From NCBI GenBank assembly GCA_965649765.1, contig OZ287754.1:37944001-38008000 (forward strand): a stretch of DNA of 64,000 nt. Direction: 5' to 3'. This document shows, piece by piece, positions 1 to 64,000 of this stretch. This stretch comes from Bispira polyomma. Lineage: Eukaryota. Both the position numbers and the translations under genes were made by a program. The notes below the pieces were generated by a model, which was not told where the DNA came from, did not search any database, and saw only the letters and a program-made list of their open reading frames with translations. Numbering within the stretch: position 1 is the first letter of the stretch; every line of letters starts with the position of its first letter.

Positions 1-705
1 GTTTAAGCCCTTCAAATGATACATCAAGGGGCTATAGCTTATAATAGTCAGCAGAATTTCAACTTTGCGGGGTAGATTTTAAGGTAATTATTCTAAATCT
101 GTCAAACAATGCTTTTAAAGATGCCTTAGCATCAATATTGCACATTAAAATCCATAATATAATAAAATACAATACATATTTTATCTTCTCAGTATCAGTA
201 TTTCTGAAATACTGGGGTGGCTATTCTACCTGAAAATAATATTGCAACATATTGTGATATGTCGGCCTTATTCAGAATATGTATTGCATATTGGTTCATA
301 TTACTTTTGCAAAAATTAAAGCGAGTTTTAAAGTCAACTGATTTTCTGCCCTTGCACAAAAGCTGGCACAGTAAAAATCAGAATCAGTGATCTTGGATGA
401 AACTGTAAACATAATACAAATTTGATTAATATGTAATTTATTCAGTGTAGATTGCATGCATTGGTTTATTTTTGATTCTGTTGTTGACAAATGTATTGTA
501 TGCTCTCAGACTTTATTTCCAGAATAAAAAGACATGAGCAATATTCAGATATTTTATGTAAAAATGATGTATCCCTTATGTATTGCATTTACAATTTCAT
601 ATTATAATTTATTTTATTGAATAATATATTGACATATAATGAATATTCAATATATTGTTGCAACCTTATAAAAACAGCTGCTGGCTCTGACAAGCTAGTA
701 CTTAC

Positions 706-850
706 ATAATGGATCCAGGGAAATCCAGTATGGAATGAGTCTGGTAGAAGCCAAGGCTTCATGTAGAATGGACGTGTACCATAATAGACATATGTAGGGG
801 CCGACTCAACCTCTGTATCATCCATTTGGAAACTAACCTTTAGTTTTAAA
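706..850 (-). CDS. TEP/A2M-like exon 11 ([49 protein letters not shown])
   Basis: Acceptor gtgcttttag, donor gtaagt, 145 nt, phase 2 in and 0 out; in frame with the 1551-1639 exon. Confidence 0.75.
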
Positions 851-3800
851 CTAAAAGCACAAACAGTAGACTATAGCATATTTTGCCCAATGGCTATATG
901 AAATTGTCAAAATAATTTTCTGTCTCATGTGCCTTAGAACCTGCTAGCACAGAGATAAGCACTATAAAAGTTAGATTAGATTAGATTAGATTTGTCTTCA
1001 AATTTATTCTCATGTATAACCATGTCTCTACTATTAAATTGCATTTAAAGCTCCAATTCACATTTTCCTTGATTGTCCAACCTTTTTATCAGAAGTTTCT
1101 TTCTGTATGTTTAAATCCAAGTTATATATCACAAACTTAAGGTTTTTATCAAAATGATTAATACAGATTTTTTTAAATCCGACCTATATACCACATATCT
1201 GTATCTTTTTATTTATTAAAAGTATCTTTTTCTTTTTTACATCCAAGCTGGTGCCTTTCTTAGCTGTTTATTAAAATTATCCTTTTCCTTTTGAAATTCA
1301 AGCTACACTATAAAATTATGATTTTTATCAAAACAGTTACTACAGTTTTATTTTTGAAATCCAAGCTATATACCAATTACATATATTTGTATCATTCTTA
1401 GCTTTTCATCAAAAGTACCTCTTTTCTTTTTGAAATCCAAGTTATGCCACAAATTTGTATGTTTTGACGTTTTTTATAAAGATTCTACCTCTGTTTTATA
1501 GTTTAAAAGACCCTTTTCAAGTACACCAACTGCAATAGACTGAAAATTACCTGGTCCATTCCCCAAAGAATCTTCGCAGTTCATCATATGTGAAAGTCTC
1601 TGTCCCTTCGCCTGCAAATATCTTTTGGGAACAACGAAACTATTAGTGGTCAAAAGTAATTAAATAAAATAATATCTGTGCATTTAATTTTCAATGCTGA
1701 CAAATTGCAAGGATTTAGAAATACAAAGACGTTTCAAATATAGTTGAAAATGGCTTTTTAACATTACAGTAGTGAAATATAAATACATATATATTATATA
1801 CAAAAAATAACTTAAAATGAAACAGTTACAGTTACTTGTCACTTGAAATAGACAATCTGCATATTGCAGATTTAGGTTTTATTCAATATATTTAATGTAT
1901 GAAATTTTTGATAATGAGCAAATTTTTTTTTTTGTCAAATTAATTAATACAATATATATATATTATAAATTTACTCTTCTCAGTTCAAAAAGCTAAACAT
2001 GATTAATGAATTGCTAATAGAAACCTATAATGCAATGCAAAATCACATTTTTACTATTATTACAAGATAAGATAATCTGATTTATAAAGTGGAGGGGCTT
2101 TACCTGAAGTACTTGTTATTTTCTCATAATAATACTGATAATCTACTAGTAAGTATGCAAACCTCAACACTTTCTTTGCTCTCATAAACTTTATTTTCTG
2201 TTGATAAAACCACTGTACCATATGAATCAAAATCATATGGGAATGTACCTCTATAATGTCTGAAAGAAACACAGCAGAAATAGGCAGTTAATGTAGTAGT
2301 TATTCAGTGTTCTAACAGAACAAGCTTGTATCCTCCACTCTGATTGGTTCAAAAGAATATTGAGAGGTGTATGAAACATCAAGACTTTTTTCGTCCATAT
2401 GATTTTTCATGCCAAGTTAAATGCTTCCTCCAGCAACATGATTTAAAAGTTACAAAAACCACTTTTAGTAAATCATGTTAGAATCAGAATATCAAAATTA
2501 TATCCAGAAATGTATGCAGAATTTTACTACTTTTGTAGGCATATAACCACTCAGATTTCGCCTTTCTGGTTTTCTGTCTCTAGTTATGCTCAAATGTCCT
2601 TGTATACCAGTAGCCTGTCAAAGCTATTTCCTTAATTCTGAAATGGCCGGACTGGGGTGGCTTAATAAGCTTTAACAGCAACTCAGTTGTTACCAAATGA
2701 GCTTTTAATGACAAATGTTAAGACGACTGCCAAGTCATATCTATATTTACAGGTGAGAAGGTAATTTATGCTTTCCCCTAAGTTTTGGGGTGGTGGCTAA
2801 ATGTTATACATGACAATGTGACACCCCGATAAGGTTATCAATCATTTTTGACTGATTTTTTGTTTGTGCTTGTGAATGTAATGCTTTGCAATTTTATTTA
2901 CATTTACCTGATATCAACTTCTGTTGAAAATATTTTTATAACTATAAGTCACTATGGAACTAATCTTTAAGAATTAAGTAACTTATGTAACGCAAGTATT
3001 TAGATAAAGTAGGTTATGTTCCACTGTATTTAAAATACATTTAACTTTCACTGTGGCCCACCAGACATGAACCCTTTTAAAACACTGCATCTCCCACTGG
3101 GCAATTATTTGGATAAATGTGGAAAGAAAGAAATTACTATAGCATTAGTGTGGTATCTGGAAGAACTACTGACACTTACCTTGGTCTTACTGTAACATAC
3201 ACCTCTGTATCTTTGTAAATAAACATTCTACTGACTTCAATGTGGATGAAATATGGTACAACTAAAATGTAAGAGAAAAAATGTAGGACTTTAAATAAAA
3301 TAATGTAATTGTTAATATATTTTCTACCAACTATTGTGACATATATTAAATAAACAAACTTGTTCATGTAATATGGGGTTTTTCTATTTATTGCAATTAC
3401 CTGATACAATAAGTTCAACAAGCATTAGTTAATTATGTACTTTGAAAATATTGACCATTTTTACTCCATCTTTACACATTGCTATATGTACTCTATGTCG
3501 CAAAATATCTGCTTATATGACATTAAACATGTATAAATCAATACAAATTAATAAAAAAATCTTACAGCTATTATCATACTAGTACACTACTACTTGATAG
3601 TTTTGGCACTTCAACTAATAACTAATGTCTGTGCTCCGCCATTGTTTAGAGGTTAGGAAGTTGATTTGGGATCAGAAGGTCTCTGGTTTACTCCTGGTAA
3701 TGGCATAATGGTTGTTGGGAGATAACATTATTGGGCAAGATGTGAATACGCCATTGGCTACTGATGACTCTGCTGTGTAGGACTATTACATTGTCAGTAA

Positions 3801-6800
3801 TGTTGTCTTTTAGAAGAGCCTGACATTAATAGGGCAATTTAGACTATCTATATATACACACAATATTCAATAGTAAAACCGAATGGCATCAGAGAATTTT
3901 TTGCAAATGGTCTAATATGTGGCCATTTTAATGTGAGCTACTATTAAGATTTAACAAAAATGTTCACCTTTTGTTGTTATTTGAATTTTTTTCACAGCAG
4001 AGGGAACAAAGTCCTAAAAAGTAAAAGTAAGATATTCCAGAATTTTAAAACAGAACAAAACTAAATGTATATACCAATTATAGTTACAGTTCTCAGTCCT
4101 CAGTAAGTGGACTAAAACCTTTATTCTTAAGATTATGTCTAAACCAATTCAATTGCTGAAAATTTCGTTTCAGAGAATCTGATTGGCTGACACTACTGAT
4201 TGACAACTACAATTTTACTGGTGTCTTTATGAGTTTGAAATATTTTTTTATGTCCTAATAGTCTGTACAATTTATTAAATATACTAAATTATAAGGAAAT
4301 GTGTGATACTATAACCAATAATTCTTTTTGACTTAATTTGATCCTGCCGCGACGGATGTCAAATAAGATCATATTTTTTGGTTTCAATCAAAACGTTAAG
4401 CTCAACAGCTTGCAGGCTAAGCATCATAGAGTGTGTTTCTATAAGTTGCTGTGTGTCTTACAGGTACTGTAAACGCCATGATATTCACTGTCCCCGGCCA
4501 AACATCATACAGAGTCAGAGAGCCACTGTATAAATTATCTGGAAAGGTAGATCCATTTAACACGGCCACACGATTACCTAGTTCATCCTAAAATTGTACA
4601 GAAGAATACAATATTTAAATTTTGTTAGGGTTACGTCGCTTGCAAGAGCTCAGGTCATTCTAACGTCGCTTTTAACAGCTTAGGTCATATTACAAGGGCT
4701 AAATTCAATGGTGGAAGAAACCAGCACTGAAGCATGGTAAACTATGATAAAGTACCTAAGAAACTTTTCCTTATAAAGGAATGTACAGGATTCGAACCCA
4801 CATTGGGGAAAGGCTAGTGAAGTAGATACATAATACAAGGCTGATAGGCTAACTATATTGTGGTCTATCTTCTGTAGTTATACAATTTACACTGTATGGT
4901 CTCAAAGTAAGTGTTGTTTTTATGATAAAGTGTCAATACATTCATGAATAGTACATCCATGAATGTATTGTTCACCCTAATACTGTGACGACATTGTGCG
5001 ACACTTTTATTTTTGTGTCAGTTTCACAAGTTTGGTGACCTTTAGTCAAATTGTCTAATATAATATATATCAAAAATCACAGTAAAAATATAGAAAGTTG
5101 TGAAAAGTAAGGTTTATTTACCACAATATTGTATAAGGTTGATGTTTATATTATCTACAATTTTAGTCAACTTTCTGTTTAGAATATGAAGCAAACCCAA
5201 TACTAAAAATCTTGAGATTTTGCTTGACAAATATAAATGCTTAAAAAACATGGTATAAGCTGGTCTGTGTTGTATATCATATTTTGATTATCTGCGCAGA
5301 TAGTAATATATTTTATTATGCACAGATCAGTAATAATATCCATGCTGATAATGCACTTTAAGGCACCACCATATACAAATATGAAAATTACAGTAAATGT
5401 AAACACAATAATATTTAGTTAATTAGCCGTAGTCAGTTGTTTTTGATGTTAAACAAGAAGATAAAGATACACAAAATTACACATATTACCTGAAAAACAA
5501 TGGTCACTTCACCATGATATGGTGTCAAATCAGGATGGATACCCATAACACGAAACTTCACTGTAAGTTAAAAACACTTCATAGTTTAAAACATGAAATA
5601 CGACATCTTGTTTCCTACAATGCTGTGTTACAGTATGAATTAAGAAACAAATCAAAAACTATAACACAAATTTTATAATCTAAGTGAACTACACATACAG
5701 TAAACTTACTGTGAAATTTCTATTGTATGATTTTGTTGTAATTCTAATACTCGATTGAATAAAAACAATTTTAGTTTTGGCAGATGTTTGCAAAATGTTT
5801 TACTTTACAAAGAGTGAACTATGTAACCTCCAAGGTAATTCTGACCCTTGCATACCTATTCTTTATCAGTTCATGTATCATAAATACCAACTTAAGAAAT
5901 ATGATGCAATTGTATGAATTATAATATCCTGGTCCAGTGGATTCTTGAATTGTTCCTCGCATTATATCGCAATACAATTTTCAGGTACAATACTCACCCC
6001 TGCTAATTTATTTACCTGTATCACCTATAAGGTATTGGCCACGATCTGTCTGTACAAACAGTAGGGTATGCCGATGATCTATCTCTATATACAGCTGTCT
6101 GCTTACTAACGATACTATGCCATCCAACCAGGAATACTCCAGGGTTAAACTGTATGTTGTCTGGTTAGATGAAGTGTAACTTGGGGACTTAAAGGAAGAA
6201 GTACAGGGTACAACATCAACTTTCGCTTCTGGAACAGTGACCACATCAAGCCACTGACCTGAGATTTGAAGGTTAGGATACCTATTATTATGATTGAAGC
6301 ATTTATACAGCGCCCTATCCTATTTATATATCATCATCTAAAGAATGCTTGTCCTCTGAAAAGATACAACATGGCCTGGGTTGTCATTTAGTAGGCAAAC
6401 AGTTGTGTGTTCACATCTTGCCCAAAGATGTTATGTCACCAAATAACCAAGCCACCAGGGGACTTTCTGATCACCAGACCAACTAGGCCACATAATGCGA
6501 CAGCTTCAACAGACATCAATATATATAATTAATTATCCATTTTTGTTACACAGGTCACTTAATTTAGGGTTATGCGTATATGAATTCTGGCTGAAAGGTC
6601 CTGTAATAAGTTCAATATGGTTAATATACTGTTGTCCCCTCGAGTAAGTTTATCAACGTAAAATACACATTTACATATGTTTAACTTATTTCTAATAGCA
6701 CATGCAAGTCAGGAAGTGGTGACAAAGTTGGTATGGTAGTTAAAGGTTCAACAGTTCAACTCTCGGTAAAGTCAAAGTGGTTATTTGGGGATGCAACCAA

Positions 6801-9800
6801 GATGTAGAACCCACAATTACTTTCTGATGATGTTTGATGCTATCTTGTAAGACTAGCCCTAGATGTGACTTAGATAATGCATTGTTACAAATTCTCACTA
6901 GAAATGCCCATCATAAATAAGTGGTTACGGTAGTGGAAAATGCTGTACTACTGACTTACCTTTAATGTCAGCCACCCCTGTTCTCCTGAAAAGGGACAAA
7001 ACATACTTTTTTTTTACTTTTGCAGGTTAATTCCAATTGAAGAATAAAATATTTGTATTTACTTTAAACTTTCAGAGACAAGTTCGGGAATAATTCTAAA
7101 ATTTATCATATATTAAATATTTGTTGTCAGGGCTCAGAGATAAAAATAACTGATGTATTGTTTATTTGGCTGATTTTGAAAAGGCATTTAATACAGTAAA
7201 CTTGGAATTCCTTGATAAAACCTTGTCCCACCATGGTTTTAAAGATAAATTTTAGAAATGCATTAAATTTCGGAAATGGATTTCTATCCTATATTATGAT
7301 AGTGAAAGTTGTGTGTTTAACAATGAACACCAATCTGCAAATTTTAAGCTTTCAAAGGGTATCAGACAAGGATGTCCTATTAGTGCCCTTTTATTATTGT
7401 TAGTAGCTGAAGTTATAGTGATAGTTATTCGTAATTCTAAAATGATCAAGGGATTACAAGTAAACGAAACCTGCTTTAAACTTTTTTAGTTGGCTGATGA
7501 TATGACTCTATTTTTACAAAATGTAGAATCTGGTAAATTTGTCTTAGACATCGTTGAAGAGTTCTACAGATATGATGGTCTTAAATTTTATAAAAACAAA
7601 TATTAGGCAACCATTATCCAGAATGATGGAACATTGAAAGAAGATAAGACTTCCGGATTAAAATGGATAAATAAGCCTTTTAAAACATTGGGAATCTGGT
7701 TCTCATTGAACACAGATGAAATGATTTTACTGAACATGAATAAAAGAATAAAAACATCCTAAATCTCCAGATGTCCAGACATTAAAAGCTAAATGACTGT
7801 TTTAAAATCGTTAGTGATTCCTCATATTTTGCCTCAGTTTTGCCGTTTAGCAATAAGTTATTGTCAGATTTGAATAAACATATTCTTCCAATTTGTTTGG
7901 AGTAATAAGAAACCTCTTGTATCAGACAATACATTGATACAACCTGTGGAAAGTGGTGGCTTAAAGATGGTATCAATTACTCATATAATCAAAGGCGCAA
8001 AAATAATTTGGATTAAAAGATATCTAGACAGCAACAATTCAAAATGGAAAAAAGTTGCAGGAAAACTTATAGGCTTTGATAAAAAAACATCTCTTAAGAG
8101 AGTATTGGTTCTCGAGGATTCAAACAAAACCGAAAACTTTATTTTATCAAGATCTGCTCTTAATTTGTTACATTTTTATGAGATCAGAGCCCAAAAATAT
8201 AGACGACTTTTTTAATAAACCTCTATGCTATGATGACCTCTTTACAATTGGCAAACAAGTTATTATGGTTGAATACTCTGAATGGTTTAGCAATGGGATA
8301 ACAGTGTTGTCTAATATATCAGAAGATGAGTGTACTATTATTTCAGTATGAATTACATATTTTAAATTGGCAAATATTATATTTACCAATCAAAAAACAT
8401 TACTTCTTTTTTTTTAAATTCCTCTGTATCTCAAAGAACAAACTTAAAACAGAAAATTCTATTTTAATAAATAAAAAATATTATTTTTCAAGATCTTGTC
8501 AGTTATTTGTCAGCAATATTTCAACGTGTTTTTCTATAAAAGAAGTTACATGTATTTAACTTTTATAACTATATACTGACTATATAACAATTTACTATAT
8601 GTACCAGTTCTGTTATGCAGCATATGTGGTGGAAAAAAAATTTTGAACTTGCTTTATTCTTACATATACCTATTATATTACACAATACCACAAATTTTAC
8701 ACATCATTGTATACTTTGGACGTAATAAACTTCCTAAGTATTCTTGTGTACTTTTTTGTAACCGAAAATATTGTGAATGACTTTTCCATGTCAGTCATCC
8801 CTTTTCTTGGTTCTTCAATGTTTTGATGGCTATGAGGAACTCCTTTAACCAGGGGGCGGTATTCGCAAATAATTTTCTTAGTCTCATTCAATCAGATTAT
8901 TTGAAACAATACTTGAAACCAATTGGTTGAGACCAAAATGTTAAAATAATACACTGCGGCCATATTGTCCAAAATGCACTAACTCAACTCAGACAAGCTC
9001 AAATCAAAGGTACCCATAATATCTCTGGCTAGAGTAAACCTAAGTTAAATCTGACTACATAAAGTCTACATATGATATGACAAAATAGACAGAGTAAGGA
9101 AAACAAAAGTAAAATAAACATTTACATACTTCAAAAAGCTCAAAAATGAATGGTTACAAGTATAGATTATTTTCATATATGAGGACTTTTAATTGGCATT
9201 TAGACTGAAGTAAGTTCATTATGTTTGCACATCACGACCCAATAGGGGCCTGATAGCTCAGTTCCCAACCCCACCTCTCCTATTTTTACACTACCTTAAC
9301 TAATTTAGGTATCCTCTCCTTTCTTCTCTCACTCCTTTTGTAAGGGCCCTGTTTTACTTTTCTGCACTCCCTGCTGAATTCCACCATATTGATTTCAGCA
9401 GTCAAAATTAAAAAAATTTCAATATTTGGAAATAATTACATGTTTTCATAGTGGTATTATTGCGACAGATTTTAAGTTACAAGAATGGGAAGGACAACTA
9501 AAACACCTCTGAGGGTGCCAACCAAAGGGAAAAAGCGTGCTTCTACTAGGAAACAGACTAAAAAACCAAGTACTTCTACTAGTGTCTCGGACCCCCTAGC
9601 TGTGAACCTGCAAGGTCTTCTTGCAGATATAGCAGTTGCACAACCGGATCCGGTAGTTTCCAACTAGGCTGGTTTCGGTGACGTTATGGCTATGTTACAG
9701 AAGCTGGAAACGGCCAACTCTCAGATCAAAAAGTGTCTGGACAGTGTAGAGTCGCGGGGCTCTTATAGTTACACCCCTCTCAGATCTCCATCGGCGTCCA

Positions 9801-12800
9801 GGAATGGAAGTATCCCGGATCACAGGCAGATGGACGAGTTTGCTCTAAGGGCAAACACCAGAGATCACGTTCGAGAGGGAGGGATGGGATTATTCTAAAG
9901 TTTACATCCTAAGGTCCCTCCTAGAAGTAACCACGGCCGCCAACCACCGTATGGCTGGTTATGATGCCTAACTACAGACTGAACTTACACAAGCTAAGCC
10001 ACTTTTGCGCCAAAAGTCAGGACGGTACAACACCAATGATATTGTCAACTCTGATCCCCAACTTAGATGGACAAACGAGGGCTATGGCGGGGTAGCTGGT
10101 ATGAAAAGGTTTACATTTGACGATCTTACATTGCCCCAATGGGCAGCAGGTCAACTTTTTAATGTGTCCCAAGTTTAGGATCAAACCATTCTAAGGCAAA
10201 TGCTTGAGGTGGAGGAGGGGCGCCTTTACTGGGGGGATGCCACTCAATGGGCTCTAACCCAGATGGGTGTCTCGCAACTTACAGTCCTAAAAAGTCAGCA
10301 TATACACTTAGGTACAAATACACAGAAAGGCAAACTGGTATGCAAGTATTATAACCTCGGCAAATGCCTGCTTTGTGAAAATTATATAACCTTAGAAGAG
10401 GCCAATAAACCTGTCCTTGATCTGGCTGGTAACAAAGCACCTGGCCCTGATGGGCTTCCAGCTGAGTTTCATAAACAGTTTTGGAAACATATAGGCCATT
10501 ATGTCTGTCAAAGTTTTGCCCAGGCTTTTTAAAATGGCAAACTTTCTTCTAGCCAAAAACAAGGCATTCTAAAATTAATTCCAAAGAAAGATAAGGATCT
10601 TACTGATCTAAAATCATGGCGTCCACTTTCTGTATTAAATGCAGATTACTAAATTTTAGCTAAGGTTTTAAGTGGAAGATTGAAACATGGCCTAAAAGAA
10701 ATTATCAACCCTAACCAGATAGGATATATGGAAAATAGATTCTGTGGAGAAAACACAAGACTAATTTCTGATGTGATAGAATATTGCAAATTTCATAGAA
10801 AACCATGTATTTTACTTCTAATAGACTTTGAAAAGGCTTTTAACACTGTAAACTGGGATTTGCTGAGAAACTGTTTAAAATATTATGGTTTTGGTAAAAT
10901 ATTTCATAGATGGATATCCATCTTGTATTGTGAAACTGAAAGTTGTGTAACTAACAGTAGTTGTCAGTCCGCCTATTTCAGATTGTCTAGAGGTATCCGA
11001 CAAGGCTGTCCCATCAGTGCACTTTTATTTTTGTTGGTAGCGGAAGTTATTGCGATAATTCTTAGTGAGTCTTACTCTGTTAATGGATTAATATTTTCAG
11101 AAACGCACATTAAACTATGTCAATTGGTGGATGACAATGTTTTTAACTGATATGTCATCTGTTAAAAGTGCCCTTACTCTCTTTGAAGAATTTTACCGAT
11201 ATGCTGGCCTAAAACTGAATAAAAGCAAGACTGAAGCAATTATTATTGAGAATGACGGTACCTTAACAGAAGATCCCAGTTTGGACATAAGGTGGATAAA
11301 TGGTCCTTTCAAAGCATTAGGTACATGGTTCTCTGTTAACCATGAAGAAATGAAGATCTTGAATATAAATAATAAAATGGAAATAATCAAATCTGTTCTT
11401 AATGTTTGGAAAATAAGTGCCTAATGCATAAAGGTAAAAGAACTGTAGTCAAAGCTTTAGTCATTCCACATATATTACAGCTTGTTTCAGTTTGCCTTTT
11501 ACTAACAAGCAGTTGATAAACCTAGACAATCTGTTATTTGATTTTGTGTAGAATAATAAGAAATCACTTGTGTCTAAAAATACTTTAATTCAACCTGTAA
11601 GTAGTGGTGGGCTTAAAATGGTTTCTTCTATGTATGTAGTAAAAACTGCAAAAATTATGTGGATGAAAGATTTGTTGATAATACTAAAGCCAAGTGGAAA
11701 GTTCTAGCTGAAAATCTAATGGGTCTTAATAAATTTATGATTTTTAGAAAGTACTATTTTGAAACCATTAAACATAAACCATTCACTACCTTTTACAGAA
11801 ATATGTTATCCATTTGGTATGATTTTATTACAGTGGAACCCCAAACTATAGATGCCTTCTATAATGAAAATTTATTTCACAATGATTTATTTTGAATTGA
11901 TAACAAGGCTATAGCTCATCAATATACTGGCTGGGCAAATAGTGACATATTGGTTGTTTCTGAAAAAAAACAGATTTAGAAAGGAGATATAACTTAATCA
12001 TATGTGATATGAAATATAACAAAATTGTAATCTCAGTATATTCAAGGTTCAGAAAAATTCCAAAAACAAATACATTTGGTTCAACTTCTGGTAACAGTGT
12101 TCCTCAAAGATGCATTACTGATATCAGTAGTGTTAAGAACAGAGTTGTCTATAATTTTTTGGTTAAATCAGTATATAAAAATTTTCTATAATTTTTTGGT
12201 TAAATCAGTATATGAAATTCCATCAAATGAAAACAAATAGGTAGAATATTACCCCTTTTTAGAAGTCATACATTGGAAAAATATTTATCTACTGCCAGGA
12301 CACATATTTAGTAACCTTTCAGTTTAAAATATTACATAGAATTTTTACATGTAACTATAAATCTGCACAACTAAGCCATCCAGTTCAGGATGCAAACAAT
12401 ATCCAATATGTAACAGTTCCACTCTCCGGTAAATCCTTAACTTTATATCCAGTTCACTCCAATGAGTTCACCACAAAATGTATATAATAACCAGTTTATA
12501 TCCACTTGACACAGAAAGAAAGTGTTCCACAATATAGCAGTCCACATAGCATACTAACTCAACAAACTCTAGTATGTGGCCAGGCTTTCAACCCTTATAT
12601 ATACTAGGGATATAGAATGCTCTAGAAAGTGTGTAAACAACAATTATTTGAAGGCTACAGAAAGAAATGTAAACAAGTCAACATAAATCCAATAAAAACA
12701 TTACACAGAACCAGCTTCTAGACGCTTAGGGGTTTTCACCAAATCTATAAATAGATCACTCTAGCAGAGTGTAAGAAACATTAGTACTAACTAGACCAGT

Positions 12801-15800
12801 TCTCCACTGACATACAACAAGGTCCTTATACATAACACCTCCCCCCTTGAAGAAAAATTTTGGAAGCCAAGGGGTTACAAAATTTTACATTGCACCAAGT
12901 ATAAGAGAATATACATACTGATGTTATAGCATTTCTTAGATCACTGTATTTTAAGTTACATAAGTAATATCCATAAGTAAGCATCTAAGTTTTACAAATT
13001 TATTTTTGAGTTGTTAACAGACAAAATGACCTTTAACTACAACTTCTGGATAGAGCATCAGCACAAATCTTATCCTTTCCTTCAACATGCTCTATTTGGA
13101 AACTGTATTCTTAGAAAATCAAATTCCAATTCAATAATCGCCTCTTTTTGTATTTTAATTTGTGCAAGAATACTAAAGGGTTGTGATCTGTGTACACAAT
13201 AGGTTTTGATTATAAAAATATATAGATATGAAAGTGTTAATGGCCAAGATGAGGGCTAAATGTTTCTTTTCTATTGTAGAGTAATTCTTTTGATGTACAT
13301 TAAATTTTTTCAAAAAATTAGAAATCGGATGTTCAATATCTTCATCATCAGTCTGCAGTAAAATTACACCTGCCCCAACATTACTGGCAACCACAGCTAG
13401 CCGGAATGGTCTACTGAAGTCTAGAGCAGTTAGTACACGCTCCAAACAGAGAACATTTTTTTTATATTTTATGCATTTTTTTGGGAGCTTAGTCAGTGGA
13501 GCAGTGACATCTAAAAAATTTTACAAAATATTCTATAATAACCTGACATTCCCAAGAACCTCATTAAGCCCTAAGTACACAACCTTTGCTTTTACAAAGT
13601 CATTTTTTGATAAAATCACAGCAAGGTTGGCTTGCTTGAGCCGAAACAGAACTTGTTCAAGTCTTTTGAAATGTTCTTCCCAAGTATCACTAAAGATGAC
13701 AATACCATCCACATACACTGTAACTCCTTCTTAATTCCTTAAACATATATTCGTTAGTCTCTGAAATGTAGCTTGGAAATTTATCATTCCAAATGGCATC
13801 ACCTTGTACTGATACAGACCATCGGGAGTTACATGAATCGCTTTTACTCAAAACATTAACCTTTCTATAGTCTGTGCAATATCTGATAGAACCATCAGGC
13901 TTCGGGACCAAAACACAAGAAGATGCCCAACTACTTTGACTTGGTTCATTTATATCTTTGTCCGACATGTATTGGATTTCTTGTCTTAATTTTTTATGTT
14001 TGATTGGGTTTACACGATACGGGTGCTGTTTGGCATTGCCAACATCAACATCATGCATGAGTACATTGGTCCTGTTAGGGGCATCAGGAAATACTGACTT
14101 ATACATCATGAGTAACTCACTAAGTGGGATCCTCCTATCTGGAGATACATGATTCAGTTTGGTTTTCAAATCAACAATAATGTCTGAATAACTCAACCTG
14201 ATTTTACATTTAACTTTAACATCAAGAGTGTCAGCCCATGCTTCATACTCCTGATTGTTGTCATTTTCTACATTACAGTCAGTAGCCATGACAGGCTTTG
14301 TCACACCCCTTTCAAAGTATGGTTTTACCATGTTTACATAACACGGTTGGGTTGACTTCTTTCTGTCCGTGGTTTCAATGACAGAATCCAGATCACCTAC
14401 TCTCTTTAATTTGTATGGCCCATGCTATCTGGCCTGTAACATGTTCCCTTGGATAGGTAATAACACTAAAACCTTCTCTCCCGGTTTAAAACACGGTTTT
14501 GCGACCTTCTATTATAAAGTTTTTTCATTTTTGACTGAGAATGTTTCAAATTTTGTTATGCTAGCTCACAAGCCTTTTTTAGCCTGCTTCTAACCTTTGG
14601 GACATAATCTAACAGGTTTAGGCTCTCACAGTTCTCAGATAACCATTTTTTTCAACAACTCGAGAGGGACTAAAGCCTAAAGACTCTTGCACTGATTCCC
14701 AAACTGCAAACAATAATAAGTACATGCCAGTCTTTCGCATTGTCTAAGCAATATGTCCTAATCATATTTTTTAAATTGAAATGGAACCTTTCAAGTACAC
14801 CTTGTGGTTCTGGATGATAAGCAATAGATTCGATCTGTTTGGCACCTAGCTAAAACACAACTTGCTGAAATAATCCTGACATGAAATTTGACCCTTGATA
14901 TGACTGATCTCCTTTGGTAAGCCAATTAAAGTAAAGAAATTGACTAAAGCTTTCGAGATTTATAGGGCTGTCATGTTAGTCAAAGGTATGGCTTCAGGGA
15001 ATCTGGTTGAGACACACAAAATCGTTAAGCGATATTGGTTTCTGGATTAAGTCTTTGGTAAGGGGCCTACACAATCAATTATCACCTTGCTGAATGGTTC
15101 CACAAATCCTGCAATGCGTTTTAAAGGAGCTACTGGAATCCTTTGGTTTAGTATTTCTACAACTTGACAAATGTGACAGTTTTACAAAATTCTACCACAC
15201 AGCGCCGGATCTGAGGCCAGTAGAAATGCTTGGTAATTTTGACATAGGTTTTATTGATGTCTAAATGGCCACCCATTGGAGACTGTCACAAAATGGCTTC
15301 ATAAGGTTTATTCTTTAAGCTAGTTCTGCCTGGTGAATTCTTAGTTTTTAATTCTGGTCTATGGTATTCTGTATGAAGTCATTGTGGGTTTACTATGGTT
15401 TTGATCAGTATGGGCTGTGTGTTCATACGTCACTGCACACAGCATTTTAGTGTGGAATTAGTATCTTAAGTTTTAGTTTTTTGGAAGCCACACTTTTGGC
15501 AGCACATGTTTTGAAGCTCCAGTCTGTTGTTTGAAGGAAACAGCATTGAAGTTATTAGCTTAAGATCGTTTCAATTCACACTAAAAATTATATCTTAGTG
15601 TTACATCTATTCATATCACTGGTATCTGATTTATAATACCCACTTTTACATATAAATACACAATAAATACATAGTTTAACTTATGTTGTATTTGCATAAT
15701 GGTTGTGTGGTGTTATGCTTAATTTCTAGTGCTGTTTATTTATTTTCAGCTGGTTTTAATGTGGGGAACTTGGTTTCCATGTTGTGAAGATGCTGTTATA

Positions 15801-16180
15801 ATGGTGTTGTGGTTTTGATTATATGGATCATTAACGCTGAGCATTTTTATCTCACTGGAGATATGGTTGTAGTTGAATGATCATCAAAGCTGAGGATTTT
15901 CATCTCGCTGGAGATATTGCTGTGTTTGAATTATGGTGGTGCTAACCATCATTAAAGGTGGACAGTGGTGATGTTTCTATGGTGTTAGATGATGGTGTTT
16001 ATATGAAGCAAGCCGCTGTGTTTGTGTTCCTGACATGTTGACATTACAAGCTGGACATTGAATTACAGTGAATTTGAACATTACATTAAACATTGAACTG
16101 TTACATTTTATTATAAATATATTTCTTTGTGTGTTTTGGGTAGACATATGTGATATGTGTTGTGTCATTTGATTTATGTG

Positions 16181-16219
<39 letters not shown>

Positions 16220-16257
16220 TGTGGTAGTGTGTATATGTGAATGAGTGTCATTTGATT

Positions 16258-16334
<77 letters not shown>

Positions 16335-19300
16335 TGTGGTAGTGTGTATATGTGAATGAGGGATGTGTTTCATGTTCACTCTATTTTAAAGTGTATTAGC
16401 TCGTGTTCTGACAAAAATTCCATGAATTCAGAGTGTGTATCATTTACCATACAAGCCTCATTCCGGCCCTGTGACATTTGGCGAGCTTGCCAGGATATTT
16501 TTTGAGGCTTTGGTAAATGATAACATATATTGTTGATGGGCTATATTGTACACAATATATAAACTTTATTTTGGATAAAGTTTTTGGATTGTCATATTTT
16601 GGATTTTTTTTTTGCATTTGGAATATAATTTGTCGGCTATTTTTTGGGACATTCCTGTCGCTCAAATTGTTGTACTCCGGATTTGGTGGTTGTAATTTTG
16701 TTGGAAAGTTAAGGTTGTTATCAAGTTTTTAGTTTACATGGTCGGCATGTTGCTTTAACATATCCAGTGTACAGTTTAAAGTGGAAAGTACGCACAGGAT
16801 TTCTTTTCCGTTACTTACCACATACTGGATTGAATGGAACATTATATGATTCGTTGAGTTGCGTATTGAGTTACCACAAACTTTTTACTGTCGACTAGTT
16901 ACTGTGCGTGAACAGGCTGCAGTAGAAAGAATATTTACCCTTAAATTGTCCATTTTGTTACTCTTCAATGATTTTTTGAAGATTTTTTTAATCAGTCTCA
17001 TTCTTTTTAAATGACACACTGATCATATTTCCTCTACTTGGGTGTTATAATTTTATCTTCCATGTTTAAACATACTTGATTCAGTCTACTTTATAAATCA
17101 TATAGGGCAGTGCTGATTTGAGTGTAAGTTTCCATACATTTTTTGGCATTGAAGGTTCAAAGCATTGGCAGTGATTGACAAATTGGTCTCCAATCTTCCG
17201 TAGTACTTGGTGATTTACTTATTTTTTTTACATTGTGTTTGATTTGCAAAGACAATTGACAAGAAATAGAGGTTTAGCTCTTCAGTTCACATTTCTTGAT
17301 TGATAGTTTTGTCATTTGTAAATAGTTTTTGTTGTATATACCAGCATTTATTAGCAAGGTTCTTTTAGCAAAGGTTTCATTCTTAGTACTCTTGATAAGA
17401 TGGACGTTGATGAGCTCCAATGGCTTCTAGCTTTAGGGAAAGAGATTGGTTTGGAAGGGAAGGATGGGAGAAAAACAACGTCAACGTGATCTGTAGTTAA
17501 CAAAACTGAGGCTTGAAAGTAGTACAGCTAGTCAGTTAGATCAATGTACTTCAGGCAAAATGCAAGTTTAGTTTAAGCTAGCTAAACTTCCATATTTTGA
17601 TAAAAACAAAGACAGTATCGATGCATACTTAACACACTTTGAGAAGAATCCACACAGTTTTGAAGACGGATAAAGAAGAGTGGGCTATCTACCTAGCTAC
17701 ATTACTGAAGGTAAAGCTCTTGAGGTCTATTCTAGATTGTCAAGTGAAGAATCAAACAAATATGATGTCTTGAAGATGGCTTTACTCAGAGGCTACCAAT
17801 TAACAGAAGATGGTCTGAAGAAGAGGTTTCACACCAGTTGTCCTGAGGTTGGTGAGTCTTGTACACAGTTCATGGTGAGACTTGCTAGTAAACTTCACCG
17901 ATGAATAGATGCCACTAAAATTTCAAAAATGTTTGATGGGTTAGCTGCTTTGCTAATAAAAAAATAGTTCGCAAGTGTGTGTGACCAATGCAACTTTAAG
18001 AAAATATTTAAAGTAATAACACAGAGTTAGCAGAATTTGCTGAGAGGTACATAGATGCACATGACATGATATCTTGGAGAGCAGATTCTTTCAAGAAAAA
18101 GAAAAAAACACAGAGAAAGTGAAAATCCAAAAGACAAATGGGAAAAATGTACAGTTCTACTTGGTATAATGGAAAGAAGGTAAGTTGTAGTGGAAAGATA
18201 GTCTGGTAAGTATAGCAGAAGACAGTGAAACTATGGTTTGAGGAATTTATTTAAATTCTGTACATGTTAGTAAATCTATATACAGGTAGGTGTAAAATAG
18301 GTATAAATTATTAAAATACAAGGTAATTTTAAAATCACCCATTACATGACAACACAAGCAAAAGCAAGGTAGTAAATAATACAGAGGATAAAACCTCACA
18401 AGCATTAAGCAGCAAGCTGGGAAAACCAACGTCTGAGGACTAAGCATTTGCCTAGCATACAACAGTACACCTTTATAACAATCAGCCCCTAAGGCCAACG
18501 TCGATCCAACACTATTCAACACAATTATGCCAAATGACATTACATCATACCAATACTATTCAATACAATTATGCCCAATGACATTACATTCAACATTTTA
18601 AATCATACCAATATTTAATCGTTAACTAGTAAATTTCCTATTTAATCCGGACTTATAAGCCGTATTATGCCTGCGCTAGCAGCCTTAATTGGAGTTTTTG
18701 GGAACCCGGAACTTACAGCACCGACTCGCCTAGCAGTGAGACGTCCTACCTCACAGAGCATTTCCCCCCTGGTAGCCCACACCAGAGGGTAGGTTATGAG
18801 GAAGGACCTAACACCACACAGTTCCGAGTTCAAAAAACTCCCACAAATCCAACCAAATTTAAGTGATTTCCTATCTTACAAAGATTTTCAGCAGGGCCCT
18901 TTTGGGTCCGCAACCAGAGATCTTCTTAACATAGTATGTGCTTAGTACCAAAAGTGGCCATAGCTAAGAAATGAACAATGAACATTAACTTATGGTGTGG
19001 TTAAGGGGAGGTGGGTGGAAAATGTACGTGTGTGTACTGCTGAATCCTTTTCCAAAATGGAAGATATTAGGACAGGAATGCAGAATTTGGGAGGGAAGAC
19101 CCCTAATTGGCTGGCCAGTTCACGGTTGGATGAATCATGCTACAGTTGTCGAATTTGCCCCTAGGGCTTAAAGTAGTAATACATTTTCCTTTGGTTGAAC
19201 TGAAGTAGCAGACCCCTATTGGGTCGTGCTATGCACAGTTCTACTTGGTATAATGGAAAGAAGGTAAGTTGTAGTGGAAAGATAGTCTGGTAAGTATAGC

Positions 19301-22300
19301 AGAAGACAGTGAAACTATGGTTTGAGGAATTTATTTAAATTCTGTACATGTTAGTAAATCTATATACAGGTAGGTGTAAAATAGGTATAAATTATTAAAA
19401 TACAAGGTAATTTTAAAATCACCCAAGCCAAACTAGGAAGGAAGTTTAGGTATAGAGGAGGCGAAAGTGAGAGGGACAGCAGAAGTTGTTTGAGAATTCT
19501 GATGCAAATATGACCAGACTGCAGATGACCTCCAGAGGCCGTGCGCCATGATGTTTTGAAGTGACACGTTATTATTAAAGGCATATGTTGCCCCTGATCT
19601 TCTAAATGTGTGGAAACTATGTGATTTGGTGGGAATTCCCACATGTGTAAGTATTGAAGCTAGTGCAGAACGCACATGTGTTTCTACAATTGGATAGTGT
19701 GGGTAAGTACTACTGACGAAAAGTGGGGCATCAGGTGACAGAGGTCTAGATTTCAATAATGTCTGTATGGCCTTGACTGGACATAGTAAAACATTGTCCA
19801 GTAAGGGTATCTGTATAATGTGAAACTGTGATCTAATTTGTAAATTCTTTGCCCACTTCAAGATCAAGTGTGCACCTGGGTGGCCAAAGATTATATCTTT
19901 CCTTAGAAAGTGACGAGTTGGATCAAATTTGGATCTGGAATGAGGGACTATATTGGATATTCTCAAGAATCCAAAGAAAGCTAGCATGAAAATGGCCCTA
20001 TATAGAGGTGGGTCTCTTAAAATATCACAAGCTTTGGAGATCAGTAATAAGTGTTCAATGTGGAAAATTCCTTTAGGTGAAGGTCTAAATGGTGATGTAT
20101 GTGTCAAGCTTCTAGTAAACATAGACACTGTATTGTTTTCAAAAATTTTTGTATCCCAGTACAACTTCTTGGCCATATGTTTAATGGCTGCAAGATGGTT
20201 ATTAACCATGTTGGGTGACGCCCCTGTTTGTACCAAGTATTCTAGAAATGCAATCAATGAGTGTGTGGTAATTTCTTCTATTCCAGCATAGCAAGTAAAT
20301 GAGATGAAGGTTCTAAACTGGGTATTGTAAGTCTGTGTAGTCTTTGGACGCAAAGCACAGTCAATCCTCTGCCATGCTGAGTCTGTGAATCTTTGTGTGA
20401 TGTGGTTTGATCCTGAAATCATATATTTAAGTCTAGGTTAAAGTACTGGAGTGGAATGGTGTGCCACTTACAGGAATCCCTTAATATTTCCAACTGTCCC
20501 TTATGGGGGGGTTGCTCAGAAAAAAGTCTTGAAAGGAGGTCAGCAATTACATTGTCTTTACCTTTAATGTGCTGAATCTCGATTGTAATATCATGTACAG
20601 CCGAGATTAGCCAGATATTCCTTAAACATAAAGCAAGAAAATCGTCTTTTGTCTTATTGGACCTAACTACCAGGACAACGGACATGTTGTCACAATTCAT
20701 GATTATACGTCTATGACTCCACTGCTCACCCCAGACCCTTAAAGCTAATAGAATGTTAAGCATTTCGATATGCACGATAGATAAAGCCCTATTATAGATG
20801 TTGTATAATGGGGTAGCGAAAACCTCATTGGTGTAGATGGCCCCTAGGCCAGTGAGGCATGCATCAATAAAAACCTCGTCCTTATGCTTAGCAATTACCG
20901 GATCGATGAACGTAATACCATTATAGCGTGGTAGAAATTGTACGAACCATAATAAGTCAGCCTTCATGTCATGCGAAATTTTAAATCGTTTAGCTTGACT
21001 GTTATTCCGAAACGCCATAAGAAGTCTGTTTATAAACATTCGAGCAGGCTTTACACATTTATGGATGTAAAGCAATTTTCCCAATATTGATTGAAATTTA
21101 GTTCTAGATATCCAAACTTTGTTAACTATTTCTAAACAGAGGTTATATGTTTCCTGTATTTTTTCGGGAGTAATACTTATAGTGCCTGCCTGAATGTCGA
21201 TATCTATGCCAAGACAGGTGACTTTTGAACTTGGTTTTGAAATTTTTTCTGGGTTTAACGGAAAACCAAGTTTGGTAACCAGTTCATATAATTGGTTAAA
21301 AGCTTCTTCTGCTTCCGAGTCTGGAGAAACGCCTACATAATCGTCGATATAACAGAAGATCTTATGGTTGTGCTTCTCCATGGTGTGTGCTATAACGTCC
21401 GAGCAACGCTGAAAAGCAGCCGAGCCGTGGACCCAGCCGAACGCAACCGCCGGATCAACGTACTTATGGTCATCAAATTTGATTCCTAATTTCATGGCAT
21501 CGACTGGGTCCACCCTCAAATTTCTAAAAACGCGCGCGACGTCCAGTTTAAAGATACGTGGAGTGTGTGTTTTACGAATCTGTTCTACTATATCGTCTAT
21601 TGTGGGAAATTTTAAGGTGAAGTCCACTCCATCGAATTGTTTCCTATTGACATTGTCATTAAGTGATTCCCCACTGGGGTGAGACAAGTTTAAAATTACA
21701 CGCCTTTTGGAATTGTCCTTAGGTCTGGTGAGCAGTGGAGAACAGTGAAATAATTCATCCTTAATGTCTAAACTAGGTCCTAACATGGCCCCACACTGTT
21801 TCTCTTTTTTTAAATATTGCCTTATGTGGTCCTTAAATTGAAGTGCAGAGTGGTGATTGGTGGTATCCTTGACCTTTAAATCCTTTGGACAAGTAAGTGA
21901 GAGGGGAAAACCAAACTTGATATATTGTAGTAAAAGTTCATCTGGGTAATTTGAAAGGACTTCCTCCCATGCTTTGGTGTTAAGACCTGATACCAGGGGG
22001 ATCCTTGCTCCCTTATAATTGGGACATCCCGTATCCCTAATGGTTTGTGCTATTTCAGACATTTCCTTAATTGAAGTAATGTGTATGGGGGCCCTGTCAG
22101 GTCCTATAAAACTAAACTTGGTTTCTGAGATTGCCAAGAAACCCTTAGTTTTGTTGGGGAAATTAATATCCTTATCCACTATGGTGGCACTTGTGGTAGT
22201 TTGTGAGAAATGTCCAAAAGTTTGGAAGAAGAGATCGCACGACGCTACTTTACCTTTATGGCAGGTTTGAACCTCCATTGGTCTGTCATTACTGACAACA

Positions 22301-25300
22301 CATGTTGTATTTACATTTATGTCTAACAACATTTCGTCAATGATATTTGTTACATATTCTGTATAACCTTTTTTGAAATTGTTTTTGCAATACATTTCTT
22401 TTTGAAAATCATGCCAAGCATCCTTAGCTTTACATTTGTCATCATCAGTAACTGTTACAACCTTGTTGCTGTTTTGAAAATCATCCCTAAAATTAGCCAA
22501 AGCTATTTGAGTTGTGACTATGCTCGTCACTGACATTACCCCAGTTGGTGGGTTCTTACATCTGTAGAAATTTGTCCCAAAATCCTCATCCCATGAGGTG
22601 TAAAAACCAGAAACATGTGGCAGCTCAGACTGCACAAAAACCACAGGCATTCCTTGTGTAATGTGAGGCATGCAAAACAACCAATTAGTAGTAGAGATGG
22701 TAACTTTTACTTTTGTCTCATTTGGGGTACCATACTTGGCATTAACACTGCTGGCATTACATAAATCAGCATTAACTGTAAAATTTCTTTTATTCTCTCT
22801 TTCTAAATGTTCACCAATATTTCTGTTTCCCCAAAATACAGGGACTTCGCTGTGTGAATTATCTAGACCATTTATCTTAATATCACCTTTATTTTTAGAA
22901 AAGCCCCCAAATTTGGTGAATTGACCATAACTGTCATCTCTGTACATTCTAGTACTGGTACTCGAGTCCAGTACACTGGCCCTGATATATTGCTGAACAT
23001 TCCATTTCTTGACCCCAATAGGTTCACTATTATTAACCTTCTTGTCGATACTAACTGTTAAGCTAGGATCACACATTGCCGTTTTAGCAGTGCATGAATT
23101 TTTTATCTTTCCAAACTTGTTAGGCAATCTAATGACATTATAATTTTTAACTGCAATATGGCTATCATCAATGCTCTTTTTGTCAGTACTGATTGACAAG
23201 CTAGGTTTACACATTTCCGGTTTAACAGTGTGTACATTTTTTACATTTTCACTTTCATGTGACAATACATTCACATTAACATTTTTAGGTTTGTTTGAAG
23301 AAATATACGAATTATTACTTTCCATCTTATTTAACAATGAAAGCATATGCTTATCTGCTTTAGTTATGTCTTGGTCTTCATAATTCTGTTTTACATATAC
23401 TTCTAACTTATTCTTACTTTCACTGTTATGACAAGATGGCCCTAGTCCTGGTAGTTGGTCAATGTCCTAGTGGGTAGAAGAAGATCCTGATTCTGCCTGT
23501 TTAGCTGAGTTGGACTTATAACACTTAAATTCTGGGTGGTATACGTCTTTGTGAAGCACGGTAGCACAGTGCCAACACACATGCTTATACTGGCTGTGAT
23601 CTGCTTTATGCGAACACTTTCCGGAGTTATACAGTTTGCAAATAACCTTGGCTGTTGATCCGACGTGAGTAGATGAAGCATTGGTGGTTTTAGAATTCAC
23701 CATAGCTAGCTGTGACGCACTGAGCCTGTTGAGGGCCCACTGCGTTGTGTCCCCCCAGGACAGTCTACCTTCTTCAATCTCGGTCATGTTTAACGCCCAG
23801 GCCGTTCGGACGACCTCCCATGGTAGTGACGCGGCGTCCCTGAGGGATAGAACGACCTGCTGTATAATTTCTCTCGAGACCAGAGGGTCCGTGACCTGGA
23901 GAGCATTTGCCAACTGGCCAGATGCCCACTGAGGAAGCGACAAGTCATCATAAGGTGGTCGTTTACGCGAAGAAGTACCCGTCCACCCCTCGTTTGCCCA
24001 CCTAGTCTTCGGGTTGCTGTTCGGTATGTCTGTAGTATTAAATCTCCCCGACTTCTGTCTGAGAGCAGCCTTACCTTGGGTAAATACGGCCTGGGCCTGG
24101 AGGTTGTACTCGGCTAGCCTCTCGTTGACCCTTGCCTGTATGTCTGGCAACGTCTTCAGGATGTCTGCTTTGGGAACGATTGCATCAGTGGTGTAGTCGA
24201 CCCGGTTAAGTGAACTGGCTGTTGACGTGTGTGGCTGAGCCGTGGTACTGATCGACAGCGGTGCCTGTGGATACGAGTGACTAGGATTCGTCATGGAACC
24301 TGGAGCTGAGAGGTGTGGCTGAGCCGTGATGTCGTTACCCAACGCGACCTGGTGAGCGGAACGTGTGGGATTTAGGCAAGGAGATGCTGACTGAGCAGTC
24401 GAGTCTCTAGCTTCTACTCGATCCAACCTATGGGTGAGTAGCGCGTTAGATTCCTCAAGCCGCCTTAGTATGGTTAGCATTTCATTGGCCTGGTGTGATG
24501 ATCCGGTGGGGTTCGGAAGCCGAGATCGGGTAGATGGAGACACGTGGTCGGCCTCAGCTTGATCAAAGAGGCTACTGGGGTTAGTTATGATACTGTCGTC
24601 AATACAAGTATTCTTACCCAATTTGCTTTTCTTTGCTGTACCTTTCTTTGTTGCCTTACTGCCTTCAGTAGCTGGGGTCTTCTTAGTGTGTCTTAATTTC
24701 CTTTCAGACGTCCTCCCCATTTTACCACAATATATATATCACAAACACATAAAAAGTAGAGTATATTAAAAACAAACAATAGAATAAAAAACTAAAATAC
24801 TAAAAGCAATTGGATTCAGCAGAGCCTTCATAAACTTGGCTGTATAAAATGTATGTGTGTGTACTGCTGAATCCTTTTCCAAAATGGAAGATATTAGGAC
24901 AGGAATGCAGAATTTGGGAGGGAAGACCCCTAATTGGCTGGCCAGTTCACGGTTGGATGAATCATGCTACAGTTGTCGAATTTGCCCCTAGGGCTTAAAG
25001 TAGTAATACATTTTCCTTTGGTTGAACTGAAGTAGCAGACCCCTATTGGGTCGTGCTATGCAAAAGACGAGAGAGACAGAGATTATAAAAAGAAAATTGA
25101 CGAAAAGAAAACGCCAAGGAATTGTTTTTTTATGTGGGAAGCAAGGTCACTTTACAAAGGATTGTTTTCTTAAGAAAAAAACTTATTGGTGCTTTGTGTT
25201 CTGAACATGCAGGTAGTTCTAGTAGTTCCTCGGAAGATGAAGACAGTGTAGTTTCAGTTCAATCTTTTGAGTCACATTCTAAATCTCATGTTGGTAGGAG

Positions 25301-28300
25301 GGTTAGGCAGAACGAGAATTTGTCTTGTACTCATGACTTGGTAGCATTTGATTGTAGTTCTGGTTCCAAAGTTTTTGCCAGTAACGTTGAGCCTACCAAA
25401 AGTCTTTGTGCTTGTCCAATGCCAAATATTACTGAGGTTACATTGAATTGTGGGCACAAAATCCATGTCTTGAGTTCATGTATAAATAAGTTGCCTCCCA
25501 ATATGCCAGTTTTCAAAGGTTTTGTTGGTGACAAAGTTGTTGATGTATTGAGGGACACAGGATGTTCAGGAGTTGTAGTCAAGAAGGCACTTGTTAACCA
25601 GAAACAGTATAGTGGAAAAGTCCAGCGCTGTGCTTTCATTGATGGTTCAGTGCATACATTCCCCATAGCAGAAAATTATCTTGACACACTATACTACAAG
25701 GGTTATACTTGTGCAGTTGTGATATAGAGTCCTTTGAATCCTTTGATAGTTGAAAGTATTTCTGGTGTTGATGATAGTTCCTTAGCTTTGGTTGATTTTT
25801 CTAGATTGCAAAGAGAACAACAGTCCAAAAGTGTTTCTGTTTCTCAGGCTGTTATTACTCGTAGTCAAAAACAACATCAAACTGTTAGTAAAACTAAACC
25901 TTTGAAGGTAATGCCTAGTGAGGTTGAAGGTGTTAAAAGAAAGGACTTGATGTCTTTGCAATGTGAAGATTCGACTCTGAAGAAATGTTTTATTCAGGCA
26001 AAACAAAAGGTGAAACAGAAGAGTGGTCAAAATAACATGTCTTGGTTTAAGATTGAAGATGGCCTATTGATGAGGTATTATCAGTCTCAATAGGTTAAAT
26101 TTGGTAAAAAGATTAGTCAAGTTGTGTTGCCAAAACAACTTTGTCTTCAAGTCATGAAAATTGCTCATGGTGGTTTGTTTGATGGTCATTTTTTGATCTC
26201 GCAAGACATTAGGTCGAGTGTATGCAAATTTTGATTGGCCCGGAATCTATGGAGATGTCACTAGATTTTGCCAGTCGTGTGAGCAGACTAGTCCTGAAGT
26301 CAAGTTAACATATGAGTATGTTATGGATGTAAAAAAACGTTTGGAAGATACTCTAGAAATTGCAAAGGGTAACTTAGGTTCCAAAAGTCAGTCCTAAAAG
26401 CATTACTATGACAAGAGGGCAAAGAATAGTAAATTTTCTGTTAGAGATAAGGTCATCCTATTACTTTCAACAAGTGAGAATAAGTTACCAATGCAATGGA
26501 AGGGGCCATTTGAGGTGAAAGAAAAAATTGGTTTAAATGATAATAGAATATGTTTTGATAAATCCTAGGTTGAGTGTGAGGCAAAAACAGCAGATTGATA
26601 ATTTGTCAGATGAATTTTAGAATATTTTTACTGATGTTCTAAAAGGTACAAACTTGTTGGAACATTCTATTCCCTTGACAAGTGATAATCCAGTGTGTTG
26701 TAAACCATACCCGGTTCCCCTTTCAATGAGGCATGTTATAAAAGATGAAGTTTGCAAGATGTTGGAACTTGGTGTCATAGAGCCATTTACTGGTAACTAT
26801 GCATCACCAATTGTTCTAGTGAATAAAAAGGATGAATCCATACGTTTTTGCATTGACTATAGGAAGCTGAATTGTGTTTGTTATTTTGATCACATGCCTA
26901 CTGCTTTACCAGAATGCTTGTACTCTAAACTCTCTTCTGATTCTGTCTTTTCAAAGCTAGATTTGAGCAAGGGTTATTGGCAAATACCATTTAAACTAGA
27001 CGATCGTGATAAACCACATTCATCACTCCAGGAAATGGCATGTTCAGATTCAAAGTTGTTCCATTTGGTCTGGTTACGTCTGGTGCAAGCTGCCACAGGT
27101 TGATGCATATTTTGTAGATGATATTTTGGCTCACACTAAAGACTGGTCAGGTCATTTGATGGTGTTGAGGAAATTGTTTGAAGTTCTAAGAGAAGCAAAC
27201 CTAGCTGTGCGTCCTTCAAAGTGTATGTTTGGGTTTGAGAAGGTAGAATTTCTAGGCCATATGGTTGGTCAAAATAAAGTGAATCCTTGTGCAAAGAAGG
27301 TTAAGAAAATCAAAAAGGCAGTTCATCCACAGAATAAGAAGCAGCTCAGATCTTTTCTGGGTCTCATTGGGTACTATAGAAGGTTTATCCCAAATTTTTG
27401 CTGCTAAGGCTTCTCCACTAACAGATCTTACGACGAAGGGGTGTCCAAATATATTAGTTTGGGAGAGTATCCATCAAGAAGCTTTTGAACAGCTGAAATC
27501 TGCTTTGATGACTAAGCCAATTCTGAAATTACCTGTTGAAGACAAACAGTTTATTGTTCAAACTGATACTTCTGCTACAGTAATTGGTGAGGTATTGCTT
27601 CAGGAACATGATATAATCTTATTCCCAATATGCTATATCAGCAGAAAGTTACAGAAACAAGAAGAGCATTACTCAGCCATAGAAAAGGAGTGTCTTGTGA
27701 TTATCTGGGCAATTCAAAAATTGCAGATGTACCTGTATGGTAAAAAGTTTGTTTTACAGACAGATCACCAGCCATTGGTTTGTCTAACTACAACCAAAGT
27801 TGCAAATAGTAGACTCATGAGATGTAGCCATATCACTTCACTATCATGTCACTGAAAATGTTTTTGGTGATTAAATGAGTAGATTAGAATGTCTAAGTGT
27901 ATGGGTAAAGCATAAAACTTATGAGTGATTTGAAGATGAAAACATGGTTTTCACTTCAAAAGGGGGGCTTATGTCACAAAGTGACTTCATAAGGTTTATT
28001 CTTTAAGCTAGTTCTGCCTAGGGTCGTTATGGTTTTTGGATTCTTACTTTTTAATTCTGGTCTATGGTGTTCTGTATGAAGTCATTGTGGGTTTACTATG
28101 ATTTTGATCAGTATGGGGTGTGTGTTCATGCGTCACTGAACAAAGCATTTTAGTGTGGAATTAGTATCTTGGGTTTTAGTTTGTTTGAAGCCACACTTTT
28201 GGCAGCACATGTTTTGAAGCTCCAGACTGTTGTTTGAAGGAAACTTCCAGCATTAAAGGTATTACCTTAAGATTGTTTCAATTCACACTAACATGGTGTT

Positions 28301-31300
28301 TGATTAACATTACACACTGTTACATATATATACACAATAAATACATAGTTAACATAGTTTAACTTATGTTGTATTTGCATAATGGTTGTGTGGTGTTATG
28401 CTTAATTTCTAAGTGCTGTTTAATTATTTTCACCTGGTTTTAATGTGGGGAACTTGGTTTTCATGTTGTGATGATGCTGTTGTAATGGTGGTGTGGTTTT
28501 GATTGTATGGATCATTAATGCTGAGCATTTTCATCTCACTGGAGATATGGTAGTAGTTGAATGCTCATCAATGCTGAGGATTTTCATCTCGCTGGAGATA
28601 TTGCTGTGTTTGAATTATGGTGGTGCTGACCGTCATTAAAGGTGGAGAGTGTTATATGAAGCAAGCCACTGTGTTTGGGTTGACATTACAAGCTGGACAT
28701 TAAATTACAGTGAATTTGAACATTACATTCAGCATTGAAATGCTGCATTTTGTTGATAAATATATTTCTTTGTGTGTTTTGGGTAGACATATGTGATATG
28801 TGTTGTGTCATTTGATTGATGTGCATGTATATATATATATATGTGGTGTGGTTGTGTATATATATGTAAATGAGGGATGTGTTTGTGTTTTGAAACATGC
28901 ATATATATATATATATATTTCATGATCACTCTATTTTAAAGTGTATTATAAAGACCGGAAGTGCGCATCGACCACAAAAGCCGTCAATGCGCAATTCGTA
29001 ACCGTACTTTATCTGGGAGAATAGATCACGCATAAATAGTTCCGTCAGTAGCTACAAAAATAGTTAACAGTGAGTTGGAAATATCTCAGTGCCCTACCCA
29101 AGTAAACTTGTATATGTGGTGTAACACAGGAAAATAACAAGAAAGGAGGTTTTGGGGAGATTAGCTTTAATTTTACTATGTTATCACTAATAATTATTTA
29201 CATACTGTGTAGTAAGGGGCCACCTTAGCCCCAAGAGTTTAGGAGAAGTTAAGAGTTTAAGGTGACCTTAGCCTGAGGACAACAGGCCAAAGTGACCAAA
29301 GGGATTTTTAAAATTTAAGGGGGGGGGGCCCTAGCTTGAAAGTTAGGGCTCCCTAAGATTGAGTTTAAGGTTAAGGGTAGCCCCAGCTTGGAAGTCAGGG
29401 TTACCAAAGATTGAAATTTTTAAGGTTGAATTTAGGGGTACCCTAACTTGAAGTTAGGGTACCCTTAGAATGAGTTTAAATGTAAGAAAAATGGTAACCT
29501 TAGATTTTATTTGAGGTTGCCAAAAGAGATTTAGTAAAGATGTAAAAGGATTAAATTAGTATAAGGTAAGGTGGCCCCAAAATATTTATATTTAAGCATT
29601 ATTATATTTTATTTGTATATAATGTATGTAAATAAAGCCCCCAAAAAGGGTAAAATCGAAGTTAAAAACCATGGTACTAGCTAATAGACTAAAAACTGTG
29701 CTGCTCACTAATAAAGTCCATGAGAGTAGCAAAAACTCACTAGACCTTAAACCCCTAGCATATACAATTACCATGGCTTACAGAGAACATGCATACAGAC
29801 ATGAGCAAAATATAAATCGAGTAGCTGTTGTCTTCCAGGAGGGCAGTGCTTGCTTGCATAGAGTTCATTCCTGACTGAGCCACAAGAGATCCATGAATCC
29901 CGTATGCCTGAAACTACATGCTTACAGTTCAACATGTGATCACAAAGCTACCAAATGCACCTGCACACAACATGATGTGCAATGCATTGTAACGTTATAC
30001 TAGCAACCACACCGGTTGCGAAATACAAACATTTTACAAGTCCAGTCCTCGTTGTAACGAGGAACAACATTATTAGTTATACTTTACATGCTACTATAAC
30101 AACAAAAAGGATGCCACTTCACATACTGTATACGTATAAATCATGCTGCCTGACGCAGGATATTTGACAACATTATCAATTTGATATACAACAAAGGGAA
30201 CACCCTGAAGACAATAAAGTAACGTACAATTGATAACAACAAAAGGAGACGCAACCTCAGCAGCAAGCAGCTACCTACAAGAAAGTGTTGGCCCCTAAGG
30301 GCCCTGGTGTTACCCAGAAAATATGGGAGATAAGTCACCTGAGGCCCCAGAAGGCCCCCAAGGGCGAGGAACTGTGAAGGCCAGCAGTAATGCATAACTC
30401 GTGGGCCCACAGCCCCGAGCCCCCACCCCCCTGCGCCAAGGTGTAAAGTGAGACTTCAGGAACCCCAGGGACTGCATGCAGCACTCCAGGGACGGACGCA
30501 TAGCTGAAAACTACCGAGGAAGTAGTAGGGGCAAGTGGGTGGGTAATGTAAAATATTAAAGATGGCGTTGTTGCCTACATGACTTCAAAAGTATAAGTGA
30601 GGATTCTAGCTAAAAAGCGGGAAACAGAGGTTAATTAGTACACAAATAGCCAATTAGGAGAGGGTTTAAAGGGCATGAACCCAAGGAGAGAAAATACTAG
30701 TAGCACTGAACTTGCTATCCCCTACGGTGCTACCCCGCACAGTGCCCTACCCAAGTAAACTTGTATATGTGGTGTAACACAGGAAAATAACAAGAAAGGA
30801 GGTTTTGGGGAGATTAGCTTTAATTTTACTATGTTATCACTAATAATTATTTACATACTGTGTAGTAAGGGGCCACCTTAGCCCCAAGAGTTTAGGAGAA
30901 GTTAAGAGTTTAAGGTGACCTTAGCCTGAGGACAACAGGCCAAAGTGACCAAAGGGATTTTTAAAATTTAAGGGGGGGGGCCCTAGCTTGAAAGTTAGGG
31001 CTCCCTAAGATTGAGTTTAAGGTTAAGGGTAGCCCCAACTTGGAAGTCAGGGTTACCAAAGATTGAAATTTTTAAGGTTGAATTTAGGGGTACCCTAACT
31101 TGAAGTTAGGGTACCCTTAGAATGAGTTTAAATTTAAGAAAAATGGTAACCTTAGATTTTATTTGAGGTTGCCAAAAGAGATTTAGTAAAGATGTAAAAG
31201 GATTAAATTAGTATAAGGTAAGGTGGCCCCAAAATATTTATATTTAAGCATTATTATATTTTATTTGTATATAATGTATGTAAATAAAGCCCCAAAGCCC

Positions 31301-34300
31301 AACTAGGAAGTAGTAGAAGGGGCAAGGAGGGCCTTGAAGGTGAGGGCGACTTGGTCAGATGCATTGTGATTCTGTACAATATATTTCCACACACAATCAG
31401 ACGTCCAAGTGCCATGGCTCTGGATATCTTGAATTGGGACATTATTGTTGAAGGCCCAGGTGGCACCTGAACGCCTGAAGGTGTGGAAAGAAATGTTAGA
31501 TTGCTGGAGGCCAAGACGTCTCAAAATTTGGGTGAGATTTTGCCTAGCTTGGGTGTCAATCATTGGAGACCATTTATGGTGTTTTTTAAACTGAAAGAGA
31601 GGAGAATTTTTGTGTCCAGGAGTAATAGCCAGCAAGGCCCTTGTGGCAGCCACCGGACAGAGACTAGAGCCACTTAGGCTCGGTATTTTAATAACTTTTG
31701 CTACATTTTTTGACTGCATTGTTTTAGACCACTTTATTATGAGGTGGAGGCCAGGGGAGGCAAAAAGTACGTCCCCCCGGGCCAATTGGACTAGTGGAGA
31801 GAATTGAGAGACAGCATGTGGAAGTAAGTTAGATATTCTAAGAAAAGAAAAGAAGGCAATGAGGTACAGAGCCTTGAAGATCTGCCCCATGTACATGCTG
31901 TCACAGATTTGAGTAATTTGGAGCAAGAGGGGAATGTCAATAATAGCGTTAATTTTAGCCCTGAAGGGGCTATTGAGTGTAAGAGCTTTTTGGTAATACT
32001 TAATTCTAGGATCTGCAAATGCAGAGACGTCAAGGCCATAGAGGGCCAATTTAGCTTTAACTGCCGAAAGGTAGTTTGCAATGGAGGGGGAAGAGACCTG
32101 ATTAACCACTAATACTTCTAAGAAAGCCAATATAATAAGGGGGGAGATATTTTGAGGCCTGACCTGAGCAAAACTACAATAGGCCAAGAATATCCTAAAC
32201 ATATTTGTATAGGCCCTTTCAGTGGCTGGTCTAAAGGCCTGATGGGCTCTGTATGAGGCTTGTGTAGCAATCTTTCTTAGCTTGGAAGGTACATCTGCAA
32301 TTAGATAGACCAATCTATTTCTAACATTGTGTCTTTTACTGTTACCCATTTGGGATTCGGTACCAGTTGTAGTAACTTGTCCTTATTACTGGCCGTGATC
32401 TGCCATCTGGAGAGGAGATCAGCCACTGTATTAAGTCTACCTAAAATGTGAATGGTTTTGAGACTGATGTCATGGGAGGCTACGGCCATGAAGATGTTTC
32501 TGGCAATAGCTGCCAAAGTGAGGTCTTTAGTTTTGCCTGAATTTAGGATAGTGACCACGGCAGCATTGTCGCATTGCAATATTAGCCTCTTACCTGCCCA
32601 GGCTGACTTCCATAGCCTAATGGCAACTAGGATGTTTAACATTTCCAGATGAACTATCGTGAAATCTAGGTAGCCTAGAGGAATTTGGAATTGGTATACT
32701 TCATCATTACAACGGCCTCCCAACCCTTGGAGGCACGCATCCAACTGAATACAATCGGTAGTGGGTTTGTGTTCAAAGAAGGCTTTTCCATTAAATGTTG
32801 GTAAAAAATTTTTAAACCAATTTACATCCTGATGAAACTCAGGTGTGAGTTTTACTTTTTGATCCGAGCCTACAGATCTTAGGACGTCAAGCATTCGGTT
32901 TAAGAAAGCACGTGAAACTCGAACACATTTGGATACATATAACAATTTACCTAGCAGTGACTGCAACTCCCTCTTACTGCAGCAGTGTCTTAATTGCCAG
33001 TCTTGCACAAGTGTGTTTATTTCTAGTAGCTTTTTATCTGGCAATGAGATTGTCAAGTCATTTGTGTTAACTAAGACCCCCAGACACGTTACTGACGTGC
33101 TGGGGTGAACAAGTTTCTTGTGACTAATCGCAAAGCCTAGTTCCTGGAGTAAGTTTAGCAATATATCAAATGAACGTTTACTTTCTATGACGTCACCATA
33201 GCCGATTACGTCGTCGATATAATTGGTGACGTCATGTCCGTGACGTTTCATGATGTACCTGACGGCGTCACTTAATCGCTGAAAAATTGCGCTCCCGTGC
33301 CGAAAACCAAATGGGAGGCAAGAGTCGACATAGTATTTGTCTAATTTCAAGCCTAGTAGATTGTAATCGGCTGGATCCATTTTCACGTGACGAAATGCCC
33401 GACTTACGTCAATTTTATATAGGAGCGTTCCACGTCCCATGCGACAGATTTTGTTTGTAATTGTGTCAATTGTGGGAAGGGTTAATGCAAACGCAGTACC
33501 GAGATACTTATCCTTGACTACAGCCGAGTTCACAGAGTTGCCATGAGGAAAGCTTAAATCTATGATAACGCGCCTGTGTGCGGCACCTGGTTTTTCCCTA
33601 GTCATAAAGGGAGAAATATGGAGGTTTTTTATGGGGGAGTTGTTTATCCCAGTAGTCAGTCAAGTACCTTTCCCATACATCTGGGTTCAACTCAGATTTC
33701 AATTGAACTTGTGCCCCCATATAATTTGGGTAGTTGTCCTTCTTAATGTGAGTGTGTAATTCTAACAGAGACTTATCCGACTTTACTCGTTTATCCGTTT
33801 GGGGAACTCGGAGGTCATTTAGCGGAATAAACCCATACTTATCTGTAGTTTGAGTATCCCATTGCTGGAACTGAGGCTGGTTGGAAGCCTGTTTTATAAG
33901 TTCCCTGTTTTTCGATTTAGTTTGTAGCTCTAGGTCATATTTGTCTGATTTTATTCCCCCAGTAGCTCGAGAGAGTCTTTTAAAACCTTGACCTTGGTTA
34001 CAAGTATCTGGTAAATGTGTGACAGAGTTGTCACTAGTGTGCATATAATGGTCATTGTCACTCAACGGGGAAAACCTATTGTGAGTGGAAACGGGCCATT
34101 TGCCCTGAATGTCTAATTTTGTGATTTCCAGCTTTTGGCCAAATTGATCACCTTTTGTTGGAGGGAGTTTACCCATTTTTGACATTACATTATGCCTCTG
34201 TACACTTGTGAAAGGGGAAGCATCTTTTGTGAAAGTTTTAACACTCACTCTGTGGCCCCGTTCATGCTTTGTGGACCCCTCTGAAATTTGGTTGTTATTT

Positions 34301-37300
34301 ACACATGGTGAACATTTAACGTGGTGACTTTGCCACCTCTGAGTGACATTGGCACTTTGTACAGAAAACTTTATGGCAGCAGACCTGGAGGGAGCCTTTC
34401 TTTTAACCACATCAGCATAAGATCTATTTACAAATTTGGCCCAATCTGCCCTCCAATGTGTAGTGCCAGTATTACATTTAAGACTATTATACACGGTTCT
34501 ACTAGGACAACCTTTAGAAATATTTACAACTTTTTGTGCAAGTTTTTTCTTGACCACCTCTTGTGTGGAGGAAACATGGGGTGGCACTGCATCACTGCAG
34601 TGCCTTACTCGTTTTTTAACGGATATTTTTTACAGTCTTTTGCAGGGTGGGGGTAAGACCTCCCATTTTGAAAGCATTGGTTACACACATGACTATATGA
34701 CACACCTTTGAATTCGTGATCCCCTTTTTGGGGGCAAGTACCCCTCTGGAAGTACCTACATGGGATGGACTTCTCATGACTTTTCCTGGTGTTGGTTTGA
34801 TAATTACTACTTGCAGTGTGGCTGACAACCCTTTGGGCATGAGCCCGTCTAATCCTGTCCAACTTGTGGGCATCTCCCCAGGTTACCTTACCCTCTTCCA
34901 TTTTACAGAGTACAACGGCATGGCTAGCCTTAGCCGAAGTCCAGGAAAATTCATGAGCGTCCTCCATGAGGTCAGTGAGATAGTCCAACATTTGGTTTTT
35001 AACGTCTAAATTACTTTCATCTCTAGCTATGCTGGCAAAACCAGAGACCCACTGGGCCATTGACGCGTCATACGTAACTCGTGTTTTGTTTTGTCCCCCT
35101 AGTATAACGTTCTGAGGCCAAGCCACCTTATTCTTCACCCACAGAGTGTCGGGACCCCCTCTTTGAGATTTTGACGTACCTGACTCGTTAATGGACACCA
35201 ATTCCTTAAGACGTGAATCCACTGCAGTCTGTAGGGAGTCGGATGTACGCAGTGTGTGTAGCGTCGGGACCAGTAGCTCAGAAGTGGTTTGGTCCGCCTG
35301 TCTAGGTTGGGCTGCACTCCCCGGGCTCGACGCCGTCAAAGCCTGGGCTCCATGTGAACTGCGATAAACTTGCTGCTCAACTTGGGTCATACGCCCACTT
35401 AATGCTTTGAGTTCAGTCAAAATTTGTAAATTTACGTCGGCAGCAGTTACACCATCGCCAGTCACAGAGTTCTGCTGGGAGGTTCCCACACCGGTATGCA
35501 TTTTACAGTTTTCGTCAACGGGCTTAACATGACTAGTATCACACTTGTGACAGTAATATTGTTTCCTTGGGGCCATAGCCTCTGAATAATATAAGAACTC
35601 GTGGCTTTGATACCTGCAACTATACTAAAGGAACTGTAACGCTATAATCTGATTTGAATTATGTAATCAGGCAAATAGCCGTGAATTGGATGCAATATAA
35701 TTGATTTGACCACGTTCCTTTACCACCGCTCAAACGAGCATATAATCGCAGGACTCAAAGTAGAGTAAAACACAGGAATCCAGCACAAGCACTGCAGATC
35801 AGTTCCTCCTTAGTGTGTAGCACCACTTAGTGAATCATTTGTTGCATTTCTTGTTTCCATCACACAGATAATAAAATCAGTGAAGTAAAAATAAAACACA
35901 TAAAAGTAAAATAATGTAAAATATTAAAGATGGCGTTGTTGCCTACATGACTTCAAAAGTATAAGTGAGGATTCTAGCTAAAAAGCGGGAAACAGAGGTT
36001 AATTAGTACACAAATAGCCAATTAGGAGAGGGTTTAAAGGGCATGAACCCAAGGAGAGAAAATACTAGTAGCACTGAACTTGCTATCACCTACGGTGCTA
36101 CCCCGCATATTATTTGCTTTAAAATATATTATTGTCAGTCTTTATAATAGAAATAAAGTACACGGGCTTGTACTTTATTGGCGAATCAAGGACAGCCTTC
36201 CAGCATAATGGACTCGGGCCTACCGGCCCTCGTATATTCGCCAATAAAGTACTCGCCCTTGAACTTTATTTCTACATTAATTCAGAGTGTGTATCATTTA
36301 CTGTAGGAGCCTCATTCTGGCCCTGTGACAAAGACCCATGAGCTAGCCTGAATATATCATCTTGGTACATTATTGGTACTACCATCTGATGTAGTATTGA
36401 CCAGTTCTCAGATGTAAGGACATTTTGCAGCCTCCACTTTTGCATAAGCACACCATTTTTGTGTGCCTAAAATTATGTGAAGGACTTCATATTGAAACCA
36501 TTTTAGATAGGAAACTTAGATAGTTTTAAAACATATTCCAAAGATGCATTGCCAATGGCCATCATTCAATTCTATATTTAAATCTTCATGCCATATTCTT
36601 TTCGATTCCATTTGAAGCAGAGATAATCAGTTCTTTCCAGAACTCATTTGATGTCATATTACTTTAATATTTACACCATTGTATCCCCAATTTAGAAATT
36701 TTTGAAACTTAAGAGTTTTCTCAAAAAAGATAAGTCAGTAAGAGGATTTCGTTTTTAAAATTCTTTTCATCCAAGACAGTTTTAAAGAGTAAATGAAATT
36801 TTCCAAATTAACCATTCTCAGTCCGCCTTCTTGATAATCTTGTGTAAGGTAGATACGTTTGATTTTGTCTGGTTTATCTCCCCACAGGAAGAAAAACAAT
36901 AGTTTGTTAATGTCTTAAATAAATTTTTTATTTGGTGATGAAATAACTGAAAACAGATGATTAAATTTAGAAAGAATGAAAGTTTTGATAATTGTGATTT
37001 TTCCAAGAGGAGTCAAGTTCCTTTTTTTCTAATTAATTGGCAGTTTCTTTGACCTTTCTAAAGCAATTGTGTAGTTTGTATTACCTATTTTTGCTAAATC
37101 CACTGAAAATATTATTCCCAACAGGTCAAAATGAGTAGTACCCCAATCCAATTTGAATTCTTCTAGATCAACTGTTATTCCCATACTTTCAATATTTTGA
37201 TTAATTAGATAGACTAAAATTTGACCACATATAAGAAACAGATATGGGACCATGGGGTCCTCTTTCAATTTTTATGAATTCAGACTTTATGCCAACTTGT

Positions 37301-40300
37301 ACAACAGATGCCGCCTGTATATTAGTGTTCAAAATTTTGATCCACCAAATAAAGCTTTTCTCAAAACCAAGGAACTTCAAAACGTTATATAGAAATTTCC
37401 ACAAAACTGAATCAAAGACTTTCTCGGAGTCAATTAACATCGATTTTTTCTTTACTTCAACGTGATTCATTATATCGTATATTAATTGAGTTGATTCACC
37501 AATACAACAACCTTATATAAATCCAGTTTGAGTTTCACAAATTATAGAATGAAGAACCATTTTTAGCCTGTTAGCAATGACGCTAGATGCAAGTTTATAT
37601 AATACACATAATAATGAGTTATGACGCCAGTGTTTTAAAAATTCTCTTGGCTTATCACCCTTTGGGATGCAATTATTTAGTGCCTGACGAACTGTTATTG
37701 ACATTTTTCCCTTTCTGTAGCTATTGTTAAGAGCATCAAGTATCAAAAAATTTAATCTGCATCAAAAAACTTTGAAAACCATCAATGCCAGGGGTTTTGT
37801 TATATTTCAATTTTTGTTGAGCGTTATTAAGTTCATTTGGCATTATTGGTCCTTCAAGTGTTAATGACTCAGAATGTGTTAATCTATTTACAGGTTCATT
37901 CTTTAAAAGTTCAGAAAGGTTTACCTCTGTTATTTGATCCAACTCACTGGGCTTACAATCAGTACACTTTAGAGCAAAAACAAGATCTGAGTCTAGTCCA
38001 TTACTACCATAACAGAGACCTGGAATGCAAAGGCAGATATGGCTGTGATTATACACAGTACATTGAAAAACTTATTGATGACATTTTTGATAATGGTGAT
38101 CCAACTGGGGTCGATAATAATACAACCAGGTTGGACACCACTGCTAGAGTCGGGCGACCAAGACAGTGAATATTTTGCTAGATTGATTGACAACCACAAG
38201 AGGTACAACTCCTCTACAAAAAGTAAGGCTACTGACATTTATGACAACACTAAAGATGTGAGTTTTAATAAGTTATCAAATACAGATTTTGAATTTATTG
38301 GCCTGATAGGGAACCAATTGCAATTACTACTGTTGATAATATGCTAGAAATAGGTAAAACCATTAGAAACACAGTTGTTCCCAATTTTAGGGCCGCTAGA
38401 ATTCCACTTAGTTATGGCCTCAATGTTACGACTTGGGAAGACTTCCTTAAGGGCCACCATCATAAGATCTCATTGCAATACCCTAAATTTGGTTTTCCCG
38501 TCTCGCTTGAAAACCCACAACTACTTAATAATTGTGAAACAAGTCAAACAATCATCACTGTGCTATGCAATATCCCTAGGAGGTTAACAAATACTTGAAA
38601 AGGAAAAGTCTAAGAGTGTCACATTGGGCCCAGTTCCAAAAATTACATATACACATTTCCACACTTCTCTACTAACTAGACCTAAGGACATTGACAAGCG
38701 TAGAATTATTCTCAACTTATCCTATCCTCATGACCTTTCTTCAAACAGTCAGGTTCATAGTAATACTTTTAACAAAACTAAGTTTGCCCTTAGATTTTCT
38801 ACTATCCTACAGCAATGAGAAATACTAAGAAACCAGTTACATTCAAAACATATGTTTCCCGTGCCTTTAGAAATCTCAGGTAGATCCTGCTGATGCGATC
38901 GAATTGGGCATAAATTGGAACAATTATTCTTACGTCGATGCTTCCGTAGCATTCGGCTGGGCGCACAGTAGCGCAGCGTTTCAGCTTTGCTCAGACATTG
39001 TAGCTAATAATATGAATTCACAGGTCTATACACTCTTTTGTTACATCGATGATTATGCTTGTGTTTGTACAAAAGATAAAGCTGAGAAAGGCTATGGCCT
39101 ACTTCATGACATACTTCTGAAGCTGGGGATACCCTATAAAAATGAAAAATCTGTCCCCCCTGATACTTTCACTATATTCCTAGGCATAGACATTGACATT
39201 GAAAAGGGTACCATTAGTATCAACCAAGAAAATATCAACCAAATTTACCAAGAACTACAGAATATTAGTGATAAATCCTGGGTATCAAGGACTAAAAACC
39301 AGTCCATGTTAGGAAAACTCCTTTATGTGCACAAATGTGTTCGTCCTGCCAAAATTTTCATAAACAGACTCCTGGCTGTATTTAGGGACAACCCTCATGC
39401 TAAGAGATTTAAAATCACTCACAACATAAGACAAGATATTGCTTGGTTCATATCTTTTCTTCCTTATATAACGGTATCACATATATTGCACCTAGGGACA
39501 TCAATTACTTACAAGAATTTCATCTAGTTGCCTGCCTGACGGGTTTTGGCGCCATTGGAACAAGGAAGTGTATGCTACTACCATACATAATATCTACAAG
39601 CAATCACTCAACTGGAAATGTTTAACATCATCATAGCGTTAAAGTTATGGGATAAGAACTGGGCTCACCAGAAAATCACAATATGGTGTGACAATCTGGC
39701 TGTGGTGTTAGTTGTTGACACTAATAAGACTAAGGATTCCTTTCTGGCTATGTGTATTAGGAACATATGGCTGTTAGTCTCTACTTATCACGCATTTACT
39801 CTGCTAACCCTCCCAATGCAAGCATAATAAAAGAATTAAAAGACCACCACTGAAGACATACCTTTAACCCAAACTATATTATATAATCACAGGTGCAGCA
39901 CCATCCACCATTCCCCTGGTCTTGGCAGCTGTACAGCGACTTGACACAGCACTCAGGCCGTCCACCACCAGTGCTTATAACTCACAGTTTAAGAATTATC
40001 TAGCTTTCTTACACTATCCAGGCCTACAGCAGGTCTCAGTACACTCTGTTCTAGCATTTCTAAACTCGAAACAGTATTTCTACTCGAGTAATGAACAATC
40101 ATGTGGCTATGTTCCTTAACTTTAAACCCCAGAAAAAAGGGATTTTTGACAAACAGTTACTTTAAAATATATTAAGGAATTGCTCTATCTTGAACGACCC
40201 TTATTGTATGGGGCTGTATTTCTTGTAGCATTCTTCGACTTTTTAAGAATGTCGAAAATCGCCCCTCACTCTAGAAGCAAATTTGATCACACAGACATCT

Positions 40301-43300
40301 CTTAAGACAGGGCAGTCTTTGGCCAACCCAGGGCTCACCTCATCCTCAAATGGGTCAAAAACATGCAGAATAGAACAGACATGCATTTGGTTCATCTTCC
40401 TGTGCTTAAAAAGAAATTACTTTGTCCAGTATCTGCACTTACACAGCTACTCTAATCTAGGACTCTATCTCCTTCTGCTCCTCTTTTTGTAGCATCCTCC
40501 CCACCTCACCTACCAGTTATTGACTCTTATATTATATTTGCACCGAAGACCTTGCTGCAGCACGTAGGGGTGGACCATAGTTACATTTTCTGTAGGTTGG
40601 GGGCATCGCTTGCGTTTAATAACAATGTCTCACTACAGCACACAATGTCCCACGGGCTCTGGCGCAGCTTAGCCATATGAGCTTATTTGCAGCACTCTTC
40701 ATCCCAAGTGGCTGCAGTCCCACTCACATTTGCCTCCATCATCCCCTCTTCTCTTTAGTTGGGTTTTGGGTTTATTTTAAAATTTTACCCAAGTTAAATT
40801 TTTAACTACCTTTATTTTATCAACGTGTATATAGAAGTAACATGTACAAAATAAAGCTTTCTTCAAACAAATAATATCTCTCACATTAAATTTACTTCAA
40901 GGTCATTTCACTCTCACTTGGGAACTGAAGTCTGAGTTTGAGCCTTAGCTTCTTTCGGCAATACAGGCCCTGGTCTATATACCAGAAAAAAACTCTCACC
41001 TGGTTCAAATCTAGCCGAGTCTTCAGATACTAGTGTTGAGTCTGTAGTATGCAGTTTCCCTTTGACAGACATCTTTGCATCCATCATATTGATGCTGATT
41101 CTGTATAGCTGGCCTGGGTAGATTACCATGGGAACCAGAGCCACAGGCTCACTGTTGTAAGAAGATGGAGGGCGATAATAAGGTATACATGGTTGGACCA
41201 CATATTACAGATATGATGAAGGGAGCAAGTTGGCAGTAGACTTGCTTAAGGCCAGTGGTTTTCAGAGCACAAAACCTTGACCAACTACCTCTGCTCTGAT
41301 TTCCATCTCTAGTCGACTGCCAGTCATGATATGACACAAGATATGTTAAAGGTGGTGTTAAACTGAAAATGAAAAAAAATTAAAAAGAGGCATTTTTTAT
41401 TTTTTTTATTGCTTTTTTGGTTGTTGAAAACAAATACATACATGCAAGTGTGGTATATACATACAAAAGATACACATAATCCCCCTCCCCGCCAAAAAAA
41501 AACAACAAAACAAAAAAACCGAAAAAAAACCATTATGAACATAAAAGTTTTAACAAAAATACAAAAAGATAAACCAATTAGATAATATGCATAACTTGCT
41601 GCTATTTCATTGATTATTACTTACATTTACATGTACAAAATACTGCTAAAATCATGTCTTTACTTATAGCTTTCTGATAATATTTTTAGTTTAATAAGCA
41701 ATTCTCTATCAACTCTTTTAATGTTCTCGGAGCACAAAATATTTCTTTTATAAGACTCAAATTTCAACTTCACCAAATCTTAAAATACTGATACAGATTT
41801 TTGTTAGTCCTTGTTTTATTAATATACCATTTGCCTAACAATATAATCAGATTTTGTATATTTCATCAATTATACTCAAATGTTTATCCTTTACCCCTAA
41901 AAGATATAATAAGTGGATCTAGGGAGGAGAGCTAAAGTTAAATCTATTTACATATTTTCAGTACTACTTTAAAAGCAGAACAGAAAATATTATGACCGTA
42001 TGTTGAACACTAATCTGTTAACAAAGGTACCAATATATATATAATAAAGTGGCCAAAAATTTGAACCAACACTGCTTTTTTTTAAACTATGATTTCAACT
42101 GTACATCATTTTATCATACATTGTGTCTGTTTTCAATTCCCAAAAACAAAGTTAAATATTTATAAAAAAGATCATAACTCACCCCTTGACTTGTGACTTC
42201 AGCAGACATAACATACATAACAGTGTATTCAGTGAAACATACATTTCCAGCTTCAACTAGTTTTTGCAGTAAAACACAGCTTACACACTGAAAGTTAACA
42301 TGTAAATGCCTCGGGGTCCTTTTACTGCACATGCAGATATCCACAAGGGTGTATGTAACCATTTCCTTTGGCACAAACTATTCAAGAAAAAAGCCTGACA
42401 TAAGAACTAAACCTATGAATTACATGCAATAGAACAATAACCTGATTTATAGATACTCATCTCCGTTGGATTCAAGAAAAGTATATTTAGCAACGTTTCA
42501 ATTTTCGGTGTGACAATAATAAATAAATATAAGGAAATATATATGAATGTGCAGATGTTAATAGAAACAATAGACTTACAACAAAACCCTTCATGTAGCA
42601 ACAATATGTAAAACATTGCCTCCTATTAATCACCAGTTGGATAAATAAGGATAAAGTGCATACGTAAAAAGAAAGCAAACTGAAATAAATAACATTGATG
42701 TCAAAAGAGGGAAACATTGGCTTTGTCTTAAAACAGAACAGGAATATTAATATTAACTTGTAAAAAAGATGAGTTTGACAGAATCTTAGAATAGTTGGCA
42801 CAATACCTTCTATTGTTGAAGTAAGTCGTCATAATAATAAAAGGATGCAGCACAATAACTATGGGCACTTGATTGACTACACTTTGAGATTTAAAATACT
42901 CTACTAATATATTCTCTTTTTTTATATATAGTACATCAATAGGCTGTGTGTTCTTGTATGGCACAAGGAAGCGGAAAGAATATATATATAATATATCAGT
43001 GAACTGTTTTAATAGCTCATTAATAAAATCAACAACTTATTTGAGGGGGAAGGAAACATCCCATGACATGGATACAACAAAACCAGGATAGATCCTGTCC
43101 ATTTATTACTCAGTAAAAAACAGTAAAACCTACATTTACATCTTAGCCAGTGCCAACGTTCTTTTGCAATCCCAACGTTTTTAATATGCATACCTACAGA
43201 TTCCTTATACTTATCGGTGGACTTCAGACATCTTGTGTATATAACACGATTACTTTTGGGGGCTTTTTCAGTCCAACATAACATTTTTACAATCTTAAAA

Positions 43301-46300
43301 CCTTAAGTTGCACCTAACTTTTATTTTCTTCTTTATTTTCTTACTTCCAATCCGATTCAAGCTCAACCACCATGACATCATTCTTTCATCTTTACAGCAT
43401 AATTAATTCGATATTTGAACGAGCAACATCTATTTCAACCTACCACCTCCCGTTACCACAGCAAAGGTTAAGGACTTTTACCAGTTTGTGCGATAGTTAG
43501 AAAAATTAGCTCAGGATTGAGTTGACCCTCTAACCGTGTTGGTCCCTACTTTCATATACTTGCCTTTGGTGTGGTTGCCAAGAGAATTTGGAGCTCTGCT
43601 GGTAGGAACTAATTGTTGTCAGGCGTTTTAGTGCAATAGGTTCCGGGTTCAAATCCTTTCCGGTCAATTCGCCTAATTTGACGCACATATAAATGAATAG
43701 TGAAATGACTATGGTTGGCTTAACTGATAGTTTGTTAGAGCAAGGTTTTATATGGCATTAAATATTCCCAAAGATTTCCCATAAGGAATCCTAGTCTTTA
43801 ATTTGCTAAGAACAAATGTCAAGTGGCCTATCACATGACCTCAGGGAAATTAGGGAAATTATAGTAGAGATAGAAATAAGTATGAAAAATTCCATATAAA
43901 GGTATATTTTCATCTTGAGGCATTGTATATCCCAGTCACCACCTGTAATAAGTAGAGTAAAATAGACTGACTTTAAGGAAAGCTGGGCACCCCTAAGCTG
44001 TGGCCAATATCAGAAATTTGCTTCATGTGTGTTAATTATCTGCTAAGCAGAGAGCTTAAGCACATTATATGTAAAATGAATGATATGGCTTTTTATAACC
44101 CTAATCTACCTACATACAGTACAGGGGAGTAGCCAGGATTTTTCATCTGGTACTCCCAAATTAAACCAATATATTATTATATTATGTTCTTGTTTGTCCT
44201 ACCAAAAATTCAATTCGTGGGGGGAGGGCGGGGGGGCAAGGTAATATTTTGGTTTAATTGGGGGGTACAAAATTTTTTTGATTTAACAACAGGAATCTAT
44301 GTTACTAATAAAACAAGAAGAATGAAATTTTTTTTTTTTTTTTTAATTTTTTTTTTTTCTTTCTTGTTATTAAATTGGTACGCCTGGGCGTACTGGCGTT
44401 AATGGTAGCTACGCCCCTGCAGTATGTACAGTAAAATAGACTGACATCAAGGGAAGCTGGGCCCCACTGAGCTGTCGACAATTTTAGAAGCTTGCTACAT
44501 ATGTGTTAATTGTTTGCTGAGCAGAGATGTTATGCGTATTGATATATGGAATGTATGATAATTGTGTGATTCTAGGAAAACTCATAATGTTAAAAACATA
44601 AAAAAAAACGGTCATTTATGGCGTATTTAATGCTCAGTAAAGGGGTAATTATATTATTTCTAAATACAGGTTTATGCCAGGTTTATGTGCATGTACTACA
44701 TTTGAAACCGGCTTGCTAGTATGTCCAGTGAAAAATTGATCTGGGCAAATGATTGTCTAATAAATATGTAACACCCTATGCTATACAGTATGTAATATCA
44801 TACTAGCATATATATATATATACTCACTAATTTGTACTAAATAAAAGCCTTAAACTCATATTTACTGACTTATAAAACTCAGCATGAAATGCTATGATAA
44901 GTTACTTCCTGAAACTTTACAACTTAACTTCACCTTATAACTTCACCACTTGGTAACTGGACTGAAGCAATGAACCATGGATATAGTGTGTGTATCAGAC
45001 ACAGTCTTATTATAGTTTCACCTTGTATTATAATGTACAAAACCAGAAGGGCACTCAGTAGAGCGCATAGTCCTTGGTCTGAAACTCAAATAAGGCATTG
45101 AACTGACTTTCAGAATGTCTTGTGTCATATCACGACAGTCAGTTGACTGGGGGGGGGGGGGGGATACTTATGGATTTTTTGATGGGGACTCTTAATAGGC
45201 GTGCACGGAGCAAACCTTGTACAAGGTCACCTTGCCGGTGCGATCCTTAGTCACTACTGTGCGGTACTTGCGATGGTGATACGTGGTCAACCCAACCCTT
45301 GAGTTTAGAGATTGATCACACTTGCTGTGGTCATTCTGTGGGCGATATTTGCTGAAATTTAGTTATTTACTACATTTCCGCAAAGCACCTTGCATTCTAG
45401 CTTGTATCTTATGTGATTTCGATCCCTTGTAAACTCGACCACGGGGTGAGTATATGCAACCGGATTCTGTTTGCACAGGAGTCTCTTTTGCAACTCTCAA
45501 AAGTGAGAGGCTTACAAAAATCTGTCTTGTTTCAAAACTAAAGAAGCAATTAATGTATAAGCAACATGTAAATTAAGACGTAATTTAAAGCAAAGGCTAT
45601 TGAGGCGTTTGGTGTCTCCTCACCTTTATTGAATCATATAAAATGTCTGTTTATTTGCTCATTAATTTACTTCCTGAAATAGATTACATGAATTGACTAT
45701 GTTCATTAATCTACCTAGATTTATTGTCACAGATATGTACAGAATTAATCAGCTGGCTACAATTTGTAGCTGATTGAACTTTATCACACTCTTTGAAAGT
45801 TTATTTGTGTTTATGTTTATGACTGGGCAAACATTGGTCTGGTGATCAGAAAATTAAAAATTATACCCTTAAAAAGGTCACATTTCCTTCATTCATGATG
45901 TAGGTAGGGCATATCTTCCTGTTGAGAAAAAACCTCAACAAGTATTTTGCCGAAAAACACAATTAAAAAAATTCAAACACTTTTCCCAGTATGCCTTTGG
46001 CTATCTTCCCTCATGTGTTATTTATATACGAGTCTTGTATGTCTTTTATCAGGATTTGTTGTCACTTTGCAAAATTAGTCTCTGCAGATTGTAAGATGTA
46101 AACAGTGAATCACCAAGTAAAACTGTTCCTGTGTGTTGTTTACAGCCTGTTTTTATCAGGCCCAACCTGATATTGTTTTCATTCTGAAAAGGGCGCTATT
46201 ATTAATAAGGATGCGGTCATCTTTGAAATAATATGTAGAGCATTCATGGATTAGTTGCAGTCAAACCGTCCAAACTGAGGGGTGTCAGAGTGTCTGAATA

Positions 46301-49300
46301 GTGGCCACTTAATTTAGGGTTAGGAGAATATGACATATGACTCAATGGTCCTATAATAAGTTCATAAGGTCAATATACTGTTGTCCCCTAGAGTAAGTCT
46401 ATAAATGTAAACTAAATATTTAACTTATTTCTAATTACACATGCATGTCAGTAAGTGGTGACAAAGTTTATATGGTACTTAAAGGTTCAAAAATTTGACT
46501 CCCAGTAAAGTCAAAGTGGTTACTTGGGGATATCACCAAGATGTGAAACCCACAATTACTTTCTGATGATGTCCGATGCTATGTTGTAAAACTAACCGTA
46601 GATGTGACTCAGATGATGCATTGTTACCAATTTGGCACTATATGAAAGAATTGAAACAAGAGCTAGAAGGCCATTCAGTTGGCTGAATACCTCCGCCAAG
46701 TGTTCCTAAATTCCTGAATCCTCCTTTCTACCTGGATCCACTCTAAAAGTTAGTGGTTCTAGTCTTTCACCCATGCCGCATTTTTAAACCAAATATGAAT
46801 TTTGTCACTAAAGAGAGTATTATGGTAAACCTATTTTGGGTGGGTACAACCAATTGTACTCCTTGTTGTGAGTGAACATTTGTGACTTTTCTGCCAAAAG
46901 TATTTCCCTTGACACCTTTTCCCCCATCTCCTTTGTCAACCCTCACATCTTTCAAAAGGTGTGATGTATTCAATTAGTCAGCCATGCCTTTTTTACTTTG
47001 TGACAATGCACTTCTTGGGGTTAGGTCAGGGATTTTTGTGAAAACAATTTTGTTGTCATAAGAGGGATACCAGGGGGCCATTGTGTGTTTTATCACTTGC
47101 TTTGCCTCACATGTTGTACATTGCCTTGGCATTGCCAGATCTACATGGTTTCCTTGAAACTTTAGTATTAACACATTTAGGCACATTTTTTCAAAACATC
47201 TGCTTACGACATATATTTTAATCTTGCCCAGTCAGCCCTCCAGTGTGTGTTACCTTGATAGTACATGTATTGCTATACACATTTCTACTCTGAAACATTT
47301 TCACATCATTTACAACTTTATTTAGCAATTTATTTTGAACCAAATGACTGACTCTTTCTGCCTTAGAGGATGCGCAAACTGGAACTGCATTACTTTTTCT
47401 ACAATCTTTTGCAGGATGAGAAATAAACGTTTATTTTGGAAACATTGATTACATACATGAGTATAACAGACAACTTTGGTTTCATGGTCCCTTTTTGGGG
47501 GCAAGTGCCCTTTTGAAAAGTATCTATGTGGGGTAGATTTCTCATGACCATTCTTTTGGTTGTTTTACAAGTTACCAGTGCCTTGACTTTGGATGGGCCC
47601 TTTGGGCATGGGCCCGTCTAACTCTGTCCAGTTTATGGCCATTCCCCCCACATTAACTTTCACTCTTCCATTTTGAAAAGAGGTACGGCATGACTGCCCT
47701 TAGCTGAGGACCAAGAAAAATCCTACGAATTCTCTATTAGATCAGTGAGGTAATACATCATTTGGTTTTTGGTATCAAAATGAAACCCTAGAATTATTCT
47801 GTCCACCCAAAACGACCATGGCACTTTTTGTTTCACCCAGACAGTTTCTGTACTCCCTTGTTGGGACTTAAACGTACCTGACTCGTTAATGGCGATGAGT
47901 TCTTTGAGGTGTGAGTCTACTGCTGTCTGCAAGGACCGGGAGGAACGTAGCCTCTGCGGCATGGGTACCAGTAGTTCATCCAGTTGAGATTGCTCGCTGT
48001 GATTGACTTTCTGCACTACCTTGGTCATACGCCCACTTAATGCACGTAATTCAGTTAATATTTGTAGATTAATATCAGCAGAAGCAGTGCAGTAGCTGGT
48101 AGCACTGAACCAGCTATCCCCTACGGGGCTACCCCACAGTAGGTTTTTGCTGTACATCTTAACCAGTATTAATGTTCTATTGTAGTGCCAACGTTTTCAA
48201 TATGCACTCTCACAAATTCCTTATACTTATTGGTGGACTAGAGACATCTTGTTTCGCAATGAACCATGGACGGAGTGTGTATCAGAACTGGTTGTCCATA
48301 TTCGCCGATCTTAAGATGTTCTTAAGATTGGCTTTACAATAATTGGCAAACAAAATTCCTAGTAATGAATCAGTTAGACCTGGGTATTTGGTCTTGTACA
48401 GTCTTGAATTAGGTCATAGATGCTCTTTAGAAGCATAGTGTGACTGGGGCCTAAGTTACCAACCAGTACCCCACAGAAGCTCCTGAGGAGTAACTAGTGT
48501 ACCAATTCCTGAATAACAGAGGGTTATAATTGAACTTGAAATCTACGCACCTTCAGCCATGTTTTTTTTTCTAGCCAATTCGATCTTTTCATTTCAATTT
48601 GAGAAGTTTCCTGTAGTTCAACATGGTAACTAATCACAACCAAAGGACACAATGTACCATGCTTCATGAAGCCAACATCTAATGGCTTGCACAGATGTTT
48701 TGAGTGTGACAATAATTTATTTGTTCTTCAGTTGCAGTAACGATATAATACTATCCATATTAATACGGTAACTCAGTAAATATGTCACCAAAAGATTATT
48801 GATAAGGAAATGTATATTGTAAAACCAGAGGGAAACATTAAGGGCTTTACTAACGGGCTCTACACGACACTACACTAGACTGCATTACAGGGGACGACAG
48901 GTCACAGCGCGGCAGTAATATGTACATAAAACACGACACAGCGCTACATAATCCATATATGCATGTCTGATTGTCCTCCCCTCTAATCATTTTGCTATAC
49001 ATTACATATATGACAACCTAATGACATATTTTTTTATAGATTCCTACAATTAAATTGCAGTGTGGTGTGGTGTGGTATAGTGTCGTGTAGGGGGTGGTCT
49101 AAATAACCTCTGTATATTATCTTATTCCTGTGTTTTTGTGGTGGCGTTTAGTCAGGGTCTGTAAAGCCCTTAATAGAGGTTTGGTCGCACAATGTATTTG
49201 GAGCTATTAACAATGCACAAGTTTGAAATTATGGGGAATAAAATGTTCAAAATGCAAATTTATTGTGAAGGTTTTCCTTTAGGATTTTATTACTGTTTGT

Positions 49301-52300
49301 TACTGGTGGTAACAAAATGTAATAAAAACTAAATTGGTATTTATGATATCCTAGTGATCCCATAAAAGACGAAAAATACATATACACCCAACATAAGCAT
49401 AACCACAGCAGTTTTACCAAACTTACCATTTTCGCAGGTTCCAGCAGTTTCAACCACAGTTTGGAGGAGATTGCCTAGTTTTAACATTTTGGTCATGGGG
49501 AATTCTTATATTACATGTGGTTAAATCTTTTACATACGTGCCAATTTTGGGAAAAGGTTCTGTATAAAGTTGCTGTCCGCCTCGTTAATATTGAACCGTG
49601 TAGGTGATCCCTAGTTTTAATTACTTGAGTTTGTCAGAAACGTCTAAAGTTAATAAGGAATGGTTTTTACGATGTGTTTACAATGTAAAAATTGTAACGA
49701 GAATAGCCTGTAAAAAGGGCAGGTGAAGGCTTTTGCAGGGTTATTATGGTTCCGAGTAACACTTCAGACTATAGTAGTAACCAGTTTGCATAGCCATTTG
49801 ACCTACTTTCTAATTAGGATGGCTATGACGCATTACCAGACAAGACAATTTCTGAAGTGAAGAAAAGGTGTGTTCGCTTTTCCCACATAAAACATTGTAT
49901 TTGTACATCAATTATCTCTTTTATTTTTTCTAATAAGGAGTTTGGTGTCAGTTTATTTGCTCACTAATTTGCTTCTTGGAATAGATTACATGAATTGACT
50001 GTTGTCATTTATATATCCAGATTTATTGTGACAGACATTTATTGAGAAATTTACAGAAATACCCAACTGGCTATAATTTAGAGCTAATTGAGCTCTATTA
50101 CATAAAAGTTTGTTTGTGTTCATGTTTATGACATTGGTCTGGTGATCAGAAAGTTACAAATTAGACCCTTAATAAGGTCACATTTCATTTATTCAATATT
50201 GAAGGTATACCTTCCCGTTTAGATAAAACGTCAACAAGCCCAAACGTGATAATTGTGAGCTAATTATTAAAATGATTAGATTAAAAACATATTGCATCAG
50301 TAAAACACACAGTAAATAAAATTTATTACTGTCTTTTGGGCATAAGGTCACCTTATAGCACTGAGTACACAATGTACTCATGCATTGTATTGTATTCGCA
50401 TTAAAATTGTTCAAATCTCACTATTCAAAATTTCATTCAAGATTAACATTGGGTTTACTTTAGACTGTCCTAAACTCAAGTTATGGGGACCTTACACCTC
50501 CATTAATGGTGACTTTACACTCACCTCTAGGTGTCCTTACATCCATGCTAAGGTGACCTTATGCCCACAAAAATGAGCTGTTTTTATGCAAATACTAGAT
50601 TTTAACGTAGTAACTAATTGAAATTGAACCACTTTTCTTTTACTATCTCTGGTGTTTATAAACTATCTATGTCACTGAACCCTAAGGCTCTGAAACCCAA
50701 CTTATACGACCAAAAAGATGTCACTGAACCCTAAGGCTCTGAAACCCAACTTATACGACCAAAAAGGCACAATTCAAAAAAATGCAAGCACTTTTCCCAC
50801 TTTTGGCTATCTTCCCTCATGTGTTATTTATATACGAGTCTTGTATATCTTTTATCAGGATTTGTTGTCACTTTGCAAAATTAGTCTCTGCAGTTTGTAA
50901 GATGTAAACAATGAATCATTAAGTAAAACTTTTTCTGTGCGTTGTTTACAGTCTTTCTTTATAAGGCTCTGCCTGATATTGTTTTCATTCAGAAAATGGG
51001 CGTCATCAATGTTAGTGTATTTCACACTGTGTGCCTGTGTCTTTTTATAAGACAACTATTGTTCCTGCTAAATCTCTTTGCTTTGATAGCATCAATCATA
51101 CTATACTTTGTGTGATATAAGACTAGGTATATCTAACATACATGCTTAGAAGACATTAGCACGCTTTTTCAGTATAATACATGTGCGAAGGTATCAACAC
51201 GCTTTTCCAGTATAATACATGTCCACAACTAGACTCTTGGATCACAAAATTTTAATCACACACTGATGTTGATGCTTGATGTTGTTTTTATTCTGAAAAG
51301 GATGCAGCCATTGAAAAAGGTACCGTTATCTTAGAAATAATATGTACGGTCTGAATGGATTTGTTGGAAGCAATTGATCCATTTAAACTGAGAGGTGTCA
51401 GATATATTGTTATCAAGTGCAGCCTGCCTGAGTATCTGTCTTTTTAAAAAGACAACTCTTATTCTTCTACTGGACTACTCTTTGCTGCTCTTCATTAAGG
51501 GTGTATAACACAGATGATGCTTAGGTATTGACCGTAATACTGTAGAAGGTTTAACATTATCTCCAGTGGCAGGCTAAAGAACATTTGCGACGTTGATAAA
51601 TGGTTCCCCTCAACTAAAATATAAGAGACATACTGGTACTAGTTAGCTTTATTTGTGCAAAAAATGAATGTGAATGTAAAAGGAAATACCAGGTAGTAAA
51701 GTTAGATCTAACTTTATCGAATGTTTTTAGTTTATTTGTGAGCTACTAATTGGGTATGTTACAATAACAAAATAGCAGAACAAGTATTCATTATGGTGTT
51801 AAACTTAAACTATCAATAACCTCAAAATCTGTCCTGATATTACTTTGTGTATGACAAATTAAGATATCTAAAATCTGGCTATGTTTTTTAATTAATCTAT
51901 GAATGTCAAAGTTTTTGCAATTAATACGTACATTGCCTATGGGTATTTGAGTTTAGACATGACTTTAAACTTAAAAGATTTGGTAAATAAAGCCCCTGGT
52001 GTATCAGTAGAACTGCTACTTGTCTGTCCGTCTCTAATTCGGAAATATTATCACTGGATTTTTAAAGCATGTGCTGCATAATTCATGTCTGTATGGTACA
52101 TACGAGTCTTGTTAGACTGTGCTGTGTTGAGCTATTGATTACGACCTTTCAAGAGTTTTTTGTTTCCAATAAAAGTACATCAAAGTGGCAAATTTAAGCA
52201 ATAAAGGCCCCAGGCTTACTTTATTTAGGCATTTTATTTAGTGCCAGCTACAGATATATATAGCTACTACAGTATTGGGAGTTGAAATGAGTAAAATGTT

Positions 52301-54415
52301 TGTTATAACACCATTGCCATTGGCATGAACCAATATAGTACCGATTTGGGATTTGAATTTGACTTTGACTTTGTCACAAACTTAGCACATCAATTTCTAG
52401 AGGTGATGTTTAAAATACTGCAAGTACGCAGCGGTTGTGATCTCCTACAGACCACCAACAACCTTCCAACGATATTAGGTGGTCAGAGGTTTTTATAATT
52501 CTTTGTTGTTGTCTGGTAGTCTTTAGTACTTGTTAGACCAGTTTAGTCGAAGTAGGTTTTCACGTCTTACACGAAAACATGCTTGCAATTGATCAAGTCG
52601 TATGTAGTCTGTAAATGGTCGCATGTGGTATTCCAGACAGCATAGAAGACGTTCTGCTAGTCACACGTTTTGCTAGTCAGATGTACTTGCTACCAATCAG
52701 TGACCATGTCTGAATGCGGGATCTGCTTCCGAGTGGGAGCAACTCCTCTCCTAAAGTACTATTGATAACAACTCTGATGCCTCTTGCGGACTGCTAGTCG
52801 CTGCTGGTTTTCAAGTCTCTTTTTGAGGTTGTAGTGCGCTATGTAATGTTGGTATTCATTATCTTTAAATCATTAGACATAAAAGTATGATGGTCTGCAA
52901 CCTGTTATTGGTTATCTTAATATGCTCTTACACTGGTCACAAAAAATAGCAAGACCAGTTCAGACTTGTCATACTGGGATCACCCACCAAACTGAAAAAG
53001 TGACTGCTACTAAGATCTAGATCTGAAGATATTTTTGAGGTTGTATGTGGTCTATAGAAGATCGGAACCGCTGTGTGACTGGGATATTACTAATTGGCTG
53101 CATCCTTACGATGTTATTGGCCCTGGACTGAATTAAGTATACATTGACAAAGTACAAAACTGTGTCTAGTTCATTTGTTATCAAAAATATATACATACAT
53201 ATATTGTTTTTTATACTTTTATATATATTTAAACCTTCATGTATGCCCAACTTCTATTATGTAGTGTTTAGAAACATAAGACGAAAACAAGACATTATTT
53301 TTTGTGCAAGAAATGGTAAGTGATAACTGTGACATCATTTCTCACGTTCGTGGTAATTTTCACATAGACAGATTGTGACATATTGAAAGGTGTGTGCAAA
53401 CCTTCGTTATTGCAAATTTTCAAGTTAATGTGGAAATAACCCAAATATATTTCTGAGGTGTGTCAAGAATTTATGCACTTTTACTATGTCAATTTGTTGC
53501 AGCAACAATCTGACAAAAAGCTTAATAGACCTTTAATGGAGTTCTTGTAAAAATATTAATGACATTTTTGATGAGTTTAATGTGTTCTTATTGTAACAAC
53601 CTTTTTTCCATCTGAAAGAGATTGAAGCTATGTAGCTATATGATAATGAGGTTTGTGTGATCATTTGTACTGCTAGGCAACATGGCATCACTTGTGACTA
53701 CACACAGATAATTATTTTTAGGTCAACCCCACAGATCGGGACATTATCTGGTTGGAATGAAATACATATGCCCATCAGGGCCGAGGTTTTCATTGCAACC
53801 AGGGAATGTCTTAGGGTGGTATTTACAAAAGGGCTAAGCCAAGGCTTTGTCTTAGATCTAGTGTACTTTTGTGTTAGATTTAAGACAATGTCTAGACTTA
53901 GCCCTTTGGTGACGACTGCATCTGGTCTAATGGGTTTAACAGATGTAAACCCCACTCTTAATGTCAGATCTAATTTGTAAATCAAAGTATTCCAACAAGT
54001 AACATTGATTTTCTGATTAGCTTACACTCTAAATCATGAAATGGACCCCTAAACAGTGAACTTAAAGATCATTTGAGAAGTTAAAAGAATTGTCCTAAAT
54101 GTACTTTAATGAAGGTCATTTATATAGGGAGTATAACATACTCGGAACATGGTGATTTCTGTCTACTTAGTTCAAGTAGTGATTATATATAGTGACTCGT
54201 ATTATTGACATTGTGAGCTCTTTATCTAGGTAATGTCTACACAATAAAGTAACAATGGGAGCAAATAAAGGTTCGTTTGAAAAAATATTTTGATGCAGTG
54301 CCTTTTTGCCGACATAAATTACAATGGTATTTGCATCATTTTCTTACCTTGAAATTTGTTCCCACAAACCCAAAAATGAATACAACCATGAGAAAGAAAT
54401 ATATGAACAAAGCAT
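706..54415 (-). CDS. Divergent thioester-containing protein / alpha-2-macroglobulin / CD109-family gene, 5' part (signal peptide and MG1 to about MG4); continues beyond the left edge or in exons not resolved
   Basis: Exons 54415-54348, 41151-41000, 6985-6960, 6187-6016, 5560-5490, 4587-4462, 4013-3968, 3261-3180, 2259-2163, 1639-1551 and 850-706 all have GT-AG boundaries and matching phases (2,1,0,1,0,0,1,2,0,2). They give 1074 nt (358 codons) with no stop. The spliced protein contains [17 protein letters not shown] (MG1 start), [20 protein letters not shown] (A2M_N/MG2 motif, canonical FIQTDKPIYKPGQTVxFRV), DELGNRV (canonical DPxGNRI) and [10 protein letters not shown] (canonical VLPKFEV). 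Confidence 0.8.
1080..1470. repeat. Degenerate intronic minisatellite, about 60-bp period
   Basis: Core aaatccaagctata variants at about 1113, 1175, 1240, 1295, 1357 and 1433, each preceded by tttttatc-aaaa-like sequence. Confidence 0.6.
1551..1639 (-). CDS. TEP/A2M-like exon 10 ([29 protein letters not shown])
   Basis: Acceptor ccactaatag, donor gtaatt, 89 nt, phase 0 in and 2 out. An alternative acceptor exists at 1612. Confidence 0.65.
2163..2259 (-). CDS. TEP/A2M-like exon 9 ([33 protein letters not shown])
   Basis: Acceptor gtttctttcag, donor gtttgc, 97 nt, phase 2 in and 0 out. Confidence 0.65.
3180..3261 (-). CDS. TEP/A2M-like exon 8, MG3 start ([28 protein letters not shown])
   Basis: Acceptor tcttacattttag, donor gtaagt, 82 nt, phase 1 in and 2 out. 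Confidence 0.75.
3640..3835 (+). mobile_element. Degenerate tRNA-derived SINE-like copy; related pieces at about 6350-6500 (-), 6720-6890 and 46455-46630
   Basis: Shared segment tggtt...ttgggcaagatgtgaa, with the reverse complement ttcacatcttgcccaa at about 6410; decayed B-box-like head. Confidence 0.45.
3968..4013 (-). CDS. TEP/A2M-like exon 7 ([15 protein letters not shown])
   Basis: Strong acceptor cttttactttttag, donor gtgaac, 46 nt; supplies exactly the phase 0 to 1 link needed between its neighbours. Confidence 0.7.
4462..4587 (-). CDS. TEP/A2M-like exon 6 ([42 protein letters not shown])
   Basis: Acceptor tgtacaattttag, donor gtaaga, 126 nt, phase 0/0; resembles the second half of MG2. 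Confidence 0.75.
4625..4850 (-). mobile_element. Degenerate tRNA-derived SINE-like element
   Basis: ggattcgaacccac at about 4788 reads as a B-box (GGTTCGAATCC) on the minus strand; duplicated acgtcgctt..aggtcat segment near the other end. Confidence 0.4.
5490..5560 (-). CDS. TEP/A2M-like exon 5 ([24 protein letters not shown])
   Basis: Acceptor tttaacttacag, donor gtaata, 71 nt; VKFRV...DLTP motif of MG2. Confidence 0.85.
6016..6187 (-). CDS. TEP/A2M-like exon 4 (SPSYTSS...[18 protein letters not shown])
   Basis: Acceptor cttcttcctttaag, donor gtaaat, 172 nt; carries the FVQTD motif. Confidence 0.85.
6556..6890 (+). repeat. Dispersed direct repeat, about 330 bp, partner at 46306-46630
   Basis: Collinear similarity from cacttaatttagggtta to atgcattgttac in both places. 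Confidence 0.8.
6960..6985 (-). CDS. TEP/A2M-like micro-exon 3 (GEQGWLTLK)
   Basis: Acceptor gtcccttttcag, donor gtaagt, 26 nt, phase 1 in and 0 out; bridges the 41000 donor and the 6187 acceptor. Confidence 0.7.
7140..8400 (+). mobile_element. Tx1/L1-clade LINE ORF2 relic (RT domain, frameshifts and stops)
   Basis: Fragments [46 protein letters not shown]. Confidence 0.85.
9226..10368 (+). mobile_element. Ngaro-like relic C, 5' part (A-repeat terminus and decayed gag)
   Basis: Starts tgcacatcacgacccaataggggcctgatagctcagttc, matching the sense terminus of element A. Gag pieces MGRTTKT.., [41 protein letters not shown] and CKYYNLGKC align with gag 23467-24720. Confidence 0.85.
10369..12360 (+). 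mobile_element. Tx1/L1-clade LINE ORF2 relic, 5'-truncated
   Basis: [63 protein letters not shown]; several stops and frameshifts. Confidence 0.9.
12361..12837 (-). repeat. 3' LTR of Gypsy element G1 (outer boundary approximate)
   Basis: On the minus strand a polypurine tract AAGGGGGGGAGG (about 12849-12838) is followed directly by TGTTATG at 12837. Confidence 0.65.
12838..15283 (-). mobile_element. Gmr1-type Gypsy LTR retrotransposon G1, decayed pol (integrase, then RT, then RNase H)
   Basis: Minus-strand order: GGHLDINKT / HFYWP / [46 protein letters not shown] (IN); [27 protein letters not shown] (RT); [17 protein letters not shown] (RH). Confidence 0.9.
15284..16476 (+). repeat. 5' LTR of G2, with (TA)n tracts and an internal tandem duplication at about 16160-16360
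   Basis: Collinear with 27972-28948 plus 36275-36330; TG...CA ends. Confidence 0.9.
16479..16495 (+). promoter_or_regulatory. Primer-binding site of G2, tRNA-Arg(ACG)-like
   Basis: TGGCGAGCTTGCCAGGA lies 2 nt after the LTR; it resembles the complement of metazoan tRNA-Arg(ACG) 3' ends (assigned from memory). Confidence 0.6.
18510..18615. repeat. Short tandem duplication (about 44-bp unit) in the Ngaro A spacer
   Basis: actattcaa(c/t)acaattatgcc(a/c)aatgacattacat occurs twice, with a partial third atcataccaata. Confidence 0.75.
19433..20422 (-). CDS. Ngaro A tyrosine recombinase, 329 aa
   Basis: Complete catalytic set: FLRISN (R), KWAKN (K), HTFRR (HxxR), HGLW, VWSY (Y). Confidence 0.93.
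   Translation of the reverse strand: MISGSNHITQRFTDSAWQRIDCALRPKTTQTYNTQFRTFISFTCYAGIEEITTHSLIAFLEYLVQTGASPNMVNNHLAAIKHMAKKLYWDTKIFENNTVSMFTRSLTHTSPFRPSPKGIFHIEHLLLISKACDILRDPPLYRAIFMLAFFGFLRISNIVPHSRSKFDPTRHFLRKDIIFGHPGAHLILKWAKNLQIRSQFHIIQIPLLDNVLLCPVKAIQTLLKSRPLSPDAPLFVSSTYPHYPIVETHVRSALASILTHVGIPTKSHSFHTFRRSGATYAFNNNVSLQNIMAHGLWRSSAVWSYLHQNSQTTSAVPLTFASSIPKLPS
20419..23346 (-). CDS. pol: Ngaro A pol (RT and RNase H) with a long N-terminal extension; in frame with gag across one TAG
   Basis: [37 protein letters not shown] (RT); FIDAC, HIEMLN, CDN, ADLLSR (RNase H). Confidence 0.93.
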   Translation of the reverse strand: MLSLLNKMESNNSYISSNKPKNVNVNVLSHESENVKNVHTVKPEMCKPSLSISTDKKSIDDSHIAVKNYNVIRLPNKFGKIKNSCTAKTAMCDPSLTVSIDKKVNNSEPIGVKKWNVQQYIRASVLDSSTSTRMYRDDSYGQFTKFGGFSKNKGDIKINGLDNSHSEVPVFWGNRNIGEHLERENKRNFTVNADLCNASSVNAKYGTPNETKVKVTISTTNWLFCMPHITQGMPVVFVQSELPHVSGFYTSWDEDFGTNFYRCKNPPTGVMSVTSIVTTQIALANFRDDFQNSNKVVTVTDDDKCKAKDAWHDFQKEMYCKNNFKKGYTEYVTNIIDEMLLDINVNTTCVVSNDRPMEVQTCHKGKVASCDLFFQTFGHFSQTTTSATIVDKDINFPNKTKGFLAISETKFSFIGPDRAPIHITSIKEMSEIAQTIRDTGCPNYKGARIPLVSGLNTKAWEEVLSNYPDELLLQYIKFGFPLSLTCPKDLKVKDTTNHHSALQFKDHIRQYLKKEKQCGAMLGPSLDIKDELFHCSPLLTRPKDNSKRRVILNLSHPSGESLNDNVNRKQFDGVDFTLKFPTIDDIVEQIRKTHTPRIFKLDVARVFRNLRVDPVDAMKLGIKFDDHKYVDPAVAFGWVHGSAAFQRCSDVIAHTMEKHNHKIFCYIDDYVGVSPDSEAEEAFNQLYELVTKLGFPLNPEKISKPSSKVTCLGIDIDIQAGTISITPEKIQETYNLCLEIVNKVWISRTKFQSILGKLLYIHKCVKPARMFINRLLMAFRNNSQAKRFKISHDMKADLLWFVQFLPRYNGITFIDPVIAKHKDEVFIDACLTGLGAIYTNEVFATPLYNIYNRALSIVHIEMLNILLALRVWGEQWSHRRIIMNCDNMSVVLVVRSNKTKDDFLALCLRNIWLISAVHDITIEIQHIKGKDNVIADLLSRLFSEQPPHKGQLEILRDSCKWHTIPLQYFNLDLNI
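23467..24720 (-). CDS. gag: Ngaro A gag-like protein, 417 aa, C-terminal Cys/His zinc fingers
   Basis: Basic N-terminus, YDDLSLPQW motif, [22 protein letters not shown]. Confidence 0.85.
   Translation of the reverse strand: MGRTSERKLRHTKKTPATEGSKATKKGTAKKSKLGKNTCIDDSIITNPSSLFDQAEADHVSPSTRSRLPNPTGSSHQANEMLTILRRLEESNALLTHRLDRVEARDSTAQSASPCLNPTRSAHQVALGNDITAQPHLSAPGSMTNPSHSYPQAPLSISTTAQPHTSTASSLNRVDYTTDAIVPKADILKTLPDIQARVNERLAEYNLQAQAVFTQGKAALRQKSGRFNTTDIPNSNPKTRWANEGWTGTSSRKRPPYDDLSLPQWASGQLANALQVTDPLVSREIIQQVVLSLRDAASLPWEVVRTAWALNMTEIEEGRLSWGDTTQWALNRLSASQLAMVNSKTTNASSTHVGSTAKVICKLYNSGKCSHKADHSQYKHVCWHCATVLHKDVYHPEFKCYKSNSAKQAESGSSSTH
27957..27971 (+). promoter_or_regulatory. Polypurine tract of G2
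   Basis: aaaaggggggctta immediately before the TGTCAC of the 3' LTR. Confidence 0.8.
31303..32349 (-). CDS. Ngaro B tyrosine recombinase, up to 348 aa, overlapping the pol end by 49 nt
   Basis: FLRISN, KWSKT, HTFRR, HGTW, VWKY. Confidence 0.93.
   Translation of the reverse strand: MGNSKRHNVRNRLVYLIADVPSKLRKIATQASYRAHQAFRPATERAYTNMFRIFLAYCSFAQVRPQNISPLIILAFLEVLVVNQVSSPSIANYLSAVKAKLALYGLDVSAFADPRIKYYQKALTLNSPFRAKINAIIDIPLLLQITQICDSMYMGQIFKALYLIAFFSFLRISNLLPHAVSQFSPLVQLARGDVLFASPGLHLIIKWSKTMQSKNVAKVIKIPSLSGSSLCPVAATRALLAITPGHKNSPLFQFKKHHKWSPMIDTQARQNLTQILRRLGLQQSNISFHTFRRSGATWAFNNNVPIQDIQSHGTWTSDCVWKYIVQNHNASDQVALTFKALLAPSTTS
32301..34611 (-). pseudogene. pol: Ngaro B pol, broken at about 33633 by a frameshifting deletion (ORFs 33598-34587 and 32301-33605)
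   Basis: [14 protein letters not shown] jumps to [15 protein letters not shown] in another frame; the FGFP/NHxSA/GP block present in element A is missing. YIDD, DAC, HLEMLN, CDN and ADLLSR are intact. Confidence 0.85.
34605..35576 (-). CDS. gag: Ngaro B gag-like protein, 323 aa
   Basis: N-terminal CHKC...H...C; C-terminal [22 protein letters not shown]; ends ..LKNE over a slippery heptamer. Confidence 0.85.
   Translation of the reverse strand: MAPRKQYYCHKCDTSHVKPVDENCKMHTGVGTSQQNSVTGDGVTAADVNLQILTELKALSGRMTQVEQQVYRSSHGAQALTASSPGSAAQPRQADQTTSELLVPTLHTLRTSDSLQTAVDSRLKELVSINESGTSKSQRGGPDTLWVKNKVAWPQNVILGGQNKTRVTYDASMAQWVSGFASIARDESNLDVKNQMLDYLTDLMEDAHEFSWTSAKASHAVVLCKMEEGKVTWGDAHKLDRIRRAHAQRVVSHTASSNYQTNTRKSHEKSIPCRYFQRGTCPQKGDHEFKGVSYSHVCNQCFQNGRSYPHPAKDCKKYPLKNE
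36331..36465 (-). mobile_element. Continuation of G1 integrase on the far side of element G2
   Basis: Reads NGVLMQKWR...[18 protein letters not shown]. Removing G2 and one TSD copy restores [15 protein letters not shown] in frame. Confidence 0.85.
36500..37935 (-). mobile_element. Tx1/L1-clade LINE ORF2 relic
   Basis: [59 protein letters not shown]; heavily frameshifted. Confidence 0.85.
37940..40870 (+). mobile_element. Ngaro-like relic C, 3' part (decayed pol, YR and start of the B repeat)
   Basis: [52 protein letters not shown]; YR pieces [23 protein letters not shown] ending in TAG at about 40756-40758; closest to element A. Confidence 0.88.
41000..41151 (-). CDS. TEP/A2M-like exon 2, MG1 start ([50 protein letters not shown])
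   Basis: Acceptor ccatcttcttacaacag, donor gtgaga, 152 nt, phase 2 in and 1 out. Confidence 0.7.
43955..44560 (+). repeat. Diverged direct repeat of about 130 bp (about 43955-44085 and 44430-44560) on either side of the MITE
   Basis: agtaaaatagactgac..aagctggg..tgtgttaatt..tgct(a/g)agcagaga in both copies. Confidence 0.7.
44122..44419. mobile_element. MITE with CAGGGG(A/C)GTAGC terminal inverted repeats and a 5-bp TSD
   Basis: cagta|caggggagtagc ... gctacgcccctg|cagta. Confidence 0.8.
45600..46290 (+). repeat. Local duplication; the partner at about 49935-51400 is interrupted by insertions
   Basis: Collinear blocks gtttatttgctca..atagattacatgaattgact, acattggtctggtgatcagaaa, tttggctatcttccctcatgtgttatttatatacgagtcttgta..., aaactgag(g/a)ggtgtcaga. 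Confidence 0.85.
46780..48136 (-). mobile_element. Ngaro-like relic D, related to element B (A terminus, decayed gag, start of pol)
   Basis: gtagcactgaaccagctatcccctacggggctacccc matches the B terminus; [46 protein letters not shown] and VPTQNRF align with element B. Confidence 0.88.
48842..49169. mobile_element. TTAA-flanked MITE (superfamily unresolved, Kolobok or PIF-Harbinger-like)
   Basis: ttaa|gggctttac ... gtaaagccc|ttaa, with internal inverted pair ctacacgacacta / tagtgtcgtgtag. Confidence 0.7.
50334..50572. mobile_element. MITE-like insertion within the duplicated block
   Basis: tgggcataaggtcacctta ... taaggtgaccttatgccca inverted repeat; absent from the 45600-46290 copy. Confidence 0.65.
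50669..50766. repeat. Perfect 49-bp tandem duplication
   Basis: atgtcactgaaccctaaggctctgaaacccaacttatacgaccaaaaag occurs twice. Confidence 0.9.
52415..53085. mobile_element. Old non-autonomous DNA element with long imperfect inverted ends
   Basis: cagcggtt..atct..acagacca..acaacct versus aggttgt..tggtctatag..agat..aaccgctg; right end gtgactgggat. Confidence 0.5.
54348..54415 (-). CDS. Candidate first coding exon of the TEP/A2M-like gene, signal-peptide-like ([23 protein letters not shown])
   Basis: ATG to donor AG|gtaaga is 68 nt, phase 2, matching the 41151 acceptor; hydrophobic 22-23 aa leader. No transcript support available. Confidence 0.45.
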
Positions 54416-55949
54416 GGAAAAATAATTAAATATATATTCTATATAATTTAAAGTCGTATTATATTTTGTTGATGTCATGCTGTTTTCTGCTGAATGTTCT
54501 TGTCAAAAGAAAGATGCAAACGAAGGCAAATTTATAAGAATAAAAAACATTTTACATCTGCAGATGATGTTTTGGCCATATTTTTCACCGCTTCTTTTTG
54601 TGATAATTTTCTCAGTTATAGATACATGCATTTGAAACTGCTTCCAGGTTATTTATGTGTTTTTCTTTATCATTAACATTATTGAGTATTCAAACAAAGT
54701 AAATATGCCTACAAATGAAAATGATAGTTTTAAATCATTCTATGAATCCAAATAGATAGCAATCATTTCCACATAAACCTAGTTCTGCAATATTCATTGG
54801 AAAAAACTGTCCAAATACTTGATTGCTTCAGGTAAATACTGGAAGATTAAAATAACCTACATTCAACCCTTAACAAGAACGTTTGAGCCTCAAGCTCAGA
54901 ACTGTAGCATCATCCAGGAATTTATCCAAGGGCCTTTCAATGGATCTTTTACCAATCCAATCTGTATTCTTAATTTCCCAAATGTCACTGCCATTGAGTA
55001 CCATATGTCAATATTTGAACATGATCTTCTTTACACACACTGCTATGGTCCAAACACAAGTGCTGCACTGAGAAAGAGTCTGTGTTTTATCTGAATGGAC
55101 AACTTTAATTCTGTTTATTATTTCTGCCTAATTGTATTTTATATTGTATTGTATTGACATTTTTATTGTATGGTATGTGATTTTATAAGCGCCCAGTTAT
55201 TTAAAATTTGATTGTCATTATGCCACCGAGAGATGTCCTTTAGTTTGCTGGGCGGAGGCATCCTTCTACACAAGTACTGGTGGTTCATGGCACTGCATGA
55301 TTGACATGGATCCAGTTCTCAAACCATGACAGACAGTGTAGTTTATTGTAAGTACTGCCAATTTTCTCATCTCAGACGGATAGAAAATGACTGTTAATTG
55401 TCCAATTAGAATGTTCAGAGCATATGTTCACAAGTAATAACAGTAGTATGCCTCTCATACAAGTCTCACCTGCTGTCATCCAGTGTTTTCTATGTTGAGA
55501 AGCGATACCCAATTAGAGAGGGCCAACTGATAATATGTCCACAACAAAGACAAAGAGGGTGTTATCTCACCATTTAAAGGCTCTAAACGAAGCTAGTTCT
55601 AGAAGCTAGTTGAAGAAAGTCTCACATACCTCCATAACATAATATGTCAAGATTCAACATGTTTACTAGGACAGAAAATTTGTCATGAGTGTCACAATTT
55701 ACTTACCCAACCGATTATCTTTCTAGTATTATCCAGATCCAGATGGCTGGTCATAACGTTGGCCACTACAGCCTTAGGGAGGTAATGCGTCAGCAGAATG
55801 TCAATATCCATGTGTCGTAGACAAACTGTCTGTGGTTGCAGATATTCAAACACAGGTACACAAAAGACTAGCTCAGCTAACCTTCCATATATTACCACTT
55901 CCTTCCGGTAATCCTCAGGAAAATGCTTTAGGTAGAAAGATAAAGCCAG

Positions 55950-56450
55950 ATCTTAGGCAAGAGGCAATGCTCATTTAACTTTTTAGTAAAATGGCCACAG
56001 AACTACTGTGTAGTGGACAAGAAGAAAGCCATGATTATTTCACCCATTGCCAATGGTGGGACCCAAATGTCACTTATACATGATCGACTTGAAACATGCT
56101 TTTAGACAATTTAGATGTGATCCAGACGATATTAACCTTACTGGGTTAGAATGGCAAGAATAAGAATACATTAATACTTGTTTAGCATCCAGTGTATGGC
56201 TGGGCAGGGTAAAGGGGTTCCTTGGTAGGTGTCCATGTCACAGGCACAATTATATTAATTTGTACAAGCAAATTATGACTGTTTCAGCTATGTAGACAAC
56301 AATATGGTTGTATGAATTCACTAACGCATTGCTCTATTGCTCTGACATTGGACTCCCTATTTCAACCATTGGTAACCTTTGTACAATATTGTAGACCATA
56401 TTGTGCTAATACACAAGCATCGCATCAGAAAGAGGAAAGAGCTTGCTTTT
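55950..56450 (+). mobile_element. Possible highly decayed DIRS-group RT relic
   Basis: Discontinuous reads resembling D(L)KHAFRQF, CDPDD..G..W and SYVDN; no continuous frame. Confidence 0.3.
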
Positions 56451-58349
56451 GTTACATGGGGCAATTTTGAGACTGATAAAGGTAAGTAAACACAAATGTA
56501 TGTGTCAATAAAACATTCCATTCAGTAATATTTAGGGAAAAAACAAGAAGACTGTTGGTAGACACATAATGTATGTGTAAATATTTTTGCAGAAGTTTAC
56601 TTTTGTGCCTCTGATTAGGCGAAAATTAAATCCTCTTGAAATTAGCCAATGAAAATCTTTGCACAAATTTTTAAGAAAATTGTAAATCAGAGTGGCAGTT
56701 AATAGTACATGTTGACAAGGTTCTATTGGCGATAGCAGATAAGAATCCTTACATTTTGGTATTTTTAGCATGTGTGACGGTGTTATTCAATAACAGGTCA
56801 GTATTTTAATGGTTAAACCCAGCTAAAACATTTGTCTAGGTGTTTTGTTGGTGTAATGGTTAGGTAGATTGAGACAAACATGCTTAAAAATTTTAATGAT
56901 AGTATCTTCCAATTATGACATTTAAAGAAAAATGGTAACTTGTAAAAACAAATTTATTCAACGATATAGAGTTGGTAATAAGCTTCAGACTTTATTGAGA
57001 CATCCCAAACTTGATATTTCTTTGTACATATTACACAGGTTTACCAGTTAACAGTAAGGCATTAACATATCACACCCTGTGTCAGTCTGCACACAGCGTT
57101 ACCACCCGAGTGTCATGTTAGATACAAGTCTACTTTCTATTTCTCTTTTTGACCCACATCTGTGATGTCATACCCCATGTATGAATGCAGTTCACTTTAT
57201 ATTTATCATGTTACTCTCTGTACGCAGTACGTATTGAATGCTACAACACCAAAGTATTACTGACTTATTGCTGAAGTAAGATTTTTAAGTAAACTAGCAC
57301 TTTTAACTACTTGCTATTCTTTTTGTAATTCTAATAAAATGAACATACACAAAACAGACTATTGTATGTTTAGTCAAAATTAATCAGTCAATATTTTATA
57401 TTGAATCAGGCTTTTGTAAAGAAACACAGTGTTGATCATGATCATTATAACCTAAAAATGACAATTCTACTTAGTCATCCCATAAAATAATCCCACATAT
57501 TATTTACCAGGGGCTCTCAATGTATCGCAGTATATTAATGTTTAATTTTGGCTTATTCTAAATTTGGCAAATAATTACAAGTAGTAGTTTCAGACTTAGT
57601 AACATAACAGATACACATGTAATATATTTTATACATTTACATATGTACACCCTATAATAAGAATGTCTACTTTATGCATATGCTGCTGTTTTGTCCCTAC
57701 ATGTTTCTGTACAGAACTTGTCATGAAAGCTTTCTTTGAAAGACCCTTTTATTTAAACATATTACATTCTGCTTAATGTAAACTGTATGCCATAGACTTG
57801 TACAGGTAGTTTAGCCAAATGTAGTGTATCATCATTGCTATAATAAGGATGTGTAAATGCATTGTGGCTGTTTCAACAAGTAGAAGTTATCACATTATAT
57901 AGTATACCACACCAATCATTAAGCATACAGTAACTGAATTGAAAATTATTATTGGCTGATTTGATCTTTTGTTAATTTTTTTCAAATGAGATTAAATACA
58001 AAAAAAACCCATGGAAATAAATTACAATTTATCTATAATACTACATAACTACATTGTAATGATATTTCCAAACAAAATAGCTCGGTATCAACAATTGTGC
58101 TTTTATACCATTATATTATTACATTTGATTGATTTATTGCTGGAACATCTGATTTTACTTACTGACATTAAGCATTACTTTGACATAAAAGATTGACTGA
58201 AAATAACCTCTGATAGTTAGAATATTTAGCACATGAAATATTAACTACATAATACATTAGCAGCTTTTTTCAGACATTTTTGACATAAAAATCTGTTGTA
58301 CAAGGTGAAAACCTTGGCCAGCTGATAAACCTTTCATAGACTAGTGATT

Positions 58350-61055
58350 TTATCCCCAGATTCTAGAAGTGTCTGAGTCATCACGCCATAACCGCTTGTC
58401 TAGGTTTGGAATCACATAATAGGGTTTGGGAGCATATCTTTTGCCCCAGGTCCTAGAACCGCCGTCACTCCAGGAGCGTTTTAATGTATCGATGATATAA
58501 TCGGTATCCCTCTTACCCCAGACACGATTAGCATCGTCCCCATCCCAGCCCCGCTTAGTATCTACTGACCTTTTGTTAATTGATCGTTTTCCGAACTGAC
58601 GCCCAGATGTAAACCCCCAATTCCTCTTCTCAGGTTCATATAAATCATATACACCATAGCTTTGACCGCCGGGATAGTCCCATTCAGCCTGATCCTGCCC
58701 ATACTCCTCCATTGCTCTCTTTCCCCAGTACCTTGATGTGGAACCCCATGACCTTTTATCCAAACCATTATCTAAGACTACTGGTACATCGACACTTCTT
58801 TTACCCCAGAGTCTGCGCATTTTCCCTGACCAGCCTCTTTTATCACTATTCATTTCCTCCAACACAGCTTCGACATCTCTCTTACCCCACTGTCTTGTGT
58901 TACCAGCAACATCCCATTTATTTTCGTTGTCTTCATTCAGAGATCGTTTCTCTAATTGGCTCTTATTGATATCTGCCGACTCTTTTTTCAAATCACCGGC
59001 ATCCTTCTTATCAGCCTCACCATTATCTGATTCAGACACCCCATTTTCACTTAAGTTCTCATCATCACGTTTTCCGAACATTCGTGAGCCCTTAGATCCC
59101 CATTTTTTATCTGCATCTATTTCATTTTCCCTTTTCCCAAACATTCTTGAACTTTGATCTCCCCATTTTTTATCTGCATCTATTTCATTTTCCCTTTTCC
59201 CAAACATTCTTGAACTTTGATCTCCCCATTTTTTATCTTCACCTATTGCGTCTTCCCTTTTCCCAAACATCCTTGAACTTTGACCTCCCCATTTTTTATC
59301 TGCACCTACGTCATCTTTCCTTTTCCCAAACATCCTTGAACTTTGACCTCCCCATTTTTTATCTACATCAATTTCATCTTCCCTTTTCCCAAACATTCGA
59401 GAACTTTGACCTCCCCATTTCTTGTCAGCATCAATTTCATCTTCCCTTTTACCAAACATCCTTGAACTTTGACCACCCCACTTTTTATCAGTATCTATAC
59501 CATCCTCCCTTTTCCCAAACATCCTTGAACTTTGACCGCCCCACTTTTTATCAGTATCTATACCATCCTCCCTTTTCCCAAACATCCTAGAACTTTGACC
59601 ACCCCACTTTTTATCAGTAGCTATACCATCCTCCCTTTTCCCAAACATCCTTGAACTTTGACCGCCCCACTTTTTATCAGTATCTATACCCTCCTCCCTT
59701 TTCCCAAACATCCTTGAACTTTGACCGCCCCACTTTTTATCAATATCTATACCCTCCTTCCTTTTCCCAAACATCCTAGAACTTTGACCGCCCCACTTTT
59801 TATCAGTATCTATGCCTTCCTGCCTTTTCCCAAACATCCTTGAACTTTGACCACCCCACTTTTTATCAGTATCTATACCCTCCTCCCTTTTCCCAAACAT
59901 CCTAGAACTTTGACCACCCCACTTTTTATCAGTATCTATTCCATCCTCCCTTTTCCCAAACATCCTTGAACTCTGACCTCCCCATTTTTTATCTGCATCA
60001 ATTTCACCTTCCCTTTTTCCAAACATTCTTGAACTTTGACCTCCCCATTTCTTATCAGCATCAATTTCATCTTCCCTTTTACCAAACATTCTTGAACTTT
60101 GACTGCCCCACTTTTTATCAGTATCTATACCCTCCTCCCTTTTCCCAAACATCCTAGAACTTTGACCACCCCACTTTTTATCAGTATCTATACCCTCCTC
60201 CCTTTTCCCAAACATCCTTGAACTTTGACCGCCCCACTTTTTATCAGTATCTATACCCTCCTCCCTTTTCCCAAACATCCTTGAACTTTGACCGCCCCAC
60301 TTTTTATCAGTATCTATACCCTCCTCCCTTTTCCCAAACATCCTTGAACTTTGACCGCCCCACTTTTTATTAGTATCTATACCATCCTCTCTTTTCCCAA
60401 ACATCCTAGAACTTTGACCGCCCCACTTTTTATCAGTATCTATACCATCCTCCCTTTTCCCAAACATCCTTGAACTTTGACCGCCCCACTTTTTATCAGT
60501 ATCTATACCATCCTCCCTTTTCCCAAACATCCTAGAACTTTGACCGCCCCACTTTTTATCAGTATCTATACCCTCCTCCCTTTTCCCAAACATCCTTGAA
60601 CTTTGACCTCCCCATTTTTTATCTGCATCAATTTCGTCTTCCCTTTTCCCAAACATTCGGGAATTTTGTCCACCCCATCGCTTTTCCTCATCCTGAATCT
60701 GATCGTCAACATCTCTCTTGCCCCATTGTCTAAATTTTTGATTACTCCATTGATGGCTACGCTTTTCTTCTGTTTCTGGTGTAAGTTTATTGTCCGTTAC
60801 TTTCATACTTGACATTTTATCACTTGTGTCTGCCTCTTCTATGGTCTTACCATTTTGTGCTGCTGTCTTGTTGTTGGAGTCTATAATTTTCTCTTGAGTG
60901 TCTTCACGGTCTTTCTTGAGTTCGGGTGCCGATATAACATTTTCCTTACTTTTGTCTGCTGTCTGTACTGCTTTCAAACACATTACATGATCAGCTACAT
61001 ATAGCGCTATCACCACACAAGGTAGCCAATATCTATGGATTAGGCCACACTTCAT
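58350..61055 (-). CDS. Neuropeptide precursor, myoinhibitory peptide / allatostatin-B (Wamide) family-like, 901 aa, about 34 predicted amidated peptides
   Basis: Signal-like N-terminus MKCGLIHRYWLPCVVIALYVADHVMC. Peptides are bounded by KR/KK and GKR: SHQWSNQKFRQWa, 26 x W-X7-Fa, ..WDVAGNTRQWa, GWSGKMRRLWa, SWGSTSRYWa (W-X6-W), NWGFTSGRQFa, GWDGDDANRVWa, SWSDGGSRTWa, LWRDDSDTSRIWa (G then stop); spacers are acidic. Confidence 0.9.
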   Translation of the reverse strand: MKCGLIHRYWLPCVVIALYVADHVMCLKAVQTADKSKENVISAPELKKDREDTQEKIIDSNNKTAAQNGKTIEEADTSDKMSSMKVTDNKLTPETEEKRSHQWSNQKFRQWGKRDVDDQIQDEEKRWGGQNSRMFGKREDEIDADKKWGGQSSRMFGKREEGIDTDKKWGGQSSRMFGKREDGIDTDKKWGGQSSRMFGKREDGIDTDKKWGGQSSRMFGKREDGIDTNKKWGGQSSRMFGKREEGIDTDKKWGGQSSRMFGKREEGIDTDKKWGGQSSRMFGKREEGIDTDKKWGGQSSRMFGKREEGIDTDKKWGSQSSRMFGKREDEIDADKKWGGQSSRMFGKREGEIDADKKWGGQSSRMFGKREDGIDTDKKWGGQSSRMFGKREEGIDTDKKWGGQSSRMFGKRQEGIDTDKKWGGQSSRMFGKRKEGIDIDKKWGGQSSRMFGKREEGIDTDKKWGGQSSRMFGKREDGIATDKKWGGQSSRMFGKREDGIDTDKKWGGQSSRMFGKREDGIDTDKKWGGQSSRMFGKREDEIDADKKWGGQSSRMFGKREDEIDVDKKWGGQSSRMFGKRKDDVGADKKWGGQSSRMFGKREDAIGEDKKWGDQSSRMFGKRENEIDADKKWGDQSSRMFGKRENEIDADKKWGSKGSRMFGKRDDENLSENGVSESDNGEADKKDAGDLKKESADINKSQLEKRSLNEDNENKWDVAGNTRQWGKRDVEAVLEEMNSDKRGWSGKMRRLWGKRSVDVPVVLDNGLDKRSWGSTSRYWGKRAMEEYGQDQAEWDYPGGQSYGVYDLYEPEKRNWGFTSGRQFGKRSINKRSVDTKRGWDGDDANRVWGKRDTDYIIDTLKRSWSDGGSRTWGKRYAPKPYYVIPNLDKRLWRDDSDTSRIWG
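59066..60703 (-). repeat. Coding tandem array, 26 x 63 bp
   Basis: The first and last RMF units are 1575 nt (25 x 63) apart; each unit is spacer-KK-WGGQSSRMF-GKR. Confidence 0.95.
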
Positions 61056-61166
61056 TTTGTACAAGCTACGCAAAGAGGAAATGGAGCACTTCCCCCTCTG
61101 GGAATTAAACCTTCTTGACGTCTTCTGGGATGACACTCTTCTTGTTGTCCAATTTCCTTCTTAGTC

Positions 61167-61186
61167 CTGAAAAATACACAAAACAG
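61167..61186 (-). promoter_or_regulatory. Splice acceptor for the neuropeptide coding exon (5' UTR intron)
   Basis: ctgttttgtgtatttttcag| lies 111 nt upstream of the ATG. Confidence 0.65.
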
Positions 61187-64000
61187 GGTTATTGTAATCA
61201 TTTATTTAGATGGTTTCGCTGTTTTTTGTTATTATTTGGTGGGTAAGTTTTGGTGTAACTCTAGATACTCTTGACACATGCCATTACAAAAAAATTATCT
61301 TTCTTTATCATAAAAAAATATCATTAGTGTTTCAAGCAAATAAACGTCCCCTTTCTGTCACACATGGAATGGTTATGGGGTTATTGTTATTTTGTAATTT
61401 CTCTGCTGGAAGCAATTATTCATTTCTGTGGAGGCTAATACATAAATGCCATTATAAAACTAAGCACAGAAATATGTGAAACTTTATATAAGGTTAGCTG
61501 TATCAACAATTGGAAACATGCACTGAATATGAAGTATCACTGTTTACTGTTGAGCATACTTGAACAGTCTTTACTTTGAATGAATAGGTTGTAATATATT
61601 TTTTTCGCCAAGAAAAATGCTTTGTCAAGAATATTATATTCCACACACAAAAATGTATAATTAGCAAAGAAAATAGTAAAATTCACAAATTGTATAATTA
61701 ATAACCATAACATGAATAAGTATTGTTAGACTTGCAAACAGGCATTTTAAATTAATGGTCAACATGTTCTGATCAATAAATTGTTATTTTAAAATTTACA
61801 TTATCTTTGTTTAAATATTATATCACTGACACATGATACAATTTTTAATTTATTAGAAAGAGTCTTGTAACTGAAGCTTTTTTTAAAGCTACAGCACTAA
61901 AATAGCGAAACCACATCAATCTTTGGCCAACGACTCTAAATAGTGGAATAAAGTTGGCACAATCAAAGGGTTTTTATATGTTGTTGTTTTCGGCAATATA
62001 TCAGCTTTATGTTATCATTCTGCACAGTTATAGTTGACAAAAACACCAATAAATAAAACCAGGTGCTATTAAAATGGCTGCACGTAATGAAATACTCATT
62101 ACTGCCCGTCTTTGATGAAACAAGTTATTACAGACATGGCTCATAGTTGAGAACATTTATGCTCCCTTATTGAGGCCAAGAATTGGCTTTCTGGTGATAT
62201 TGAGTCTGAACTGGTAAACATGTCATGCACCAATAACCACTAATTAGTACCTTATATAGTGTCCCTCTGCACCCTCTCTCTCTCGATATATATATATATC
62301 AGGCTTGAGCAGAGAATGTGGCTTAAATAAAATGACATTTTTAGTGTGTTTATTGTGCAAAAGCGGGAACAATTAGCTGGTTTTATTGTCATAGATTTAT
62401 ACTCAGCTCTAAATACAATTAGCCATCAACTCAGTGTAAATGGTTTGGCCTATTCAACTGGTTTGCATACTATAAAAGTCCACCTGAATAACCCACCACT
62501 ACAATCCAATCTCCCATCCGCTTTCATATGGCTATTAACTCTTTTTTCATTGTCCAGGTTGCTCAATTACTTTTTTCCAGAACACCACTTTGCTGGTGTA
62601 TACATTGAACTACGAGTCTTAATTCCGTGCCCTTTGAAAATCTATTCTCACCTCAGTCTATTGTTTGGCATACAAAAAAAGAAATATACTGATGAACTTC
62701 TGGTCACTGAATGGTGACAAATGGGGCTTGTTTTATTGAGCTGTTGCATTTAAAAGGGTATACACACTGAAACTTAAGGCTTTCTCAGACAGTTTCATGG
62801 CTGTTGCATGCTCAGACTTACTTTTGGTCCCACATTATGTGTTGAATTTATTGAATGAATTTGTGCCATGAATGAATTGTCTAAAAACATAGTTACAGTT
62901 CTAAGGCTAAAAATTTAACCATTTTGACCCCAACGACATTTTTTCTGTAAATGGTTACAGATAGCTGGAGTTACTAAAACACGGACCACAGAATACTTCT
63001 GGCATTTAATAACGGTCTCACATATAAATTGGTAAACAGGGTATTACTGCTATACTATCAATTTTCTATTGCAGGGAACTTAAGGAACAAAAATACTATT
63101 TTTTTGGGTGTCGACTACTTGCTGACAGACATTCATTCTTGTTGACAACCTAGGAGTTGAAAGAGTTGCATGTAAAAGCGGTATGTCTGATATGTTCTTA
63201 CTCATGCTAATGCTATTCATATTCAAATTTGTGCATTCACCTCCTTTTGTCTGTTATTTAAGGCACCAACCAATTAAACATTCTTGACTGCCTAAGGATA
63301 GCAAACCAGTAACTGCCTTTCCCTTAACTGAAGAAACTTACACATAAAAGCTATAGGTATTGAATTGGACACTAATGTAGACTTTTGAGGTGTGAACTAA
63401 TGTTACATTTACTGCCTTGATGGACAACATGGTTGAGAGCTTAGCTGGATTATTTTTACTAACACCATGCAGCAGTGAGTTACATATAGACATTCTAATC
63501 GTTGTCCTGGTAAGAACGGTCTCCTAATATCACAACAGAAGTCAATACTACTAGCAAAACACATGTTCTGTCATCCTGAACATTTAGCCCAAGTCGGTTT
63601 GACATTCTAAATAAACACAATTTATACAAACCGTCCCGGTCTGACCTCTCATTACAAAGGACAGGTGACTCGTAAGGCAACGGCCTAACTACTGTTAACT
63701 ACTGCTTTGCATGTGCCCACCAGTACACTTACTACAGAAGCTATTATGTTTCATTATGCAAGGAGTGCTTACTTGAGTAAAAACTGGCAGTGATTGAAGT
63801 ATGCTGTCATGGATGTAAGCAAGGGCTTGAGTTAAGGCTTTCTATTTGTATAAATGTCACCATACTTGTGACCACAAAGGTATGACCACACTATTGCATT
63901 AGGGTGGGTGTAACTGGGAGTTACAAGATCCACTTGGTGGAGCAGTGTACTTTTGAGGCAGAACAGTACATTCTCTGATTTAATATGTTGTAAGCAATGT

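Follow-up and report, generated by a model that had tools for sequence, protein, structure and literature searches.

The window, by which we mean the whole 64,000-nt stretch of Bispira polyomma DNA analysed (OZ287754.1, positions 37,944,001-38,008,000, forward strand), contains two adjoining, related retroelements, named here element A and element B; all positions below are window coordinates. Element A lies on the (-) strand and is bounded by split direct repeats. Repeat A1 (24846..25062, 217 nt) forms its 5' end and is 99.5% identical to A2 (19019..19235), and B1 (19231..19425, 195 nt) is 99.5% identical to B2 (18147..18341), which forms its 3' end, giving the Ngaro-type order A1 ... B1 A2 B2.

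Three ORFs are found on the (-) strand of element A in the order gag, RT/RNase H and tyrosine recombinase (YR). The gag ORF (23467..24720) encodes 417 aa with a cysteine/histidine, zinc-finger-like C-terminus, ends in TAG and matched no Pfam family. [quoted passage not shown] The YR ORF (19433..20437; PF00589, E 5.2e-07; PF02899, E 1.6e-06) lies in the -1 frame relative to pol and overlaps it by 19 nt; the best-folding 150-nt window of the element (19890-19740, -, z -3.9) is located inside this ORF. RVT_1, RVT_3 and Phage_integrase were the only domains detected with Pfam, which revealed neither a DDE integrase nor a protease domain in the element, nor a methyltransferase in pol at E 0.1, and no SGNH hydrolase ORF was seen.

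In the available sections of PMC9210276, and of PMC13003380 quoting Poulter and Butler (2015), Ngaro elements are described with the layout A1-gag-RT/RH-YR-B1-A2-B2, without a methyltransferase and with YR overlapping RT/RH briefly in the -1 frame; the split-repeat pattern is also attributed to PAT-like and VIPER elements in the corresponding part of PMC6681497. Between 72 and 84% of the words of element A were present in three sequencing runs of one organism (two samples, one study), and its family appeared as single contigs at a depth of ~600-760 in both runs of one sample; this share of words and this depth point to a young, high-copy family. Element A is, by its repeat layout and domains, a young, high-copy Ngaro-type tyrosine-recombinase retrotransposon, an assignment made beside an RT/RH tree that has no named Ngaro, PAT-like or VIPER reference.

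Element B (29087-36107, -) is a second Ngaro-type element, whose pol lies in the -1 frame relative to gag and is broken by a deletion of ~60 codons near 33630. Its gag ends in TTA AAA AAC GAG TAA, and the heptamer A AAA AAC in this sequence (34617-34611, -), which we take to be a frameshift motif, is followed after a 6-nt spacer by a perfect 9-bp hairpin (whole site 34617-34583) with a z-score of -4.6 at 40 nt and rank 5/145 among 60-nt windows. A matching KKR start was detected in 3 of the 23 long Pols of the B clade versus none of the 50 Pols of the A clade. The gag-pol junction of element B is thus a candidate for -1 frameshifting, and Gag and Pol of the related B clade appear to be fused by recoding, which makes a Gag-Pol fusion more likely a priori in element A as well.

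The junctions are lost or damaged in three relics in the window (C, D and E). Decayed relatives were observed as an A-type gag at 9485-10367 (+), interrupted at 10367 by LINE-like DNA that codes for RT; as an A-type pol plus YR at 37900-40746 (+), in which the end of pol has a deletion; and, at 47180-48163 (-), as a B-type gag whose junction is damaged. In addition, the window holds a 936-codon open frame (58350-61160, -) across a 63-nt tandem array of at least 25 copies, whose OspE match in Pfam is probably a low-complexity artefact, and a duplicated stretch of ~1 kb (15284-16370 and 27972-28918, 81% identity) with TA microsatellites.

A single gag-pol frame interrupted by a conserved stop

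Translation of 24720-20416 (-) revealed that gag and pol of element A form a single frame of 1433 codons (24720-20419) with one internal stop, the gag TAG at 23469-23467, and that 40 sense codons separate this stop from the first in-frame ATG of pol at 23346, bearing out the original prediction on both points. The sequence at the stop reads CAC TAG GAC ATT GAC CAA CTA CCA GGA CTA GGG CCA. The open bridge (23347..23466) contains two out-of-frame AUGs (23396 and 23381), and a second in-frame ATG follows at 23325. The remaining two frames of these 120 nt have 4 and 7 stops, and the probability of 40 open codons arising by chance, as estimated from composition, is 0.04-0.08.

A stop within an otherwise continuous frame could have arisen in this copy only, as a nonsense mutation of a fused gag-pol gene, or gag and pol could share their frame here by accident, which coincidence by itself would bring about with a probability of 1 in 3. 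A search for Gag homologues detected 50 proteins of 241-452 aa, of which 35 have an intact terminal zinc-finger motif; these 35 stop at about the same place as element A, instead of carrying a sense codon there. When a looser pattern was used, the tail past the zinc finger measured 11-19 aa in 40 of the 41 homologues scored, compared with 17 aa in element A. Fused Gag-Pol proteins were found neither among 1622 candidates of 731-2085 aa, which is a weak test, nor among the 120 of 201 Pol matches listed, the longest of these being 968 aa.

The family contigs, assembled from three host runs (two samples, one study), were compared with element A, and 40 of the 647 differences were listed. The TAG is absent from these 40, whereas 23343 and 23300, two nearby positions with near-100% differences, are included; none of the 40 creates a stop. 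None of the seven indels listed falls in the bridge, the disruption that the original prediction had named as evidence against it, and the variable N-terminus of pol shows one listed indel, of 6 nt. One contig, which belongs to a diverged family and reaches depths of 217 and 241 in the two runs from a single sample, has an alignment that extends exactly to the T of the TAG; its short side of 23 nt makes it a hint only. Likewise a hint on a short side, the joint of a lower-depth relative (23001-23577) leaves out the junction entirely, so that at 80% identity not every relative retains the context of the stop. In a marine metagenome run (share 0.08) 12 contigs were aligned, one of which, of 93 nt, spans the stop without gaps but with 17 differences; it was left out of the evidence. 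The TAG is, as judged from the homologous Gags and the family contigs, a conserved gag end and not private to this copy, and a private mutation or an accident of frame is largely refuted and very improbable.

The residues before the stop were also compared. Lys is the last residue in 21 of the 35 Gags with an intact end, versus a background of 9.6%, and 6 of the 14 clusters formed at 60% identity end wholly or mainly in Lys; in element A the last codon is for His, not Lys. According to the available part of PMC3159437, readthrough is favoured by adenines before the stop. Only 4 of 41 homologues have a tail whose final dipeptide would allow a -1 slippery site.

Relatives, predicted structure 3' of the stop and the start of Pol

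When metagenome, viral and genome contigs were searched for loci by means of the Gag profile, no relatives were returned. With the Pol profile, four loci were obtained from metagenome contigs (L001-L004) and none from viral or genome contigs; the ESM Atlas returned hypothetical clusters only, with low recognition. In a quick, midpoint-rooted RT/RH tree of 73 rows, which carries no direction of change, element A, element B and L001/L002 fall in three groups. L003 and L004 lack a gag junction. L001 was dropped, as its gag is internally deleted; its gag remnant, one TGA (729-731) and pol share a frame, and a second gag-end-like reading is present in another frame. Repeated CxxC...CxxC motifs were observed in the Pol N-terminal regions of L001 (732-2200) and L002 (3010-4650) and are missing in elements A and B.

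L002 is distant from element A (27% identity in Gag, 39% in Pol) and belongs to a separate RT clade; its gag and pol, joined as gag-AAA TGA GAT-pol, share one frame across a bridge of 17 open codons. For element A and L002 both to combine a shared frame with an open bridge, the joint chance is 0.001-0.002, a post hoc value for two cases. A 12-bp stem begins 12 nt past this TGA, with z-scores of -1.4 to -1.9 and rank 28/177 among windows, which is unremarkable.

In element A, the original prediction had placed a short UGAC..UUGUCA stem 5 nt past the UAG. This stem was rejected, since the windows of 60-141 nt at the stop fold worse than their shuffles in four cases out of four (z +1.35 to +1.97); the 40-nt window gave z +0.71, and no stable hairpin was found by ViennaRNA, whose model does not include pseudoknots, in the first 40-120 nt past the TAG. 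At 150 nt, a long stem of 23 bp (9 + 14 bp) is predicted instead. Its 5' arm (23415..23439, -) begins 27 nt past the stop and its 3' arm is at 23322..23345 (-), with 23439-23431 paired to 23330-23322 (9 bp) and 23428-23415 to 23345-23332 (14 bp), at pair probabilities of 0.81-1.0. Among the 518 windows taken over the coding span, this helix is the longest (median 9 bp, next 19 bp), no shuffle out of 500 reached even 20 bp, and its window ranks 2/173 by energy z-score. The majority of the family differs at 23343, with loss of the top 3 of the 23 pairs and a change from -29.1 to -23.7 kcal/mol. A repeat search that ignored G-U pairs detected only a 12-nt part of the stem (rank 17/34), and Rfam gave no match at E 1 in 23200-23600.

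The 3' arm overlaps the in-frame pol AUGs at 23346 and 23325, and in element A (23346) and L002 (L002:3061) alike, the predicted stem has the first in-frame AUG of pol at the top of its 3' arm.

This position of the AUG counts in favour of a start of pol at its own AUG (23346 or 23325), through reinitiation after gag, an internal promoter or a spliced RNA whose first exon is non-coding; that gag and pol share a frame would then be coincidental or a remnant, and access to the AUG would be governed by the stem. The contexts of the AUGs are also in line with such a start, as the first AUG past the stop in L002 has a good context (AGC ATG G) and lies in frame, the majority base of the family at +4 of the AUG at 23346 is G, and the AUG at 23325 reads AAG ATG G. 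Moreover, a minor promoter at the junction of Tca2 is mentioned in the accessible portion of PMC2194720. An own start of pol predicts, on the other hand, neither the open in-frame bridges of two elements as distant as A and L002 nor the Lys bias before the stop, and both out-of-frame AUGs of the bridge lie upstream of 23346. The Pol N-termini called in relatives are mutually dissimilar by inspection of the 120 of 201 matches listed, and the N-terminal 289 aa of the Pol of element A have no relative among 1.84 billion proteins. A Gly-Leu motif near the Pol N-termini (5/50 versus a 2% background) was too weak for use. On balance, initiation of pol at its own AUG, with all that this reading entails, is unlikely.

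Candidate splicing at the recombinase and at the gag stop

Poulter and Butler (2015), in a quotation in the accessible part of PMC13003380, guessed that the recombinase arises through frameshifting. In element A, a candidate phase-1 splice donor, AAG|GTAAGG (24069..24077, -, with the cut at 24074), is found within gag, where it encodes Gly216-Lys217; it scores best among the 85 GT sites of gag and the 5' end. G216 and K217 are invariant in 32 of 32 aligned Gags, and conserved in 45 of 50 by pattern. A candidate phase-1 acceptor, TTTCAG|G (20413..20418, -), lies directly past the pol stop and ranks 15/181 among YAG sites by an ad hoc score. A YAG|N, likewise a candidate acceptor in phase 1, is present at the matching place in element B (32295), L002 (6325-6327), L003 (~985) and relic D (~39890); element B has a phase-1 donor at 35179, and the donor GT is lost in relic C. 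In L003, the YR frame opens only past the pol stop, and therefore a frameshift cannot explain YR there. None of the 15 joints listed, of 65, connects this donor to this acceptor, and no spliced read was seen. YR is probably made as a Gag-YR fusion by splicing from gag codon 216 to the acceptor past the pol stop.

Element A probably splices for its recombinase anyway, and the TAG of gag may itself serve as a 3' splice acceptor (TCTTCTTCTACCCACTAG|G), and a phase-0 donor in gag would then join a truncated Gag to Pol with removal of the stop. The site ranks 1/181 among the YAG sites of the element by an ad hoc pyrimidine score, and gag contains three phase-0 donor-like sites with 7 of 9 matches (23700, 23646 and 23580). 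The score is a crude one, however, since the likelier YR acceptors rank only 15/181 and 6/150 and that of element B falls outside the top 12/140, and the strongest donor, at 24074, is in phase 1, with a stop two codons past the TAG acceptor. The phase-0 sites lie on residues that are not invariant in the 32 Gags, the Lys/Arg ends of most homologous Gags break the pyrimidine tract, and the stop of L002 is a TGA preceded by purines. GT..AG ends on the strand of the element were detected at the TAG in none of the 15 joints listed of the 65. Splicing at the TAG is accordingly quite improbable, more so than an own start of pol.

Proposed products of element A and known recoding systems

Programmed readthrough of the UAG of element A, giving a Gag-Pol protein, is the best reading of these data and a fairly likely one; the original prediction of a readthrough candidate holds in that it is the best supported, on the basis of sequence and predicted structure. 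Most ribosomes on the full-length RNA would halt at the gag UAG and release Gag, whereas in a minority a near-cognate tRNA would read the UAG, and these ribosomes would cross the 40-codon bridge to produce a Gag-Pol of 1433 aa. The 23-bp stem probably raises the level of readthrough, masks the first two pol AUGs, or both, and the recombinase would probably be translated from the spliced RNA described above.

A broader reading, somewhat less probable than its opposite when taken as a whole, is that Ngaro-type elements follow a three-product plan resembling that of retroviruses and served by one RNA, consisting of Gag, a recoded Gag-Pol and a spliced fusion of the Gag N-terminus to the recombinase. 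The type of recoding would be switched between related clades: those of element A and L002 would use UAG/UGA readthrough, the B clade -1 frameshifting. In the A clade, the long stem at 27 nt would be an undescribed signal that also hides the pol AUGs.

The route by which tyrosine-recombinase retrotransposons produce their RT is unaddressed in the literature covered. No gag-pol readthrough or slippery site in DIRS/Ngaro elements was found in the open literature, a scope lying outside the founding papers of Goodwin, Poulter and Butler, and the available parts of PMC3783388, PMC6681497, PMC8547959, PMC3266345, PMC7192593, PMC12440569, PMC12477816 and PMC13517186 hold nothing on gag-pol recoding in them. 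The absence of an earlier description is limited to main texts, and the supplements of PMC9210276, which concern ORF overlaps, may bear on it. As the window holds a readthrough-type and a frameshift-type junction side by side in two related, adjoining elements, the question of RT production becomes testable. If readthrough is confirmed, another order of retroelements would gain gag-pol readthrough, a Gag-Pol fusion would be implied in protease-free elements, a readthrough stem with an unusual spacer would be added to those known, and ORF-based annotation would be seen to trim the starts of Pol and YR in such families.

Gag-pol readthrough is already known in other retroelements, and our data suggest its candidate extension to a tyrosine-recombinase retrotransposon. 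The gammaretroviral type had been proposed for this junction, a label that is not supported by the present results. As in Moloney murine leukaemia virus (type III), gag and pol of element A are in frame across UAG-G and the product would be a Gag-Pol. The type III hexamers given in the accessible text of PMC13517186 are UAGGGV, UAGGUA or UAGGAU, whereas UAGGAC of element A is outside the type I-III hexamers listed there, one base away from UAGGAU. Furthermore, the viral signal is a compact pseudoknot past an 8-nt purine-rich spacer, no such compact structure was found at 8 nt in element A with a folding model that does not include pseudoknots, and in the pol of the latter no protease or integrase domain was detected.

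The predicted stem can also be compared with the extended 3' signals of alphaviruses, tobraviruses and Drosophila kelch, as they are presented in the available part of PMC3159437, with which it shares a long stem (10-14 bp or longer) that closes a long loop of ~70 nt and extends over ~145 nt 3' of the stop. In those signals the stop is UGA-C and the spacer measures 8-12 nt, whereas element A has UAG-GAC, a spacer of 27 nt, outside this range, and a stem about twice as long.

In Tca2 of Candida albicans, a copia element of the type gag-UGA-pol, gag and pol are also parted by one in-frame stop, although Tca2 is an LTR element with a DDE integrase, unlike element A. The Tca2 junction alone gave no readthrough in yeast reporters, according to the accessible portion of PMC2194720, which is a caution for element A.

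Finally, element A resembles the Ngaro-like retrotransposons (order DIRS) in its repeat and ORF layout, its missing methyltransferase and the short -1 overlap of YR. It differs from them in that no SGNH hydrolase ORF was seen and in YR sequence signals that point to splicing rather than frameshifting. In the Xenopus Ngaro-like families gag and pol overlap, as reported in the available sections of PMC9210276, whereas in element A they constitute one frame split by a stop.

What the first reader, a model, noticed from the sequence alone, without database searches (positions are those of the whole stretch)
28948..36274. Non-coding element with two inverted loxP-like sites (10-8-10), targeted by a YR retrotransposon
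Seen: each 39-bp arm at the right end contains AATAAAGTAC-ACGGGCTT-GTACTTTATT or AATAAAGTAC-TCGCCCTT-GAACTTTATT, i.e. 10-bp inverted repeats around an asymmetric 8-bp spacer with a shared GGGC core. The two sites face each other around a small gggcc-tacc-ggccc hairpin. The left end has related half-sites (ataaagac..gtactttat). About 22 bp of LTR is missing at the insertion and there is no TSD. Established: repeat-spacer-repeat is the architecture of tyrosine-recombinase sites (loxP, FRT, dif). Inference: a non-autonomous YR-mobilised (Crypton-like) DNA element, which may also have attracted Ngaro B, inserted about 40 bp away.
Basis: partly seen in the sequence, partly recalled or inferred. Interest (0 to 1): 0.7.

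Follow-up and report, generated by a model that had tools for sequence, protein, structure and literature searches.

The report
Mini transposon with internal end copy
This is a 0.3-kb non-coding jumping-DNA element in an animal genome that carries a back-to-front copy of its own two ends joined together; it probably borrows a recombinase to move, but the 'loxP pair' and the idea that it attracted a retrotransposon are not supported.

Summary
The described letters are there: 39-bp arms (35 of 39 complementary), one perfect and one 9/10 '10-8-10' palindrome, and 22-25 bp of LTR missing. The loxP reading is weak. Such palindromes arise about 0.6 times per window by chance. The spacers match at only 5 of 8 positions in either orientation, and both sites lie inside the unit.

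That junction (ATAAAG cores facing across 7 bp) is the better recombination-site candidate. TA lies at both ends, so 'no TSD' is not established.

Ngaro B is young and has an intact recombinase, but it inserted 54 bp from the spacer, its junction shares at most 5 nt with the sites, and 0 of 3 other Ngaro flanks carry the core.

Best reading: a non-autonomous recombinase-moved (Crypton-type) element, about 0.45. Rivals: mini-DIRS, two TA-MITEs, Helitron2. No second copy was reachable and no eukaryotic DNA collection could be searched, so membership is untested.

The parts
28944..28945 (.). TA at the left boundary (short direct repeat or duplicated target)
   Evidence: sequence; same TA at 36148-49 and 36273-74
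28946..28955 (+). left end of the unit; half-site with ATAAAG core 2 nt inside the TA
   Evidence: 28944-28955 is the perfect reverse complement of 36138-36149
28962..28993 (.). imperfect inner hairpin of the left part
   Evidence: palindrome scan; DNA fold
29004..29012 (-). second half-site, pointing back at the left end
28946..29086 (+). left part of the non-coding unit (no frame over 50 codons in the whole unit)
   Evidence: absent from the 5' LTR; frames
29087..36107 (-). Ngaro B, a split-direct-repeat YR retrotransposon inserted into the unit without TSD; a passenger, not part of the unit
   Evidence: A1/A2 195 of 196 and B1/B2 554 of 557 identical; junctions
29087..29644 (-). Ngaro B repeat B2
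30544..30739 (-). Ngaro B repeat A2; B1/A2 junction at 30739/30740 is the retrotransposon's own joined-ends site
30740..31296 (-). Ngaro B repeat B1
31303..32382 (-). Ngaro B tyrosine recombinase frame, 359 aa, R182, H300, R303, Y334 present
   Evidence: Pfam PF00589 E 1.7e-06; invariant in 6 of 6 aligned proteins; catalytic role assigned from knowledge of the R-H-R-Y tetrad
32301..33659 (-). Ngaro B reverse transcriptase/RNase H frame, 452 aa
   Evidence: Pfam RVT_1 E 1.3e-11, RVT_3 E 0.0013
33598..35624 (-). two overlapping upstream frames (343 and 339 aa), gag-like by position only
   Evidence: no Pfam match
35912..36107 (-). Ngaro B repeat A1
36108..36274 (+). right part of the non-coding unit
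   Evidence: absent from the 5' LTR
36138..36186 (-). internal inverted copy of the unit's two ends joined (ICR-like): 12 bp for the left end, 39 bp for the right end, overlapping on TA 36148-49
   Evidence: 45 of 49 positions
36140..36158 (.). two ATAAAG cores facing across a 7-bp asymmetric spacer; candidate recombination junction
   Evidence: 1 of 2 such arrangements in the window
36216..36229 (.). small GC-rich hairpin between the arms
36236..36274 (+). right arm and right end, holding site 2 (36243-36270, 9 of 10 paired) and the terminal TA
27972..36330 (+). 3' LTR of a decayed gypsy element (27972-28945 and 36275-36330) that hosts the unit
   Evidence: TG...CA ends, 869 of 935 aligned columns identical to the 5' LTR, RT and RNase H upstream
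15284..16476 (+). 5' LTR of the same gypsy element; the unoccupied comparison site
   Evidence: flanking 5-mers match at 4 of 5

Best explanation
The unit is a non-autonomous DNA element moved in trans by a tyrosine recombinase of Crypton type. Shown: it is a 306-310 bp non-coding insertion in a gypsy LTR, has TA at both ends, repeats an ATAAAG-core half-site 7 times, has asymmetric ends (core 3 nt or 4 nt from the TA), and carries an inverted internal copy of its two ends joined. Inferred: the recombinase binds the ATAAAG half-sites. The site that is cut and rejoined is the end-to-end junction, two cores facing across 7 bp that include the TA, and it forms when the element circularises. Integration needs only TA (or ATT) microhomology with the target, which could also explain loss of 22-25 bp between two such microhomologies. 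The 10-8-10 palindromes are extra binding pairs, not crossover sites. The internal junction copy either records one module inserting at the end of another, or splints the two ends in a folded single strand. Ngaro B landed later and by chance.
For: Joined ends equal the inverted stretch 36138-36186 at 45 of 49. 3 of the 4 arm mismatches fall in the 8-bp spacer (P = 0.022), as expected if half-sites are constrained and spacers are not. A fold with both ends paired to the internal stretch lies 0.3 kcal/mol above the minimum (-55.3 against -55.6). YR sites are inverted 11-13 bp repeats around 6-8 bp; Cryptons use short terminal direct repeats as recombination substrates; non-autonomous animal Cryptons of 353-709 bp exist and outnumber their partners (PMC3212892). 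An active CryptonF recombines a terminal motif with a near-identical target and still gains copies (PMC9977147). Recalled, from no call and untested: non-autonomous Crypton families of fish and marine invertebrates in Repbase/Dfam have a similar layout.
Against: No second copy in the window, GTDB genomes (0 matches), plasmids or phages; these collections are mostly the wrong place to look, but mobility rests on one occupied and one empty LTR. No Crypton-type YR gene was seen among the 18 window frames scanned. The exact terminal repeat is 2 bp, not the 4-6 bp reported for Cryptons, and animal Cryptons were reported to have no terminal repeats, direct or inverted. The junction half-sites are 6-9 bp, shorter than 11-13 bp. 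The same letters fit two TA-flanked MITEs exactly, and fit Helitron2 and DIRS in part.
Confidence: 0.45

Rival explanations
1. A miniature non-autonomous DIRS-like retroelement. Its RNA is reverse transcribed in trans; the internal stretch acts as the ICR that brings the cDNA ends together; a DIRS recombinase integrates the junction.
For: [quoted passage not shown] ATT at 28945-47 and AAT at 36146-48 fit the commonest DIRS junction. The ICR is essential and DIRS-1 RT can act in trans (PMC7192593). AATAAA at 36243 lies about 25 nt before the right end.
Against: No inverted terminal repeats: outer ends match 8 of 40 in register, 12 of 40 shifted by one, against 66-316 bp in DIRS1-like elements. 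The ICR-like stretch is 49 bp against 85-130 bp. The right-hand ATT (36276-78) is 2 nt out of register. The YR retroelements whose repeats were resolved in the window (Ngaro A and B) are split-direct-repeat type.
Confidence: 0.17
2. Two related MITEs of a TA-targeting DDE transposon family side by side: X (28946-36147 without Ngaro; 10-bp TIR) and Y (36150-36272; 37-bp TIR), sharing the middle TA. The palindromes are subterminal transposase binding sites.
For: Formally identical to the observed letters: TA at all three boundaries and inverted repeats on each module. Sizes fit MITEs of 0.05-1 kb.
Against: Needs two insertions at one TA by families with related but offset ends (core 3 against 4 nt from the TA). 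A clean TA duplication does not explain the 22-25 missing bp. The ends do not look like usual Tc1/mariner ends (recalled).
Confidence: 0.15
3. A non-autonomous Helitron2/Helentron: 5' ATIR at 28946, 3' ATIR at 36138-47, site 1 as the 3' hairpin, ending near 36180; the rest is a secondary inverted duplication.
For: ATIR of 8-15 bp within 0-2 bp of the 5' end, a 5' T, part of the ATIR pairing downstream (28948-53 with 29007-12), and a 3' ATIR just before a hairpin about 30 bp from the end all fit PMC3627910.
Against: Leaves 36180-36274 unexplained, including an arm that mirrors the first to the last base and 7 bp beyond the hairpin. The 5' pairing is 6 bp over a 53-nt loop. The hairpin stem is AT-rich, unlike typical Helitron stems (recalled).
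Confidence: 0.12
4. One reading: the two 10-8-10 palindromes are a working loxP-like pair, and Ngaro B's recombinase was drawn to them.
For: Geometry fits YR sites; half-sites are better kept than spacers; chance of a hit on the unit is 1.6-2.2%; Ngaro B is young with an intact YR.
Against: Spacers 5 of 8 in both orientations; crossover 54 bp from the spacer; no shared run over 5 nt with Ngaro B's junction; 0 of 3 other Ngaro flanks hold the core, including that of a relative of B ending near 48140; geometry near chance.
Confidence: 0.05

Closest known systems
Non-autonomous animal Cryptons (CryptonA-1N1_OL, CryptonA-1N2_OL, CryptonI-1N1_RPro; Crypton-N1_SSa, CryptonA-N2_SSa, Eulor5/6) (PMC3212892, PMC5753468)
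   Same: Size class (353-709 bp listed for the first three), non-coding, no long TIR joining the outer ends, animal host.
   Different: The first three were reported without terminal repeats; here there is TA at both ends and an internal inverted copy of the joined ends. Their sequences could not be compared: Fig. 1c of PMC5753468 is not held and it has no readable supplement. A similar layout in the salmon and Eulor families is recalled only.
DIRS1-like retrotransposons (internal complementary region) (PMC3266345, PMC7192593, PMC5633606)
   Same: Internal stretch complementary to both extremities, in the same order, near the 3' end, with a 2-3 bp overlap; a short motif shared by both ends and both halves.
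   Different: No long inverted terminal repeats, no RT or YR gene, 0.3 kb against 4-6 kb, ICR-like stretch 49 bp against 85-130 bp.
loxP/FRT/dif-type sites
   Same: Inverted AT-rich half-sites around an asymmetric 6-8 bp spacer.
   Different: Half-sites 10-11 bp with one mismatch in site 2; the two spacers differ at 3 of 8; neither site lies at an element boundary.
Helitron2 / Helentron non-autonomous elements (PMC3627910)
   Same: Short asymmetric inverted repeats, 5' T, hairpins near both ends.
   Different: The element runs about 125 bp past the 3' repeat in a long hairpin whose far arm mirrors the near arm to the last base.
Ngaro/PAT split-direct-repeat YR retrotransposons (for the insert) (PMC6681497)
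   Same: A1-coding-B1-A2-B2 order, overlapping frames, RT/RH then YR, no TSD.
   Different: About 900 bp of unique sequence lies between A2 and B2 (29645-30543); no methyltransferase or hydrolase domain was seen in Pfam. No tree was built, so Ngaro against PAT is not settled.

Membership tests
Crypton (non-autonomous) | ends shared with an autonomous YR-only element | not testable with these tools
   no eukaryotic DNA collection to search; no such gene among 18 window frames scanned
Crypton (non-autonomous) | 4-6 bp terminal direct repeat, no true TSD | tested here: inconclusive
   exact repeat is TA (2 bp); ATTA (4 bp) under shifted limits; the empty LTR differs by 22-25 bp
Crypton (non-autonomous) | no long TIR between the outer ends | tested here: met
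   8 of 40 in register, 12 of 40 shifted
Crypton (non-autonomous) | multicopy, dispersed | tested here: inconclusive
   1 copy in 64 kb; rest of the genome not available
DIRS1-like | ICR complementary to the start of the left end and the end of the right end, near the 3' end | tested here: met
   45 of 49 positions; shorter than reported ICRs
DIRS1-like | inverted terminal repeats (66-316 bp) | tested here: not met
DIRS1-like | same trinucleotide (mostly ATT) at both ends, complementary to the ICR junction | tested here: inconclusive
   ATT 28945-47 and AAT 36146-48 fit; right ATT 36276-78 is 2 nt out of register
DIRS1-like | RT/RH and YR frames | tested here: not met
   longest frame in the unit is 50 codons
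loxP-type site pair | inverted half-sites around a 6-8 bp asymmetric spacer | tested here: met
   frequency near chance
loxP-type site pair | matching spacers in the two partners | tested here: not met
   5 of 8 direct, 5 of 8 inverted
loxP-type site pair | bound and cut by a cognate recombinase | not testable with these tools
   needs a bench assay
TA-targeting MITE pair | TIRs with flanking TA on each module | tested here: met
   10-bp and 37-bp inverted repeats, TA at three boundaries
TA-targeting MITE pair | TA duplicated relative to the empty site | tested here: inconclusive
   the comparison LTR carries 22-25 extra bp and 12 other gaps
TA-targeting MITE pair | TIRs shared with a DDE transposase element | not testable with these tools
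   no genome-wide search possible
Helitron2 | 8-15 bp ATIR within 0-2 bp of the 5' end, 5' T | tested here: met
Helitron2 | 3' ATIR 20-30 bp from the 3' end, before a hairpin | tested here: not met
   about 125 bp from the end defined by the LTR comparison; met only if the element is taken to stop near 36180
Ngaro/PAT (the insert 29087-36107) | split direct repeats A1-coding-B1-A2-B2 | tested here: met
Ngaro/PAT (the insert 29087-36107) | RT/RH and YR, no integrase, no TSD | tested here: met
Ngaro/PAT (the insert 29087-36107) | placement in the Ngaro clade by RT/RH tree | not tested
   no named reference proteins were at hand

The most novel reading that the evidence does not exclude
The internal inverted copy of the joined ends is a self-splint. 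On a displaced single strand the unit folds into a dumbbell in which both ends pair with 36138-36186 and rebuild a duplex junction, so that one recombinase strand exchange releases a closed single-stranded circle while the other strand keeps the element. That would be an ICR working in a DNA transposon without reverse transcription, a eukaryotic parallel to folded single-strand integron sites, and a route to the unexplained copy gain of Cryptons.
Probability: 0.12. Interest if true: 0.72.

Novelty: new member of a known kind. Interest (0 to 1): 0.3.

Why it matters
How animal Cryptons are cut out and inserted is unknown. Their ends were reported as featureless (PMC3212892), and the only active Cryptons described gain copies by an unexplained route (PMC9977147). 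A 0.3-kb element that shows its own end-to-end junction gives a concrete candidate substrate and a structural bridge to the DIRS ICR. As it stands it is one copy of a small repeat of a kind that is probably already in repeat databases. It is not a natural loxP pair and not evidence of retrotransposon targeting.

Tried and rejected
Structured RNA: 0 Rfam matches at gathering score in the window. At E up to 1 the right part gave 2 matches far below gathering score (MIR399 23.1 against 57 bits; ceN89 23.9 against 48), which any long hairpin gives; the left part gave none. SINE: no tRNA gene and no A or B box under loose recalled patterns. Coding: longest frame 50 codons.

Other copies: low-stringency BLASTN of both halves in the window gave only self-hits and 3 matches of 13-18 nt. 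Two pattern scans of GTDB genomes, hoping for animal DNA carried along in assemblies, gave 0. Plasmids and phages gave 0 for the right half; the left half was not searched there. Viral and metagenome contig collections stayed unchecked.

Literature: 10 searches. In the listings and the passages read I saw no description of an ICR-like junction copy in a Crypton or other small non-coding element; most listed papers were not opened. The one 'nonautonomous DIRS' listing (Chlamydomonas v6 paper) was not opened. The motif search gave 1 unrelated paper. Kojima's review of eukaryotic TE diversity is not held, and Repbase Reports, Dfam and bioRxiv supplements were not visible; these may already describe the layout.

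The YR homologue search (362 hits among 2,586 candidates, best 63% identity, none of the 120 listed named) did not name the host.

Rejected: the missing 22-25 bp as proof of a YR mechanism (6 other gaps of 10 bp or more between the LTRs); the 25 bp in the 5' LTR as an excision footprint (only a 7-nt match to the unit seen by eye, expected by chance). No structure or complex prediction was run, since no candidate recombinase for the unit is known.

Full report
Setting. The window is repeat-rich, AT-rich eukaryotic DNA (GC 26-47% per kb). A neuropeptide-precursor-like frame at 58350-61160 points to an invertebrate animal (inference from a recalled motif). The finding lies in three nested layers. 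Outermost is a decayed gypsy element with LTRs at 15284-16476 and 27972-36330, identical at 869 of 935 aligned columns. Inside its 3' LTR sits a non-coding unit, 28946-29086 plus 36108-36274. Inside that sits Ngaro B, 29087-36107, whose split repeats differ at 1 of 196 and 3 of 557 positions. It encodes RT/RNase H and a 359-aa tyrosine recombinase with R182, H300, R303 and Y334 invariant in 6 of 6 aligned proteins. It is therefore much younger than the LTR pair.

The observation. The arms (35 of 39), the two palindromes, the small hairpin and the left half-sites are as described. The right-hand hairpin is far beyond chance (z = -9.1, 0 of 200 shuffles). The 10-8-10 geometry is not. After (TA)n-type arms were dropped (108 rows to 4; 144 to 20), 12 simulated windows gave 0.58 perfect and 13.2 near-perfect 10-(6..8)-10 palindromes each, and Ngaro B's B repeat holds a perfect 10-7-10 of its own. 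Site 1 is equally 11-6-11 and site 2 pairs at 9 of 10.

The first 12 bp of the unit (28944-28955) are the perfect reverse complement of 36138-36149, which overlaps the first arm on TA 36148-49. So 36138-36186 is the inverted copy of the right end joined to the left end, at 45 of 49 positions. Only 61 of 20,000 simulated 310-mers carry such a complement anywhere, and the chance of it abutting the arm is about 5e-4 even with loose boundaries. The ATAAAG core occurs 7 times in 310 bp against 0.34 expected; no other 310 bp holds more than 3 (the motif was picked after the fact). At the internal junction two cores face each other across a 7-bp asymmetric spacer that contains the TA. Joining the outer ends rebuilds exactly this arrangement, not the 10-8-10 one. 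A fold in which both ends pair with the internal stretch is within 0.3 kcal/mol of the minimum.

The loxP claim. Three of the 4 arm mismatches fall in the spacer (P = 0.022), which fits protein binding at the half-sites. But the spacers match 5 of 8 in either orientation and the 28-mers 24 of 28 in either, so the pair has no defined orientation. Cre/Flp-type exchange needs matching spacers (established knowledge). Both sites are internal, so exchange between them could not move the unit.

The targeting claim. Ngaro B crossed over 44 bp before site 1, 54 bp before its spacer and 40 bp before the internal junction. Its own B1/A2 junction shares at most 5 consecutive nt with any of these, and 10 of 40 positions with its target. 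The window holds at least three other YR-retroelement pieces. The 3 flanks examined, both of Ngaro A and one of a relative of B ending near 48140, hold 0 cores in 200 bp each; the ends of the copy at 38.7-40.8 kb were not located. On the other side, a chance hit on a given 310 bp has probability 1.6-2.2%. That figure is after the fact, and the other located ends also lie in or beside repeats.

Mechanism. Shown: insertion into an LTR, no coding capacity, repeated half-sites, TA boundaries, an internal copy of the joined ends. Inferred: a recombinase supplied in trans binds the half-sites, the ends meet in a circle, and the junction recombines with a target sharing TA or ATT. Two nearby microhomologies (ATT at 16395-97 and ATG at 16422-24 of the comparison LTR) could account for the lost segment. 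A DNA route of Crypton type is most likely (0.45), a DIRS-type cDNA route less so (0.17). Two TA-flanked MITEs side by side give the same letters (0.15), and Helitron2 fits the first 240 bp (0.12). One copy cannot separate these.

Comparison with print. PMC3212892 (parts 1-2 of 7 and supplement 1): YR sites are 11-13 bp repeats around 6-8 bp, Cryptons have 4-6 bp direct repeats, animal Cryptons showed no terminal repeats, and non-autonomous forms of 353-709 bp exist. PMC9977147 (passages): an active CryptonF recombines a terminal motif with its target and gains copies. PMC3266345, PMC7192593, PMC5633606, PMC6681497 (passages) and PMC8969392 (passages, supplement search and supplement 1 part 8) define the ICR and split repeats. 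The unit meets the ICR layout but lacks ITRs and genes, so it works like an ICR element at most and is not filed as DIRS. PMC3627910 (passages) defines Helitron2. PMC5753468 (passages) links Eulor5/6 to salmon non-autonomous Cryptons, but its alignment figure is not held. PMC8869645, PMC13465315, PMC8498967 and bioRxiv 10.64898/2026.09.21.753150 were seen as passages and gave background only. I recall, from no call, that non-autonomous Cryptons of fish and marine invertebrates in repeat databases have a similar layout; this is why I rate it a new member of a known kind. Ten searches showed no description of the junction copy in such elements in what I read, but Repbase Reports, Dfam and most subscription papers are outside the library.

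Limits. No second copy was found in the window, GTDB, plasmids or phages, and Rfam gave nothing at gathering score. No eukaryotic DNA collection could be searched, so copy number, true ends and the partner enzyme are all open.

Verdict. The unit is real and structured. It is probably an ordinary non-autonomous recombinase-moved element with one mechanistically suggestive feature. The loxP pair and the targeting claim should be dropped unless genome-wide counts revive them. Interest 0.3. The boldest open reading, a self-splinted single-strand excision, has probability about 0.12 and would merit about 0.7.

Noticed in passing
window 58350-61160 (-): 936-aa open frame with about 25 copies of a 63-bp unit. 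It reads as a neuropeptide precursor: short Trp-initial peptides ending Phe-Gly or Trp-Gly between dibasic sites, resembling the MIP/allatostatin-B (Wamide) family (recalled label). The Pfam OspE hit has 0 passing stretches and looks spurious.
   Followed up: partly
window about 18150-25062 (-): Ngaro A, a second young split-direct-repeat element (repeats 216 of 217 and 191 of 192 identical) inside the gypsy interior. Its junction shares the central letters with Ngaro B's, and its target matches the junction at 4 of 5 nt left of the crossover.
   Followed up: partly
window 23467-24738 and 20419-23466 (-): Ngaro A's first two frames are in the same phase, separated by a single stop codon: read-through or a point mutation.
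   Followed up: no
window 38699-40752 (+) and 47395-48163 (-): A degenerate RT plus YR copy, and a 5' fragment related to Ngaro B that ends beside a repeat shared with 43137-43236. A weak match to Ngaro B's first frame also lies at 10200-10367.
   Followed up: partly
window 29645-30543: About 900 bp of unique sequence between Ngaro B's A2 and B2 repeats; Ngaro A has a similar gap of about 680 bp.
   Followed up: no
window 29433-29467 and 31085-31119: A 35-bp palindrome inside Ngaro B's B repeat, itself a perfect 10-7-10, among short degenerate repeats.
   Followed up: no
window 15284-16476 and 27972-36330: The gypsy LTRs carry an internal 53-bp tandem pair and a (TA)n tract that differs greatly in length between them.
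   Followed up: partly
window 6553-6893/46303-46632, 43942-44085/44416-44560, 45644-46289/49946-51402: Further pairs of unclassified interspersed repeats, 72-89% identical.
   Followed up: no

Follow-up and report, generated by a model that had tools for sequence, protein, structure and literature searches.

Can the residue that is key to a neuropeptide be exchanged without the signalling system being lost? The C-terminal Trp-amide gives the Wamide superfamily its name and, in assays that replaced it with Ala only, is indispensable for an annelid MIP GPCR and ion channel (consulted text of PMC7270403 and 10.1101/261990). The pathway concerned governs how marine worms feed and how their larvae settle, according to the consulted parts of PMC11027379, PMC4307165 and PMC7737342. 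The window (the whole 64,000-nucleotide stretch of annelid DNA analyzed here) holds on its minus strand, from 61055 to 58350, a single open frame for a 901-residue secreted-type precursor whose dominant, selectively maintained predicted product is a Phe-amide. It is a natural experiment on a change in the ligand's key residue, for which receptor tolerance, co-evolution and capture of a new receptor are possible routes.

The gene and its peptides

The open frame (58350..61136, minus strand) has 928 codons when counted from a GTG; the first Met lies at codon 28 (61055). Together with a local G+C content of about 36–40%, this length excludes a chance origin of the frame, which runs over 2.7 kb with zero frameshifts and zero internal stops in a window free of any N. 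A putative splice acceptor would place the beginning of the coding exon at 61166 and the 5′ UTR at 61166 to 61056. Hydropathy is highest (window maximum 2.5–2.9) at residues 10–13 of the signal-peptide-like N-terminus, and a putative cleavage point separates it from the propeptide.

61167..61170, minus strand: putative splice acceptor, a pyrimidine run followed by cag (from reading the sequence)
60978..61055, minus strand: start codon (61055-61053) and signal-peptide-like N-terminus, residues 1-26, MKCGLIHRYWLPCVVIALYVADHVMC (translation, hydropathy)
60759..60977, minus strand: acidic and polar N-terminal propeptide, residues 27-99, with KR at its end (translation)
58350..58352, minus strand: stop codon TAA (read in the sequence)
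58133..58138, minus strand: AATAAA, candidate polyadenylation signal about 215 nt past the stop (from reading the sequence)

The gene is present as a single copy in its own genome, where neither the C-terminal nor the repeat query found a separate canonical MIP gene. The repeat piece also matched a region on C2 near 16.89 Mb that contains many stops, and open-frame minisatellites on C1 and C12, all of which were rejected as unrelated repeats. The same genome carries, at L013, another Trp-Trp precursor, in which a dioxygenase-like domain precedes non-amidated W-x6-W-[M/I/L] units. The flanks of the array (57500-59126 and 60606-62000) recur without a single differing letter in contigs from three DNA runs, which represent two samples. 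Within these runs the array is represented by short contig pieces only, and its copy number is therefore taken from the assembly alone. In one sample, two contig ends (at 60954 and within the array) hint that the gene's 5′ part may exist as a variant or an additional partial copy.

Splitting the translation at dibasic sites yielded 34 peptides, each with a Gly and a basic flank except the last, LWRDDSDTSRIW, whose Gly is directly followed by the stop. A second parse returned the same 34, with 27 ending in Phe and seven in Trp, as the first-pass annotation had counted. Both the signal-like N-terminus and the Gly-ending short peptides (34 of 34) conform to the MIP-type hallmark of a repetitive secreted proneuropeptide with basic-flanked units. 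The 27 W-X7-F-Gly type peptides comprise 21 WGGQSSRMFG, two WGDQSSRMFG and one each of WGGQNSRMFG, WGSQSSRMFG, WGSKGSRMFG and NWGFTSGRQFG; all but the last lie in one tandem array, so that the C-terminal pair is Met-Phe in 26 and Gln-Phe in one. The seven W-X6-9-W-Gly peptides flank them. Counting from the first Trp to the final residue, 30 peptides have seven intervening residues, one has six, two have eight and one has nine.

60720..60758, minus strand: first Trp-amide-type peptide, SHQWSNQKFRQW, with its Gly (translation)
59067..60677, minus strand: 26 tandem units, each combining a W-G-x-x-x-S-R-M-F peptide with Gly-Lys-Arg and an acidic spacer of 9 residues that closes with KK (Tandem Repeats Finder and unit alignment)
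58887..58943, minus strand: peptide SLNEDNENKWDVAGNTRQW, with the core WDVAGNTRQW after a single Lys (translation)
58806..58835, minus strand: peptide GWSGKMRRLW, with an internal RR (translation)
58725..58751, minus strand: peptide SWGSTSRYW (translation)
58593..58622, minus strand: second, independent F-type peptide NWGFTSGRQF, Phe codon TTC (translation)
58563..58592, minus strand: landmark GKRSINKRSV, common to relatives, with exactly three peptides after it (motif comparison)
58353..58562, minus strand: last three Trp-amide-type peptides, GWDGDDANRVW, SWSDGGSRTW and LWRDDSDTSRIW (translation)

The calculated [M+H]+ values are 1054.489 for WGGQSSRMF-NH2, 1112.494 for WGDQSSRMF-NH2, 1198.575 for NWGFTSGRQF-NH2 and 2069.971 for the N-extended form EEGIDTDKKWGGQSSRMF-NH2.

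Amplification under constraint

Tandem Repeats Finder places the array at 59098-60677 (period 63, 25.1 copies, 91% matches, 0 indels, score 2271), and the unit alignment keeps a perfect 21-codon register in 26 of 26 units, 20 of which are distinct DNA sequences. The units differ widely in apparent age. Sixteen young units differ from each other at just 0–7 of 63 bases, older units at 9–16, and unit 26 differs from the others at 24–30 of 63 bases while still encoding W-G-x-x-x-S-R-M-F-G-K-R. The old units likewise retain W, S-R-M-F and G-K-R, and the Phe codon is intact in all 26.

We compared substitution patterns in the two parts of the unit. For the peptide plus GKR, pN/pS is 0.034–0.061, versus 0.23 in the spacers, with pS of 0.32–0.45; repeat units are not independent samples, and the contrast is thus indicative rather than a formal test. 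Because the peptide part is constrained more strongly than the spacers, and the old units keep the Phe, the F form looks both old and functional. The same constraint lends support to a real diversification of ligands within one precursor, as the first-pass annotation had proposed. Taken together, the unit alignment indicates a stepwise amplification, in which divergent old units were joined by a young burst of 16 nearly identical ones and by a block duplication of about 10 units, and it points to purifying selection on the peptide sequence throughout.

An unusual member of the MIP family

We next turn to the family in which this amplification took place. An exhaustive phmmer search of 1.84 billion representatives (cut-off E <= 0.001) returned 31 matches, of which 14 are multi-copy W-X-W-GKR precursors, the best at E = 3.5e-19 (P0002), followed by P0003 (2.4e-16), P0005 (1.5e-12) and P0006 (2.1e-11). 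The other 17 are unrelated repeat proteins (adhesin-like, TPR, coiled-coil) and were left out of all counts. When the non-repetitive C-terminal 240 residues were searched alone, P0002 matched at 1.8e-16 and P0038 at 2.3e-8; adding P0038 to the 14 gives the 15 relatives counted below. BLASTP against P0003 (6e-18) gives a collinear alignment in which NWGFTSGRQF stands opposite AWN-NNMRVW, and the 3′ end of the precursor is collinear with the relatives. A landmark, [W/F]GKRS..KRS[VI], recurs in 4 of the 15, namely P0003, P0009 and P0006 (three peptides after it) and P0022 (four after it); its first residue is F in this precursor and W in the relatives.

The relatives are themselves unnamed proteins (none of the 10 clusters looked up is named), and they are tied to MIP because the MRVW-Gly ending, common among the phmmer matches, corresponds to the published annelid MIP motif MRVWamide (PMC7737342, consulted text) and to Platynereis MIPs such as AWNKNSMRVWamide (PMC4307165, consulted text). 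X7 is also their commonest spacing (84 of 123 peptides, against 30 of 34 here). Membership in the MIP/allatostatin-B (Wamide) family, which had been proposed from the peptides, is therefore supported by W-X-W-GKR relatives, a collinear 3′ end and a shared spacing. None of the 123 peptides in the 15 relatives ends in Phe, compared to 27 of 34 here, which upholds the description of this precursor as dominated by an amplified W-X7-F-amide peptide. A MIP is defined by an N-terminal Trp and a C-terminal Trp-amide with 5–8 residues between them (PMC7737342 and PMC7270403, consulted text). Seven of the 34 peptides have the Trp...Trp-amide form (spacing 6–9), and in the remaining 27 the first Trp and X7 are retained but Phe stands at the end. 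The precursor qualifies as MIP, and its major product departs from the letter of the definition.

The relatives also inform the reading of the basic sites. KK stands upstream of 25 of the 34 peptides and KR of 9, confirming the KK majority from which the release of longer acidic forms had been suggested. That suggestion is weakened, since KK also lies right before the first-Trp region in 18 of 123 peptides of the relatives (P0027, 6 of 9; P0006, 4 of 13) and consequently looks like a normal cleavage site in the MIP-type family. N-extended forms of the F-peptides are possible.

Other searches gave less. A word-indexed search with the whole protein had no match among the 8000 candidates scored, probably owing to its length window and to repeat-dominated words. 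An Atlas feature search with residues 662-901 gave tachykinin clusters at 0.78 and, in third place, a 'Prothoracicostatic peptide' cluster at 0.76; all score too low to count as more than a lead by the tool's own guidance. The only Pfam match, to OspE, a Borrelia lipoprotein family (E 5.6e-29, 100.9 bits), was rejected because it sums weak repeat matches with a best stretch of 33 residues in what is an animal secreted precursor.

The WGGQSSRMF-type peptide was not found in the searched literature or database sequences. The main texts of the searched literature, including those of PMC7270403, PMC8557429 and PMC11027379 (whose large peptide lists are in supplements), contain no F-ending MIPs, and neither the literature nor the phmmer relatives include a described orthologue with the same F-amide expansion. 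A metagenome scan with the repeat piece produced 34 pattern matches and 0 confirmed ones. A degenerate DNA pattern for W-G-x3-S-R-M-F-G-K-R hit five loci, all rejected as single chance matches in unrelated DNA of 50–63% G+C. The precursor is an unusual, Phe-dominated variant of a known family and not a new kind of system.

Proposed mechanism and alternatives

Neuropeptides mature along a standard pathway of signal peptide, convertase cuts, carboxypeptidase trimming and conversion of Gly into an amide. The 901-residue precursor would enter the secretory route through its signal peptide, its KR and KK sites would be cut by prohormone convertases, the basic residues would be trimmed off by carboxypeptidase, and each exposed Gly would become a C-terminal amide. 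The predicted output per precursor is about 27 Phe-amides (21 of them WGGQSSRMF-NH2) and seven classical Trp-amide MIPs. The comparisons indicate that one MIP-type unit gained Phe in place of its C-terminal Trp by two base changes (TGG to TTY) and was then amplified under constraint, and that a second, positionally conserved peptide (NWGFTSGRQF) underwent the same exchange. We consider it likely that this is an annelid single-copy MIP/allatostatin-B gene with a one-exon coding sequence, whose amplified, constrained F-amides are the main product within MIP signalling and have a shifted receptor preference or potency. The F-amides would be the main bioactive product, presumably working through the MIP GPCR, the MIP-gated DEG/ENaC channel known from Platynereis, or both, with a preference or potency that may differ from that of the seven Trp-amides.

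The constraint on the array bears on whether it does anything at all. It could be inert filler or a recent neutral expansion, with only the seven Trp-amides mattering: the 16 units with 0–7 differences show that part of it is young, and the sequencing-run search with the locus had no RNA run among its matches (the three matching runs were judged to be genomic DNA because their contigs continue through the non-coding flanks). However, a peptide pN/pS of 0.03–0.06 versus 0.23 in spacers, the motif retained by the old units and unit 26, the 26 of 26 Phe codons and the unbroken frame make this improbable. The same absence of RNA runs, together with short-read contigs that do not span the array, would also fit an unexpressed pseudogene or an array that is an assembly artefact. 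We find this reading more improbable still, as the intact frame and the signature of selection argue against a pseudogene, the 20 distinct units of 26 argue against assembler stutter, and short contigs from two samples fit several unit junctions with 0 other letters. Least credible of all is that the F-amides belong to another family (SALMFamide-like, FxFamide-like or FMRFamide-related) and resemble MIPs by convergence. The repeat piece alone gave just two weak matches, P0040 (...FGKR repeats in a protein from a starfish, E 4.7e-3) and P0039 (F-x-F/Y-GKR repeats, E 4.6e-4), but both are marginal and driven by GKR and the acidic spacers. The P0040 repeats (...SALPF-, ...SGLPF-, ...SALMF-), which we take to be of SALMFamide type, carry L or F where the query has Arg (-3), and the query ends in MF rather than RF. 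SALMFamide membership was rejected because S-S-R-M-F lacks an L or F at the second position ahead of its Phe, and FMRFamide/RFamide membership because none of the 27 peptides has a C-terminal Arg-Phe. Moreover, the same open frame encodes seven W-X-W-Gly peptides, and its collinearity with Wamide precursors comes at far better E-values.

A different question is which receptor reads the F-amides. Activity at both Platynereis MIP receptors is lost when Ala takes the place of the C-terminal Trp, and the substitutions at this Trp published in the consulted text of PMC7270403 and 10.1101/261990 are to Ala, not Phe. Based on the Ala result, the F-amide may be a poor ligand of the ancestral MIP receptors. 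By extension, the F-amides could have left the MIP receptors for one of their own, a neofunctionalization that would give one precursor two signalling systems; candidates include, for example, a duplicated MIP GPCR, another receptor of the protostome W/Y/F-amide expansion, or a FaNaC/MGIC-type channel. The MIP receptor sits in a protostome expansion that includes RFamide-activated receptors (PMC8557429, consulted text), the strongly constrained F-peptide sequence implies a receptor that responds to it, and a lineage-wide shift is suggested by the second Trp-to-Phe change, which lies at a conserved position. Against this, Phe is a conservative aromatic replacement in a position where the consulted literature assayed Ala alone, and the rest of the F-peptide is MIP-like (W1, X7, S-R-M near the end; compare WDGKTSRMW in P0026). 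We therefore regard a receptor of their own as possible but doubtful. Equally tentative is the idea that a new peptide–receptor pair is arising inside a MIP precursor through two Trp-to-Phe swaps, with the Trp-amides keeping the ancestral pathway; if true, this and the second Trp-Trp precursor at L013 would speak for a radiation of MIP-type ligands specific to the lineage.

Comparison with known systems

Action of the F-amides within MIP signalling, the reading we prefer, has its nearest reference in Platynereis dumerilii, whose MIP precursor gives 11 Trp-amide peptides acting on MAG (a GPCR) and MGIC (a DEG/ENaC channel), with different peptides of the one precursor preferring different receptors (PMC4307165, 10.1101/261990 and PMC7270403, consulted text). 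As far as that text describes it, the present precursor shares the repetitive secreted design, the Gly-dibasic flanks, the N-terminal Trp and X7 to an aromatic C-terminus. In contrast to 11 peptides that all end in Trp-amide, it has 34, of which 27 end in Phe, a 26-fold unit and 901 residues.

The MIP precursor of Urechis unicinctus, 475 residues long with 11–13 predicted peptides and an MRVWamide motif, is tied to larval settlement (PMC7737342 and PMC11027379, consulted text). It too is an annelid gene with multiple similar peptide copies, but by its text description, as distinct from its 13 supplement sequences, the peptides are MRVWamide (Trp-amide), with no F-amide unit and about one third as many copies. 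Closest in peptide style are the W..SR[LMTV]W-GKR type relatives P0026 (WDGKTSRMW), P0006 (WNEHNSRLW) and P0038 (WDTGISRTW), which share the KK-W sites and an internally dibasic peptide (LWYSGYKRKW, compare GWSGKMRRLW); unlike the query, they have 7–13 peptides, each with a C-terminal Trp. The Wamide superfamily also includes molluscan WWamide/allatostatin B and arthropod MIP/prothoracicostatic peptide (PMC7270403 and PMC5996578, consulted text), with 4–5 residues between the two Trp in molluscs and 6–7 in insects (PMC5996578). In the consulted parts of this literature these peptides all end in Trp-amide, unlike the F-amides that dominate the precursor described here.

Family assignment

The precursor encoded on the minus strand at 61055-58350 (901 aa) is a variant, not previously described in the searched literature, of a known precursor kind. 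An exhaustive phmmer search with the whole protein (1.84 billion cluster representatives, E ≤ 0.001) returned 31 matches; six of these reach E ≤ 1e-10 and none reaches E ≤ 1e-30, so that the collection contains neither the protein itself nor a close relative. Among the 31, fourteen represent secreted precursors with multiple copies of W-X-W-Gly-Lys-Arg peptides; the remaining 17, repeat proteins with no relation to these, were set aside. The non-repetitive C-terminal 240 aa alone match two unnamed proteins of the same W-X-W-Gly-Lys-Arg type, P0002 (1.8e-16) and P0038 (2.3e-8). BLASTP gave a collinear alignment to a third such precursor, P0003 (6e-18), and the family assigned by the first-pass annotation holds. 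A word-indexed search with the whole protein gave zero matches. The sole Pfam match (58353-61055, minus strand), to the Borrelia lipoprotein family OspE, scored 100.9 bits (cutoff 25) and was rejected as weak matches summed over 26 repeats; tandem peptide arrays can falsely exceed a curated Pfam threshold.

The 15 relatives (the 14 precursors and P0038, together 123 peptides) lack names in the database, and their tie to MIP is made via published peptide motifs. Many end in MRVW-Gly, an ending that one source names as the annelid MIP motif (PMC7737342), and their peptides resemble the Platynereis MIPs reported in another, which include AWNKNSMRVWamide, AWGDNNMRVWamide and GWNGNSMRVWamide (PMC4307165). 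The X7 spacing is the commonest among relatives (84/123 peptides) and is also that of the query, where in 30 of 34 peptides seven residues separate the first Trp from the C-terminal residue; in molluscan peptides, four or five residues are reported to separate the two Trp (PMC5996578). The relatives fit an annelid host.

Encoded peptides

Cutting the precursor at dibasic sites gives 27 F-Gly peptides:

WGGQSSRMF-Gly, 21 copies
WGDQSSRMF-Gly, 2 copies
WGGQNSRMF-Gly, 1 copy
WGSQSSRMF-Gly, 1 copy
WGSKGSRMF-Gly, 1 copy
NWGFTSGRQF-Gly, 1 copy

With seven W...W-Gly peptides, and a total of 34 in a second, separate parse, the F-amide-dominated tally made at first pass is exact. The site upstream of the peptide is KK in 25 of 34 cases and KR in nine. 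At first pass, KK was taken to mean that longer acidic forms may be released; such N-extended forms are possible but disfavored, because KK also directly precedes 18/123 peptides of the relatives (6/9 in the relative P0027) and is therefore expected to be cut.

With its 34 peptides in 901 aa, the precursor is larger than any other in the comparison; the unnamed relative P0037 carries 19 W..W-GKR peptides in 807 aa, and the MIP precursors described in three sources carry 10-13 (PMC5996578, PMC7737342, PMC11027379). Precursor size by itself is no new principle. Neither the peptide strings nor wording on F-ending MIPs was found in the searched literature, where the supplementary peptide lists of a review and a spiralian survey could contain exceptions. 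The array unit is absent from the proteins of both large collections searched, and two metagenome scans gave chance matches only.

A Trp-to-Phe change and the history of the array

A landmark, one peptide followed by GKRS..KRS[VI], is present in 4/15 relatives and allows peptides to be compared by position. In the query, P0003, P0009 and P0006, exactly three peptides follow it to the C-terminus; in P0022, four. The landmark peptide is AWNNNMRVW, AWDKNMRVW or TWGGSGREW in relatives and NWGFTSGRQF in the query, so a peptide in an equivalent position has exchanged its terminal Trp for Phe. The array units share the W..SR[LMTV]W style of the relative P0026 (WDGKTSRMW), the last residue excepted. 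Across the 15 relatives, the C-terminal residue is Trp in 121/123 peptides and Phe in 0/123. A change from TGG to TTY requires two substitutions; the Phe codon is TTT in 25 units, whereas unit 26 and NWGFTSGRQF use TTC.

Tandem Repeats Finder places the array at 59098-60677 (period 63, 25.1 copies, 91% matches, zero indels), and our own count gives 26 units in perfect register, 20 of them distinct in sequence. A distance matrix of the 63-base units separates three layers. Sixteen young units (2-9, 12-19) lie 0-7 bases apart; nine older units (1, 10, 11, 20-25) differ mutually by 4-12 bases, 24 and 25 being identical, and from the young units by 9-16; unit 26 differs from every other unit by 24-30. 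The mean unit difference has a minimum at lag 10 (5.7, versus 8.5 at lag 8), a dip that fits block duplication of about 10 units.

Comparison of the units gives a pN/pS of 0.034-0.061 in the peptide and GKR and of 0.23 in the spacer (pS 0.32-0.45), a contrast that is no formal test, as the units share ancestry. W, S-R-M-F and G-K-R are fixed in all units, unit 26 included. Because synonymous change accrued while these peptide residues stayed fixed, we read the F-amide peptide as probably old and functional, and amplified afterwards.

Gene structure and genomic support

The gene has the following features:

61170-61167, minus strand, pyrimidine run ending cag, splice-acceptor-like, about 110 nt before the Met (putative)
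61136 to 58350, minus strand, open frame
61055, minus strand, first Met of the precursor, yielding 901 aa
58350-58352, minus strand, stop codon
58138-58133, minus strand, AATAAA, about 215 nt after the stop (candidate)

Given the acceptor-like site upstream of the Met, the coding sequence would lie wholly in one exon behind a spliced 5′ UTR. A hydrophobic core marks the N-terminus, MKCGLIHRYWLPCVVIALYVADHVMC, with a mean hydropathy of 2.5-2.9 near residues 10-13, and the stretch reads as a signal peptide. Between 40 and 64 kb of the window there is no further long frame, except repeat-generated frames opposite the array strand; ORFs of 300-975 aa at 19000-36300 on the minus strand have no relation to the neuropeptide gene.

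A search of the 1.035-Gb assembly shows one copy of the gene. Three sequencing runs match the locus, none of them recorded as RNA, and are genomic, since their contigs continue through non-coding flanks; they confirm 57500-59126 and 60606-62000 with no other letters and cover the array by short contig pieces only. One sample (runs X2 and X3) holds a contig that matches the gene up to 60954 and then unlike sequence, and another that comes into the array from unlike sequence (59255 / 60578). No further copy of 60640-61240 occurs in the assembly; these contig ends may stem from an insertion-bearing allele, or from an incomplete additional copy of the 5′ part of the gene that the assembly lacks.

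The same genome encodes a second Trp-Trp multi-copy precursor at locus L013 (1087-3642, plus strand; G000:C3:30192586-30195141). Its 851-aa ORF carries a signal peptide plus an N-terminal domain of ~180 aa that contains Cys and bears a weak resemblance to Dioxygenase_C (Pfam E 0.0023, which misses the cutoff; Atlas 0.82, no more than a lead), followed by ~35 units of W-x6-W-[M/I/L], each with KR or KK directly after it. The units lack Gly, and the peptides are therefore presumably not amidated. One example is SWSDSGMSW[M/I]; the core resembles SWSDGGSRTW of the window gene. The L013 peptide strings are absent from the searched literature; L013 is possibly a MIP paralogue with amidation lost. 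Two minisatellites with long open frames, L014 (1291-2442, plus strand) and L015 (1216-2036, both strands), turn up as weak matches when the repeat piece is searched as protein; a 383-aa ORF built from a 21-residue unit makes up one, and the other has several overlapping 190-270-aa ORFs. Together with a stop-rich satellite on contig C2 near 16.89 Mb that matches the repeat piece, they look like non-coding repeats.

Proposed processing and receptor use

Beyond the anatomy, homology and constraint that we observe, the standard neuropeptide pathway would bring the precursor into the secretory route by its signal peptide, cut it by convertase at KR and KK, remove the basic residues and convert the C-terminal Gly into an amide, so that each precursor yields some 27 F-amide peptides and 7 W-amide ones.

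The F-amides could then use a receptor of their own, a reading to which we give about one chance in four; the MIP receptor is placed within a protostome receptor expansion that also includes RFamide receptors (PMC8557429). We prefer the reading in which the F-amides may still act on the MIP receptor, at a shifted potency, because one aromatic residue replaces another and the peptide is otherwise unaltered. For Platynereis, it is reported that a GPCR and a peptide-gated channel both respond, with differing preferences, to the eleven MIPs of a single precursor, and that replacing the C-terminal Trp abolishes MIP activity, the substitution there being to Ala, not Phe (10.1101/261990; PMC7270403).
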